NCBI GenBank assembly: GCA_030704615.1
Contig: CM060732.1
Location: 81,406,001 to 81,470,000 of the forward strand
DNA: 64,000 nucleotides
DNA from: Takakia lepidozioides
Lineage: Eukaryota; Plantae; Bryophyta
Direction: 5' to 3'
Shown here: positions 1-64,000 of the stretch, piece after piece
Numbering within the stretch: the first letter of the stretch is position 1
Layout of the letters: every line of letters starts with the position of its first letter
Position numbers and translations under genes: made by a program
Notes under the pieces: generated by a model
The model's input: the letters and a program-made list of their open reading frames with translations, nothing else
Databases searched by the model: none
Told to the model about the DNA's origin: nothing

Positions 1-874
1 ACTATATGGGAAGGGAGTTCTAAGCATAGCGGATAGTTTCACAGCCAAACCTGTGCCCTTGAAGTTTATTCTGTCAGCTTTCTCCAGGCTGTCAACATTG
101 CTGTAAGATTGGAATGCTCACACTGAGTAGAGGAACGGTATAAAATGGATGGACTTGGTCACTTGAAAGGAACTGAGTCATGTAAGGCAAACTAGCCCCC
201 ACAGGAATACCTTGGTGATTATGCACATCAAATTGAGGCTAGAATCTTGAAGACAAATGAACATCAAATTTACAGGTAAGTTTCACCACTGGAGTATGCC
301 TTATGTGATGGTTGTGGCTCTCATACTCCTTCATGTCTCACTTCTTTCCCCCCCTTCTCTTCTACTTGATACAAGATGGGGGGTCTATTGCCACTTGTCA
401 TAATTACTTCTGTCCCATTCAAAGGTTTTGACTGGAAGGGACATTTAAGCTGTCAATGTGGAACCCCTAGCCCCTGGATGAGGCACTTCTACTTTCAGTG
501 CATAATGTCAAGTAGTTGTGCTGTTCTACTTCGTCCCTTGGGTCCTTCGGGTCCCCTATGGACTACATACAGTTTCTTTTTGTGGAGCATATCCAGCAAA
601 CTTAATAAGTTTCTGTTTCTGTATCTTTCTCCACTGAACCAGCTAACATCAGATTCCCAATCCTCCAAAAATACCCTTCTAGTTGGCAGAGCCAATCACT
701 ACCTCTCACCTAAGCTTCCATGGGGCCCATTCTGGTCAACGTCGATATCTGATCTTTGTAGTCACCTTGTGGCACACCAACACAAAATAGCTCTATAGTA
801 TATACATGTACAGATTTGCATCCATCCTCTTCGTGTTGCAAATCAATGACCCCTCCATATAATGAATTTACTCA

Positions 875-3800
875 TCACTGCCACGGCATCCTATTTAGAT
901 GTTGTCCCTGTGCTGGCCCACTTCCCTTTCTGCTACTTTTTTCCCTGTTCTTCCTATTATGATTAGGGTCATTCAAATTTGTACTGGGAGGTGGACATGA
1001 AACTGGGTTTCTTTCCCTCTCTATCAGTGCAAGAGGTGGCTGTCTGCAGTACTCACTGGAACTTGCATTGGAAGGGGGTTTTTGATGGGCACTGCCACTA
1101 CGTATTTTTGGGACGGGACACTTTTCTTTATTTTGGTGAGCCCCATGATGCCTCCCATAGTCTTTTGCATGACTTTTCAAGGTCCCAGGAGACTGCTCAC
1201 GACTTGGGGACCTCCTAAGGAATTTCCCATGGGTCGAGGGACTGTCAATGGACGTACTTGGCGAGTGGTCATTCAGCTGCAGCCTGTCCCTTCTTTTAGA
1301 TACATCAGGACCATGAAAGAGCTCAGCATTGCCAAAATCAGAGTCGGCACTGTGAGATTGGTGGACCATTTGACCAGGGAGGGCGACCCCAAAGGAGCCA
1401 TCACAAACGCAAGGGGATCTGCTTCTTGAGATACCATTGCTGCTCCTCAAAACATGAGACCGCTCAACAGAGGTCTCTCTTTTCACATGGTCCTGTCTCC
1501 CAATATGGGAAATACCAGGGGGCTTACTTCGAACAGAACTCTGGTGTGAGGAGGTGTTTCGTCGCTGAGTATAGGGGCCATTAGGGGACTTCCTATGTTG
1601 AGAATTGTCCCTCTCTTTCAAGGGGCAAATATTGGACTTCTGGGGATGGTTGACCCTTGGGAGAGTGTAGGTGCTCTCAGCAGACCCACACTTCCCTTTG
1701 TGGCCCACATCATCTTTGGATGGGTACTTGCTCTGTAACAAAATGTCTCTTTCTTGGGAAGGACCTTCAGTGGAGAGCAAGCAACAGGCTGCTTCCCTCT
1801 CTAAGCTTTGATGGAATCGGCCATCTGTTGGTGTGGGGTATCGTTTGTCAGATAGTGCAGTGCCATTCTGCCTGACTTTTGCACTCCAATGTTCTGTGAT
1901 CTGTGTGAAATTTCTTTCTTCTTGTGAGGAGCTCTGAGTATCCTCACTCAGCTCTGTAAGTGGTGATGGGCTCCTGTACAATTTGTCATCCTCCTGTGCT
2001 AGTAAGTTTTTTGCTGTTTGAGAAGTGTTTTGTTTAATTTTCTCAAATTGGACAAGCAAGCTTTCGTATCGGGCTTGTAAACTTTCAAGACACTCATCCT
2101 GGGGGAAACTGTCACTTGGTTCACTGGTTGCAGTTTTAGGGGACTCCATCTCTGGTTCAGATGATTGCAAGCTCATAGACAACACGCTAACCTCTAGTCC
2201 TTCAGAAGGAAAGCTATCGTGGGTTACATCCCTCATCTCTGCATGAAAGCTCTCCAGAGGCTTCGTCCATGGCAACTTCCTTTCATGAGTGCAGGAGCTA
2301 CCAATCAACTGCGTTTCGGCTTCCTGAGTTTGCAGCATCCTGAGTACCTCAGGTGGAGGGTAGTGTTTCTCAGACATCGGAGCATTGCGTTGCTCAAATT
2401 CCACTAATTGTGCATGGAAGATATAGGGTGATGTTCTCTGTCGGAGACGATCCTTTTTATCAGCTGTAAGGCTCCCAGGAACTTTTCTGTGGGAGTGTCC
2501 TGTCTTAGATAACTCTCGATCCTCTGCTGGGGGATAGTATTTTGGTGGACTCGTTTTGTTAATATGTCGTACCTGGGCATGGTGGCTTTCAGAGGACTTG
2601 CCTTTGCCTTTGTGCTTCTGTGGGGTTGCATGTATATCACCATCCCGTGACTGTTGTCCAGGAAATTGGAGTTTCCTCACCAGAGCAGAGGCCCTTGAAG
2701 ACTTGCTATGTGGGTACTTCTTACTTCCTTCCACACAGGAGCTCTGAGTAGACAGGCTTTCTTCACTTTGGGATAGTGGTTTCCCACACAAGTGGCTCAC
2801 CCTTGGGGAGGGGTATTGTTTCCCTGATGGAGAGGTGACATGGTGCTCCACCACATGTCTCTGGCAGTGGGAATTTCTAACGAGCTGACTCCAATGGATG
2901 CCATCATCTTCATGCTTTCTGCCACCTTCCTCTCTTTGGAATTGCAACGCCTCAAACAAAGGGTTTTCCCTTGGAGTGGGATAGTGTATCTCGGATGGAG
3001 GAGTGACATGGTGCTCAACTGAACCTCTCTGGTAATAGGAGATTCTAAGTAGTTGACTCCACTGCATGCCATCAGGTCCGTACATTTCAGTGCCCTCCGG
3101 AGTGAGGGAGTTGTTCATTAATGATGTAATGGCATGTGAATCCACATGCCCTGCTTCGGAATGATAGTGCCTACAGAGATCAATCTGGAACCCTTGGGGA
3201 CAGTTGCTACTATGAGAGGAGGTGGGTCCAATGGTTATATGAGGTAAGTCGGTGGGAGGTTCATTTCGTAGGGGTGTGAGACCTTGATAGATGTCCCCCT
3301 TTCTCTGCTTGTGGAAGTTACCATGGGCTCTATGTCGTTTTCCTTCATTGTGTTGGTTGTGCCAAGAGCTTCTACAGTGTTCACTCCCTTCACGGTCCAA
3401 ATCTCTCCTTGTCTCAAGAAGAGAACCCTCGTCCATACTGCTACACTTCTCTGTATCTCCCTGCCTGGTAGGATTCTCAGATGTTGTACTTCTGTGATGT
3501 GTTTCATTGCCCATATCGCAAAGGGAGCTTTCAGAGGTTGTAGGGAAGCCCGAATCATCCCATGTTGCTGAACAGGAAGTTTCATTTGAATTGACCTCTG
3601 GAGTTCCAGGCTGTGAAATTCCAACCCCTCCCCAGGGGTGACATCTCACAGAAATTGTGTCCAGTTCACACTGAGATGTACTTTCATCCCCCTCTCTATC
3701 ACCCTGGCAGTCTTGAGAGAGAATGCTCTCTGGGTAGTGCAAATCATTACATGTATTTTCATGGTTGTTCTCACTTCCCTCTTGGTCCTGGTAGCTTGCA

Positions 3801-6800
3801 GAGGGTTGGCTCTGTAGCTGCTGTGAATCAACTCTTTGAGAGGGAAAGCTCTGGTGTAGATGGATCTGCAGTGTCTTGTAATGGGAGGCTGCAGGGGGCT
3901 TCCTCCTTCGGATTGCAGGCTGAATCAATTCTCAACAGAAGGAACATGTTTTAGCATTGATGAAATGATTGGAAGATTTGATGAGATCTACATGTGTACT
4001 GTACTTTTGATGCCTTACCATTGCATGAATTTCTTTGAATCATGTTTAGTTGTCAGTGTCAGTATGAAACTCCCATAGCTTTCCACTGCTAATGACTGCC
4101 CATCAGAGATTAAGCTCGTACCAAGAGTACTGCCAGTGACTCCAATCCACTGCAACTGCACTGTTACAACTCCAACCGGCAGTCAAACTGCAATTTGAAC
4201 TAGCAGGGAGGAGGGAGAAAAGAAAGGGAGTACCTTGGGTGGAAAAGCATGGGAGGCACGTTGTTTCGACCAAGTGTTGAACAAGTGTAACACTTGAGAG
4301 GTACTTGTAGGTGGGAATATTTGTGCCAGCTCCATGGCCCTCTCACTGGTGATTGTGATGTGGGGTGGCACGTGCTTGAAGTGACGCCTGTAGTAGGCAC
4401 GGGCTGTCCATGGCACCCAGCTTCTCAGGCGTTGGCCCAAGTCCTATGAATTTTGTCAGAGCTCAGGTCAGTGGAAATCATAATGTTCCTACGGGCATGG
4501 TCTAAATTAGATACTTAGCAGCCCCTGTCCTATTCCCCAAATCTCTGCAATGTAGTTCACAATGAATGTGTCTTTCTTGGTACCATTACAGTTCCTTTGG
4601 TGTCCTACTCAGTAATTCACGAGGACTATTGGGGTGGATAATGAGAATGGCATGTACCTCAATGATGGGCATGGCCTCTATCTTGAGTCGGACATACTGG
4701 GCCCTCATCTCTGTATCCAAGCCAAATTTATCCAATTTTGAACTGCTACCAAACTGCATCTCCACTAGTGTTTGGCTGCTTTTGAGCTCTTTCTGCTTCC
4801 TCTCTGTTGCCTGTAGGGCAAGTATGTTTTGAGTCTCCCACACTAAAGTGGGTGGTGAGTCTGTCTGTAATAGACGAATAGTTGCACCTAAGTAGGCAAG
4901 CTAGGGTTTTTCGAACTGTTTCCTTACTCGGGTTAGTGCATAAGCACAGTGATTCAAGACAAGCAAATCCAACCCACAGTGATTGAGTGGAAACTCTGAG
5001 ATGGACAGTGGTTGATGTTTTAGAAGGCATACAGAAGAATCATGTAACCTTGATTTGAATCTAGTATTATTGCCACTGATATCCTTTGAGTATAATGCCT
5101 TAAGAAAGGCTTACCGAGTTCTTTAAACGACCGATAGAATATGGCAATGTGCTCTGAAATTGTGCAGCGTGGGCACCCTGTATGTGAATGTAAGGGGTGA
5201 CATTCTCACCCAGTGCTTGTGTGGCAGAGAATAAAAACTCTTTGGCCAGTACTGGCAAACTGCATCCAATCAGAATTAGAAATGATGTTACTTGTGTAAC
5301 TGAAGGAATTCAGCTCCTATGGACTTCTGTTCGTGCAGCAGCCTCATTTGTTTGGTGTTATACCCTAGTTTTACACTTCATACTTGAACTCCATAACCTG
5401 ATGGGGGTCAGAGCAATTGGTGGCAATTGCTGGTAGAAGCAAGAAGACCAAACTAACAATTGAACTGTGTCCGCAGAAGGGGCAAGGGACAGGGAACACT
5501 ACTGAACCAAATACAAAACTTAGTGAAGGGAAATTACTAATTTGTGAAGCTAGAGTGTAATAGAATGTAAGTTCAATAGATAGTTACACCAGTAGCCAAT
5601 GAAAATAACTTGCTCAACATGCTGCTGCTGCTTCTTTCATAAACCCACACCTTCGAAGCTTACTCTACCACTAAGGTTGTCAATAATCAACTGGTGGCAA
5701 AATGTGGAGTACACAACTAGCCTATGAAATCCTTGATTGATTGCTTTCAGCTACTGCGAAGTGACAAACCCAATTTGTGCCAGAGCAAGTGGTGAAACTG
5801 TTAGAACTCTGTCTTAGAATTCCCAAATTCTTGAGGGTTGCATTCAAGCGCGCACTGAAACCCCGTCACAAGCCTTCTTCAAGGTCATTGTGGACCTAAG
5901 CACTTCTATTTCATATGCTAGAACTAAATGCAGTGGCGGAAGATTGTTTGTAATGAAATGGGACAGACAATCTACGGAGTAGAGGTTTGTCATTAAGGTT
6001 TGGAGATTATACCTGTCATCATGGGAATATGGGTGAAATTTGTATACCATTTGCTGTAATACATTGAAGCGTTGGTAGGTGGACCACATCCGCTTTGTGT
6101 AGCTGAAAGTCCTAGTGCTTGGCAATCCCTCTATCACCTGTAGTGCATTGAACTTACATACTTGAGCTCAGAAATATGGCATACCCCATTGTTGTGCTTT
6201 ACAGTGATTTCTTTCATGTTGCACACTGCTGTTAAGTAAACATTATTTGGACCTCGAGTCTAAGTCAGTAGATACCCCAACACTTTTGTGGCATGTTACA
6301 TCATGTGAGTGAGTTTGTGGAACCAAATTGCTCTCAAATGCATGTTGTTTTTTGCTTTACTTTGCATCTCATCCTTCGATCTTTTGTTGCAATTTGGTTA
6401 AGAGCTTTCAAACACCTTCATCAACACCAGGGATGCAGGAAAGTGTGACTGACCTTCAATAATATGTCATGATGGTTCAATATATGGTGAGCAATGGCTT
6501 CGTCAAACTCATCATATTTTAATTCCTTCAGTGTGGACTGTCCGGGTAATGCTTTTGAATCTTTGATTTGACATGGGATTGAAAGAGGAGGATTGTCCAT
6601 CGCTTCCCTAAGCAGCTCAAGACGAGACTTGGGGTCTCTCAAACTCCTCACATCACTACATTGTGCTTGTGCAACAACCGCCCTCATCATGTGCAAAACC
6701 GTGCGAATAAGAGCATGTCGTGCACAATATGTAGCCGCCGACATGTATCCTGGAAACAGCTACATTACAAGCAATTTCTATGGGCTCAGAAGCTGAGATT

Positions 6801-8488
6801 GGATTGTCATATGTCATGTGTCACGGCTGAATACAAATTACTAGATCAGAGGTGATAGTATGGTACAATTGTAGGCCATGAAATGAGAAAGAATACTGAT
6901 GAGGAGGAAATCTATCGTGTGCAAAAGTGCCAATGCTGTATCTGATCAGGTGTACACATTTCTTCTTCTCGGAATGCAAGTAAATATTGGATCTCATAAC
7001 GCTTGAAAAATCCACCTTATGTAAATTTTGGCGATTAGTGGGCCAGTGACTCAACACAGTCACAAATATCCGTGCAGGCAAACTCTCCAAGATCGGCTCA
7101 TCGTCTCCAATTCCCTCCAGACAGGGATTAAGCTCCTGTGATCACGATCAAACCTCAATTTTGTAACCTCGCCTAAAACTGAAGACAAGATGTTGAGATG
7201 CACCTAAATAAGGTACATGCCACTAGACTGCAGGTAGTAGGCTTTGTAGTTGTAAAAACCGTGATTGATTCGCTCATCCTTCTATGCTAGTAGTTTGTCT
7301 TTCTGAAACCCATGAGCCTCTTCTGTTGTATAATATTGTTATATACAAGTTCGCACTGTGCATCCTAACAAAGATTAGGATTGCACGTACCACCAACATG
7401 GCTGGTCGCATATGATAGTGGGTAGCCAAAGAGGTGACGGTGTCACCATCAACCAGAGCATGCTTCGTCGTGACATCTCGTAGCTGACACTTTCTCTTCA
7501 CATTGCACCATGGGCAAAACTGATCACCGAAAGCGCTGATGCATCCGTTACACACAGCCGTTCTAAAGAAAGCCATGTGATGGCACTCGATAAAAGCCAC
7601 CTCCAATCGCCGCCCCTCTCCGAGATCCAACCCATCTTCTTGAACTGTATATAATTGTTGCATCAAGTTCTGAGGATCTTTCTTATCAGCTATGTAACTA
7701 TACGTTTGGTCCCAGTTGTGATCTTTTCCTGCCCACTTTGCTACACTGATGCAGGACAGAGGGCTCATGTCACACAACAACTCCATCATCACCTCACATA
7801 CACTTCCTGGCTTGTCATTGTGGGCACGGGCGTCGATACCCAACTTGAAATGTGCAACCTTCTCTATCTTGGTATTTGTCCGATTCTCATGTATGAGAAT
7901 CAAGCAGACCAGCCAAGCTTGAATGCAATCTACACGCACACCAAAAGTATCCCCGTTAATGGTAACCCACCCAAAACCCATGCGTCTTCCCTCTGCTGCC
8001 CACTCATCTAGTTTTCGAGCAATTGAGACAGGACATGCCCCCTTCAAAACACCGAAATCATCGATTTTTCGAATGACCCCCAACATCTCTTGTGAGATGG
8101 TGGCTGAGCTGAAGATTGTTGCAAGTTGCTCAAAACTCAAAGAGTGGCTGTTTGGACCTGTCTTCTTCAAATTTCTAACTCTCTTTTGTTGCTTGATTTT
8201 AATCCTCTTCTTTGGTTTAATTCTCCTTGGTCGAACTTGGATGGCCGAAGGTTTACTAGATGGATCGTTGACAGCGGTGACAGGTGCCACCATCGGTGGG
8301 CGCTTGCCAGTAATTACCACAATCAAGCGTGGGCGCATGCAAGTTATCACTGTCTCTCTTGACTCCTTGCAAATTTCTGTGTTGCATGAAGTCCCGGGAG
8401 TATATCGAGCTTCTAAGTGCTCCACTGAGTCGGTATGTGAGGCAGCAGTGAGAATGGTTTCCAATTCCAATAGACCACTGAATGGCTC
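875..8488 (-). CDS. RAG1/Transib-like transposase-fold protein with LysM-like insertion and long disordered C-terminal tail (putative domesticated transposase; 5' end uncertain)
   Basis: Exons 8488-7391, 7135-7016, 6759-6454, 6137-6013, 5259-5115, 4810-4658, 4443-4234 and 3919-875 have GT-AG junctions, consistent phases and no internal stop (1733 codons). Motifs in order: KLGIDAR, ECHHMAFF, FCPWC, CARHALIR, MWSTY, VTPYIHIQGAH, SIGRLKNS|ATERKQK. The first 7 exons are well supported by motif continuity. The join to 3919-875 is less certain. The first in-frame ATG is at 8338; otherwise there is an unidentified upstream exon. Confidence 0.72.
2800..3075. repeat. Degenerate coding tandem duplication, 168-bp (56-aa) period
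   Basis: 2800-2907 resembles 2968-3075. The protein copies are QWSQLLRISYYQRGSVEHHVTPPSEIHYPTPR and HWSQLVRNSHCQRHVVEHHVTSPSGKQYPSPR. Confidence 0.85.
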
Positions 8489-9746
8489 CTGAACAGCAGA
8501 GGCCAGAGCAATTTTGGGTACAGATCAGGCTGCAGACTTCCTACAACTGGGTTTCTAACCAATTGCTAGTGCTAATGACTTATTCACACACAATCTACTC
8601 TAATATGTACCCTTTACCAAAACTGGAGTATCAAAAAGTTCCTACTCGATGAAATCTAAGCTGCTTAGAAATTATCAACTGCAGCATATAAAGAGATCAG
8701 CAAGTTTTGATTTAAAGACGCTTGAACTTCAGAAAGAGAGCATGGGCTTGCAATGCCAAGACTTAAAAATGTTATATCCATCAAGTTTTCTTGTTAGTTG
8801 AAAGTTCAAAATTCTTTACCGACACTGCAATCTCATCACCTAAAATAACTCCCTGCAACCGCTGGAAATGTTAGTAGAAGAGACTTTATATTGCTGTATC
8901 TAAGAGGATAACTATGCACAGGGACAAAAGCAGTCCTATATGCTGCAAAGAAACTGTACAAAATTCCAAGGTGGTTTAAGGTGTAAACGGAAATCTATTG
9001 CAACTGTACAAAAGCACTTAAAGGAACAGCACCATCTCTTTTGAGAATGCCCTTAGACACACTTTCCCCTGCAAACTAACAGACATATGGAGCTCAGACG
9101 CGTTACATTTCCTAGTTTTTGCTCCATTGTCCCACATGGCTATGTCAGAGCCTAAACAGTCTTTTCTGCTCACCTGGCAATACAATACATATACCACTAA
9201 CTTGCAAAGAGTTTGGACTATCTGCATTATCAGGTTTTCCATAGTTACAATATTGCAATCTCATCTTTTGCTCAGTTATCAGTATTTTACCTTCACCAGA
9301 TCAGGTGAAAACACAGGTACAAACACAGCACAATTTTGCTGTAATTGAGTTGGGGAACACGCGATAGCTTGACAAATGAACTAACAGAAGAGTTGCATAT
9401 ATGGGTTTTAGTCTCTCTATGGACAACATAAAAGTTTTTCTTTTCTTAAATCAAGACTAAACGCCACTCAGATTGCTATGTACCAGTATGACAAATTCCA
9501 GCCCAGTTTACAAACCCTACAAGCTCCCAAAGGCTTTGTATCAGGGACCAGTCATTGGATCCATCATCTCTTTTCCCCTCCCTCGACAGAAATCAGAAAG
9601 CCAGACAGAATCAACGAGTCGCAGGGTTCAACCAGTATGCTGTCACAGAATACTATTGTATGCAGACAAACAGAATAATTTTCAGATCCAATATTTTCAC
9701 AAACTTGGTCAATTGAGGAGATAGGGGAAGGGAGATAAAGGGAGAA

Positions 9747-12700
9747 TTAATCCACTTGATTCAAATTTTCAGAGGACAATGAACGTGCATTGCAAGTCCT
9801 GTGTGCCTCCTGAGGGAGTCGCAGCTCCTCATAGTCCCCAACAACGACCTGCTTCCATCAAGATACACAGACAAGGCCCCTTCTTAGCCCACTCCAGAAC
9901 AGGATTTACATTTCTAAATCCTTCCCGCCCATATCCCAAACCCCAGACTTCCATAACCAGCACAGCTTAGGACACAACTCAACTTTCTGTCAAATCAGGC
10001 TACGGCAAACAGTCTTATGAGTACATCTATCACATCATGTCCTGTGCCAAGTGGAACAGACCTTCATATGCGAAAGTGTGGGATGTTGTCAACAGGCCCT
10101 GACTTCTGTGTTCAAGGAGAGGAACTTGTGCTTCCACCATCCCATACAAGGACCCTTGTACCATGTAATGCCCACATCTCCAACTCATTTTTCTAATCTT
10201 TGAGTGTGGTTAGCTTAGTTCAGCCCTTTAGGCAATGGACAATCTAAGACTCTTAAGCGCTTACACAGTTTTCATTGTCCGTCCAAGTTGAACCTGACGC
10301 ACGCTGGAACAAAGAAATGCTACACCGCATACACTTAGAGCAAATGTACAGTTGCCAGATGTTTGACCACCAATCACAAATTAAAAGAACTGCAGGAAAG
10401 CAGTTGAAACAGAGAGGGACTTCAGGATCTATGTTTCTGGGGGACAAAAACATTGTTGAACAGATCTGAGCTTCCCATCACTCTGAGGTGAATCTACTGG
10501 CTGTTATTGAACAATCATGCTGTTCTTTGGATTGTCATGTTGCTAATGTCTGTCAACCTGGAAGGTTCCAAAAGGCTGATTAGACATTGAGGTCATGTGC
10601 ATCAGCTGCTGATGAGGCACATAAAGATGAAAATTACTCCTCCATCATGCTGTAATACTGCTATCCTACTTTTTGACAGACTCTCCACTCCAACCATTGC
10701 CAACTGTTACCACTAGAGACTTCGGAACCCATTGGTATCCAATTTGGTGAGGCCACTGCCCATAGTCCCCTGCTAGATGGATCGGGTAAGTCTACCTCCA
10801 ATATAGGCTTACGCAGCCCCAGGACCACAAACAGTGATGCCAAAGTGCCCTAAACATCTCTGGGGTTACCTGTCTGGTGGCTATAATTTCATTCCCCTTC
10901 TCTTAGGGGAGCTTTGGGGAGTAATCCAAGAATCGAGAAGAGAAAGAAAGATACATATAATGTGGCACTCTACTAAATTCACAATTGAGAGGTAACCAAA
11001 GATAAGATGACACAGCCACATCCAAGGTAAAGAAAGATTACAAAGATAAGACAAAATCAACAGAACAAAACATCAACGCAAGTCCCCGGAAGAAGATACA
11101 GTTAAAAAGGACAAATGAAACAGATCGGTCCCTCATAACTAAGAGAAATGAAATGGTACTTCATAACGTCTGCGGGAAGCTCAAAGAGTTTATGGGAAGA
11201 AGCAAAGACCATATATGACATCCACAGGGGGGCCCAAGGGTCCATGGACCAAGTAGAATGACAAGGGACCTAAATCAACGTACTCCAAATGACGCCCAAG
11301 ACAAACTGCCTGATACAGAGAGAAAGAAGAAGACGAGATCACGGGAGGCCCGAGGAGACCATCGAAGTAGAACAGCAGAGACAGAACATCAATTTAAAAC
11401 CCCAACATTCAGGCACTCCTGACCACTGAGAAGACTAGGGACCAAGACTTATACCCAGCTCAAGAGAAGAAGTGGCAGAGGAAGAAGAAAAGAAGAAAAG
11501 AAGAAAAGAGATTTATTATGTCCAGAAGGGCCACTGAGGACCCCTCGGACACAAGTAGAGAGAGACATGCCTGATATTGGGAGCTCTGGAAACTGTAGGC
11601 AACTTCTAACTGTTTGGTTTCCCCCGGGCAAGGGTCACAGAAGCCCATTAGCCCCGCCTTCTTCACTCCTGCATACAGCTGCACCCAGTGCCAACGAGCT
11701 ATTAACAAAAAAAATGGGCTGGGTGAACTTGGATACAAATTTCAACCTAGAAACTTTGTTTGCTAGAAAGCTACTATAATTACAGCTTAGGTCACAGGAA
11801 ATATTGATGATGGAGACATAAGGGTATCTACTGTCAGCCTGTTGTCATGACAGTGGAGACAAACCTGGAGTTGGCCATGGTCATTAACCAAAAACTGCAA
11901 AGGGATAGCCACATCTAAGTAGGGTGGAGGGAGGTCTGAGTCATCCTCCTCTGGTCGTGCCCCATCCTCCTCACTATTAGAGGTCCTGCCCCCAAGGTGG
12001 GATTTTATGGCTCCATACAAAGCCTCCAGAATAACCAATCCATCTCTCTCAGCTTGTACCCTTTTCTTCTGCTCTGCAACATTCCGCAGAAGCATTTGTG
12101 CCTTCTCAGATGTGGCCCTTGCCTCAAGTACCTGGGTCCCAGCTAGCCAAGATCATCAGCAGAACATTGTTCCACTAGAAATCGCTAGAGGATCGTTCAC
12201 ATCCTTTAGTAAAAGGGCTAGATTGCTGCTTATTCACAACGACATCGACGATCAGAGACTATTCAATAGTCTTACCATAGTATCATGGGTGCCTAAAATT
12301 CCATGACCAAGAGAGGAGGAACATGACTGATCCATCTCAATCTTAACTCTACCTGGTGTGGTCAGAACGAGAGGAAGAAGAACAAATATTTATTGCCATG
12401 GGAGGTCAGAAGGCCCATGGGACAATGTGAAAGTAGAGTAACTGAAGGACACATTAATAACCACATACATTGCATAATGCAATCCCAAATCTGGTTTGGA
12501 TGGAGGAGGAAGCTGAGGAGGAAACTGAGGAAGAAAAAGAGGAAAACCCCAAACGTCACTCAGAACGAAGTGCCTATGAAAGAGAGCAGCTGAGACTATG
12601 AAGAAAAAAGTTCAAAGAGAAGACACATGCACAGGAGGCCCAGACAGGCCACAGAAAACATCCACAGGAAGCCAAGAGAATTGAAAGAGACCTGAGTGAC

Positions 12701-15700
12701 AGTCAGACGCCGTTGCTCAAGACTCTTTAGCCGCTTTCTCCGAAGATAGTATGGCTTTAAAACAAATATCTGCATAGAAACACCCAATGACAAAAGAAGC
12801 TCATATCGAAGGTCAATGCATAAGTCACAACTGCAGGGAGCCATCCCCAACAAGGGGAAGTTGGTAATGTACGCATCAGATGTTGCTTGCCATAGCCTTA
12901 TGGCCCAACACAAGAGGCGCAGAGCAGCAGGACAGTCTCATTACAAGTAGTGGTCCTTACCACAATTATATACAAAACTAGTTTTGGCTTTCAGGATTTC
13001 TTACAGACAGCAATGAACTCTAGCATCTAATGGTGCGTAACATTAACACAATAATTCAGACCCAGTGGCTCTCTGGTCCTAGAGGCTGAAGGCTTCTGCC
13101 ACTCTCCAAAGAGGGGTAATTACTAATCAATGTACGTGGGGCAGGCAAAAACGATAAAATCTACTGTGTTTCTGTTTTGTGAGAACCAACTCAAAAGGTT
13201 CCCACAGCCTTCTTGAGGGATGTGGACAGGAGCAATCTGATTGCATCAACCAGTTATCAAGAGGGAAAAAGTAAGAAAGAAAGAAATCCACTGGAGAGAG
13301 AATGAGGGAGAGTAGAGAGAGAGAGAGCTGACCTTGATCAAGGCATATAAGGACGATGGCAAAACTAAAGCTCCAGTAGCTATCACTGGATTCAGTGTTG
13401 AACAAAGAAAAATCTGGGAAAGAAAACATGCAATGAAGTCAAAAAAATCAAATAGTTGGGGAAAAACAAAACACTCACACCCAGCACATCAAAACAGCCC
13501 AGTGCCATCTTTTAACATTGGGGATCCGCGATTCCCAACACACTTGCCAGCTTGTAAATCATCCATACAACATTTCTATGACATCCCAAGGCTTCTACTC
13601 CACCCTGTAGGTCTTGCTGCTTGCAAGGTTGCATCATACTTTTTAACAAGCTTTCCAGACCTTAATTTTGAGACAATCAGAAGTCTAGAGGATGCAGACA
13701 AGGTAATGACTGCAGAACGCAAATAAATTGTGATGTCCACGAGGTGCTAGTGCAGCAGTTTTAGTAAAGATGTGCATCACTTGTAGTGCATTAAAGGTCA
13801 CTTACAGTCTGCATCTCTGTAAATCTTCACAATACATATCTGTACATGTATGTAACAGTGACAGACAGAGGTAGAATCCTACAGGTAAAACAAACTTTTG
13901 GCCTCCTCGAGTAAACCGAACTCTCCATAAGACACCCTGCATCAATTGCAGACAGTTGATAACAAACAGTACTTTTGTTCAGAAAAAGCCTAATCTTCCT
14001 TGAAATTTGCTTCCAATTTCCTAAAATAAGTTCTAGTCAAGGAGTCATTTCAAAAAACCCATCCAAGTCAAGTACAAAGGAGTCCAAAGAAGAATCCAAT
14101 ACAAAGGAAGAAACGAACTACGTATTGACAGTGCTGATGGACCATAGGCTATGACACATCCATTCGAGGCTACCTGCCACACCTAGTAGTGGGGAACTTG
14201 GACAAAATCTGCTGTAGGGTTTTGCCTGCAACTTACAACGAACTAATTACATGGTTGATTGAGTGAGAGAGAGAGAGGAAAGGAGACATGCTGATTGCCC
14301 AGTGGGGCACCAACCACCATTTTCGAACAAGAGTTCACTAATACACTGGCCGGGATTCAGCAGAAACTGTGCTGTTGATGCCATGAAAGAATTCCACAAA
14401 TAGCAATAGAATCTGTAAGAAAGAGAATCCCAGAATTGTAGGGGCAGTGAGTACCTGGAGGCCGAGAACACAAAACATGGCAGCTGAGCTGTGCTCTGAC
14501 ACTCTCCTCTCTCCTCCTATCTCAACCTCTACTCCTGTGCTGTGTAGCGAACATGAAGGGAATTAGGATAGTTTTCTACTGCACAGCTGTGTAAGAAAAT
14601 TGTGCATTGGAAAGTGATCCAAAATCAAAGTCGTTTCACCAAGGATACCAATATCTGTCAAAGCAGAAAATTTATGCCAGCAAAGGGTGAGACACTTTCC
14701 TATGTTCATCTTAAGTGATTGAGATGGGCCACATGTGCAGCCCAGCCCAGCCCACTGAAAAGTTATGTCGGGATTTTTAGAAGAAGAAAAGCATTGCGTT
14801 AAAGTTGACAAGGAATTCTTGTACCCTTCCCAAGTTGCCCCTTTTGCTGTGGATCATCCACTTGTTTGGTTTTGTTACATATTGACAAGCGTAAGTTAAG
14901 AGGTGGATGGACCTGCCAAGCTTGGCAGAAACACGGCCTTGTGACTTGGATGAAAAATGGCGAATGTACTGTCCAGACAGCCCAAAGGTTGTTGGCCCCA
15001 CCTTCAACATTCCAACACAAGTCCTTCGTCAGCTCCTTCAAGGGATGAGATACTCACATTTGCAGAACGAGATCTTGCTTTTGGGGTCTGTCCTCCCAGG
15101 TTCCCTCTCAGTGAGAAGGCAGACTCGACCCCGCGCACTGATGGAGGAGAAAATCAAGCTCCAATTGACAGTGGACAGGCACATGACGGTAAGAGAGAGG
15201 GCACTCCAGGGGACGATGGAGGGAGGAGGACAAAAGACACTGACCTTCAACTCCCCAGAGCCAGCATTTTTCTTCCCATGCCGCTGCCAACCCACTGAAA
15301 TCCCTGTATCCGTGCCTGTGATCAACTGTATCTGTTCAAACCCCAGATTTCACCAAAGTATCAATGTTGCCACCAGCACACCCTGATGTCTAAAATATAC
15401 AAATCCATGTTCTTTAAGGAAGAAGGCTCAACAACAGCAGTGAATAAGCTTCATGCTATCACAGAAGGAGAGAGAAGAGAGGGATCAGGAGTACATTGCC
15501 AGTGGTCTCTTCAGATAGTTGGCGCGACCAAGTGTTTGCCAAGGTGATTGACCCGTCCCTTAATGACACTGTCAAGTCCAGGGTTCCTGTTGAATGTGAT
15601 GATAACTGCCTGTCAACCGGATGACCAGTAGTTCTCTGCCATGTCAGCACCTTCCTAGAACTTGCAATCACTTCATGTAATTCTTTTCTCTCTCACTTCC

Positions 15701-18700
15701 ATGTCAAGCATTAACAGACGGAATCATGTGCACGGAATGAAGCCCCCCACTCTGGACACACATCACTGGACTTATATTGTTAACTCCCATAGATACTACC
15801 AAGGGACTTTAGTTTCCAAAACCCTAGCTTCCCTAGCAGTTTCATCCAGATGAAGCTACTTTCAAACTCTGCCTGTACCTTTTCTCTTGGGAACTCTTGT
15901 CACAACTCCAACTATCACTCTTCTGTTGAAAAGGAGAAATAGAGCACACCTGGAGGTCTGAATACTCAGAATGGAGCGAAGCCCAACCATACCCAGAACC
16001 TCCAGAGATGAAAGTGGTGACAATTGGCGCCGCAAAACTACTGTCACTGAGCCCCCGCCCAAGCCCCGCCGCAATGCCATGTTGCCACCCAGCACAACTG
16101 TGTCCCTCTTTGACAGCTGGACTTGTACTTGCGTTGACATTGCCATGCTGTACGCACAACCCTCCCCAGTGCACCCATGAGAGAAAAAGAAGACAGAAAT
16201 TTATCAAGTTGGCGGGAATCCCAGGGGCCTGAAGGGACACAAGTAGAACAATGCAGCAGAGTCACACAGGCACAGAGAGGAAGATTTCCAAGATAACAAG
16301 GAGACAAAACAATAGAGTAAGAATGAACTGTAATGTTGTAGTTGAAGTAACCTACATATTGCCAGTCAGCTAACGTGACAATAAACAGACCCATCCTAAA
16401 TGTTTCATTTGGAATCCTTGGGAGAGGGAACACATCCACAAACCACTTCTTTACAGATAGATAACACAGAGTTAAGACTGGTGTAAGAACTGATATTATC
16501 TATAAGGTTACCTTCGGATGCTCTGATTGCCAAACCGCATAGGTAACTTGAAACCCGCAGACCTCAATTGTCCCAATTGACCCCTTGCCTCGTCTCTGGG
16601 GTGGGAAACCCAAGGTCTATGATTTTTCACAAGGGGAATCCCAACCCACCTCAGATATTTGAGAAATCATGTTCTGTTTATATATGTTTCTGCCTGTCCA
16701 TTGTCCCTCTCTTCTCTCCCCTATACTCACATCATTTTTCCAGCATTTATGGTCTACACTACCAATCACAGAATGTATCTGGTTTTGCATTTCCAGCCAT
16801 CAATTCATGAATATGCAAATCAACTCGCACTATGGAGCTATGCAGCAGAAGTCCAAAACATGCTAGTAAAATCAGCAAGCTATTTCCCTCCTTTAGTTTG
16901 TCCAACCCATGTCCAACACAGCTCTGCCACAGACTGCAGCATGCACCAACAAAGCCACTAGCAGAGTTCTTCTGACAAAAGAATGCAGCACTAACCACTC
17001 ACCCCACTCTAATTATTGCTTCTCTCTGCCCTCTGCCAAGGGAAAGAGAGAGAGAGAGAGAGAGAGGCGCTATTAGCTGTCCTTCATTCAAAGGTCTGAC
17101 TTTTCCTTGCATTCAGCACCACCAGTCAGACCTTGTTTGAAGTCCACTGTGCTCTTAGGAGTTGCAGCGAAAAGAGAGGACTGTGACACAAGCAAGACAG
17201 ATGTATTACCTCCCAACAGTTTTTAGGGTACACTATCTTCTAAATCATGATAAAACAAGATTTTAGCCCCTATGGTAACCAAGCCAGAAACAATGCTTTG
17301 GTAGGAGAAGAGAAGAAAACGAAGGAACTTTACGTATCCACGGGACGCTCAAAGAAAGGATCCATGGAGGCTCAAGGGCCCATGGGACAAAGTAGCACGA
17401 AGAGAGAAACAGAGCCCCAAGGGTCAAAAATTTAAGTATCACTATGGGAGAGCAGAAACTAAAGAACGAGAAGAGACTGTACTCATAAGACTTTGTTTGC
17501 CGTAACCATTGCACGAAGACCAGAGAGAATGTCCTCATTGCTGTAGCCTTGTTGCCATAGACCTCACGCCCAGTATGGGCGGAACAAGAGGGAACGGGAC
17601 ACTACCTTTGTGAGGTGCTCACTCCAGTAGTGGCACTTACCTTGACATAAACAATTTGTTGAAGGAGAAAGAGAGAAGAGAGAGAGAGAGTACCCATTCA
17701 TCCTTGGGCCCGTATCAAATGACTGGAGAAACTGGGCTAATGATAAATTTACAAGGAGAGACCCCTGGTGGTGCACATGTGCTGCCAGACGCCTGTCTTC
17801 CTGCCGCTGCTGCAAACGCTCAAATTCTGCCTTTACTTCTTCTCTTGTTTTCAGCTTGGGCCCTAGCTCTAAACCTGATGTCAATCCCTGCATACCATAG
17901 ATATCATAGATCTGTCGCTTGCGTTCACTGCTCAAGATCTCGTACGCCTCCCGGATCCTCTGGAAATTTGCTGTTGCAATGTCTTGCATCTGTCAGACAA
18001 ACACAATGCATGCAAGATTTAATTCTCTCATACTAGCCCGGAAACAGCATCAGGAGTGTACAATTTCCTGATTTATCGAGTTTGAATCAAAGTGGTGCAC
18101 CATCCATAGAATGTACTCGTGCCATTCCCTGCAAATGTTGGCTCGCCACAGCCTTATGGCCATTGACCCCACAGGAAACTAACCCTCCCAAAGACTTTTG
18201 TGGGGCTCACACCCACCAGGGTTTAGCTTATCCCGCAGCTCAGCTGCAGGTATAAACTTATGTTCCCGCAACTGCCGTTAAGGGGCTCACAGAGGCACTT
18301 GTCTGCATGCAAACTCAACAGCCCAATTGGAGAGTTTTTTATTTTAGTTTTATAGCCCTGCGTTTGCACCATCCATTGAGAGACCTACAGAGCAACAGTA
18401 AGACAACCATGCACTGATGACACGAAGGTTTCTAGATGGTAACATGCTACTTTCGTATACATCACCCACATTGCAATGAGGCAACATGCTTTAAATGGTT
18501 GCATTGTCCAAATATCCCGAAAAATGACTTCTCTTCCTGTGCTAACAAACCCCCTATGACAAATTGCTTCTAGAACCACAAAAGGGGTTCCCTGGAGTAA
18601 AACCTTTCAGCTTAGCCTCTCAATGGTAACCCAGTTTCTATGAACAGTATACCATCTCCAAGATCTGCTGACTAATGACAAAACCCTGTCTAAAAGTCGA

Positions 18701-19841
18701 TAGCTCCTACTGCCTATCTCAAAAGCTTGTACAATTTTCCCAAACGGCCAGGTAGGGTTTGCAAGAGCGTGGGGACACCAAATACCATAAACCTTCTATT
18801 GCTCCCCAACAGGAAATAACAGTACAGAGAATCTCAGAGTCTACTCCTTCTGGTGATGGAAAAAGTCACTAATAATATGAACAAGGAAAGTAGACAAAAG
18901 ACCAGGGGACGGCGCAAATTAAGCCACTCAAACCCTTGTAAATGACCTAGCAAAGTGAAGACTCAGGCAGACAAATGGCAGAAAACATAATCAAGCGGTA
19001 GTTTGTGGATGTAATGTAGGCTAGACATGCAAAGAAGGGTGAGTAGTGTATGCCAGTAGTCTTCTGACCCCAAACCCAAAACAGGGAATTTGTGAAGCAA
19101 TGATTCATGAGGGAATTTCCATATCCACATGGGAAGACAATATGCACTAACAAGAGAAGACAATACAGTAGGAACCAGAGTGGACTTCAGGGGATAATTC
19201 CAATGTATGAGTAAGGCTCAAAAGAATACAATCTGATGAGAGAGGAGCGATGGATAGGGACGTCGTCACTGCAAGGTCAGAGTCCCAGGTTGAAAGGCAT
19301 CCGCCAGTCACCGGTGCTGTTTTAAACGACTAGGGTGCATGAAACTCAAACACCAATGGGACTCCCACACAACACCTTACACAGGAACTTGGGTGTTGCT
19401 GCAGGCTTTTGTTTCCATCGATGACATGATTTCTGCACTGAGCTGGAGCTGGTTGTGGAGTTGTAAACAGCAAGCTTATGAAAATTTGCGCCAATTCTCC
19501 CTTCGCGCTCGTGCAGCCAACGACAATCGGATTGCCGGGAGGGGTGGTGATTTGAGGGCATCGACAGAAGGCACGATGGTCCAACACGGCCGCTGTAGCA
19601 ATCTACCTTGACAGAGGTGTGACAGATACGGCTGCGTTCCCACATAGATAAGAGAGAAAAAAGAGTGGCAGAAAAAGTAGGTAGAAGGAAGAACCTGAGG
19701 AGATTGGTGCTTGTCGGGGTGATATATTTGAGCCCATTGCCGGTAGGCCTTCTTGATATCCTCGTCTGAAGCTTCGGGCGAGAGATGCAGAAGGGCATAC
19801 AGCTCTCTAGCCGGCTGCTCGTCTCTTTCAAACTCCTCCAT
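9747..19841 (-). CDS. OWL1: J-domain protein of the DNAJC11/OWL1 (chaperone protein dnaJ 13) family, 13 exons, 568 aa
   Basis: Exons 19841-19695, 17989-17694, 16147-15950, 15609-15495, 15331-15245, 15001-14913, 14539-14455, 13936-13883, 13413-13333, 12769-12692, 12131-11865, 11678-11571, 9848-9747. J-domain [25 protein letters not shown] (HPD motif) and C-terminal [29 protein letters not shown] are colinear with Arabidopsis OWL1 as I remember it. All phases are consistent. Confidence 0.93.
17045..17066. repeat. (GA)n microsatellite (others at ~13313-13327, ~17677-17690, ~62672-62689; (TA)n at 37856-37872; (TTTTG)n at ~63806-63830)
   Basis: Directly visible in the sequence. Confidence 0.9.
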
Positions 19842-22766
19842 CACCCCCGCCGCTGTGTCTCACTCACCGCACTCCCTTGCCCTCACGCATCATGACCACA
19901 TTCTAAAAATCTCTGCTTCCTCAAAACCCAATTGCTAAATTTTCCACAAAAATTCTCTTCTTGACCTCTACATTTCTCCATCTCGTCAGAAAGTCATGTG
20001 AAGCCACCGAAACTGGGCTGCCTCTTGCTGCTCTGTTTTGAAGCATTCACCCGAGCAACGAGCAACATTGAGTGGAAAGGACACGCACCGACGCCCATTT
20101 GCCGCATGGTTCCGAGGACGGTCACACCCTTTCCTACTCTGCATGACCCAAACAAAAACTTTTGGTCGTGCTACTTGCCAAGTGTCTCCACCATTACTGC
20201 AGCCTTTGGTTCTGAATTCTGCGCTCTGCCTGTTCCCGGCTATGAGAGCAAGTGCCCCACCTCCACGCCCCACATACTTCCTTTCGGGGCCACTAAATAC
20301 ACTTACAGCAGAGCCCAAAATGTGGTGGTGGTCGTTCATTGGACTCAATGGAAAACTCAATGTCCATGTGGCAATCCAGTCTATACCAATACCAATAACA
20401 ATAGGACAAGAGTTAAAGATGCTAAGGCCTTGGCACTGACAGAGATGAATCGTGGAAACAGGCTGATGCCCTGCCCAATTGCAGAGGGATAAGTTAGTAG
20501 ACTATTTTCTGGAATGTTCTTTCTCTTGCCAGGAACAGCCATAATGAGCAGAATGGATGTGAACCTGGAAGTCTCTGAAGAAGAGGAAGATGGTCAATGA
20601 TTGCATGCAGGTTTGAGAACTTCAAGAATGCATCAGAGATGATGGCTGTGAATGTGAATGCGAAGGCAGGGGAGGCGGGCTATGATCCTTTCTTTCACTG
20701 ATGAACACGCTCTCCGACCTATTGCCAGTCTGAAAAGACTGAGAAGGAGGCGGCGGAAGGCCATAATCGTAACAGCATTTCAAATCTGCAAACTTGGAAC
20801 GGTAGTTCTGGTGAGAGGTGGTGAGGTTAGATAAGTAATGATGGAAGCAATCCGATTTCATTGTTCCTGAATGGCAGAGGTGACCTTTTATTCATAAATT
20901 TCATCAGATGTAGGCAGGCATGAAGCAGTCCTAATCATTCGTGCACATGCCGCAGGCTTTATCAATTGTGGGTCCTTCAGTATGGATTATGCACTCTTCA
21001 GTATACTAAATGCACTCTGCAAGTGGAGGGGTTCCCAAGGCTGATTAATTCCATGCAAAGACCACCATTGATTGGCAAGCCCTGCAAACACTGATGGAAC
21101 TCCATTATGCGTGATATCACTGACTGAAATTTCATGTAGTCTCAAACCGCAAACTAAGATTGGACAGAGACTCAAAAGACAGATTATTTGGAGCAGCTCC
21201 AATTTCTCACTTCAGATGAGTCTTGTACACCATTTTGTCAAACACTTACCTTTGTCCTTTGCTAGGAAATGATGAAGCAAATGGTACAGTCATTAAGGAA
21301 TGTTGACAAGAACCAAGTGACCAAGCTTGCACATGGCAAAGCATAGTGGACAAAATTTTATGTAAAAGCATCAGCTCAATGACCCGAATTGAAATGATTA
21401 CTCTTGAGGGTCACAGCACAGGCTGCCATGTCAGATCCAGTAAGGAAATTCCCAGCAGCCTTATCTTCCTCTCCCTTCCTCTGATAAAATGGCTTACCCA
21501 GGTCCAGTTGGTCCAACAAAAGGGTTTTGACCGAAAATTCAAAAACTCTTCACCGAAAGCCTTCGCCAGTTACAGGTGGGAAAGTTCAATGGATCATTAA
21601 CTGCATCTGAGTCTCTGCCCATGTCTCTCATCTCTTCAGAATGCCTGTTTGAGATTGTTTGCTTCTCTCCCCATGCACTGCTGCAAAACAGCAGCGAACT
21701 GAACTCTTCACATCAGAACGGTGAACAAGGCGAAAAAATCAAAAACTGAATCTCACATGGCATAGAATCCAAACACACCCTCTTGAGCTGCCATAACTTC
21801 CATACTATACGTGGTAGCTTATCTCCCTCTTCTCTTACTGTCTTAGAATGTGAAAGGAAGATAACTGACTAACCACTAATCAACCAGTCCATCGTCTGGA
21901 CAGTATGGTGCATGCATCCAGAAACATTCACCCAATTTGATCACTTACCATACAGCTGGAGCGCACTTGGTGTCTGCCACTGCAAGGAGTCCTCTGCGGT
22001 TCCCAAACTGACCTTTGTCACTTCCAAGTATCGAGGCCAGCAGGCTCTAGTAGCTCACTCAAAACTTCCAGACAATCTCCGTAAGCCGGGGGGGCTTAAA
22101 TTATTTGAACATAAGTAGTTGCCCTCCAATTCTAATTCCACTGGATAAGACTTGGTCTCTCAAGAAACTAAAGAACCACTAAATGGCTGTTGGCATCACC
22201 AAAGACATAGAGAACCTCCAGCACCTGTGACCACCAAACCCACTGGTGCTGCCACTGTTGTTTGAGGCAGGACACTCGCACCAGAAACTCTGCTGAATTC
22301 AATCCACCGAAAGAAAATATAGCCTTTTAATCTGTCCTCAGCAGTGATAACTTGTGGTTTTCCTGTCTGAAACAAACATCAACGCCCTGTTCTATGTCTT
22401 GATCAACTAATGAGGTCCACTATCAAATGGCAATGCCTGTCACTGGTGAAGTAAAAACCAAGATTCGCCAGTAAAACAATTTGAGAAACTGTCATTACCC
22501 CTTGATGTGCACACTGGTAGCCCTGTAATAATGTCAACCGGATCTCTCCAGTTCCTCCAAGAGGTCAATGGTACAATTGTCAAGCAAGAGTGGCTGTTGT
22601 CTTTGCGGTTGCAGTCGAGACTGGGAAAGACTCTGCTCTCTGCTCATGCCTGGATAACAACTTATATGTTGTGGAGAGTGCAAATTCACGAGTGAATCTC
22701 TGGCAAAATCATTGCACCTGTTACTCCACTTCAAGAAAGTGATGGACAATTCGTATCTCCTCTTTG

Positions 22767-25700
22767 TTAGCTCAGAGAAGGTCCAGACGTTCCAGAAGAC
22801 TCGGCCACACATTCCAATCGACCAGACACTGAGGAAAGATCATTTTTTGGATCAGGTTCTTCTTGGCCAAGGGCACGATTCAAACGCCGCAACCATATAT
22901 CATAATCAACTGGATATGGTGTCCCACAGAGTGTGTCGACATAGTCAGCAAATGCTTTCAAGATGGCAGAAACCTCCCCTAGCTGCTGCTGGATTGCTCT
23001 TCGGGCCCACACTCGATCCCTCCATCGCAATGCAGCTTCCATGCTATTGAATTCTGGAGTAGAGCCACCACACATGAAGTAGAGAAGATAGACGAGGCTC
23101 TCTGCATCTGAAGCTGGACAGAGCTTCCCCTCTTGGAGGGCTAATGTGGAAGAGAACTTGGGAGCAACAGCAGGACTATCTCTCTCCTCCAGTACAGCAC
23201 GTCCCCAGTCCGTCAACACATACATACAGATGTTATCAGCCCCTCGAACTCGAATGACATGCTCCGGGGTTATGTCCCCATGTTGGATCCCGGCTGACAC
23301 TGCACTTCGTAGGGCTGCCAAACAATCATGGCAACAGCGGAGAGCCTCTTCTGTGGACATCCAGCCTTCCCTCTCCATTGCTGATTCAACAGTCTCCCCT
23401 ACAGGAGAGGTGACCAGGACCGGTGTCCCACACCAGGGGTGGTCGCAACGCCCAGTAGGGCTCTGCTTTGTGCAGGGTCCTGGGTGCATGAGTCTTCCTG
23501 AAGCTATGATCTGTGGCAAAAACTTGCTGGAGATACCCCGTTGCTTCATGATATTCAGAACACGTGTCTGTCTCTGGACCTGGAAGATACAATACATACA
23601 TGAGTAGTAAATATTTGAGAGATTCACAAAGCAGAATTTCAATCCTCCTTGCAACATACCTTGTCTGCAAACACCTATCATATCACATACTTCCACTTTT
23701 CCTTCAGAAATCTGGCGGAAAAGGCCATGACCTCCTGTTCTGAGTCTTCAGTAATGCCCCACCTTATCATTGACCCATCAAAAAGGAGGGAAAGGAGAGT
23801 GGGACAAAATAAAAAGAGAGATCCACCAACCTGGTACCACATGCTCATATCCTCCCATGAGGGCTCCAGCTGTGAGGGGTGCGCTCCAACATACACAGTA
23901 AGAAGTTTCCCCATTTCATCGAGAGATGCAGCACTATACACTGATCGCCATCTGCTGCCCACTTGCTCATGAATCTGAAAACCCCGCTGCCAATGTGCAT
24001 CTTCCAACCATAAAATTGTGCCAGGTTCAAGCTTCATGATGTAATCAGGGGTACCTTGACCACTCTCAAGCTTTGTCTCCTACCATAGCACCATAAAAAA
24101 GGGAACACGTCAATCTCTGTGGCTCCCAATCCATCACAATCAATCCCAAAAACACCCACGCATGACACTCCTTTACCACCAAATATCGCCAGAAAATTTG
24201 GACCCAGTTTCCAAATCAAGGTAATTAATACGTGAGCACACCACATACAGAGAAACGCTGGAAGAGAGAGATACTCATTGGCCATTCCCTGTGGAGTTTG
24301 ACTACTACATATGGCTATTGCCAGTTGCCACCTACATGTAGAGAAACTGCAGAGAAGGTAGACATTGGCTAACCTCCTCTTCTTCCTCAATCTCATTGGT
24401 CTTGCGACGATTGCTGGGGCGATGGGGATGGCTATGGTAGGACAACATATTGCCATTCCCTTGCATTCGAAGATTTTTATGTTCCGTGCGCCTTTGTTGC
24501 AACCTTACATTGTGCTCTGCTGCCATCTTCACAAGTGGTCTCTTAGGTGGGCCCTGGCATTGCTCAATTGAATGAAAGATGGCCAAAAGTAGCTGCAGTG
24601 CACCTATATCCCCCCAGTTTGCACTGCCAAATTTATTCCACACTTGATCAACGTGAGAAACAGCAATTTCCGCATGCTCCCGAATCCACTGTGCAGCACT
24701 GGAGTATACCTCATCTGTGTTGGTCTCCAATTTACTTATGTCCCCTTTTAGCCTGACCACACCCCCCTGCTGTGAGTCCACAAACAATATGTATGTTGTA
24801 TCTGTATTCTGGTGTATCACACGATCACCGTCAGCCAACTGCCGCGATGAAAGCATCTGTAGACTATGGAAAAGAGCAGACCCTACAATTGCTAGGGCAG
24901 GGACAGTTCCCCCGCCTTGAGAAAGGGCCCCTCCCACATCATCCCTAACTTCCACGATTGCGGTAATATGTTCCCAGAGCACATGGGCTATGCCTCGACC
25001 ATCCTTAGCAATAAGGGCAGTGCCAAACTGTGTGCCCGCACTCCCCCTTGAGCTTGTTTCTTCCTGCTGTAGGTAACAACGTCGGGCATTTCAGTAACTA
25101 ATTATTTGACAACCCAACTTTCAGTATGTGGCCCACATTTGCAATACAGTAGCTGAACAACCTGATGGCATTGGCAAGTGAGGTACCATCAAAAAAACCT
25201 GACAAAGACCTTAACATGTGGGAAGAAAGAAGGGTATTCTCAAGTTTATTTCTGCAAAACATGTTTGATAAAGCTTCAAACTTTCCTACATGGTTAGACG
25301 TTTGGAAACCTCTGCAATTGCCCCACATTTTAACCAGGCCAGCCTGTTCATTTGAAAAATAAGTGCTTGCAATCACTATCTAGATCTTGGGTCAAGAAAT
25401 TCGTCACATTATATGCACAAAGATCAACAGAAGGAGTAGACCTGTAGCAGTAGCAACAAGGCAGTCAACACAGACAGTTTCTTTCAAGCACTCAGTTAGC
25501 ATACCAAATTGGATTTTGAAGCAGAACCCCATGGGGTCATTACAAAAAAGGGCATGGACTGAGGTTCGTCAGAGGCGGCCCAAAAGGTCTCCCACAGGCG
25601 TTCAGTTCCGACGTGTACAAAATCCTCAATCGCCAGATACCTGTCTGTTTCTGCTAAGCAAATTCAAAGAAATTGTGAACAAAAATTAGAAAGTAGAGGA

Positions 25701-28347
25701 CAACACTTGCAAATGACTGTGCTACCTTGTTGCAGAGATTAACAATATGACTAAGAGGGAGAGCTCTTCTGCCCCTTTCCAAAATACTTGTGGACCACCG
25801 CAGAGCATTTTGCTGATCAAAGGATTCACCAGATTAAACTCACCAGATGGGGATGTGGAGGACTCAACAGGTGGCATTCGTAGTAGCTGTTGGAAAGGAA
25901 CCCCTTCGAGTGCAAAGTCCAGGAGTCGGAGTTCATCCCAATGAAATGGAAGTTTGAATTTTGATTTCCCTGATGGCAGATTCTGCAGGTTGCTCTGTAA
26001 CCATTCCTGGATCTCAGCTATGAAGGTGTTGCAGTTCACAAAATGACGAGAGAAGTCCTTCAGTCCCTCTGCAGCATTGCTTTCATGGTTTGAGTATTCG
26101 AAAGTCACTCAAACAGAAGTGAGAGATGCACCCATGATCTTTCTTACCCGTGGTCACGGACCCCAAGCCTAGGGGTGGTGGGAGCTAGGGAGAGATAAAC
26201 GTCCCCATGCAATGAAGCAAGGCTTGCTCCAGTAGGACTTACCTTCAAACATTATGTTGATTCTGGATTTCCACATTTCAGGAAGGAACCGTATGATGTG
26301 AGCATCCACTCCAGCAGGAGTGGCCACAACTTTTTGGCATCATCTCACTATTCTCAAGTTCAGTAAAATAAGGTGCAGAGACACATTATGATACTAGCAG
26401 AAAGGGCCTCTTTCAGGAGAAAAAATGCTTCAAGCAAATGTTTTTTAAGCCTTGCCATCATGCCCACAAATCAGACATATGGGTTCCCTTTTTACAGCAC
26501 AGCGAATGTACTGTATAGAGGGTAGTCTCACTTCTTCATCAACACATTGGCTCCTTCAGAGTTGCATCACACTTTCTGTGGCGTCACTAATCTCAGCCTC
26601 AATTCCTTCACCAACTTCTCTAGACAAAAGAGATCAAAATAATCTGTTAACAAGCAACAGCTGAAACTGACATAAGTCTGCCCCACGTGGTTCAAACATA
26701 GTAGGAAACAAAATGGGCAATCATGTCAACAAACTGTCTTTCTATTTGTTGTTTGGTCACTTACTGTAATAATTTTTCTCTGCATATCTGCCCATTTAGT
26801 CAGTTACAAGCCAGGCAGTGAAAACTAGTATTGGTAGATCCTGAAATGACCATGAAGATTGCCCATGGAAACAGCCTTCTCAGTCCCTCCACACACCATT
26901 CTGAGAAGAATAGAGAAATTAGTACCAACCTAAAGCAACCTTCCGGAAACTCCCTCCTCCCTTCTCCCTTCTTTTCTCTTCAGACTTGGATGTAGATGCT
27001 TCCCCAGACTTCGAAGACCCTCCTGCATACAACCAAATAGGCCATCATTGTACTCAGAAGACATTCATGGATTTTCAGACCTTCCAACCTCACTTCAACA
27101 GAGAGAACCTATAGAAGCAAGACTCTGACAGGAATCAGTTCCCAGATACGCCAACAGAAGTTTGAATTGGATCCAATTGAAAGACAATCAAATCAAAATG
27201 AAAGAAGATGACATGAAAAAGACAGCCATAATCACGAAGAGAGGATTGTTTGAGGGCGAAGCGAGATACCATTCCCTGGATCTCCTCAGAAGGACATTTT
27301 GTTTGCAGGAGCTGAATTTCATAGAGGAAGCCAAGAGTACAGGACTGGTGCTGTTGGCACCAACCCAATTGAAAGACAATCAGGGTGAAGCCTCAAGAGA
27401 TCTGGATACCATTCCCTGGATCTCCCAGAAGGACTACTTGTTTCAAAGAGCTGAATATGATAGAGGATGCTAAGAGTACAGGACCAAAAAGAGCCAAACT
27501 TGCCAGTTTCCTTCAGCCTGTTGGGGGACATAGAAGGGAACCCCTCTCAAGAGATGGAAGATCTTCAACCCCGGACAAACTTGACAGTTTGATAGGCTGG
27601 TGTATGAATATTGCTCAAGAACAGATAATTGCGCCAAGACATGGGAGAAACGAAGTCTACTTTGATAAAATGTGACGTGTAAACTCTGACTCAAGTGTGG
27701 AAAGACTGGTAGCGATATTCAACATAGTGGAAATAGCAGAAACCATCCAGGTCTATTTAATTCTACATTTCAGGGCACTGCCGTCCTCGATGAGTTTGTC
27801 TGCTAGATTTCGCACATCCTTAACGGCAACTATTTGCAGTCATGGCGAAGAAGCAGAGCAGTTTCGCCGAGGTGAAGGAGAGTCAAATAGACTGTCTTCT
27901 AGAAGCACATCTCCATTGGACTTGGGAAAGGTTGTCAGGATGTGAATCGCGTCATAGCCCCAGTACTATTTTAGAAAATGATCCAGTTTTACTGAAAGAA
28001 ACGACACCTGATTGAGAAAAGTACTTCCAGGACCCGGGTAGGGAGCGGGATCGCTTTTCCCTCGGATCTCTTACAGTTAGAATGAATGGGATTGCATCTG
28101 AAGACTGTATGATAGAGAGGAAAGAGCCTCCCACGTTGAATCTAATTTCACCACATTCTTGCCTAGCCAGCTGATCTGATCGCCTTCGGTATGAAGTGGG
28201 CATCAACAGGTGAGGATCACTTTCAGCTTCGTGTAAAATGTCATTCACTGATACACAGAGGTACACACATGTGAAGGGGAAATACTGGAAGAGAAGGTAA
28301 CTCAGTCAGCTTAGACAGCGTGACAAGGGGAGCTTACCAGATCTCAT
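22767..28347 (-). CDS. Plant protein-kinase-like superfamily protein (At2g40980-type from memory), 7 exons, ~743 aa
   Basis: Exons 28347-28338 (MRS, tentative), 27022-26930, 26068-25844, 25653-25505, 25066-24374, 24079-23831, 23579-22767. Conserved blocks LDFALEGVPFQQLLRMP, FGSANWGDIGALQ, VYVGAHPSQLEPSWEDMSMWYQVQRQT, RCDHPWCGTPVLVT, IQHGDITPEH, LTDWG, CPASDAESLVY. Confidence 0.85.
27173..27484. repeat. Degenerate direct repeat in intron 1 of the kinase-like gene
   Basis: gataccattccctggatctc..agagtacaggac occurs at 27265-27345 and 27405-27484. ccaattgaaagacaatca occurs at ~27172 and ~27365. Confidence 0.8.
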
Positions 28348-30152
28348 AATGATGTCCTGTGACACTCAATCCCACATCAAAACTCAGGCCTGGAAATTGA
28401 GCTTGTCCATGCATTTCCCAGCCTGCTTTTCTGCAGAACCGTCCCACACCTCCAATCACAACACTAACGCCTATCTCCACTCCCCGATTCCGCTCTAAGC
28501 TCGTTCATGCTTTCAAATGGGTGATCGGCCTTCCAGCCCCTACATGTCTGCCAGCGATGATTGCACCCGAACCCCTCGGCCTCCATCTATCTCCCTCTCT
28601 CGCACATCACCCACCTCTAGATTGTAATAGCTAGGTGGCCCGGCTGATAAGCATCAAACAGACTGACCAAGCTGAGGTATTTTTGCAAGCGTGTCCTTGA
28701 ATCCCCCTTGTGCGTGTTGGGTGTTGGGCAACGGTGCTCACTTTCCGAGGGTACATATAATACTACCTACTGTGAGATCACACTGCAGACACAAAGTCAT
28801 ACAGCTGTTAATGGGCCGCCAAAGCCATCAAGTATTGAATGGCATTATCACTGGAGGGTACTTGTAGAAAGGCACTGCTGTTGCCACCCAAAGTATATTT
28901 CATGTTCTCAGGAAATTTCCTCAGTAAAGCCTATACTAAAAGTCACTCCTGAGAGCCTGACACTGCCTCCAAATGGGGTCACCGACGAAATATTCCTGGA
29001 AGTCTGGCTTCTCCGATTGTCAGAACGAGCTCCAAACTTGTGCACTGCAAATAATGGCACTTGTACACGTCTCCAACTCTGGTCTGACACCCTAAAACAC
29101 CTTTCACTACGTCTGCCATCATTTGATCCTCATACTGATGATGCTTCCCACTTTTAACTCCCAAGTATGAAAGCTTGCAACTTAAAACATCAAATACAAT
29201 CCCGGGCTGCTGATATGGCGGCCGAAAAGTCCAAGGAAGCACACCTAGCCGACCTTCGAAGCGCGAGAGCCCAGTACTCTGCGCAACTGGAGGTTGCACA
29301 TGCTAGTGGCATCAAGCACAGGTCAACCGCTCCGGATGTTTTGCTTCATCGCAAAGCTTGCTAAACCGTGTGAGATGCGCCCCACGATGAATGAGGTGTG
29401 TGTGGCTTGGGAGTTTAATATGAGACGTATTTTTAGAATCAACCTTCCCACGTTCTCTGATCAGATGCTCATTTTCTTGTGCAGGATGAGGATCCATGCT
29501 CACATGCTTGGCATTGGTACAATCGCCTATGGCAGGATTTTTCTATCACCTTGCAGATACATGCTCGAGGTTAGTGGACATTGAAGCACATCGCAGGGTG
29601 GGTGCTGACAAATTTTATACTTTGGCTGCCCTTTCAGCAGGATTTTGTTCTTACAGCAGATGGTGCGTTATTATTGGAGTGATTTCCATGTTTGAGGAAT
29701 CTTTCCAACAAATGATAGTTAAAAAATGCAGGAAACTGCTGGGGTTGGGAATTGTTTCTTAAAGTGCATGCAAGTATACCCAGTCGGTTACAAAACATTC
29801 ATGGTACATTCAGACTTTATTATCTTTGAAGTTTGCTGAGATTGTTCTCAACTTCATTATTCGTTTCGATTCTTAGACCGATCTGTACAGTGACCTTAGT
29901 ACTGGATCAGCAGCTTGAAGGTTTGCTGGGAAGAAAGTGGCTGTACAGCGGCACTTCCAGAACCTGTTACTCTAATGAGCTGCAATTCCATAGTCAGAAC
30001 TTTACACATTCCAATTGAAGTGTGCGAATACCGAAGGCACAAGAAGCTCACCTCTTTCTGAGGTGTTCCCTACGTAAGGCGGTGCAGACGACAACGAAAC
30101 CATTGCAGGAAAATTATTAAATAGCTTTCCCATATAGAGAGAATAACATTTA

Positions 30153-30241
30153 GGGCTCATCTCAAGAAATTCAACCATTGTATTCGTGTGCTTCATTGGG
30201 GTCTCCCCTCAGAAGCGCGGATACTTTTGTAATCATAGCCC
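30153..30241 (-). ncRNA. Box C/D snoRNA, U36a/snR47-like dual guide for 25S rRNA
   Basis: Terminal stem gggc/gccc, box C ATGATTA, box D' CTGA, box D ATGA. The D guide tggttgaatttctt is antisense to 25S AAGAAAUUCAACCA. The D' guide tatccgcgctt is antisense (one G-U pair) to the adjacent 25S AAGCGCGGGUA. Confidence 0.82.
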
Positions 30242-30332
30242 AAATGAGCAGTGTCCACAAAGACACAACCCTAAGAAAATTGCAAAAACAATTTCATTAC
30301 CATCAGATCTATTAATACTACGGACATTATTT

Positions 30333-30462
30333 CCAGAGTCTTCAGATATCCAAGGAAGATTGTTGCAGCATCAATTCTCAAGCCCGGCAGGGCGAAAACT
30401 CTTAGGCGGCCACTGCGAATGTTTGAGAAACAAGCCTAGTAGTATATCATCATCGACTCTGG
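30333..30462 (-). ncRNA. U14: U14 box C/D snoRNA
   Basis: Perfect 8-bp terminal stem ccagagtc/gactctgg, box C ATGATGA (30453-30447), domain A CATTCGCAGT, plant-type internal ggccgcctaagag..gcttgaga, domain B TTCCTTGGAT, box D CTGA (30345-30342). Confidence 0.96.
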
Positions 30463-30573
30463 AGAGTGTACAAAACCAACCCAATGAATACAAACTATAA
30501 TTTTGGGTTTACGATTCACAAGAGTAAGTGTAACAAAGTCGAAAGATGTAGAACCGACTTTATAAGCACTACA

Positions 30574-30677
30574 GGTCGCTCAGGTCAGCGGGGGATCATC
30601 ATTTGAGATGTGACAGTATCACAAAACAAAATCAAGTCTGTTGAGCTTGATCTTAATATTATCTCGTCATTGCGACC
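30574..30677 (-). ncRNA. Box C/D snoRNA, dual 25S guide (snoR29-like)
   Basis: Stem ggtcgc/gcgacc, box C ATGACGA, D' TTGA, C' ATGATGA, D CTGA. Guides tcaagctcaacag (anti 25S CUGUUGAGCUUGA) and ccccgctga (anti 25S UCAGCGGGG). The +5 rule predicts two G residues 18 nt apart. The family name is from memory. Confidence 0.85.
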
Positions 30678-30717
30678 AGGAATGCTCCACGGAAAGCGAT
30701 ACATGTACAAACCAAAA

Positions 30718-30797
30718 AGCTCAGTCGTAACCAGTTTGTCTATCACGCAAACATCAGAAGCAGAACTGGCATTAGACTGGTGTAGATCATCATCGCC
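30718..30797 (-). ncRNA. Box C/D snoRNA, U38/snR61-like
   Basis: Box C ATGATGA (30793-30787), D' CTGA (30757-30754) preceded by the 13-nt guide gccagttctgctt, antisense to 25S AAGCAGAACUGGC. The +5 rule gives the A equivalent to yeast Am1133. Box D CTGA at 30724-30721. Confidence 0.85.
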
Positions 30798-30920
30798 ATT
30801 ACTAACGAATGTTCAATGGGCTGTTGCAAATAAACCAACAGCAATCAGATGTGCTCTATAACACGGAACACGTTTACGATAAAACCATAGAAAATCACAG
30901 AAGGAAAGGCAGACATCAAG

Positions 30921-31055
30921 AAATATGGGGCCAATGAATGATTATTAGATCAGACATGACCGTCTGTCCAATTGCCCATTCGCCCATCTTTCTTGCACAT
31001 CCCTCATTCAACGTTCCGTGGAAGGAATACCACGGTGCTGTACACACGGGACTGC
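30921..31055 (-). ncRNA. Candidate box H/ACA snoRNA
   Basis: 135 nt with two hairpins containing internal loops (gcagtccc..ccgtgg/ccacgg..gggatgtgc; gggcgaatg..cagac/gtctg..cattggccc), a purine-rich hinge aagaaaga that is not a perfect ANANNA, and a 3' ATA+ttt. It lies inside the snoRNA cluster. Confidence 0.45.
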
Positions 31056-31176
31056 ATGGCACAAACAGCCGTCCTAACACTGCTGCCCTCAAAGACAACA
31101 AGACAACGCCGAGCAAAGCAGATAGGAACCATCCTCCGATGATCCTTCAATGCAGAGATACAACACCAAGGCTAAA

Positions 31177-31272
31177 GGAAGGATCAGACGTACTGGCTTG
31201 GCTCTTTCGAGCTCGTTTAGCAAGATTGGAATCAGATTCGATCATTTGGGGAAAATGTCATCCCTTCCTTCC
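31177..31272 (-). ncRNA. Candidate box C/D snoRNA (target unclear)
   Basis: 7-bp terminal stem ggaagga/tccttcc, variant box C GGGATGA, internal CTGA, terminal box D CTGA (31187-31184). Same strand as the neighbouring snoRNAs. Confidence 0.55.
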
Positions 31273-31639
31273 TTCGAATACCAGTGAGACCTCACAAGAT
31301 TTTTATTATTTTTTTAAACCAGAACAAAGCAGCCCAAAGAAACGGAAAATCGCCGACACTTCATAGAAGACGGCCCGGGCCAGCGTAAGGGTTGAGACAG
31401 ATGTTCCAAGAGCTCCCAACGCACCAACTGGTCCAAACCGTCTCCTCCAGAAGACAGGCTTCGGATAGTAAACAGAAAATACGAAACAAAGAAAGAACGA
31501 GACCACTAGCCACAGGGAAGCGCATAGAGAAAAAACAGAGAAAGGAGGCGCTTCATGAAAACAATCGGAAGAACGACCGCTACACAACAATCCACATTCA
31601 ACTGCTCAGCAATTCTTCGGAGCCTGAGGATGCATCGCT

Positions 31640-31830
31640 ATATATACCTCACAAGCACGATGCGCTCCAGCAAAAAGTCGGCCGCCGCCATCGCGAGAGC
31701 TCTGCGATCTGCGGCGACCACTCACCCTGCCCTAACCCTAAACAACCTTCTGGTCACATGGGTACCACCCATGTGGATTCGATCTCACGATCACCTCGAG
31801 AACGAAGCCTCTTGTCTAAATAGGCTGACG
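31640..31830 (-). promoter_or_regulatory. Putative promoter/first exon of the snoRNA-cluster transcript, with telo-box-like motif
   Basis: GC-rich segment upstream of the cluster with ccctaaccctaaa (31730-31742), a TATTTAG-like element at ~31816-31822 on the minus strand, and a possible donor gtgag|gtatat at 31648/31647. Telo-boxes are known in plant snoRNA and ribosome-biogenesis promoters. Confidence 0.4.
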
Positions 31831-32466
31831 AAAACATACTTGAGTTATATTAATTCACGATAGTAACGGGCGGTAAGTTATGCCGGCGTCTTTTCAGGAA
31901 AACAATTTCACAGTTTATTTCATACTGAATAATCGTATTTCTGTATTTTCACATATCCTGCGGCCCGACAGGCCACATCCACGGAAAAGGCATCTCTCGA
32001 GAACGATTCTAGAGCATCAGAGAATCCGGCTTAAATATGCTTGCCAAGGCTCTGCGGACTGGTAGAGATTTGGATTTTTGTGTTGGGCTCTTCTGTCATC
32101 TTGCTGATCATTCTTGCAAGGGCCCACTTCATCATGCCACGAATGCCATTCATGCAACAGTCCTGCTTTAATGTTAGGCCTCTAGAGTATGAAATTTCTA
32201 ACAGATAGCCAGGTATCACATATAACCTGACAGCAAGGAGAATTTTCATAAATTATCAGTTACAAGAGGCACAGTAAACCAGGTCCTGCCAATGAAAGAT
32301 AACATTTAATCATTGAGTAGGTTGAAAATATGAAAGATTGTCGGTTTGTAAAATGTTGGTTATGCCTAGCTAAAATCACTTCCTTCTAGATTGCTAAACA
32401 CTTCACGAAACAAGCACTAGTATCGGTGTTTGGCTGCGCAAGATATAAATGTAAAATGTCAATGGC

Positions 32467-32578
32467 AGCTTGAACCTCATGAATGGATGAATGGATGATG
32501 GATGGATGCTCAGCTTGAACCTCATAAATGGATGAATGGATGCTCTATTTCAGATGAGCATGAATGGATGCTCTATTT
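32467..32578. repeat. Short degenerate tandem repeat (agcttgaacctcat..gaatggatg)
   Basis: Units repeated at ~32467, ~32512 and ~32560. Absent from duplication unit B. Confidence 0.75.
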
Positions 32579-33308
32579 TAGGGACGTCTCTCTATGGAAT
32601 CTAACTACTATATGAGTTAACACTATGAAGAGTAGGATAAACTAACAATTAATCACTTAACACTCTTGACATGGTTTCTAGTGTATTTTTTTGCAGAATA
32701 TCAAAACCGTAACATTTAGAGTGAAATAACACATAAGTATGTAACAATAAGGCAAGGTCGACTGTATGAGTTATGTAGCTAGAGAATATATTCTCTCGAA
32801 TAAGAGACTAGATCAAGTCAAAGAGCATATTGGAAAAGGGAGTTTGATGGAATTTTGAATATTCAGCTCTTATGCTTCAGCGGCAAACATCATGATTCAT
32901 GCCATGTGCAGCTGAATTGCTTGTAAGGTGGCCATGGGGGCTATACATGAACTATCTAGAGAATATTCATCTCTTGTGCTTGAGCGTCGAACATCATGAT
33001 TCATGTCCATGTTAAAGAATTTTGGCGGTGGCCAAGCTGCGAATCTTTAATCCGACCGGAGTTATCTGCATAGCTTATTGCAACTCGAGCACTAGAGCTT
33101 TAAATACATGTCTCATAGATGTATGAAATCCTAAAGCTCATTTGCATTCATTGTCACCATCTTTATAATTCAATCTCAATTTGCCCCTCGGCCTTGTTTT
33201 TCGGCGTGACCTGCTCAACATCTCTCTCTCTTTCTCTCTTACAAATTTTCGATCAACATTCTAGGTGCCTTTGCGTTCTTTACAATTGGTACCCGTTGTC
33301 TTACCTCA

Positions 33309-36300
33309 ATGAACAGTGTTGGTCCAACTATGGAATACGGAATGAAATTTAATTGTAGAGAGCGTTTTATGTGTGTTAGAGTACTAAGAATTGTTAGAAC
33401 CTTGCAGGTTGTACTACTTCTCAACATAGTGAGGCCAATAGTGGGTGAATTCCCTTGGCACCACAGGCATACACCCAGCATACGAACGTATTCATGGGAG
33501 GTTAGTGCCACGGTCCCTTCCTCTCCCTTTCAATTAGACGCGTAATAGTATATGATTATACGGCCAGTGATACAAGATATGGTCATGCACACAACTAATT
33601 GGTTGGAATCCCTGATATCATATGGTTATTTGTTTGTACTATTGCACTGACCCGTCTAACTGGACAAATTAAGTTAATTTTCTTGTGGTGACGAACTGTT
33701 CGTGCATGGCAGATACAATACACAAATGTAACACTGCTTTGCAATAGCTCAACAATTGTAACTGTGAATGGACTATTCCCAGGCCCGACAGTTGAGATCT
33801 TCGAGGGTGATAGAGTTTTGATTACAGTCACGAACAGGGTGGCATACAACATAAGTATCCACTGGTATGTACATGTGTGTTGTCTCAAAACTGATCAATA
33901 CGTTCCCACAAGATTAGCAAGGTTTGCATTTTGTAGGTATGAGCATAAACAATTTGAATTGGTATTCCATCACTATGTATTCCTCTGTTGGTTGGAAATA
34001 GCGGTGCACCTTTGGTCACCTAAATATTCAAAATCTTTGATAGGCAATTCATGGCCGATCCATGAAGTCCAAATATACCACCATCTAAAACAATACATAT
34101 TCCCATATCGTTTTGAAAACTTCTTGAAACACAGGTCTACAATCTAAAATTAAAACTGAGTCGCGCTACTTAGCTCTACAAACTTCCAATATTCCATGGT
34201 GGAAAAAAAATGTACCTGAGGCTTGGCGTACTAGAAAGTCTACATGGATTTAGTTCAATAATTGTGTAGATCTCATTGTTACTTGTAACTCTATGTGCTT
34301 TCCTAACTCAGTTCAGGTATTCGAATAAGTCAGGTTCTCCATTTGTAAGTGTTACAAACTAACAAAGCACATTTGGAGCTTTTTCCTAGCTAAGGAGCTT
34401 CATGAACTGAAAATTGTGGAGTAAACTTCTAATTGACAGGCATGGAATAGAGCAGCGTCTATCAGCATGGGCGGATGGACCTTCTTATGTAACGCAGTGC
34501 CCCATACAGCCAAACTACACCTATACATACGACTTTATGGTAGTAGGACAGACGGGTACATTGTGGTGGCATGCACACATCTCCTGGATCCGAGCTACTG
34601 TGCATGGGGCTTTCATCATTCACCCGAGGCCAGCTAACAAGCTATTTCCTTTTATCTTTCCCAAGAAGAGGGTTGTCAAGGACGTTCCAATCCTTCTTGG
34701 TGAGTTATCTTGCTTGATCCCACCACCACAACTTCAAATATTATTCGCAAGAAGGAGATTGATATTGTTTTGAAACGTTGTACCACAAATTGTGAGCACT
34801 GCTAGTTTGGAAATTCTACAAAGCATCTAGATAGGGTAGTTTATGTAATTGGACATTAGAAACATGAGACGTTATATCTAGAGTTGCTTACAGAAAAACA
34901 ACAGCTGCACATATCTAGGTGATGTACAGAGAAATGTTTAAAAATCGAAAATGCTAGGGGATCAGTCATGCTTGGTCGGTGTTACATTAGTTTATTAATA
35001 TTTAGATATATATATTTGGATCAACAACGCATTGATCAAGGTTGTATCATTCCTCATGTACAAGTGGGGCTGAAGCTCTCGAGCGTCCCCTATAAGAAAT
35101 ATCCAAAAGAGTTTTAATTGTATCATGTTAAAATTATAGAGTCAATTAAATATATGATGGCTTGGGATCGACATTTGCAATCAAATGCAACTACTAGCGC
35201 TGTGGACAATTTATAGATCATGCCGTATTTGACACAGATCTGTTAAATCTTAGAAGTACTTGGATGTATATCATCTTGAACATTCAATTGCAAATCTCTT
35301 ATGTAACTTGTGAGGCTAGCTCCAGGCCTCTGGAATTCAAATGAACTGACAATTTGGCTTGATATGAAATCAGGGGACTTTTGGCGGGGCAATGTGGAGG
35401 ACATTGAGAAGTCACTGCTCAGAACAGGCTCAGGGCCAGGTTTTCCTCAGTCGTATCTCATAAATGGACAACCTGGAGCATTATATCCATGTTCTTCGAC
35501 AGGTGTGCTAACTAGATAGCTTGTTCATGCTTCCATGCAGCGCTTGATGTAAACTCGCGTGCACTCATCTAGAAACGTTATTTTATTCAAGAGGATGCAA
35601 ACGTATATATTCATCTACTATCCATATTTTATGGCATGTGAATTGCTACTAAGGAGTAGTCTATACGTGTGGTGTGTGGTGGATGTGTTTAGGTATGTAC
35701 ACCCTCAATGTGACTGTTGGCGAAACGTTTCTACTTCGTCTCCTCAATGTGGCGTTGAGTGTCGAGTTCTTTTTTTCAATTGCAAATCACACATTCACCG
35801 TGGTTGAAGTGGATGGCTGGTCCATCAAGCCATTCAGTACATCAGTCGTATTCATCCCTCCAGGTCAAACGACAAATGTTCTCGTTAAAGCTGACCAGCC
35901 CTCCAACTCCAACTACTACATGGTTTCCTCAATCTACAATTCTAACCCAAATGTTCCATTCAACCCCGTATCGGCATATGGTTTGCTCAATTACATTCAG
36001 GAGTTGGGATTTGACGGTGATATTGATGTCGACTTCCCTCGTCACAAATCTGGCCAGGGCTCAAATAACTCTAGTAAACCACTCACACCTCTTGTGCCCG
36101 CTTTTGATGATACGAACTCGGTTACGAACTTCACTGAAAGCCTCAAAGGCCTTAGCTCTGAAACTGGCACAGTGCCCACGACAGTGGATCGAAACGTCTT
36201 CCTTGCTTTCTCGTTGAATTTGCTCCCGTGTGGACCTCAAGGCGACTGTCAGGGTCTTTTTGGACAACGACAATCAGCCTCTATTAACAATATCTCCTTT

Positions 36301-36976
36301 GTTCTGCCAACATCAACCTCTTTGCTTCAGGCCTACTACTACAATACTAGTGGGGTCTACACGACAGATTACCCGGAAACTCCACCTGTGCCGTATGACT
36401 ACACGGGGATCGGCCCTTTTGTGTTTCCAGATGCAAGTCAATCCACAAAAGTCATCGTCGTCGAATATGGCTCCGTCGTGCAAATGGTATTGCAAGATAC
36501 AAACATAATTGGTGTTGAAAACCACCCCATTCATCTGCATGGTTATAGTTTTTTTGTTGTAGGGGTGGGGTTTGGGAACTACAATGCCTCAACTGCAACA
36601 TTGAACTTGGTGGATCCACCGAAGCAAAACACCATTGCACTTCCAAAAGCAGGCTGGGTGGTCATCAGGTTCACTGCAGACAACCCAGGTATGGAGCCAT
36701 TTGCATTTTTAGAGAATCTCGCATATGATTCATCTACTATGACTTGCAGTTTCTACTAGTTATGCTTATCAATGAGGAACAATTCTTGAAAGTGCTATCT
36801 TGTTCAGCAGAGACTAACACATGTACGCTTGCATATTTTCCGCAGGTGTCTGGTTTTTGCACTGTCATTTGGAGATTCATATGAGTTGGGGTATGAAGGT
36901 GGTGTTCATCGTGAAGAATGGTGTGGGTCCAAAACAAACACTTCCTGGTCCGCCTTTGGATTTACCGCAGTGTTAA
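33309..36976 (+). CDS. LAC: Laccase (multicopper oxidase), copy 1, 6 exons
   Basis: Exons 33309-33500, 33713-33864, 34440-34699, 35374-35502, 35693-36688, 36846-36976. Copper motifs [28 protein letters not shown] and the C-terminal DLPQC. The start may instead be a downstream ATG (33330 or 33369). Confidence 0.95.
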
Positions 36977-38112
36977 TAGTAACTAGATCTTTTGATCATT
37001 GAAGCTCGATCAACCATCCCCATGCATCGAACTCGAGAGACTCCATATACAACCCTAAAAACCATTTCCAACAAGAAATTCTTGTCATCAAACCTCACCC
37101 AATTCTATGTGCGGCCTTCCTCGACATACATGTTCACATGATTTATCATCTTGCGCAACCAAGACAAGAGTATTGAGCTCGACATTTTAGGTAGAACTTT
37201 TGAATAAAGCCTACTTTGAATAAACATAGGAATAAGCGGCCCAAAGAAATGGGAATCGACGGCACTTCACAAGCACGATGCGCTCTAGCAAATAGTTGGC
37301 TGCCGCCATCGCCAAAGCTATGCCACCACTCATCTTGCCCTAACCCTAAATGACATTTTTGGTCACATGGGCACCACCCATGTGGATTCGATCTCACGAT
37401 CACCTGTAGAACTAAGCCTCTAGCCTAAATAGGCTTAGGAGGAAAATATAATTGAGTCACAGTTATGAGGACCGTGCCCCGGCCCTGGAGTTTTTTGGAA
37501 AATAATTTCACCATTCATTTAATATTAAATAAGCGTATTTTTGTATTTTCACCTATCCTGAGGCCCGACAAAATAAGGAATCTATCAAGAACGATTCTAG
37601 AGCATCGGAGAATTGGGCTTAAAATATGCTTGCCAAGGCTATGTGGATTGGCTTACTGAAAAGGGGAATTTTAAAAGCATTTTAATTACATAGATATAAT
37701 ACATAAGGGGGTTAATTTTTCAACAAATTACAACTTACAGATGGGGGTATGATATTATAATCACAATATTAGCTTTTAATCAAATTCATTATTTATAAAA
37801 TCACAAAAATCAAGTATTTAGATATTTATGAGCTAATTTTCAATCAATGTTTCGCTATATATATATATATATGATTAGTTAACAAGATTGTTAAGTAATC
37901 TGATTGGGTGTTTCATGCTACATCTGTATATATTTATGTGACGTTTACAAGATCGCCAAACAATTTGATTGGGTTTTATTGGACATTTAGATTGAGTTAG
38001 CTTTTGGTCTCATTGGTGGCCGCGCGAGGTCTTTCTTATCTTATCTTCTCTTGCAATTCCTTTGAGACTGCAAACTAGAGGTGGCAATGAGGGGACTGGT
38101 GGGAACTCTAGA

Positions 38113-38441
38113 ATCATTCGGATATTTGAGTTTACATGATATTGCGGCAACGATGAGGCAAGAAGGAGACGGCAGTGGCCACAGAATTCATAGCTCCTAC
38201 GCTTCACACCCATGAGATGAAGAACTAAGATAATTGTTTTTCTCTTTCTTGAAATAGTTGTAGTGAACGATAGATATCATTGGGATATTTGAGTACTTTA
38301 CGTGATTTTGGGGCGCAACGAGGAGGCAAGGAGGAGACGGCGGTGGCCATAGGGCCTTAGTTCTTCATCTCATGGGCGTGAAGCGTAGGAGCCGTGATTT
38401 CTTCTCTTTCGTGAAGAAGTTGTAGTGAATGATAGATATCA
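38113..38441. repeat. 163-bp tandem duplication with an internal 37-bp inversion
   Basis: Copies start at 38113 and 38276. 38193-38229 is the reverse complement of 38356-38392 with one mismatch. Confidence 0.9.
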
Positions 38442-39140
38442 TACACTGTGACAGGGAGCAAAAGGAGAGAGAAGGGTTGGAACAAATCTAGACTTGTGTG
38501 CACAAAAGTAGGATGTGGTGCTGTAAGTGGGAATCATATGGTTGTGCAGCTCGTGGATATGGAGTGAAGTGACGAGCTATCCAGAAGGAGTTCTGCCTCG
38601 AACTTCCTTATGTCAGTGATGTACATCGAGGGTGCATTGTGAATCTATGACTATTCAATGTGTTATGAAGTAGCCAGACTAGAACAATACTAATTTCCAA
38701 GCTCTTGCAGTACTATCTGTCGACTGATTTATCAACTGATAGAAGGCAAAGCAAATCAAATATATCAAAGCAAATCAATCCAAAGCTCACACCTAATGTG
38801 AATAAATACGAATGAAACTTCCAAGTAGAGCAATTTCTGTTGTAGGTACCACAGCTCATTCGGGCCAGAGGATAAAACATCTGCCGTCTTGGAGGTTACA
38901 TCCGCCATGGCAGCCAAGAAGTGGAAACCACGACCTCCGAAGAAGAAGGTCGCATCCGCCAAGGAGCAAAAACCAAAAGTATTGAGGACGTCGAGAACAA
39001 AATGTGGTGAAGGCATCAAGAGGGGATGTGGTGCACCCATCCTTCTTCGCGCTGCGGGGGTTATGTTGATTTGCAGTGAAGCAATGTTATTTGGACCCTG
39101 AAATTGCAGAGGTCATGTACTACGAGAAGAGACACGTTAA

Positions 39141-41117
39141 TTGAACATACGACAGGCTTGGCAGGGTGTTGAACGGTTCAACAATATTCGACGGCTGTCT
39201 GGGGAGAGGATGGAGATGTCACGTGGAACAACAGGTGGTGGCAAGCTTCAAGTGATCGAGACCAAGGCTACATATGAAGAAGAAAGAGAAGTGTACATAG
39301 ACGAGATTAGGGATTTTTCCCTTCTTCTTGCTTTTCTCTAGACGATAGGACTCGTAGACGTTGGCTGTGTACAGAGGTTGGCAGACAAGACGGTCAGTGA
39401 GAAGTGTCTACGAGTAGGGAGAATGGCACAGAAACTGATGCATGGTGTGGCGGTTGGGAGGACTGGATGTAGTCCAGTACCATGTGCAGTTTCTAGGATT
39501 GTGTGGTAGTCTAGTTGAGTTGGTGATTGCTGAAACTGGTAGGATCTATATATAAAGTACTCGTTGGTATTTGGCCATGTTGGAATAAGAGCCAGCGACA
39601 CACAACGGTGACTGTAGCGATCTATGATCTGTGATCTCACCTACTTGCCAGGGACTTAGTCTAAATTCAAGTATGGTCATGAAGGAATCATTGGCAGGGA
39701 ATTAAGGTTGAAAATCCAGAGGCACAGGCGGTACAGCGAGAAAGAGAAAAATGAACTGAGGAATGTAAGATTTTGGTATCAAAGCAGATTTCGACCTTCT
39801 GGGATTTGTGGTTTATGAGCCAACTGAAGTCAGCGCTAGAAGCTCGTTGCTTCAGTGGGATACAGTCACCAAAGATAGAAGTGATATATCTCCAGGGTCG
39901 ATGGAGGGAGAGACAAGCTTTACATAGGCTGCAGTTGAGAAAACACAAGAAATGGTTGTGCCAGAAGAACTTATGACTATGAAAGCGGGAGATCTAGCTC
40001 AGGTCATTCGCGAGGCAGTAGCTAGTGGAGTGAAGGAGAGCATAGCCGCTATTAGAGACCTACAACAAATCCAACTCCACTGGCGGTGCCACCCGATCAA
40101 CAAGTGGTAGACCAACCAGTAAGTGCTCCCCGTAATTCTCTGCATGTAAGAACTAGGACAAAAAGAGAAGAGGCTAGAGGTGGTTTCTGCCTCTGGTGCA
40201 TCCTCACAGGATAGCCATTCTATGTTGGCAAGGGATTCTAAGAGAAGAACGGTTGACAAGGAAATTAGAAAGATGACGCATCTTCCTGAATTCCACGGTC
40301 GCACAAATGTATCTTGTACAGAGATGCGCTGTATTTCTGGAGACTCTGGAAGAATTCTTCAGTGAGGACTATACAGATGCAGATAAGATCCGCACAGCCT
40401 CATTACAAATGAGAAGCGAATCTAAAGAATGGTGGATCAGAATGAAAGAGAAGCCGGGTATGGAAGGGAGATTAAATCCAATCGAAATCTTACATTCCTC
40501 AATTCATTTTTCTCTTTCTCACTGTACTGCCTGTGCCTCTGGATCTTCAACCTTAATTCCCTACCAATGATTCCTTCATGACCAAACTTGAATTTAGACT
40601 AAGTCCCTGGCAAGTAGGTGAGATCACATATCATAGATCGCTACAGTCATCGTTGTGTGTCGCTGGCTCTTATTCCAACATGACCAAATACCAACGAGTA
40701 CTTTATATACAGATCCTTGCAGTTCCACCGATCACCAACTCAACTAGACTATCACACAATTCTAAGAATTGCACATGGTACTGGACTACATCCAGTCCTC
40801 CCAACCACCACACCATGCATCAGTTTCTGTGTCATTCTCCCTGCTCGTAGACACTTCTCACTGACCGCCTTGTCTGCCAACCTCTGTACACAGCCAACGT
40901 CTATGAGTCCTCTCGTCTAGAGAAAAGCAAGAAGAAAGGAAAAATCCCTAATCTCGTCTATGTACACTTCTCTTTCTTCTTCATATGTAGTCTTGGTCTC
41001 GATCACTTGAAGCTTGCCACCACCTGCTGTTCCACATGACATCTCCATCCTCTCCCCAGACAGTCGTCGAATATTGCTGAACCGTTCAACACCCTGCCAA
41101 GCCTGTTGCATGTTCAA
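39141..41117. repeat. Long inverted repeat: 633-bp arms (39141-39773, 40485-41117), 711-bp spacer
   Basis: The arms are reverse complements (4 transitions in the first 60 bp). Mirror-image ORFs at 39141(+) and 41123(-) encode nearly identical peptides. Confidence 0.95.
39774..40470 (+). mobile_element. Degenerate LTR-retrotransposon (Ty3/gypsy-like) PBS plus gag fragment
   Basis: TGGTATCAAAGC at 39774-39785 is one mismatch from the tRNAiMet PBS TGGTATCAGAGC. Frameshifted LPEFHG..FLETLEEFFSEDYTDADKIRTASLQMRSESKEWW resembles the Retrotrans_gag pattern. Confidence 0.7.
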
Positions 41118-42428
41118 ATTCACAGGGACATTAAATCAGGAAGTGCCTTTGTCATCCGGGTGAAAGACTTTCCGTTGGCAGACATATCGTGTGTAAAGGC
41201 AATTACTGTCAAGTGGGTGCAACGTCGACAGTGTCCACCACAGCAGGAAGGGGGCCATCCGTATTCCCAAGTAGGTCGACTGTTTCCACCAGAGGCTGTA
41301 CCAAATCATCTCCATGCGGAGGGATACATGTGGACTTGGAGGCAATGTGAGCAGCATTGAGCAATGCAGAGATATTTGTATACCCTGTGGGGTGGAGGGG
41401 GGGGGGGGGTTGCTCCATGGTGTAATCTAGGCATGATAAGTCATCCCTACTTTCCAGCACCATGACCAGTGCATTTTGTGTAGTACCTCAGCCTAGCAAT
41501 CACAACAGCATTTGCAAACTTGTGCGCACATTGCAACGCCTCGCTCACATGGGAGTCACTGTAATCAAGAGAGCTTGCACAAGTCCAAACGGCATAGAAG
41601 TAAGCACCTGTTCCATTTCAAAAGAGTACATAGAATTATAAGTTCACAGAAGAGATTGAAAAAACAACAACATTGCAATGTCTGGTCTATTGCAAAGGAT
41701 GAGCCCTTTCACATACCTGAATCCTGACCAATCCAACCCATGTCAGGGTGATTGCAGGCTACGGTGGCTCAAAAAGTCACATGGTGGCCTACGTGCAAGA
41801 AGTCCCAAGGTTTTTTACCATTTTGATTTAATGATCATGGAAAAATTATAGTCGCTAGATTCATCCATGCTGAAAGATATGGACCGTCTAAAGTTGACAG
41901 TAACAGATACTATGGCATTATTTCTATTTTTCCTAGTAACAAACATTATTATTTTTTAAATATATTTTTTATATATCGCATAGTGGGACTCAAGCTACTC
42001 TTCATCTACATGAAATGTACCTTTTAGTGAAGCACGTCCATGATTGTCTTATTTTGTTTCCATGCATTCATGTATTTTGGCAAAAATCAGTTTTTCGAGG
42101 CTCACAATAATATGTAGAAGTAAGAATTTTCACTTTTTTTATGGCCTCTATAAGACTTTAGTATTTTTAAGAGTAGAGCAATACTAATATGAGTCCCTTT
42201 TATCATATTTGATTTCTATAGTGAGTGCAAAAAGTCCATAACACCTTTTTTTATAGACTGTGACACTGTCGTATGCTCTTTTCTCCATTACTTCGACAAA
42301 TCAACTTCATTTCTTGACCAATGAGAATTTAAAAGTTAGAGCTTGTAGTAGTTGAAAACATAAGAGTGGGTCCCATTTCATCATTGTAATAAAAACTTGT
42401 CTCTAAGGTACAATTGAATCAAACTATG

Positions 42429-44381
42429 TCATGTAAAACACGTGTTGTGACACAAAAATGTAGGATTAAAAATGACAAGGTCCCGCACAGCCCTGTATCT
42501 AACTTGTTGCATGAAGTCATAGATGGAATCCAATACACGCACTCGGTCCTGCTCCTCTGAGTCCACAAGGTCATCTGTGCTTTGGAGCATCCCCTTCTTG
42601 ACCTCATCGTAGCGGGGCATGCCATCAGACAGTAATTGTCCAAATGTCAGGAAATTCCCAGCAGCATTTCTAATCGCATTGTTACCCTCGGTGGTGGACA
42701 AAAGTTGTTCAAGGAGTTCATCTAACAGGCAGTTTTTGGCTGTGGATAGGGGAGTAATTGACGCGTCAACGTGGCACATCCAAATGAGGCGCAAAACTCT
42801 CATGAAATGGGGCACTTTAAGGACCTCTTCCAGATTTGTTGATGATGTAAAATGCTCGATGAGCATGTGGGCTTCTTGTTTCGAATGACTCAAAATATTA
42901 GGCATTTGTGGGAACTCACCCATCTTGACAATTCTGAACAAGGGGGACCAGCCCCATTTAGCCTCGTGTATTTCATCATGTACTAGCCTCTCCCATTTGG
43001 CCATCCCAGCCTCCACATATTGACTTCTTCGAGCCTTCAACACAGACAGAGCTGCAACCTCCAACCCTATATTTGTTATATTTGATAAGAGCCACGCATT
43101 CTTCGTATCGGCCCGCATGGTAGGAGTGAAACCAGGGCGTATGGCAAATAAATTTAATGTCTTCCTTAGAAGCTCCCCCTCATGGGGAGGTCCACTGTGC
43201 TACCACCATAGTCAGGCGCAAGGAAGGACCCCACATTAGCATACAACAGAATACAATGAATAACAGTGACAGAAAAAAGATATGCACCGTAAACAAATAT
43301 GCCATGGATGTAAAAGAAATGCTTCATGTCCAATTACAAGGATTACAATAGAATGGAAACAGTCCCAATGCAGATCTTGCTTTGCAAACACTCTTATTCA
43401 CATTTAAAGACTGCATGGAGAATAAAGTAGTTGTAAAGTCACCTGCATTCCAAACATGTGGGTGGAAGAGGCAGGGCGCAACAAAAAAAATCCATGGGAC
43501 ACAATCGCAGTACAAGCATCCATAGCAGAGACGATGTGGGTTGGCATGAATGTGCAAAAGCATGACAAAAAATGAGTGTAGGCAGTAGTGAGTGAGGGTC
43601 AGAAGGGGAAATACCATGCGTTTGATGAACCATCTACCGTAGGGCATCACCCATCATACTGCCAGGGAAATTGCAGCTCCCCGCAAGGTCCACAAGACTT
43701 TGGAAAAACTCAGGGTCGTCTGACAAAATGAGCCCAGGAGGCAACAAATTGATGTCCATGATGTAGCTTAGACCTGGGCGTGAAACAACAATGGGTTTGG
43801 GTGGAAGAACTACATCAGACTGTATTTCAAAGAAGCTGCTTCAAATGCCTGTCTGGCTTCCTCTCTACTGAGATGTTGAAGAGAACTTGTGGTATCAAAT
43901 CCTCTGGAGTTGGAGCCACGGTATTGTGACTATTGGATTTGCCGTTCGGTTTTTTCGGTCCGTCCCCCATAGATGTCGTTTGTTTCTCTGGCAGGATGAC
44001 TGTGTGCTCTACAATGGTGGACTCCCCTGGCTTAACAGACTGTCCCACATTCTTTTGTACATGCAAGTGCATCTTCCGCACCTTCGATGGTGGCTCCACA
44101 AATTCGTCATCACCGCTATCAGCCAGCTGGTCCACCACCTTATCCACCTTATCCTGCACGTCCACCTTATGCGGACGCGAGTTTTTACGCAGCATGAGTC
44201 CGTGCTTGGTGAGAACACCCTCATACATTGCCCTTTGGGCCACCTCAAAAATAGGGTACATTTTGAGTTTAGGGGCACCCTTGTACTGAAGAGCATCACA
44301 TCCATTTATCCTCTGAATGTTTAGTTTCTTCTTGTCTTTATAGATCTTAATATTACAATATATGCATTTGAAGGGCTTCAC
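42429..44381 (-). pseudogene. Unidentified protein-coding fragments inside the insertion
   Basis: Long ORFs 44381-43827 and 43118-42429 plus a shifted frame at ~43826-43640 have protein-like composition. No family was recognised. Confidence 0.4.
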
Positions 44382-47300
44382 GTTATTAGAACCGGGTTCC
44401 TCAACCCGAGCTCAACCCTTGCCTTCGTGTGGGCCTCGCAGATCAATTCCTCCCACTCTTCTGAGTCGTACTCCTCTTGGTACTACCGACACAATTCCAC
44501 CGTGGTGGATTTTTTGACCATATCGCCAAAACAAGTGGAGCGCCTCGACCACCGCTGCTGTCAAGGGCCAATGTGAATGGTAAAGCGAACTCCTCACAGT
44601 GTGGAAGCGACACTATGGAAGCGACGCGGCAAACGACAAGGAAAACATAATGGAATACCGGCGAGAGCAACAGGGCTGCAAGAACAAAGACAATATGTAC
44701 AATGAAACCCTAAAGGAAAAATGAAGAAGGACTTCTACCACGCAGCTACCCCGACAATGCGACATACACGGCCAGATAATGTGAAGAGAAGACCAATTAC
44801 AGCAACGACAAGAGGAAATGATAAAATTCAAAACTCTGAATGCGCACATTAAGAAGGCTACTTTATTCAACCCCACGAAAGGTGTGCAGCAGAAAGAAAA
44901 CACAAGGGGGACAATAGGAGAACAAATAGTTATGGTGGTGACACCAACCTGTGAAATCCCTTCGATGGATGGAATGTCTGAGTTTTTTCTCGATATTTTC
45001 ATTTACAGACTGTGGACGAGGTCGATATGAAGAGGAGGACTGAACCGTTCAAGCGACATGAATAGTGCAGCAAAACGTCTTGACGTCAATAGTGAAGGGT
45101 GAAACAAAACGTCTCGCGTGCCAAGCGTCCCCTTCCGCCTGCATGTACGCACCTGTCAAGCACATGCACGGGGGGTCACTATATGTATTTTTTCCATATC
45201 ACGTGCGTACAAAGGTATATTTATACTATGCTATATTTTTAAAATTTTGCATTTTTTTCCACCCTATCTTTAGTAATATAATATATATAATATATTATAA
45301 TTCTATTTTTTTATAAATATTATATAATAGTATAGTATAATATTACATAATTCTATTTTTCTTTATAATTTGTTTTTTGGAACAATTAATAAGACCCTAT
45401 TTTAAATCGTCCTTTTAATGATTATAAAAATTCAAAACATGTACACAAACAAGTACATTCCATATAACCTAAGTAAATTGTCGGACCCAATAAAAAGTTT
45501 AATTTTCATTAGCCACGAACTCATTCAAAGCCGCAACATCACTTGGATATAAAGAGATGGTTCAAATGCCATAGTCACTGTTGAGAAATTTATGGTATCA
45601 ACATCAATCCACTGTGTATCACTGGAATCATATTTGAACTTTAGGTGACCTCTACCTGATTTCATCCTGATGGATTAGAGCTGGATGAAATACGATAAAC
45701 TTCACAAGGATGGATACATTTTACTGTAGATAAAATCTTTTATTACATTAATTTTTTAAGTAAAACTCTGGATTTTTGGTGACCCTTCTTTTAAAAAAAT
45801 TGGGTGAAAGGATATTGCCGTACCATATTTTCTAAGTAAAACTTTTCTAAAATTTATCTCAAAAAAATAAATCACACCCTATATTTGTTCTCACGTGGTT
45901 TTGAAAATACGAGGAGTGACCCCCCCAAGACCACATGAGAAAGTCCCAGGGGCAACTGAATGTCTATGCTATGATTGCGTTCTACGACGGTGCGTCTATG
46001 ACGAGGCATTCATGGGACATGCATGATGGATGCGTACAATACAGTAATACAGATTGAGAATATCTGACAGTAGTGAGAATGTAAGACACTGTTTTGGCGA
46101 GCAATGGATCCGGCGCGGGGGCAGAGGGGGGGGGGGGGGTGGCTAGTGTGGGCCGAGGCGCTGCCGCGAGGGGGGTGGGAGGCGGAGGGCGGGGGTGGGG
46201 CCACACAGGCAGGCCCGCTGAGGCAGCATTTGCCTAAACAATTCAAATGTTTACATTTATTATGTCAAACACATACATTGTTTGGTGTCTAAGGGTTCAA
46301 CTAAAAAAAGCTGTAATAAAGACAGAGGTTGAGATAAAGACTATTCAATTTTGTTTGTTTAGACTTTTCATATATGTTTGTAAATAATGTTAGTTTAATC
46401 TATATTGTATGGTACTATGACATGGAATATACAAAGTACAAAGGTCACAAAGATATTATCATTTATATGTATTGAGTTTCTTAGGTGTAATTACACAACA
46501 TGTATTGATTTCTAACTACCAACTTTATACTTGACCAATGCTCATGTACTCAATGCAATAAATAAACATACAGTATAAAGAGCTTTAATAAAGACAAAGA
46601 TTGGGAGAGAGAGATTATTACTTGTTTGTTTAGACTTTATATATTTTTTTTGTCAAGCACGTCAATTTTTATGACACTACCAACAACAACATCCAAAAGA
46701 GGTGGACGTTCATAAAGTAGAATGTGATTGTCTTTCCTCTTCCATTCATACGTCATAAATAATAGACTATTTCTTTCATGCTGTCTAAAAATATCATGTA
46801 TTGAGCCCTTATAACTACAAATAATGAAATGAATCATTTGATGATATCCAACATTATCCCTTACAGACCTATTTGCTTGGAATGAGGAAACATCCCACTG
46901 TTTCAAGCTATCTTAAAAAAAAAAATAGGGTTGAGTCTTTTTCCCAATGTTTCAAACGATCCCAAGTTTAGTCCACTCTGGGATTTTATTGAGGACAACG
47001 GTTTTAAGAGTCTAAGATATGATGCTTCAATATAAAATTATTTTTGATCAATCCAATCTCACTCGAGCTATTGAATATCTTCATGGTTTCTGATTTTCAT
47101 TGCCTTGTAATCACACACGTATTAGATATGATACTTTTTTTTTCACTCATTTTATGTTGAATTCTTGACGCACATTCCGGGCAATCCCAAGACTCTGATA
47201 CATGCCTTCATACGGGGACATGACTATATCTAGTGACCTCCACTGTTCAGTGGAGGTTCACATTCCTGCACTCCCGGATTTATGATTATGTCTCTTTGGC

Positions 47301-48459
47301 AGGTTCAAGGAGATGCTGACGACGTCAACGGTTCCTCAAGTCCCCTAAGGGAGCCCTCCGGATCAGCAGTAAGTCGGAGTATTGAAGAGGGTTCACGATG
47401 GTGCTCAAATTGAGGGTGGATCCTCGGTCAGACCCTTCTCCTCTCGGGAAGCGGGCGACACTCTTCTCCTCTCGGGTCCTCCTGGGTGTAAAGTCCAAGG
47501 TGCAGGTGAAGAACAGAAATATCCCGAAAACTTTAACGACCTTTCCCAACATTCCTCACCCTCCCTGTTCAGTACGCAGGGTCTGGTCTATCCAACCCGC
47601 AGGGCATACGTCGGGGACTTGGCTGCGGCTCCGCTGCACCTTCTTCCGTCTCTTCCTCGCATATCTCTCCAGCACAAGGGTTGGACAACCCAAATCCGCA
47701 GGAGTCAGGTGACTTAAACTGCAGTTCCGAGGTAAATTATTCCTTTATTGCGTTTCCATTCCATCCAGGATGTCGAGTGCTCAAGGGACAATTTTCTATG
47801 CTTGCATGTTATTGCCATCTACTCCCCCCGTCGTTCAATGGCAAAACATCTCCAACATCGACACAGCCTGACCCTGAACTGGTGGCACAATGTTCTGCAC
47901 CAAATATGCGAAAAAAAACCCCCGAGCCATTTCCTTCCTTTGCAGGAAATCTTTCCAACGGACAAAAGGCTAACAAGAAAAAAAGAGTGGACTCCAAACA
48001 CATGAGGACCCCCTCAGATATTGTGGCGCCTCGTCAATCCAAGCCCGCGGGAATCGGACATTGTTCCTCTGCGAGACCTTCAATGGAAAATTTCAAAACC
48101 ATTTCTCCACTTTCATTTGCAGTTTGTTTTGCGGTCCCAAACTAACTCCGTAATTTTTATACAAACGAATATGGAGCCGCAAAGCTTCTTGAATATGCCT
48201 CCCGACAAGGTGCGTCCACGAACCTCCACTTGACAGCCGACGTTCATATTTTCATGATCTCCAACTGTTCGATATATCGTCTACTCTTGGTCCTTTACAG
48301 TAGTCCATTGTCTGGACACTTATGTCTCGGCAAATGTAGAGATCACTCTGAAACTAATAAACACTACATCGGGTTGTTTCTGATGGCGAGAACACTTTAA
48401 ATTTATTTCCTTAAATTGCGCATGATGGCATCGTCCATCAACCTTCATCTGCAACATGG

Positions 48460-49170
48460 GGGAAGAGGAAACGGATGTTGTTAATATTGAGTGTCAACGG
48501 ACTCCTCTGCTATCGGCCACCTCCAACCGGCGTTGAATTGTTTAAGGAGAGATTTCGTTTCAGGAAAGTTACAGTTCATGTTCCCGACAGACCTTTTGTG
48601 GTTCCCCGGCCCGGAGTCTTGAAGTTTCTCAACCTTCCGTTGATGCATTTTCACGTGGCGATTTGGTCATGTGCTGAAAGAGATGTTCTTTGTAGGATGC
48701 TCGAGTGCTTAGTTCCCACGAAAATTGTAAAGAAGTTTTGTTTCATCTGGTCAGCTGAGGATTGCAAAGACACTACCGGTTACATCATGCCTGGGATAAA
48801 ATATATCGTTAAGGATATTCCACTGTTCTTGCCAAGTACCCTGGTACACCCTTTGCAACGCAGAGACAAATACTCTTTGTCGATGATGAGCCATCAAATG
48901 CCCTCCAAAACCCACCAAATACTGGATTATTCCATATTTTATACAAGCCATCACCAAAGGGCTTGGTTGACCAGGATGATATGACAAAAGTTGTGTGGCC
49001 ATATATATTGAAAATGGCTGCAGCTTCAACAGTCGTAGATTACATCAGCGATAACCTTGCCAAGTGTTCTCATAAGCCTATTGGTCGCGACCACGCCTAT
49101 TGGGCTTGGTATGAAAGATATGTTGATCCTCGTGTTTGGATCCCACAACAAAAGGAACCTGATTACCTTG
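48460..49170 (+). pseudogene. FCP1/NIF-homology (HAD-like phosphatase) gene, frameshifted
   Basis: KRKRMLLILSVNGLL..PRPGVLKFL..FHVAIWS..FIWSAEDC, then after a frameshift at ~48815-48830 ILFVDDEPSNALQNPPNTGLF..VWPYILKMAAASTVVDYI..WAWY. This is the pattern of plant FCP1-homology proteins. The first motif Asp is replaced by Ser. Confidence 0.78.
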
Positions 49171-51412
49171 GTATGTACTTATCCCACTGTTTGTTGTTTA
49201 TGGAGAATTTGATCTTGAAAATGTCTTCCACTTGCACTTTTACCTTATCATTTTTTCTACAAATCTTCCACATTTCAGCTGATATTTGTCATATGAAAAA
49301 TTGTTTTGCCCGGTCACATTCAAGGAGCGAATTCGAAAAGAAGAAGAAGAGCTTCGTGATTGGCAAGAATGGCAGGCTTCCCGGCAGGCTTCAAGGGCAA
49401 CAAGAGATTCAACAAATAGAGTTCCAAGTAACATTTCAGATGATAATATTACTACTAGGTTCGAGTTCTATGAAAATATTTCCGTTTCCTCTGGTGTAGA
49501 GACCGTTGCAAGTGGTTGTGGTAACCGGAGGCGTCTTCGAACACATGCCTTGACTGCGAGCCGTTTGGGAGGAGCCTCTATAATATTAATGGGTTAGTGT
49601 AAGCCGTTGTATGGCTTCGAGCCGATGGATAACATTAAGTCCAACGGATGTGAACTACATTATGACTGACTACAACGCCAAAGTTGCAATCTCTAATAAA
49701 ATGTGAATGTTTATGATCAATGTATACAGACTCATTCTTTCATGTCATCCTCTTCATCACATGCCATGATTGTTCTATGTTTGGTTTCACAAGCACTTGC
49801 CTTTCAGAAAACTTCACTACTTCATTCAAAGATGGGCGCATTGAAAAAATGGTCGTGTGTGTCATCTGATATGACAACCATTTTGTGCAAAAAGTTTTAC
49901 ATATCTGACCTCACATCATGGTGTAATTTATTGCATCCTCCCATTTTTTTCGTGAACGTCAACTTGGTAGTGGATGTTCTTCTAAAACCACAATACATAC
50001 TTATATTGTCTCCAAAAAATGTTTGGAGGATTATTGTATTATTTCTGGACCAAACAAAAGTCCAGAATTAGTTAAAATAGTGTTATTATGCTTGGTTTGA
50101 AATACACTCAATGAAACTATAGGTAACCTTGTTTCAGTCAATTAGTTTTTCTCTCCAATCATTTTTCTTTGAAGTTGCAATAGTTATATACGGAACAATG
50201 TTATTTTACAGTAGTAACATGGAGATGTTCACCTTCCAAAGAAAAACAATAATCCTTTGGGATGAAGTGATACCATAATTTGTCATTGCTTCGACCAGAG
50301 TCCTACTTCCTTTGTACTAGTAACATGTAAGTGCTATTATGTGAAATAAAGATAAAGATAAAGATTATTTAGGCTTTACAATTTTTGAAGCAATGCCGAT
50401 AATGAATAGGTTGCTAATGTTTTGTTAAGGTAGAGAGAAAAAATATTTAAAATATGTAAATGTATCATCTTAAAATGGGTGGTGAGATATAGAAGGAATG
50501 GAAAATTATTAGAGCAATTTACATGAGGGAGTTCTCTAATAGCCTGTTTTTGACAATACATACATGATAGTAATTTGAAATTTAACACATATACAATACT
50601 TTTTATTTACAAAAATTACGTTACATGGTTTTAAATACCCCATGTTTGCACGTAGTAGCGGATATTTACAAAGAGGGACCCCCCAAACAGACTGGTAGAA
50701 GATTTGGACTTTTATGTTGGGCTTTTCTTGTTGGAGCGTCATCTTGCTGATCTTGCAAGGCTGGGCCCACTTCGAACATCATGCCATGAATGCCATTCAT
50801 GCCCCAATTGAATAATTTGTAGGGTGGCCATTGGGTATGTATAAATTATCTAGAGAACATAACTTAGATTCCTTTGGAATATGAGACTTGATCAAATCAG
50901 GGAGCATATCGAAAAAACGAGTTCTATATGGAAGTTTGACTTGTGCTTTAGTGGCAAACATCATGACTCATGCCATGTGCAGATGAATTGCTTGTAAGGT
51001 GGGGGCTAGGTATACTTGAATTATCTAGAGAATATATCTTATGGTCCAATGCGATCAGAAGATCAGAGAGCATACCGAAAAAGTGAGTCCGAAGTTTGAA
51101 TATTCATCTCTTGTGCTTGGATGTCAAACATCATGATTCATGTCCATGTTGTACTTAAACTTTTGGCAGCGGCCAAGAATCTTTGATCCGACCGGATTTA
51201 TCTACATAGGTTACTTATTACAACTCGTGCACTAGAGCTTTAAATACATGTCTCATTCTCACCCACTTCCTCGGTCTTGTTTATCGTCAGAAAGTTATGT
51301 TGTATATGTGACCCTGCTCAACATCTCTCTCTATTTCTTTCTTACAAGTTTTCGATCAACATCCTGGGTGCCTTTGCGTTCTTTACCACTGGTACCCGTC
51401 GTCTTAATCTCA

Positions 51413-54400
51413 ATGAATAGTGTTGGTCCAACTATGGAACACGAAATAAAATTCAAGTACAGAGAGCGTTCTATGTGTGTTAGACTTAGGATTGTTAGAG
51501 TTTTGCAGGTTGTACTGCTTCTCAGCGTGGTGAGACCAATAGTGGGAGAATTCCCTTGGTTCCACGGGCATACACCCGGCGTAAGAACGTATTTATGGGA
51601 GGTTAGTGCCATGGTCCCTTCCTCTCCCTTTCAGTTAGACGCGTAATAATATATGATTATACAACATATGATTATACACACAACCAGTTGGTTGGAATCT
51701 CTGATAGTGTTTGTACTGCACTGACTCGTCTAACTGGACAAATTAAGTTAGTTCTCTTGTGGTGACGGTGTGTTCGTGCATGGCAGATTCAATACACAAA
51801 TATAACAATGCTTTGCAATAGCTCAACAATTGTAACTGTGAATGGACTATTCCCAGGCCCGACAGTTGAGATCTTCGAGGGTGATAGAGTTTTGATTACA
51901 GTCACGAACAGGGTGGCATACAACATCAGTATCCACTGGTATGTACATGTATGTTGCATCAAAACTGATAAATTGATACGTTCCCATGAGACTAGCAAGG
52001 TTCGCGTTTTCACAGGTATTGTATATAAGCATAAATTATTTGAATTGGTACTCCACCACTATGTCTTCTTTGTTGGTTGGAAATAGCGTTGCAGTATCAT
52101 CACCTAAATTCTTAAAATCTTTGACGGGCAGTTCATGGCTGGTACATGAAGTCCAAGTCTAAAACAATACATATTACCATATCAATCTAAAAACTTCATG
52201 AAAACACAAGTCTGTAATCTGAACTTAATGTTGAGTCACACTAGGTAGCTCTACAAAGTTCTAATCCATGATAGAAGAAAATGTACCTAAGGCTTGCATG
52301 CGTACTAGAATTACATGGACTTGGTTCAATAATTGTGTAAATCATCTCATTGTTACTTATAACTCTATGTGCTTTCCTAACTCAGTTCAGGTATTCAAAC
52401 AAGCCAAATTCTCCACCTTCTAAGCATTACAAGCTAACAAAGCACATCTGGAGCTTTTTCCTAGCTATGGCACTTCATGAACTGAAAATTTGCAGAGTAA
52501 ACTTATAATTGACAGGCATGGAATAGAGCAACATCTATCAGCATGGGCGGATGGACCTTCTTATGTAACACAGTGCCCTATACAGCCAAACCACACCTAC
52601 ACCTACGACTTTACGGTTGTAGGACAAACGGGCACATTGTGGTGGCATGCACACATCTCTTGGATCCGAGCTACTGTGCATGGGGCTTTCATCATCCACC
52701 CAAGGCCTGGGAAGCTATTTCCTTCTATCTTCCCTCGGGAGAGAATCATCAAGGACATCAAAATCCTTCTTGGTGAGTTATCTTTCTTAATCTCACCACC
52801 AAGTACTTCAAATACTATTTGCAAGAAGGAGGATAACAATGTTTCAAAACGATGCACAGGAGAACAACAACTGCACATATATCTAGGTGATATATAGAGG
52901 AATGTTCAAAAATCAAAACTGTTACCTAGGGAGTCATGTAAGGCCGGTGTTTTAATAGTTTATTAATGTTCAGATATATATCTTTTGGATCAACAACGCA
53001 TTGATCCAAATTGTATTATTCCTCATGTACAAGTAGGACCGAAGATCTCGAGCCTTTTATATAAGGGACAAACATATGTAGTGTATCTCGGTCAGAGTTT
53101 TATCGTGCAAAACTATTGATTCAACTAAATATTCGATAGCTTGGGGTTGACTTGTACAATCAAATGCAACTACTAGGGCCGTGAGAATTTATAGATCATG
53201 CCGCAGTCGACGTGGATTCCAGACACGACTGATATATAATTTTGTCCAATCTTAGAAGCACTTGGATACGCTGTCATGAACATTCAATTGCAAATCTTTT
53301 GCGTAGCTGCTGGTGAGGGTCGTCAGGCCTCTAGAATTCAAGTAAATTGACAATTTGGCTTGATATGAATTCAGGGGATTTTTGGCTGGGCAATGTGGAG
53401 GACATTGAGAATTCTCTGCTTAGAACAGGCGCGGGGCCAGGTTTTCCCCAGGCATATCTCATGAATGGACAGCCTGGGGCATTATATCCATGCTCTACGA
53501 CAGGTGTGCTATTCTAGCTTGTTCATGTGTCTATGCAATGCTTGATGTAAACTCGCATGCACTCATCTAAAAAGGTATATAAGCTTTGTATATGCTATTC
53601 AAGAGGGTGCAAATTATGTATACTCATTTAGTGTCCGACATGTGAATTGACACTAAGGAGTAGTCTATACATCTGTTGGATGTGTTTAGGTATGTACACC
53701 CTCAATGTGACTTTTGGCGAAACATATCTACTTCGTCTCCTCAATGTGGCGCTGAACGTCGAGTTCTTTTTTTCGATTGCAAATCACACACTCACAGTGG
53801 TGGAAGTGGATGGTTGGTACGTCAAGCCATTCAATACATCAGTCGTATTTCTCACTCCAGGTCAAACGACAAATGTTCTCGTTACCGCTAACCGGCCCTC
53901 CAACTCCAGCTACTACATGGTTTCCTCAATCTACAATTCTAACCCATTTGTTCCATTCAACCCCATATCGGCATATGGTTTGCTCAATTACATTCAGGAG
54001 TCGGAATGCGAGGATGATGACGACTGCCCTCCTAATGAGTCCGGCAATGGCTCAAATAACTCTATACCACTCACACCTCTTGTGCCCGCTATTGATGATA
54101 CGAACTTGGTTACAAACTTCACTGAAAGCCTCAAAGGCCTTAGCTCTGAGACTGGCATAGTGCCCACGAGAGTGGATCGAAACATCTTCCTTGCTTTTGC
54201 ATTGAATTTGCTCCCATGCGGACCTCAAGGCAATTGTCAGGGTCTTTTTGGACAACGACAATCAGCCTCTATCAACAATATCTCCTTTGTTCTGCCAACA
54301 TCAACCTCTTTGCTTCAAGCCTACTACTACAATTCTAGTGGGGTATACACGACAGATTATCCAGAAACCCCCCCTGTGCCGTATGACTACACGGGGATCG

Positions 54401-54951
54401 GCCCTTTTGTGTTTCCAGATGCAAGTCAATCCACAAAAGTCATCGTCATCGAATATGGCTCTGTCGTGCAAATGGTATTGCAAGATACAAACATAATTGG
54501 TGTTGAAAACCACCCCATTCATCTCCATGGTTATAGTTTTTTTGTTGTAGGGGTGGGGTTTGGGAACTACAATGCCTCAACTGCGACATTGAACTTGGTG
54601 GATCCACCAAAGAAAAACACAGTTTCCATTCCAAGTGGAGGCTGGTCGGTCATCAGGTTCACTGCAGACAACCCAGGTATGGAACCCTTCGTGTGTTTAG
54701 AATGTCTCCCATATGTCTAGAACTATGATTTGCATTTTTTCACTAGTTATGCTTATAAATGAGGAACGAATTCTTGAAACTCAAACTTGTTCAGCTGAGA
54801 CTAACATGTACGCTCCGCAGGTGTTTGGTTTTTGCACTGTCATTTGGAGATTCATATGAGTTGGGGCATGAAGGTGGTGTTCATCGTGAAGAATGGTGTG
54901 GGTCCAAACCAAACACTTCCTGGTCCCCCGTCAGATTTACCGCAGTGTTAG
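51413..54951 (+). CDS. LAC: Laccase (multicopper oxidase), copy 2, 6 exons
   Basis: Exons 51413-51601, 51787-51938, 52516-52772, 53375-53503, 53690-54676, 54821-54951. All four copper motifs are intact and there are no stops. Confidence 0.95.
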
Positions 54952-55993
54952 TAACTAGCATCTCCTTAAAGCTCGACCATGACCATGAATCGAACCGGAT
55001 AAAATCCATATACAACCCAAAAACCCATTTCTAGGAAGAAATTATCGCCATTTTACCTCACGCAATTCCACGCGCGGCCTTGCTCTACATGCAACTTCAC
55101 ATGATTCATCGTCTTACGCAGTCTAGACAAGAGTATTTAGGTAGCACTTTAGAATAAAGCCTGCTTCAACTTGGCATTCATATCAGACATTCACACTCTG
55201 ATCATGAAAACATTGGAGAAAAACTGACCAATGTTCCTTCGTGGAATTGTTCATAAAAAATAAAGCACCTTCATCAAGGATCTTACTAGCAGATTTTGAG
55301 GCATGTGGAAGAATTGATCCAAGTGATTCTTAAAATTTCCAAACCTGCCTTATCATTGTTTGGGTTATTGAAGTTAAGTTAATTCGGGATTGCCCCTTTC
55401 CCCCACAAATAACAAATATAAAACAGGTCAATATGGATGGATGGATACGTAGGGATGAACAACTTGATGGTCCATTGGATGACGCTGAAGCATCCATCCA
55501 TGCGGCCATTCGATGGGAGCCAAGTGGCTGGGGACGTGGACGGCCCAACAAGTCATCTCGCGCAGTTTTTAAATGACGAGTTTCTTTTGTGACTTTAGTA
55601 TTTACTTATTAGTTGCATTTAATAGAATGGTCAAAGGAACCGTTGCTGATGAATGTAAAATGCCTCTAGATGATAAACTACGAATGGTCGTAACAGATGA
55701 GAGAAGATTTCGTTCAGCGATTTGAGTTCTGGCGTGGGTATCATCCCACTAGGTTGACAGTTTCATCCGAAGCCTAAAATCGTCTTGCACGTGTCGTGTG
55801 ACCTAACAACTGCTCGAAGCTTCTCAACGGGGTGCTGCTGTGGCGGCTTGGATCTTGCTGCGCAACAGACTCCACAGCGTGTGATCTGCTCTGAGGATGT
55901 GATGGGGAGAGTGTTGTGAACAATCACGCAGGGTTTGATTGATCAGCTTTGATCGATTGTTTTTCTGGCGAGAGAGACGGAGGGAGGAGCGAG

Positions 55994-57024
55994 ATGGTGT
56001 TGTGGGAGCTTACTCTGGCAACGGCGTATGTGCTTGGCTTGCCACGGACCTACAGGATCGCGCTGCGATTGCAGCGCAGGCTGATTGGTCCCAATCACCC
56101 TCGCATACGCGATTTTGCTTACAGGTCTGCTTCTGGACGCGCCCTCTCTCGTGTCTCTGCTACTCACCCTGGTCTTGATTGCAGTGAGGTGTTGGGCATG
56201 TGTCGATTCGACTAACGTTAGGGTTTCGGAGAATGTCAGTTCTCAGAGCTTCCATTCCTAGATACATTTGGATCCTGTTACACGTCGAAATTGCATATGG
56301 ATATTTATTTTTATTGTATGTCATCCTGTAGGGCTCAGGGGTGTAGTTGTGCAGGCTTTGGTAATCGGCCTTTTTCTTCCCCTGCATATGTTTTTCCCTG
56401 TCGTTACTGCGCAACTAATTTCGTCTCCTCTTGGGTGCCAGGCGAACCAAAGCAGCCTTCACTCTTGCATTGAATGTGCACAAGGAGATTCAGAGACGGG
56501 ACATTTCTGTTGGACGGAACATCGGGAACAGAATTTTGCGACTCCTGGACCGCATGCGACCACAAGCCAACATCCGCGGTTCGCCTCTCCTATTACCATG
56601 GAATGCAGTGTCGGAAGCACAATCGAGACCTCTTCTTGAAGCCAATAAGCAAGATTCTATCAAACGGCTCGTAGGTGGATCTCCAGGAAGGAATGAAGCT
56701 GTCGACCCTCCATACAAAGCCTGCGTGGGTGGACCATTCGGACTATCAATCAAGGGCCGGTTCAGCGACGGGTTAAGCAGGCTATCACCCAAGCCGAGTT
56801 TGCGATCTCTGCCGGTTATGGCTTTGGGGCTGTGTTGGCAGCCTGTGAGGAGAAATATGGAGTCTGGGCTTATGAGAGATGGTTCCTTGTCCCAGTTGAG
56901 GTTGCCGGATGTTGGAAAACATCCGGCTCCACACGTTGCATCCACTGCTGGTTTTGGACTCTCCAAGGCTGTTCTACGTGAAGATATTGCCGCTTGGATG
57001 CGGGGGCCACGCCCAACATCATGA
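55994..57024 (+). CDS. Conserved uncharacterised plant protein, 2 exons, 237 aa
   Basis: Exons 55994-56124 and 56442-57024 (phase 2). The N-terminus MVLWELTLATAYVLGLPRTYRIALRLQRRL..HKEIQRRDISVGRNIGN and the C-terminal VLREDIAAWM resemble a small angiosperm protein family I recall. Confidence 0.8.
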
Positions 57025-60000
57025 TGCAGATACAGGCGGGCGCTGAGAATGAGACTTGGCGTTGACTGAGGGATCATGATGTGATCAAAGTAGTTTGGCA
57101 CCATGTCAGTTGATCGTTTTGCGAAATTTTGCTCCGGTCGAGGCTTCAAAGGAGAGCTTGCAGCGCTAAGAGAGCTTGACAATGGTATGGAAACCCTTGT
57201 GCCGTCCGTCTGTGGCGGTATGGAGAAACACTTCTTCCAACTTTTACATTCAAGTTGAATCAAAGGCGAAAACATCCAGTACACGGTTTACTTTCACTTG
57301 TTAACAGGGCGAGAAAGAATATCTTCCTCAACCTGCAGGTGCTTCTCTGCTTCGTTGAACTTTACCTGCCATCGCAAATGAAGTGGTGGTGTTCGTAATG
57401 TCTTAGATGGTGCTTGGGTGGGCATCCCTTTCAGCCCTTACACACGGGATTTTGCACATATATACAATGAGAGGCATCTTGGGACCACTTTGTTGAACAC
57501 CCTATTTGAACAGGACATATGAATCAGAAAGTATACGTTTATATTCTTTCATTGACCATCTTATTGAGCCAACCAAATCTTCCAGGATGTCCAAAATTGA
57601 ACCTAGATTCATCTAATACTGCACCATGTTTTGCAGAGACGAGAGTCTCTCACGTAGACTGGAGCCACATTTTGGATTACAGAAGAAAAGTAGAAAGATT
57701 ACCCTCAGCCTACATACCTGGATTTGACATCGTGTAGTCCCTTATGAGTGTCCCAGTATCCAAGGACTAGGGAGAGGGTGGTTAACAAAAATGAATTCTT
57801 GATCACGGAGGTGGCTATGGTTTGTAGTATGGGGAGAAGCGGTTGTGGGATGATAAACACAAGGTATGTGTTACACGATTGTAGCACTATGTAGCAGCAA
57901 AGGAAGAGTCCTCACCATTGTTGATGAGAGGACATGGTACATGTGGTCGAATTGATGCTATCACTCAACGTCCAAAGGGCTAGAAATGATAGGATCTCTC
58001 GAAACATGGCCATTGGAGCTTATTTGTTCATAAAAGTAAAGTATGACTCGCTCCTGAAGGAAGCCTAAATTATGGTGTCTCTCGTCGCACATAACACGAG
58101 GTTCTAATATCTCATATCTGTCATAGGAGAGATGAAGAAGGTGAGGAAGGGTTAGGGTTTGCTCTCCTTTCTCGTCGACGAGAGACGATAACAGTTAGCG
58201 AATCGTCCTCAAGAATCATACTGAAATGTATATATGAATATACCTTCTTCGATGTCTTGACTGGACTATGATTTATCGCATTTAACTTGGCCTTCACACG
58301 GGTCCTCGAGGTTAATCTTTTTCCTCATTTTTCCATCCGTCTGGGTTTCATGTTTCATCCATTTTTCAACCAAAAAAAAAAAAACTCTTTCAGGCTTTGG
58401 ATTTTTGTTTTTTTTTAAATATAAAAAGAGCGAGGAGAAATGTACTGGTGGTAGCTTGGTAGGGTTGATAGATGAACAGGCTTCGTCATCCTTGGCAGAG
58501 CGCAAGATGAGTGGGATGAACGTGCCAGTCAAGAACCCGCGCAGCACGGGGCCGCCAACCGTAGACACAAATCCTGCAGCGACTTGGATCTTGGAAGAGA
58601 GAGGGAGAGATGGTTTTGATGGAGGCATCCACACTGCAGCAAAGCTCTAGCTATGGCGGTGAGTCTGCCCACCGGAGTGCTGCTTACCGTGCTTCTACTT
58701 GTAAGCTGTTTCATCTCCGCATGCTCCCAGCCTACGTTTCCAGCTAGAAAGCATATGTTGCAGCGCTCCAAATATTTCAGTCCACCTCCCAGGCAGCTAC
58801 TGGCCACGTATGGATGCCTCTGGGATCCTTCAATGTGTAGCCGCCAGCCCCTTGCGTCAATTGTCGCCGGGGCGGATTGCTGTGGCGGCTTCTGCACCAA
58901 TATGAAGCTGGATCAGCTCAACTGTGGTACATGTGGGCATGTTTGCTTCTTTGGGTCTACTTGCTGCAATTTTCGATGCATTGACACCTCTTCCGACTCT
59001 CTCAACTGTGGGAATTGCAATGTTTCATGTCCTAACGGTATAGCTTGCCACTATGGTACGTGCGGATATTGACAATTCAACTTAGAATATGTACCCGAGA
59101 TTGCGTTTTTGGACTCTCCTTGGAAGACTGTTCTGATCCGTGACTTCGATGCGGGGGGGGGGCACGCCAAGCATCATGATGCAGATACAGCAGGGCGCGG
59201 AGAATGAGACTTGGCTTTGACTGATCAGGAATCAGATATAATAAAAGCAGTTAATTCGGCACCATGTCAGTTGATCGTTTTTGGCAAAATTTTGATCTGG
59301 TCGGGGCTTCATGGAGCTTGCAGTGTTAAGATTTTGGCAAATGGTATGAAAACCCTTGTGCCATCCATCTGTTCCTTCATAGAGAAACAGTTCTTAAACC
59401 AACTTTTATGGTACATTCTGGAGTTGAATCAAAGGCGAAAATATCTAGTACACGGTTTAGTTTCACTTTGTTAACAGGACGAGACATAATATCTTCCTCA
59501 ACCTGCAGGTGTTTCTCTGCTTCGTTCAAGATTCCTGCCAACGCAAATAAAGTGGTGGGGGTTCAAAATATCTTAGATCATGGTGCTTGGGTGGGCATCC
59601 CTTTCAGCCCTTACACACGGGATTGTGCACATATATACAGAGAGGCATCTTGGGACCAAATTGTTGAACACCCTATATGCACTGTAGGACATATTTTTCA
59701 GATTCTATACGTTCACTCAAGTCTTAGTTCTTTCAATTGACCACTTCATTGCTCAAGCCAAACTAATGTTCCATGATGTCTAAAATTGAACCTAGATTCG
59801 TCTGATCAATATACTGCTTTGTACTGGTCAGAACAAAGCTTACCTTCAGCAGCCTACATACCTGGAGTTCCCAACGCCCTTACATGAGTATCGCAGTACC
59901 TAAGGACAAGGGAAGGTGGTTTTCATACAAAATTGTGAATTCATGATCACGTAGGTGGCTGTGGCTTGTAGTATGGGGAGAAGCGGTTGTGGGATCATGA

Positions 60001-60096
60001 TAAGCACAAGGGTATGTTTTGCACGATTGTAGCACTAGTTAGCAGCAAAGTAGGAATCCTCGTTGATGAGAGGACAGTGTAATGCACGTGGTCGAA
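56998..60096 (+). repeat. ~950-bp diverged direct repeat (56998-57951 and ~59148-60096) flanking the STIG1-like gene
   Basis: Colinear blocks, for example catcatgatgcagatacag, gggcatccctttcagcccttacacacgggatt and gtatggggagaagcggttgtgggat, occur in both copies. Confidence 0.9.
58653..59072 (+). CDS. STIG1-family (stigma-specific protein 1-like) secreted cysteine-rich peptide
   Basis: Intronless 139-aa ORF with a signal peptide and the pattern CC..C....D..NCG.CG..C.F...CC...C.....D..NCG.C...C.....C.YG.CGY. Confidence 0.93.
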   Translation: MAVSLPTGVLLTVLLLVSCFISACSQPTFPARKHMLQRSKYFSPPPRQLLATYGCLWDPSMCSRQPLASIVAGADCCGGFCTNMKLDQLNCGTCGHVCFFGSTCCNFRCIDTSSDSLNCGNCNVSCPNGIACHYGTCGY

Positions 60097-62698
60097 AAAT
60101 CGCTACAAGAATATGCGATCATTCAACATTCACAAACTTAAGATCGTTACAATACCACCTTGGCCTCGCCGACCACCATCGACCAAGTAGATCCCCGAAT
60201 TCCACATCTTCACTTGATTGATAGTCTCCCAGTCGGTATATCCGCTCCAAAGCCAAATGAGCTCATTACTGCAAGTTGATTCTGGAGCAGATGCCCTTAG
60301 GATATCACACGTCACAAGGCATGACGAGGTTGCAGGGTCAGGTCAACGAAGCTTAAACGGTGGTGAAAGAAGTGTACTTGACTCAACCTTTCAGTGGTCA
60401 TGAGCAAGCCTAGCTAGCTGTGACACAAGGAGGAGGAAAATATAGTAGTTGGAATCACAAGTTTCAGACGGAGTGCCTCTTTTGGAGTTCAGGGGGATGT
60501 GGTACAAGGAGGTTCATATGTTTCCCAGCATTTATGCAATCAGCTCAAAGCAATGTGCAGTGTCCTTTTGGCTTCTAGATAAACAAATGCTCTTACTGCT
60601 GTATTGTGGTAAATGGAGCAGCTGGCAGAACATGTAGAACCCTACGCCTCGCGTGATAGCTGATGTGTACCAATACTCTTACTCTTGCGTAGCTCTTAGA
60701 TCATGGAGACGAAGAAGGGGCACATGGTCCACAACAATGCTCAACCGAAAAGGAGCCCATCCAACCTTTTGGGAAGTTGCCTGAAAAGCATTATTATCCT
60801 TTCCGCATGTCTTTCAGTCTCCTTCTGCACTACAGATTTCCTGCTGTTTCATTCTCAATTATCAGTAGTTCTGTAGGACTCTATCGCTCGGGGACAATTT
60901 CCAATTACGATAATGTTTGACACATCCACGGGTGCAGCATTTTACTTTGTTTTTCATTCGCTGATACGCCAAAGTGTGTAACAAGGGTATGCAGGATTCA
61001 CGCTTGAGCAGAGCCACCTCGCAAGAATAATGTTCGGATCCACATGTGCAAAGGAATTTTATGTTGTGGCGGAATGCTGAAGCAAGACTGTCCTATCATT
61101 TTATGTCTACTGATGTGCTCCATAAGAAGACTCCTTAGTGAAGAAAGTCAATTTGTAATACCCATTTTGATAGAAGGGCCCTCTTTTGTTGCTTTGAGCT
61201 ACTTCAACTCTGCTACGTTGCAAACAAGTAACCTGTAAGAGTTAGTGGGGGAATTGTCATCACACACTCTGTTCCCAATGTCATTTTGAAGTGATCTCTG
61301 CTCACACCTGTTTATTCTTTCAAATGTGATGATTCAGTCTGTTGCTGTTGATGTTTGTGGATTCTCTGCTCAATTTAGTGAAGTAGGTGGTATCACCAAG
61401 GTTTTGACTACAGTTTTTCAAATGGAGTGTTGTCTGTGTGCCTGTTGGTTGGAAAGTGCAAAAATTTGAGGGTAATTTAAGGTAGTCACATCACATCAGA
61501 GAGATTATGAAACATGTCTCCACAGAGGTTATTGAGGAGCCAATGAGTCAGTACCATACCACCCTCTCACTAACATGTAGGTCTTTCTCATCCCATGAGA
61601 AAGTTTAGCAGAGTATGGCCTTAGTCAGCTGCTTCTGGTGGAATCATTAGTGGATGGTCAGCGATGGAATCATCTTTGCATACGAGAAGATCAAGCTGGT
61701 TACCCACTATCCCTCTGGGAAGGTTCTGCACTCTAAACAGCTGTTGGTGGAATGCAGAAGTAATCACAAGAGGTTATTATTTGCTTAAATTTGTATGGGT
61801 GCTTTACTGACTCCGATTTTCTCCATGGCACCGCCTTGTCAGTGTAACATCAGGGTTGAAACTGGCAGTGAAATCTACTGTCACATAGATGCAGTGATGG
61901 TAGGGGACTTCAAAGTTTCATGTTTCAATTGTTGTTTGACCTCTTGCATAAGTGGTGGAAGGGTGGAGTCCTTACTAAGACCCACAGGGAAAATTTGTCA
62001 CAAGGGAAACATCCCTTCCCAGTATGCAGGAACTACACCAAGGCCCTATTGTCAGATTGTTACTTCATATTGGCAGAAGACAGTACCAATTACTTCCTTC
62101 AAAAGGCCAAGAACCAAGAGGGAGTTGAACCCACTGGCATGCCCAGCCACAAGTGGCTTGCATGTGGTCCAAAGTTGGGAAAAAACTGCAAGTGCTTAGC
62201 TGGGCAAAACACTTTCCCCCCTTTTTGTTGTGACCACCATTCAGAATGCACAATACATGTATACACTGCAATGCAATGCAAATGCTCCCCATGAAGGACT
62301 GACATGCTTGCAAATGCAGGACTGACTGACAGACATGGAGTGACTGACCAACTTGCAAAGTCCTGCTGAAGCCAAGCCTGCGGCTGCCTCGACGTTGGGG
62401 ATTAATTTAAACGTGCAAAGCATGTCCAGCAACTAAAACCCTCATTTACAAAAACCTTTGCAATCTTGTAATCAGACAATTTTCCGGTTCACACATTTCT
62501 GTCAAAAAGATTTCAAATTCCTCTTTGAAACATATTTTGCTTCTCCACTTCTACAGTGGACCTGCTGAATCTCAAGTTTCCCAGTCCTCACAGGATTTAT
62601 GCAACTGTCTTCATCCAAAATTGACACAGCTACGACTGCACTTTGGAGAGGTGTTACACGCATCCTCTCCCTCTCTCTCTCTCTCTCTCACAGTCAAT

Positions 62699-63217
62699 TT
62701 AAAATTGCAACTTCTTCTTATGGTGCCTCTCTTTCTTAAGGCGTCCTTGGCTCTTCCCTCTCTTCTTAATGCCTCCCCTTGCCTTCAACAGTCTCCCTGT
62801 CACTGCACTTGAGACAGCCGTGCTCTCATCAATAGACATGGCGGTGACTCCAGTTCGTCCTCGAGTCTGTTCCTCCATCCCTGCACTCACGTGTTACCCC
62901 AACAGTTCAGACAAAGCTGAAAAAACACACTCATGAGACGTTGAGAGATAATTGCACCAACGCCTACCTATCCAGACACAAAACGTGCAACGAGATTGAG
63001 TCATCGTAGAGAGAGAGGTAGAGAAAGAGGAGAGGGAAAACATACCTATTTCTTCAGGGTTGGAGCGACTCGTTTGAAGCTCGACCTTGGGGGCAGCCGC
63101 GGCCGCTTCCTGAGCAGCATACTTGGCAATGTCCTTGTGATCGTAGTGAGGCACCACCAGCTCCCTCTTGAGCGTCCTCAATCTCTTCTTCCTCTTGGAC
63201 CTTATCGACTTGCCCAT
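62699..63217 (-). CDS. LLP-homolog (LLPH/Laps-like) small basic nucleolar protein, 2 exons, 117 aa
   Basis: Exons 63217-63046 and 62880-62699 (phase 1). N-terminus MGKSIRSKRKKRLRTLKRE and a Lys-rich C-terminus. Confidence 0.82.
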
Positions 63218-64000
63218 CTCGCACTCTCTCCCTCACAACCTGAAGCTTTCCTCTCTGCTATTTGAGGGACCTTACACAGCAGAACTAGGGTTACGAGACA
63301 ACCCAGCCTTACGGGGGTTTCCCCGAAACAAGGTAAAAATGTGGTTAAAATCAGGGGTACTAGCTCATTCTGCCCTAAGTTTTGTAGACTGTAGTTATTG
63401 TGCAGAATAGGCGGGGGAAAGGTAACTGCCGATTTGGCAGCATGCAGAATCGGCTGACACCGTATATACACATATTTCATCGTATTCAGACTTACAGTTG
63501 AGTGATATTCTTCAATAATGTTTAGAATGAGAGAAGAATTATGTACTTTCTGAAAGGCTCCTAATTACACGACAAAATAGTAGGATTTGAACTTCGAACC
63601 AAGGAATGGTATATACCGGTATACAATAAGTGAAACCCTTTTTACCCTAGTTTTGCAAAAAAGGGTTTGGAAAATTAGGGGTTCAGATGTAAATTCTTTT
63701 AATTGGCCCACCCCTGGACATTTGAAACGGTTTTCATTACCGTTGTCTTCAGCCGGTCTTCTCTATTTTTTGGTAACAACATCAATATATGATTTATGAC
63801 GATTTGTTTGTTTTGTTTTGTTTTGTTTTGTCACGTTGAGATGTCCCGAACCGCAAGGCCCCAACACTGGTGCTTGGTACCGTTGGAAAGCCCTCGACGA
63901 GGAGGGGTGCCCGGGCTTGGTCTCAGGATGTTTGGACATGTGGTGTGGGAGATGTGGAATTCCAAGTGCATTTGGTCGCTGGAAAATCACAAAAAATAGC

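Follow-up and report, generated by a model that had tools for sequence, protein, structure and literature searches.

A RAG1/Transib-superfamily gene beside OWL1 in mosses that looks like a second, independent domestication with its cutting site disabled

RAG1, the enzyme by which vertebrates shuffle their antibodies, is the textbook example of a transposase domesticated by its host, and to our knowledge the RAG1/Transib superfamily is not counted among the normal transposons of plants. The question raised by a 64,000-nucleotide stretch of the Takakia lepidozioides genome (the window) is whether a gene on its minus strand belongs to that superfamily and, if so, whether it is a transposon or a gene of the host. 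An original prediction, made from the DNA sequence alone, had proposed an intact, domesticated RAG1/Transib-like gene at 4234-8488. The features that bear on the question are collected in Table 1.

Table 1. Features of the RAG1-like gene and its synteny anchor (window coordinates)
Feature	Position	Strand	Description
Exon 1	7391..8488	-	Basic stretch at the N terminus; RAG1/Transib core, pre-RNase H and RNase H half; zinc CxxC; LysM-like insert, first half
Exon 2	7016..7135	-	Second half of LysM-like insert and linker
Exon 3	6454..6759	-	YCARH motif with the probable counterpart of RAG1 H795 (His 6717-6715); helical zinc-binding domain
Exon 4	6013..6137	-	Zinc-binding domain, helical part
Exon 5	5115..5259	-	Zinc-ligand motif TPYxH-x4-H; the most conserved exon (71-85% identical to orthologues)
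Exon 6	4658..4810	-	Helix with third catalytic position; start of C-terminal domain
Exon 7	4234..4443	-	Conserved helical C-terminal region
Probable exon 8 (new to the model)	875..3919	-	1014 codons; tail of polar, low-complexity sequence containing one [YF]xPPEV motif; splice to exon 8 inferred
Candidate upstream ATG exon	9174..9242	-	23 codons; strong phase-0 donor; not conserved in orthologues
First catalytic Asp position	7832..7834	-	RAG1 D600 equivalent by motif and fold position; Asp in 10/10 clade members
Second catalytic position	7577..7579	-	His in the window and throughout the ten-member clade; mostly Asp in relatives outside it
CPWC zinc-ligand pair	7505..7516	-	RAG1 C727/C730 equivalent
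Third catalytic position	4802..4804	-	RAG1 E962 equivalent; E in window, G in L001, Q in L015 and L017, E in L016
LysM-like insert after CxxC	7055..7465	-	Split by intron 1; Pfam LysM in relatives, just under the cut-off
OWL1/DNAJC11-type J-domain gene (synteny anchor)	9747..19844	-	Neighbour, same strand as RAG1-like gene

The seven exons proposed, running from 8488 to 4234, withstood examination. All acceptors are AG and all donors GT, the six introns have phases 0, 0, 0, 2, 0 and 0, and the joined exons amount to 2157 nt (719 codons) with no stop in any of them; the codons originally assigned to the first Asp, the CPWC pair and the Glu were likewise confirmed where Table 1 places them. As donors and acceptors fall at the same codons in the contigs L001, L015 and L017, and those of exons 1-6 in L016, the model is not the product of chance. 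It is incomplete at both its 5' and 3' ends, and the extent given to the gene did not hold, a probable long eighth exon having been missed. Upstream of the acceptor at 8489 there is no in-frame ATG, and a TGA stands at 8526. L001 (7854-8630) and L016 (2-259) share the end of a conserved ORF, situated between OWL1 and exon 1, which is absent from the window, L015 and L017; it may be a further exon upstream or a separate small gene. Two probable RNA runs yielded a few shallow, unspliced contigs and no joints, so that RNA evidence is absent rather than negative; the contigs that begin at 9329 and 9352 probably represent the 3' end of OWL1 mRNA.

At the other end of the gene the donor of exon 7 is compatible with a phase-0 acceptor at 3921-3920, where the 1014-codon frame begins. 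The long ORF of L001, L015 and L017 is also opened by a phase-0 acceptor, in two of these three it starts with Pro as it does in the window, and the [YF]xPPEV motif is present in all five long ORFs (window and four orthologues). It is on account of the acceptor in the orthologues and the motif in all five that the long ORF is read as an eighth exon, which probably encodes a tail of ~1,000 disordered residues. The window tail bears hardly any resemblance to the tails of the orthologues. A direct repeat of 148 nt (72% identity, 168 nt apart) lies at 2759-3074, within probable exon 8.

The relationship to RAG1 is one of fold. None of the exons matched a Pfam family, in a release that may lack new RAG1 models, and sequence searches of solved structures (PDB) with single sequences and four profiles found no RAG1 match. 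A language-model search (Atlas) related the exon-1 core to RAG1 clusters at 0.97. The predicted structure of exon 1 has a mean pLDDT of 64 (70-90 in the sheet region), and its six best matches among 48,161 chains were RAG1, BbRAGL and HzTransib (VIA; Z 8.0-9.5, rmsd 2.5-3.3), with the next-best chain at Z 4.8; the top 46 Foldseek matches all belonged to the same group. For the window this evidence is exon by exon, and the full-core fold comes from P0008, a natural intronless relative from a marine eukaryote that matches exon 1 with E 3e-11 and exons 3 and 5 weakly. The top 43 Foldseek matches to the whole P0008 core were all RAG1, BbRAGL or HzTransib (best E 4e-7), and its alignment covers RAG1 479-1002 with Z 10.8 and rmsd 6.3, for a low-confidence model (pLDDT 56); over the helical zinc-binding part the fold is taken from P0008 only. 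The superfamily assignment of the original prediction was thus upheld by structure comparison of the exon-1 model and the P0008 core, and on its fold the protein belongs to the RAG1/Transib superfamily, though not as an active element of the Transib or ProtoRAG kind. Because the PDB sequence searches gave no RAG1 match, the numbering of the motifs after RAG1 is taken from the fold, from the end points of the alignments and from the established residue numbers of RAG1 (D600, 708, C727/C730, H795 and E962). Word-based homologue searches with the algal protein recovered only itself. Locus scans of viral contigs found nothing, and those of metagenome contigs nothing true; the one match, to exon 5 in L014, was rejected as a short repeat array resembling a CRISPR array.

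The catalytic site has fared differently from the fold. Where the last RNase H strand ends, most outside relatives carry E-[CAV]-H-D, whereas the ten members of the clade that includes the window all carry E-C-H-H. In the P0008 model the Asp of this motif sits at the strand-helix junction. By structural-alignment end points RAG1 708 falls on model residue 190 and the clade His is residue 189, a register uncertain by one residue; His189 and Met190 are both non-acidic. Three of the five orthologues have G or Q in place of the third-site Glu, which lies across the exon 5-6 junction, whereas outside relatives keep it. With His at the second site in 10/10 members and E/G/Q/E/Q at the third, a complete D-D-E triad is missing. 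In setting CHHMAF beside the GYDEK motif of RAG1 the original prediction passed over the loss of the Asp (HH in the clade, HD in relatives), and an intact triad was rejected. In RAG1 D708 and E962 are each essential, and losing one abolishes cutting. From HH at the second site and a Glu that drifts among the orthologues, the nuclease is probably dead rather than intact, and we hold with good, if not full, confidence that normal catalysis has been lost. The zinc ligands of the RAG1-type helical insertion (C-x2-C and H-x4-H) are conserved in all five orthologues, as CPWC or CLWC and HIQGAH, and so is the exon-3 His. The pattern is that of a protein selected for a zinc-stabilised shape, not for catalysis.

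The syntenic orthologues that had been suggested as a check were found. The gene stands directly downstream of OWL1/DNAJC11 in the window, in L001, L015 and L017, and in L018 and L019. In L001 the exons of OWL1/DNAJC11 are followed by the full set of seven exons, with identically placed splice sites (47-85% identity), and these by an ORF of 1188 codons; L015 and L017 repeat this layout, OWL1 included, and L016 holds exons 1-6 and the long ORF on a contig that ends short of OWL1. The exon-7 equivalent of L016 (5181-5700) has an in-frame stop, with exons 1-6 intact, and this copy may be truncated or decaying. Phylogenetic analysis united ten sequences in one clade (support 99/99), in which the window branches first, then L001/P0041 and then AT-rich members, an order that would fit Takakia, Sphagnum and other mosses; the Takakia lineage has been dated to about 390 million years (PMC13120521). 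The dN/dS check also turned out in favour of a maintained gene, with values of about 0.3, indicating purifying selection (0.28-0.32 among the unsaturated pairs of L015, L016 and L017; bootstrap upper bound 0.43). In comparisons with the window synonymous sites are saturated and pN is 0.28-0.34, the lower value being that against L001. Four-fold-site divergence between window and L001 is 0.69, higher than the 0.48 of OWL1 (p = 2e-4), and the GC shift of the L001 copy (0.59 vs 0.41) may account for part of the excess. Contamination of the assembly was rejected, since pieces of the locus recur at 99% or more in a plant metagenome and in three further samples that bear the same species label, and the orthologues adjoin OWL1.

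The window contains a single copy of the gene, whose neighbours are OWL1 upstream and the low-complexity exon downstream. Elsewhere in the window are two similar laccase-like multicopper oxidase genes, named from their sequence and apparently a local duplication (33764-36759 and 52490-54720), a STIG1-like secreted protein gene (58653-59072; Pfam Stig1, E 6e-18), a spliced protein-kinase-like gene on the minus strand with a weak Pfam kinase match (22767-26108), and ORF fragments at 42400-50100 that are possibly mobile-element debris, one of them NIF/FCP1-phosphatase-like (48475-48984).

Other plant-like relatives are decayed, with stop codons, frameshifts or broken splice sites. Such intron-containing members of the parent family (L005-L013) come from several plants including Physcomitrium, some have extra introns, and one decayed relative derives from run SRR400524, listed as Physcomitrella patens (PMC5021289). 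L012 shares the positions of window introns 1-4, lacks intron 5 and still has the second-site Asp and the Glu. As decayed relatives have introns at the same positions, the introns were inherited from the transposon, and the suggestion that they are a sign of domestication had to be abandoned. An insert after the CxxC resembling LysM (PF01476) has a similar history. It scores 20.2 bits (E 6e-4) in P0010 and 20.0 bits (E 7e-4) in P0009 against a curated cut-off of 20.9, and the window half (the first half of the intron-split domain), searched alone against Pfam, had no match. The insert is found in algal and plant members alike and so predates domestication. The intronless marine relative P0010 (L003:685-5631) is followed immediately downstream by a C5 cytosine methyltransferase gene in the same orientation.

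The lack of evident TIRs noted at the outset was confirmed for the flanks searched. A search of the window from the tail to the OWL1 stop found no CAC-type TIR with a 5-bp target duplication, L001 has one CAC-type repeat pair without a matching target duplication, and no long flanking inverted repeat occurs in window 1-16000; a TIR-bounded element was rejected. A linked RAG2-like kelch gene was found neither in L001, L015 and L017 nor in the window, which extends 875 nt past the tail.

The position beside OWL1 in three other plant contigs, the same introns and purifying selection make it highly probable that this is a domesticated host gene; synteny and selection, not the possession of introns, bear out the claim of domestication. 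That it is instead a transposon copy, ordinary or recently dead, or in Takakia a pseudogene without host function, is very improbable and has already largely been refuted by synteny and selection. In favour of this there is no spliced RNA and no certain start, mosses hold many related transposon-like copies, and exon 7 of L016 contains a stop; against it the gene lies beside OWL1 in four genomes with saturated synonymous sites, has 719 and 1014 open codons, is under purifying selection and bears a catalytic substitution common to the whole clade. The locus looks like a second, independent domestication of RAG1's transposon family, with the cutting site disabled.

What the host gene does is best explained, with a probability of roughly 0.55, by a nuclease-dead, probably dimeric scaffold associated with DNA or chromatin, whose long tail would recruit host partners. 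An intron-containing transposase of the RAG1/Transib superfamily would have settled downstream of OWL1 in an early moss ancestor. The second catalytic Asp has been lost and the Glu drifts freely, with the zinc ligands retained, and the protein would no longer cut DNA. Its zinc-stabilised core, probably a dimer as in RAG1 and Transib, could have become the scaffold, and the added tail of ~1,000 disordered residues with its short conserved motif may recruit host partners in the manner of ALP1. Counted against this reading are the want of RNA joints, of clear expression and of a certain start codon, the absence from the window of an N-terminal motif common to the other orthologues, the dissimilar window tail and the four-fold excess.

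Two further roles for a domesticated protein must be weighed. It is rather unlikely that the gene restrains its own parent family as a nuclease-dead protein, binding the cognate transposon ends or poisoning transposase dimers. Mosses do carry decayed copies of the parent family, and the core that would serve for dimerising and gripping DNA has been kept with catalysis lost, but the gene is under selection in lineages where the relatives observed have already decayed, and simple poisoning needs no tail of 1,000 residues. Less likely still is an altered or residual nuclease employed in DNA repair or recombination, with the first Asp, the Asp of a GxD motif and the invariant His forming a changed metal site. 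In its favour, the first Asp is invariant in ten members and the His invariant rather than random there, Glu persists in the window and L016, and the register at the second site is uncertain by one residue; however, neither His189 nor Met190 is acidic, G or Q replaces Glu in three of five orthologues otherwise under selection, and RAG1 itself needs both of its corresponding acidic residues.

The gene can be set against known systems. With the RAG1 core of mouse and zebrafish and the BbRAG1L of ProtoRAG the moss gene has in common the pre-RNase H and RNase H fold and the order of motifs (Asp strand, strand-helix second site, CxxC, His, TPYxH-x4-H, Glu helix), but the likeness is below sequence detection, the second Asp is replaced, the Glu is variable, a LysM-like insert and a long disordered tail are present, and no RING or nonamer-binding region and no adjacent RAG2-like partner were seen. 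The HzTransib transposase has the same fold (Z 8.0-8.9) and a single-gene layout without RAG2L, whereas the moss gene has a fixed position, at least six introns, a degenerate triad and the LysM-like insert, with no TIR or TSD found. Sea-urchin domesticated RAGL genes are also host-fixed members of the RAG1 superfamily outside jawed vertebrates (PMC9885083), but belong to the true animal RAG1L/RAG2L lineage and are far nearer RAG1 in sequence.

Within plants, domesticated MULE- and Harbinger-derived transposases and Transib-like sequences are known. ALP1 of Arabidopsis, a domesticated PIF/Harbinger nuclease, is also a host gene from a DDE transposase with substituted catalytic residues, and as a non-catalytic subunit of a chromatin complex it is a precedent for triad loss in plant domestication (PMC4671723); it is of another superfamily, and its Polycomb role is experimental whereas the role of the moss gene is inferred. 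MUSTANG and FAR1/FHY3, domesticated MULE transposases, are likewise ancient conserved plant genes from DNA transposases (PMC4948706), but are of Mutator origin and form angiosperm multigene families. Transib-like matches have been named from angiosperm assemblies in a paper whose main text has no moss family or plant domestication (PMC9435367), and when 1,007 plant genomes were surveyed with a screen that covered Transib domains, the active clusters reported all came from seven other superfamilies (PMC12973397). Literature searches, with most subscription journals and Repbase outside their scope, turned up no account of this gene, of a RAG1-like family in mosses, of a LysM-bearing branch or of a domestication of the superfamily in plants.

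The locus reveals a deeply diverged, intron-containing and LysM-bearing branch of the superfamily that profile searches have missed, and an ancient domestication with a different outcome, in which catalysis was lost, the zinc core kept and a long tail added. It offers a natural comparison for the taming of RAG-like proteins and, in mosses, a single target for knock-out. More speculatively, and with the odds against it, one member of a LysM-bearing RAG1/Transib branch of algae and mosses may have been domesticated ~390 million years ago to act on DNA ends or chromatin in a programmed way; if true, this would be a plant counterpart to the domestication that produced RAG1.

Follow-up and report, generated by a model that had tools for sequence, protein, structure and literature searches.

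Does the moss Takakia lepidozioides encode a LysM domain, split by an intron, within a RAG1-like protein, and what would such a domain do there? The question is raised by a 64-kb stretch of DNA, called the window here, in which a sequence-only reading had seen a LysM-like domain joined by splicing from 7391 to 7135 and inserted directly after the zinc-binding CxxC of a transposase core. The segment 7462-7052 on the minus strand, interrupted by the intron 7390-7136, is probably a genuine LysM fold of about 50 residues that makes up the body of the region equivalent to ZnC2 in a RAG1/Transib-like protein encoded by a host gene.

Gene structure, orthologues and selection

On the minus strand the last codons of exon 1 are ...ATG TTG GTG, ending at 7391, and GTACGT follows from 7390. 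The acceptor, ...cacAG, is at 7137-7136, and exon 2 opens with GAG CTT AAT CCC at 7135. The intron between them is 255 nt long, has GT-AG borders and is in phase 0 on both sides. Joining 7391 to 7135 rebuilds the LysM-like run LVDGDTVTSLATHY ... MLV/ELNPCL (the slash marks the junction), and the blocks 7465-7391 and 7135-7061 encode exactly the two 25-residue peptides of the earlier proposal. The signature was scored as G-D-T-hydrophobic-x-x-[IL]-A-x-x-Y for strand 1 and helix 1, together with L-x-x-x-N for the end of helix 2. Its residues are found in the moss gene as L-V-D-G-D-T-V-T-S-L-A-T-H-Y, followed by M-L-V/E-L-N-P across the junction. A loose regular expression for the first half (hydrophobic-x-x-G-D-[TS]-hydrophobic-x-x-hydrophobic-[AS]-x-x-aromatic) has a single match in the six-frame translation of the window, at the LysM-like site. 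Shuffled windows gave a mean of 0.01 matches to the same expression, with 2 of 200 shuffles matching. The presence of the signature residues and the rarity of chance matches thus bear out the LysM-like run that had been read at the spliced junction.

The seven exons (Table 1) all have an open frame and are bordered by GT-AG sites in compatible phases. The second half of the moss module is divergent and has three additional residues where P0019, an intronless open reading frame from a metagenome, has a Gly loop. The C-x-x-H motif of exon 3 would be the counterpart of D792/H795 of RAG1. His795 is an active-site residue of RAG1 (PMC7204232). The rows for exons 5 and 6 align side by side on both P0019 and P0017, a protist transcript from the MMETSP collection. 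The H-x4-H spacing in exon 5 matches that of the RAG1 zinc histidines, which we take, in part from PMC10579426, to be H937 and H942. The Glu of exon 6 aligns with the third catalytic Glu of P0017 and P0019, and is Gly in the orthologues L001 and L002. None of the RNA runs listed was shown to contain the stretch, and the one RNA contig placed on the gene (303 nt, 4876-5178) is unspliced and falls outside the 7391/7135 junction.

Table 1. Parts of the RAG1-like gene and their coordinates in the window
Feature	Position	Strand	Content
Exon 1, open frame, start not fixed	7391..8470	-	N-terminal region and RNase-H-like core of RAG1-like protein
NLS-like basic run in exon 1	~8236-8162	-	
D213	7834-7832	-	first acidic residue
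E-C-H-H motif	7588-7577	-	His where relatives have the second catalytic Asp
CPWC	7516-7505	-	CxxC zinc pair
LysM module, first half	7391..7462	-	last 24 codons of exon 1: strand 1, GDT loop, helix 1, start of helix 2
Intron 1	7136..7390	-	cuts the LysM module within helix 2
LysM module, second half	7052..7135	-	first 28 codons of exon 2: end of helix 2 (E-L-N-P-x-L), loop, strand 2
Conserved linker, remainder of exon 2	7016..7051	-	S-H-W-P-x-N-R-x-N-x-x-K; donor GT at 7015
Exon 3, 102 codons	6454..6759	-	opens with L-F-P-G; C-x-x-H motif (Y-C-A-R-H, His 6717-6715)
Exon 4	6013..6137	-	ends in phase 2
Exon 5	5115..5259	-	T-P-Y-I-H-I-Q-G-A-H; H-I-Q-G-A-H at 5186-5169 (His 5186-5184 and 5171-5169)
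Exon 6	4658..4810	-	opens with A-T-E-R-K, Glu 4804-4802
Exon 7, last conserved coding block	4186..4443	-	stop 4185-4183 if there is no further splice

The proposed splice is found again outside Takakia. Seven orthologous loci (L001-L007), at 38-45% protein identity to the moss gene, have GT...AG at the identical codon boundary and in the same phase, with introns of 201-505 nt, and in each of them exon 2 is exactly 120 nt long and is followed by GT. Residues D213, E295-M299, C319 and C322 are invariant in the eight orthologues. The D-T, L, Y and N of the LysM signature are kept in all eight, and the Gly of GDT, retained only in the window copy, is lost in the other seven. The Gly-containing last loop, between helix 2 and strand 2, is replaced in the moss clade by one that is three residues longer. 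Within the second half of the module an Asn and a Leu are invariant across 11 sequences. Unsaturated pairs give the module a dN/dS ratio of 0.02-0.38, similar to that of its flanks; the LysM module is under purifying selection. The gene occurs as a single copy within the window, and its synteny with a DNAJC11-like neighbour is conserved.

In two more distant relatives the module is contiguous. P0017 and P0019 read straight through the junction, and the exon rows abut against these contiguous sequences with neither gap nor overlap. Exon 1 is 28% identical to P0017 over 264 amino acids (E 2e-17) and 30% identical to P0019 over 151 amino acids (E 2e-10). Transposon-like relatives retain the canonical E-G-D-T-[IM]-S-S-[IV]-A. 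The family appears small: an exhaustive search of representative proteins found only 39 proteins, largely exon-sized fragments, and searches of a word-indexed protein set, made with P0019 and alignment A5, returned nothing beyond P0019 itself. No convincing inverted repeats were found on the P0019 contig. The homologues that the earlier proposal had named as a check therefore do retain the module, in seven orthologous loci and in the contiguous P0017 and P0019. The module is probably ancestral to this small and sparsely sampled family, which comprises a protist transcript, an intronless metagenomic reading frame, transposon-like plant fragments and the moss host gene. In its plant members the module is split by a conserved phase-0 intron within helix 2.

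LysM profiles and the fold of the module

The Pfam LysM profile (PF01476) has 43 positions and a gathering score of 20.9 bits. No match to it was found in the window pieces searched separately (exon 1 as a whole, the 53 or 30 residues at its end, and exon 2), which is not a true negative because half of a 43-position domain is too short. Residues 436-500 of P0019 score 20.7 bits (E 4e-4) over profile positions 6-42 of 43, that is, 0.2 bits below the cut-off. The whole of P0019 matches at the homologous place with an E-value of 0.025, and P0022 matches at the homologous position with 17 bits (E 0.0058). Among thirty-residue pieces of the first half, 4 of 22 match Pfam LysM, the best with an E-value of 7e-5.

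Profile searches of the Protein Data Bank covered 177,635 sequences. For the profile built from the 22 first-half pieces, the top five matches are all LysM proteins (LytE at 2.5e-4, 4uz2 at 8.7e-4, Ecp6 and YaaH among them). The exon-by-exon profile A7 gave 23 matches, 15 of which are LysM-domain proteins, and its alignments cross the exon junction, over positions 2-32 for YkuD and 2-40 for MltD. The profile of the second half (exon 2) alone found no LysM protein in the PDB. The alignments used (A6, A7 and A8) were limited to a region; the MAFFT alignments A2 and A4, which mixed long proteins with exon rows, misplaced the exon rows and were discarded.

The fold evidence comes from P0019, a homologue that is only 20-38% identical in this segment. 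The AF2 model of residues 150-760 contains a strand at 288-294, helices at 301-308 and 312-318, and a second strand at 337-343, with pLDDT of 84-90. The model superposes on 4uz2 with a root mean square deviation of 1.5 Å over 48 residues (Z 6.3, 25% identity) and on 5k2l with 1.9 Å over 49 of 49 residues; YkuD and Ecp6 also superpose. The segment also resembles in fold an assembly subunit of the mitoribosome, which is intracellular (6sg9_CJ and others). The model of moss exon 1 alone, made with eight close sequences, has pLDDT 33 and is unusable. The P0019 segment is thus predicted to have a β-α-α-β fold that can be superposed on solved LysM domains. This is the fold that the sequence-only reading had asked to be looked for, and it is confidently modelled in the homologue. 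Together with the family-level profile matches, the model supports a LysM-type module in a RAG1-like scaffold, immediately after its CxxC.

The RAG1-like scaffold and its zinc-binding region

Ranks 1-41 of a Foldseek search with the P0019 model are occupied only by RAG1, BbRAGL and HzTransib (best E 2.9e-5), and these three also fill the top 30 of the VIA run restricted to Foldseek matches. By VIA the P0019 model matches RAG1 (4wwx) with Z 13.5 over 389 residues, BbRAGL with 10.8-10.9 and HzTransib with up to 10.9. In an exhaustive fold search of 48,161 chains the first five are RAG1 and BbRAGL, and HzTransib has Z 8.6, amid unrelated helical matches of up to 8.9. P0019:150-760 is accordingly modelled with a RAG1-type core fold, consisting of the pre-RNase H and RNase H parts, the ZnC2/ZnH2 insertion and the C-terminal domain. 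The RAG1 Pfam families gave no match at E-values up to 10, and RAG1/Transib chains in the PDB gave no sequence match with A1, P0017, P0019 or A8. The relationship to RAG1 is visible only at the level of fold and motifs.

The ESM Atlas feature scores to RAG1 clusters, 0.83-0.86, serve as leads only. The structure neighbours in the Atlas include clusters of Transposase_21 (CACTA-type), so the placement in a superfamily is tentative, and no Atlas cluster is annotated with both RAG1 and LysM families.

The order of motifs agrees with RAG1, BbRAGL and HzTransib: an acidic residue on a strand, an acidic residue after a strand, CxxC, [C/D]xxH, H-x4-H, and a Glu about 20 residues on; the RAG1 side of this order is drawn in part from PMC7204232 and PMC10579426. 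On the residue mapping onto RAG1 that we infer, the moss catalytic triad reads D213/H298/Glu (exon 6) and is not an intact DDE. Position 298 is Asp in P0017, P0019 and the transposon-like fragments, and His in the moss clade. The putative C2H2 zinc ligands, CPWC and H-I-Q-G-A-H, are conserved in the moss clade. A RING finger was considered for the Cys/His run before the module and rejected: the spacing is off the RING consensus, Pfam has no RING in exon 1, and the fold search places the homologous region of P0019 in the RAG1-type core.

The distance from CxxC to [C/D]xxH is 93 residues in the moss gene and 90 in P0019, compared to what we take to be 65 in RAG1 in our own numbering. Because of this spacing, the LysM fold of about 50 residues would largely stand in for the body of the RAG1 ZnC2. 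The position after CxxC that had been proposed for the module is therefore right, but 'inserted' is too simple a description, as the module largely replaces the ZnC2 body. In RAG1 itself ZnC2 is low in secondary structure and owes its stability to ZnH2, RNH and RAG2 (PMC10579426). The zinc-finger-B region binds RAG2 (PMC1131882), and the ZnC2/ZnH2 patch binds flanking DNA (bioRxiv 10.1101/2023.08.20.553239). It is conceivable, if unlikely, that a LysM fold was the original ZnC2 body in a deep branch of the RAG1/Transib family. It would have served as a regulated docking site, whether for an accessory subunit, a ligand of the GlcNAc type or a chromatin protein marked with O-GlcNAc, in the place where vertebrate RAG1 later held RAG2. 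Binding there would gate the binding or cleavage of DNA, and the ZnC2 of RAG1 would be a decayed remnant.

Origin, role and known relatives of the module

That the segment is a look-alike, a lineage-specific β-α-α-β elaboration of ZnC2 which came by its LysM residues through convergence, is quite unlikely. Such an origin would agree with the single-sequence Pfam scores, every one of which is under the curated cut-off, with the second half alone having no LysM match, and with the spacing, which shows that the segment replaces ZnC2 residues and is not a whole added domain. However, independent family members match Pfam LysM at the same position and in register, two different profiles put LysM proteins first in the PDB, and the model superposes at 1.5-1.9 Å, with 24-26% identity, over whole small LysM domains. 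Furthermore, the ZnC2 of RAG1 is described as poorly structured (PMC10579426). It is very improbable that the junction is unused, or the locus a decaying transposon relic, and that the joined peptide is never made. In favour of this reading, exon 1 has no fixed ATG start, and the RNA runs listed gave no support for the junction. Against it, every exon has an open frame between GT-AG borders of compatible phase, and seven other genomes, at the protein identities given above, preserve both the junction and its phase along with an exon 2 of 120 nt. The dN/dS ratio is well under 1, and a single copy in the window keeps its synteny with the DNAJC11-like gene.

If the module is a genuine LysM fold, it could be a glycan sensor, binding GlcNAc ligands (chitin, peptidoglycan fragments or O-GlcNAc-modified nuclear proteins) and coupling the ligand to RAG1-like DNA binding. 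The module is LysM by profile and fold and is under purifying selection, the window copy keeps D-G-D-T-V-x-S-L-A-x-x-Y and L-N-P, and the transposon-like relatives keep the canonical GDT motif. Nevertheless a sensor is unlikely. Classical LysM ligands are extracellular or periplasmic, whereas the moss protein carries an NLS-like run, and inspection of the open exon 1 by eye showed no signal peptide. Seven of eight orthologues have another residue in place of the Gly in the GDT loop, the loop between helix 2 and strand 2 has been rebuilt, and the match to the mitoribosome assembly subunit shows the same fold in an intracellular protein. It would be likelier for the module to serve as a rigid surface on which a partner protein or DNA docks than as a sensor of GlcNAc polymers, and it is towards this docking role that we lean slightly.

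Judging by its conserved synteny, purifying selection and D/H/E triad, the window gene is a host gene and not an active element. The triad, the synteny with the DNAJC11-like gene, the intact C2H2 zinc ligands and the NLS-like run of exon 1 suggest that the moss protein is a domesticated, catalytically disabled derivative, and it may be a nuclear DNA-binding factor. The LysM module would be held beside the zinc site, where ZnC2 and ZnH2 of RAG1 touch flanking DNA and RAG2.

The moss family resembles several known systems, and differs from each. RAG1, BbRAGL and HzTransib are the best whole-chain fold matches of P0019. Unlike in RAG1, the region that is poorly structured ZnC2 there is occupied by a compact LysM fold. 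Unlike RAG1 and Transib, the moss clade has His in place of the second catalytic Asp, neither a RAG2-like neighbour nor TIRs were noticed at the moss gene, and this gene is found as a host gene of a land plant. Land plants were first reported without recognisable Transib (PMC1131882), and only a few flowering-plant scaffolds were later listed with it (PMC9435367, supplement). The domesticated plant transposases FHY3/FAR1, MUSTANG and DAYSLEEPER (PMC4948706) are comparable as syntenic, selected host genes with a damaged catalytic triad. However, they are of Mutator or hAT origin, and no member of the group is reported to stem from a RAG1/Transib-like source or to carry a LysM. A combination of Transib with LysM was not found described in the literature searched.

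The LysM domains of PF01476 (Ecp6, YkuD, MltD, and the chitinase LysM of ferns and Volvox) share with the moss module the β-α-α-β order and the residues x-V-x-x-G-D-T-hydrophobic-x-S-[IL]-A-x-x-Y and L-x-x-L-N. The moss module, in contrast, is a single copy within an enzyme-derived, nuclear-type protein, which is not secreted, wall-bound or a receptor; it scores just under the Pfam cut-off, and its last loop is rebuilt. Eukaryotes also have intracellular LysM proteins, namely LysMD1-4, the LysM-TLDc proteins, and the non-secreted and F-box LysM proteins of plants, with a single cytosolic or nuclear LysM for which no glycan ligand is known to be established. The moss module would resemble them in these respects. 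Their LysM is terminal and free-standing, whereas the moss LysM lies inside the protein, with the zinc cysteines on one side of it and the remainder of a transposase-type insertion domain on the other.

RAG1 is the classic example of a transposase that became a host enzyme, and plants were for a long time believed to have no relatives of it. A moss gene that is under selection, syntenic and built on a RAG1-type core would be an independent domestication of such an enzyme in plants, and a LysM fold at the zinc-binding region would add a domain combination that we have not found described. Because the module is sited where RAG1 meets flanking DNA and RAG2, it may give a means of testing how the accessory surfaces of this class of transposase evolve and what is bound by LysM domains inside cells.

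The exon junction and the LysM-type module

The gene is read from the minus strand and comprises seven exons. Each exon is open, all borders are GT-AG and the phases agree. The sequence-only reading had proposed that splicing 7391 to 7135 rebuilds a LysM-like run, and this proposal was confirmed. The two peptides quoted there are exactly encoded by nucleotides 7465-7391 and 7135-7061, and the 255 nt intron between them is GT-AG and phase 0 at both borders. In each of seven orthologous loci from other genomes (L001-L007) a GT is found at the identical codon boundary and an AG precedes exon 2, which is exactly 120 nt long in all seven and is followed by a GT. The length of intron 1 in these loci is 201-505 nt. 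A word-indexed search with exon 1 retrieved seven proteins at 38-45% identity, the contigs of which supplied L001-L007; they are ORF calls that read on into the intron, all from the same residue. Two distant relatives, the protist MMETSP transcript P0017 and P0019, an intronless ORF of 897 residues present on several metagenome contigs, are contiguous across the junction. When exon 1 tails and exon 2 heads were entered as separate rows of a region-limited alignment (A7), the rows abutted on P0017 and P0019 with zero gap and zero overlap. The sole RNA contig on the gene (303 nt, 4876-5178) is unspliced and is positioned away from the junction. The comparative evidence indicates that the junction is real. 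A loose regular expression for the LysM first half has one match in the six-frame translation of the window, at the junction site; in shuffled sequences it gave a mean of 0.01 matches per shuffle (2 of 200 shuffles with a match).

The designation of the domain as LysM-like stands on family profiles and on the predicted fold of P0019, whereas the window's own exon pieces have no LysM match in Pfam. P0022, a further relative, and whole P0019 match Pfam LysM at the homologous place (E 0.0058 and 0.025, respectively). For residues 436-500 of P0019 alone the score is 20.7 bits (E 4e-4), just below the cut-off of 20.9, and the match spans positions 6-42 of the 43 in the profile. Four of 22 thirty-residue first-half pieces also match (best E 7e-5). 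When the 22 first halves were combined into a profile (A3) and run against all PDB sequences, ranks 1-5 were LysM proteins: LytE (2.5e-4), the Thermus endopeptidase (4uz2, 8.7e-4, and 4xcm), Ecp6 and YaaH, in each case aligned from the beginning of a LysM repeat. Of the 23 PDB matches of A7, 15 are LysM-domain proteins, including Ecp6 (1.6e-4), LytE, YkuD (0.0024), a LysM receptor kinase, fern and Volvox chitinase LysM, intimin, MltD and AtlA. The alignments to YkuD (positions 2-32) and MltD (2-40) cross the exon junction at 26/27. The top A7 match, a designed repeat protein, was judged spurious. The second half of the module is divergent in the window copy, and exon 2, used as a profile by itself, matched no LysM protein in the PDB. 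The LysM segment is retained in P0017, P0019, P0016 and P0022. Furthermore, the textbook E-G-D-T-[IM]-S-S-[IV]-A occurs in many of the family's transposon-like fragments, and thus the signature is ancestral to the family and no quirk of the window copy.

The fold evidence reaches the window module by homology through P0019 (20-38% identity in the module). An AlphaFold model of P0019 residues 150-760, built from a 28-row alignment, has a mean pLDDT of 64.9. Its residues 288-343 (P0019 437-492) form a strand-helix-helix-strand unit with pLDDT 84-90. Foldseek and VIA were used to superimpose this segment onto solved LysM domains: 4uz2 (Z 6.3, 1.5 Å, 48 residues, 25% identity), the Volvox chitinase LysM 5k2l (1.9 Å, 49 of 49 residues), YkuD, Ecp6 and a fern chitinase LysM (TM 0.77 by target).

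The RAG1-like scaffold

The RAG1-like scaffold claimed earlier is upheld by the P0019 model. In the Foldseek search, every one of ranks 1-41 belongs to RAG1, amphioxus BbRAGL or HzTransib (best E 2.9e-5). By VIA, model residues 1-611 superimpose on residues 455-1001 of the RAG1 core 4wwx (Z 13.5, 389 residues), with Z 10.8-10.9 for BbRAGL and 8.6-10.9 for HzTransib. When 48,161 chains were compared exhaustively, RAG1 and BbRAGL took places 1-5; the best unrelated chains reach Z 8.9, covering a helical stretch only. Searches for a sequence link matched neither a RAG1 family in Pfam nor a RAG1 or Transib chain in the PDB, and the structure neighbours in the ESM Atlas include Transposase_21 clusters, with RAG1 clusters only as weak feature matches. 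The window protein is therefore provisionally called RAG1/Transib-like, by predicted fold.

The motif order agrees with that of RAG1, for which we take the relevant residues to be D600, D708, C727, C730, H795, H937, H942 and E962; the residue mapping is inferred. F-K-L-G-I-D holds the first acidic residue, and the second acidic position follows a strand (E-C-H-H in the window protein, E-C-H-D in relatives). Then come the CxxC, C/D-x-x-H (Y-C-A-R-H), H-x4-H (H-I-Q-G-A-H) and, 21 residues further, a Glu. Mouse H795 and the ZnC2 and ZnH2 zinc-binding domains are named in PMC7204232; the human counterparts are D603/D711/E965 and C730/C733/H940/H945 (PMC10579426). Outside the plant clade the zinc ligands are not conserved: the CxxC is absent from P0017, P0016 and P0022, and in P0019 the first Cys and the two histidines are missing.

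A host gene and its surroundings

The window gene is a host gene and not an active element. It is the only family copy in the window, and the order and orientation of an upstream DNAJC11-like gene are common to the window, L001 and L002 (DnaJ block 86-87% identical). For unsaturated pairs, dN/dS is 0.02-0.38 in the LysM codons, much like the zinc-motif flank (0.07-0.32). Exon 1 contains an NLS-like basic run. The catalytic triad appears, from the residues aligned, to be broken, with His in place of the second Asp in each of the eight orthologues. The third Glu is retained in the window and L003 and is Gly in L001 (A-I-G-R-K, 11337-11345) and L002 (A-M-G-R-K, 11654-11662), a further indication that catalysis is not the conserved property. 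The 6.1-kb P0019 contig showed no convincing terminal inverted repeats; a gene for a 610-residue C5 DNA methylase lies on it, downstream of P0019 (L008:3799-5631).

Features of the window
Feature	Position	Strand	Remark
Exon 1 open frame, ending M-L-V	8470-7391	minus	GTACGT directly after
Exon 2 start, E-L-N-P-C-L	7135	minus	conserved coding block directly after cacAG
Multi-exon DNAJC11-like gene (DnaJ, DNAJC11 beta-barrel, C-terminal blocks)	11463-19844	minus	synteny anchor
1017-residue Ser/Pro/His-rich ORF	875-3928	minus	directly downstream of RAG1-like gene
Two laccase-like (multicopper oxidase) paralogues	~33764-36759, ~52490-54720	plus	by eye, ORF list
Kinase-like ORF	22767-23696	minus	weak Pkinase_fungal match
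NIF/CTD-phosphatase-like ORF	48475-48984	plus	

The Ser/Pro/His-rich ORF has no Pfam match. L001-L003 have large ORFs at the corresponding place, with no similarity to it at 1e-5 (tblastn). The exon sequences of the laccase-like paralogues are near-identical, which suggests a tandem or segmental duplication.

Kapitonov and Jurka reported no recognisable Transib in plants (PMC1131882). Tao et al. listed Transib-like proteins from plants, 39 in all; in the available portion the species given are flowering plants, and a search of the supplements yielded neither three bryophyte genera nor 'LysM' (PMC9435367). None of the papers searched combined 'Transib' and 'LysM'.

Position and possible role of the module

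In this catalytically damaged RAG1-like protein, a constrained LysM-type module lies beside a C2H2 zinc site that looks intact. The RAG1 surface at ZnC2/ZnH2 contacts flanking DNA (bioRxiv 10.1101/2023.08.20.553239) and RAG2 (PMC1131882, PMC10579426), and by analogy the most likely role of the module, slightly more probable than not, would be that of a rigid surface on which a partner protein or DNA docks. Classical glycan sensing is improbable, and less likely than docking, because the protein looks nuclear, seven of the eight orthologues lack the Gly of GDT and the last loop has been rebuilt. Furthermore, model residues 288-348 match a Trypanosoma mitoribosome assembly subunit (6sg9_CJ, 7pua_CJ, 9hny_CJ; Z 5.8-6.0), and hence intracellular, non-glycan settings of the LysM fold exist.

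The module had been described as inserted after the CxxC. It is indeed at that place, but between the second Cys and the His of C/D-x-x-H the window protein has 93 residues and P0019 has 90, compared to 65 in RAG1 by the numbering given above, so that a fold of about 50 residues is no pure addition. By these spacings it would largely stand in for the ZnC2 body. In RAG1, ZnC2 has less than 38% secondary structure and no hydrophobic core, and is stabilized by ZnH2, RNH and RAG2 (PMC10579426). The LysM fold may have replaced the ZnC2 body, or else the ZnC2 of RAG1 may be the remnant of a decayed LysM.
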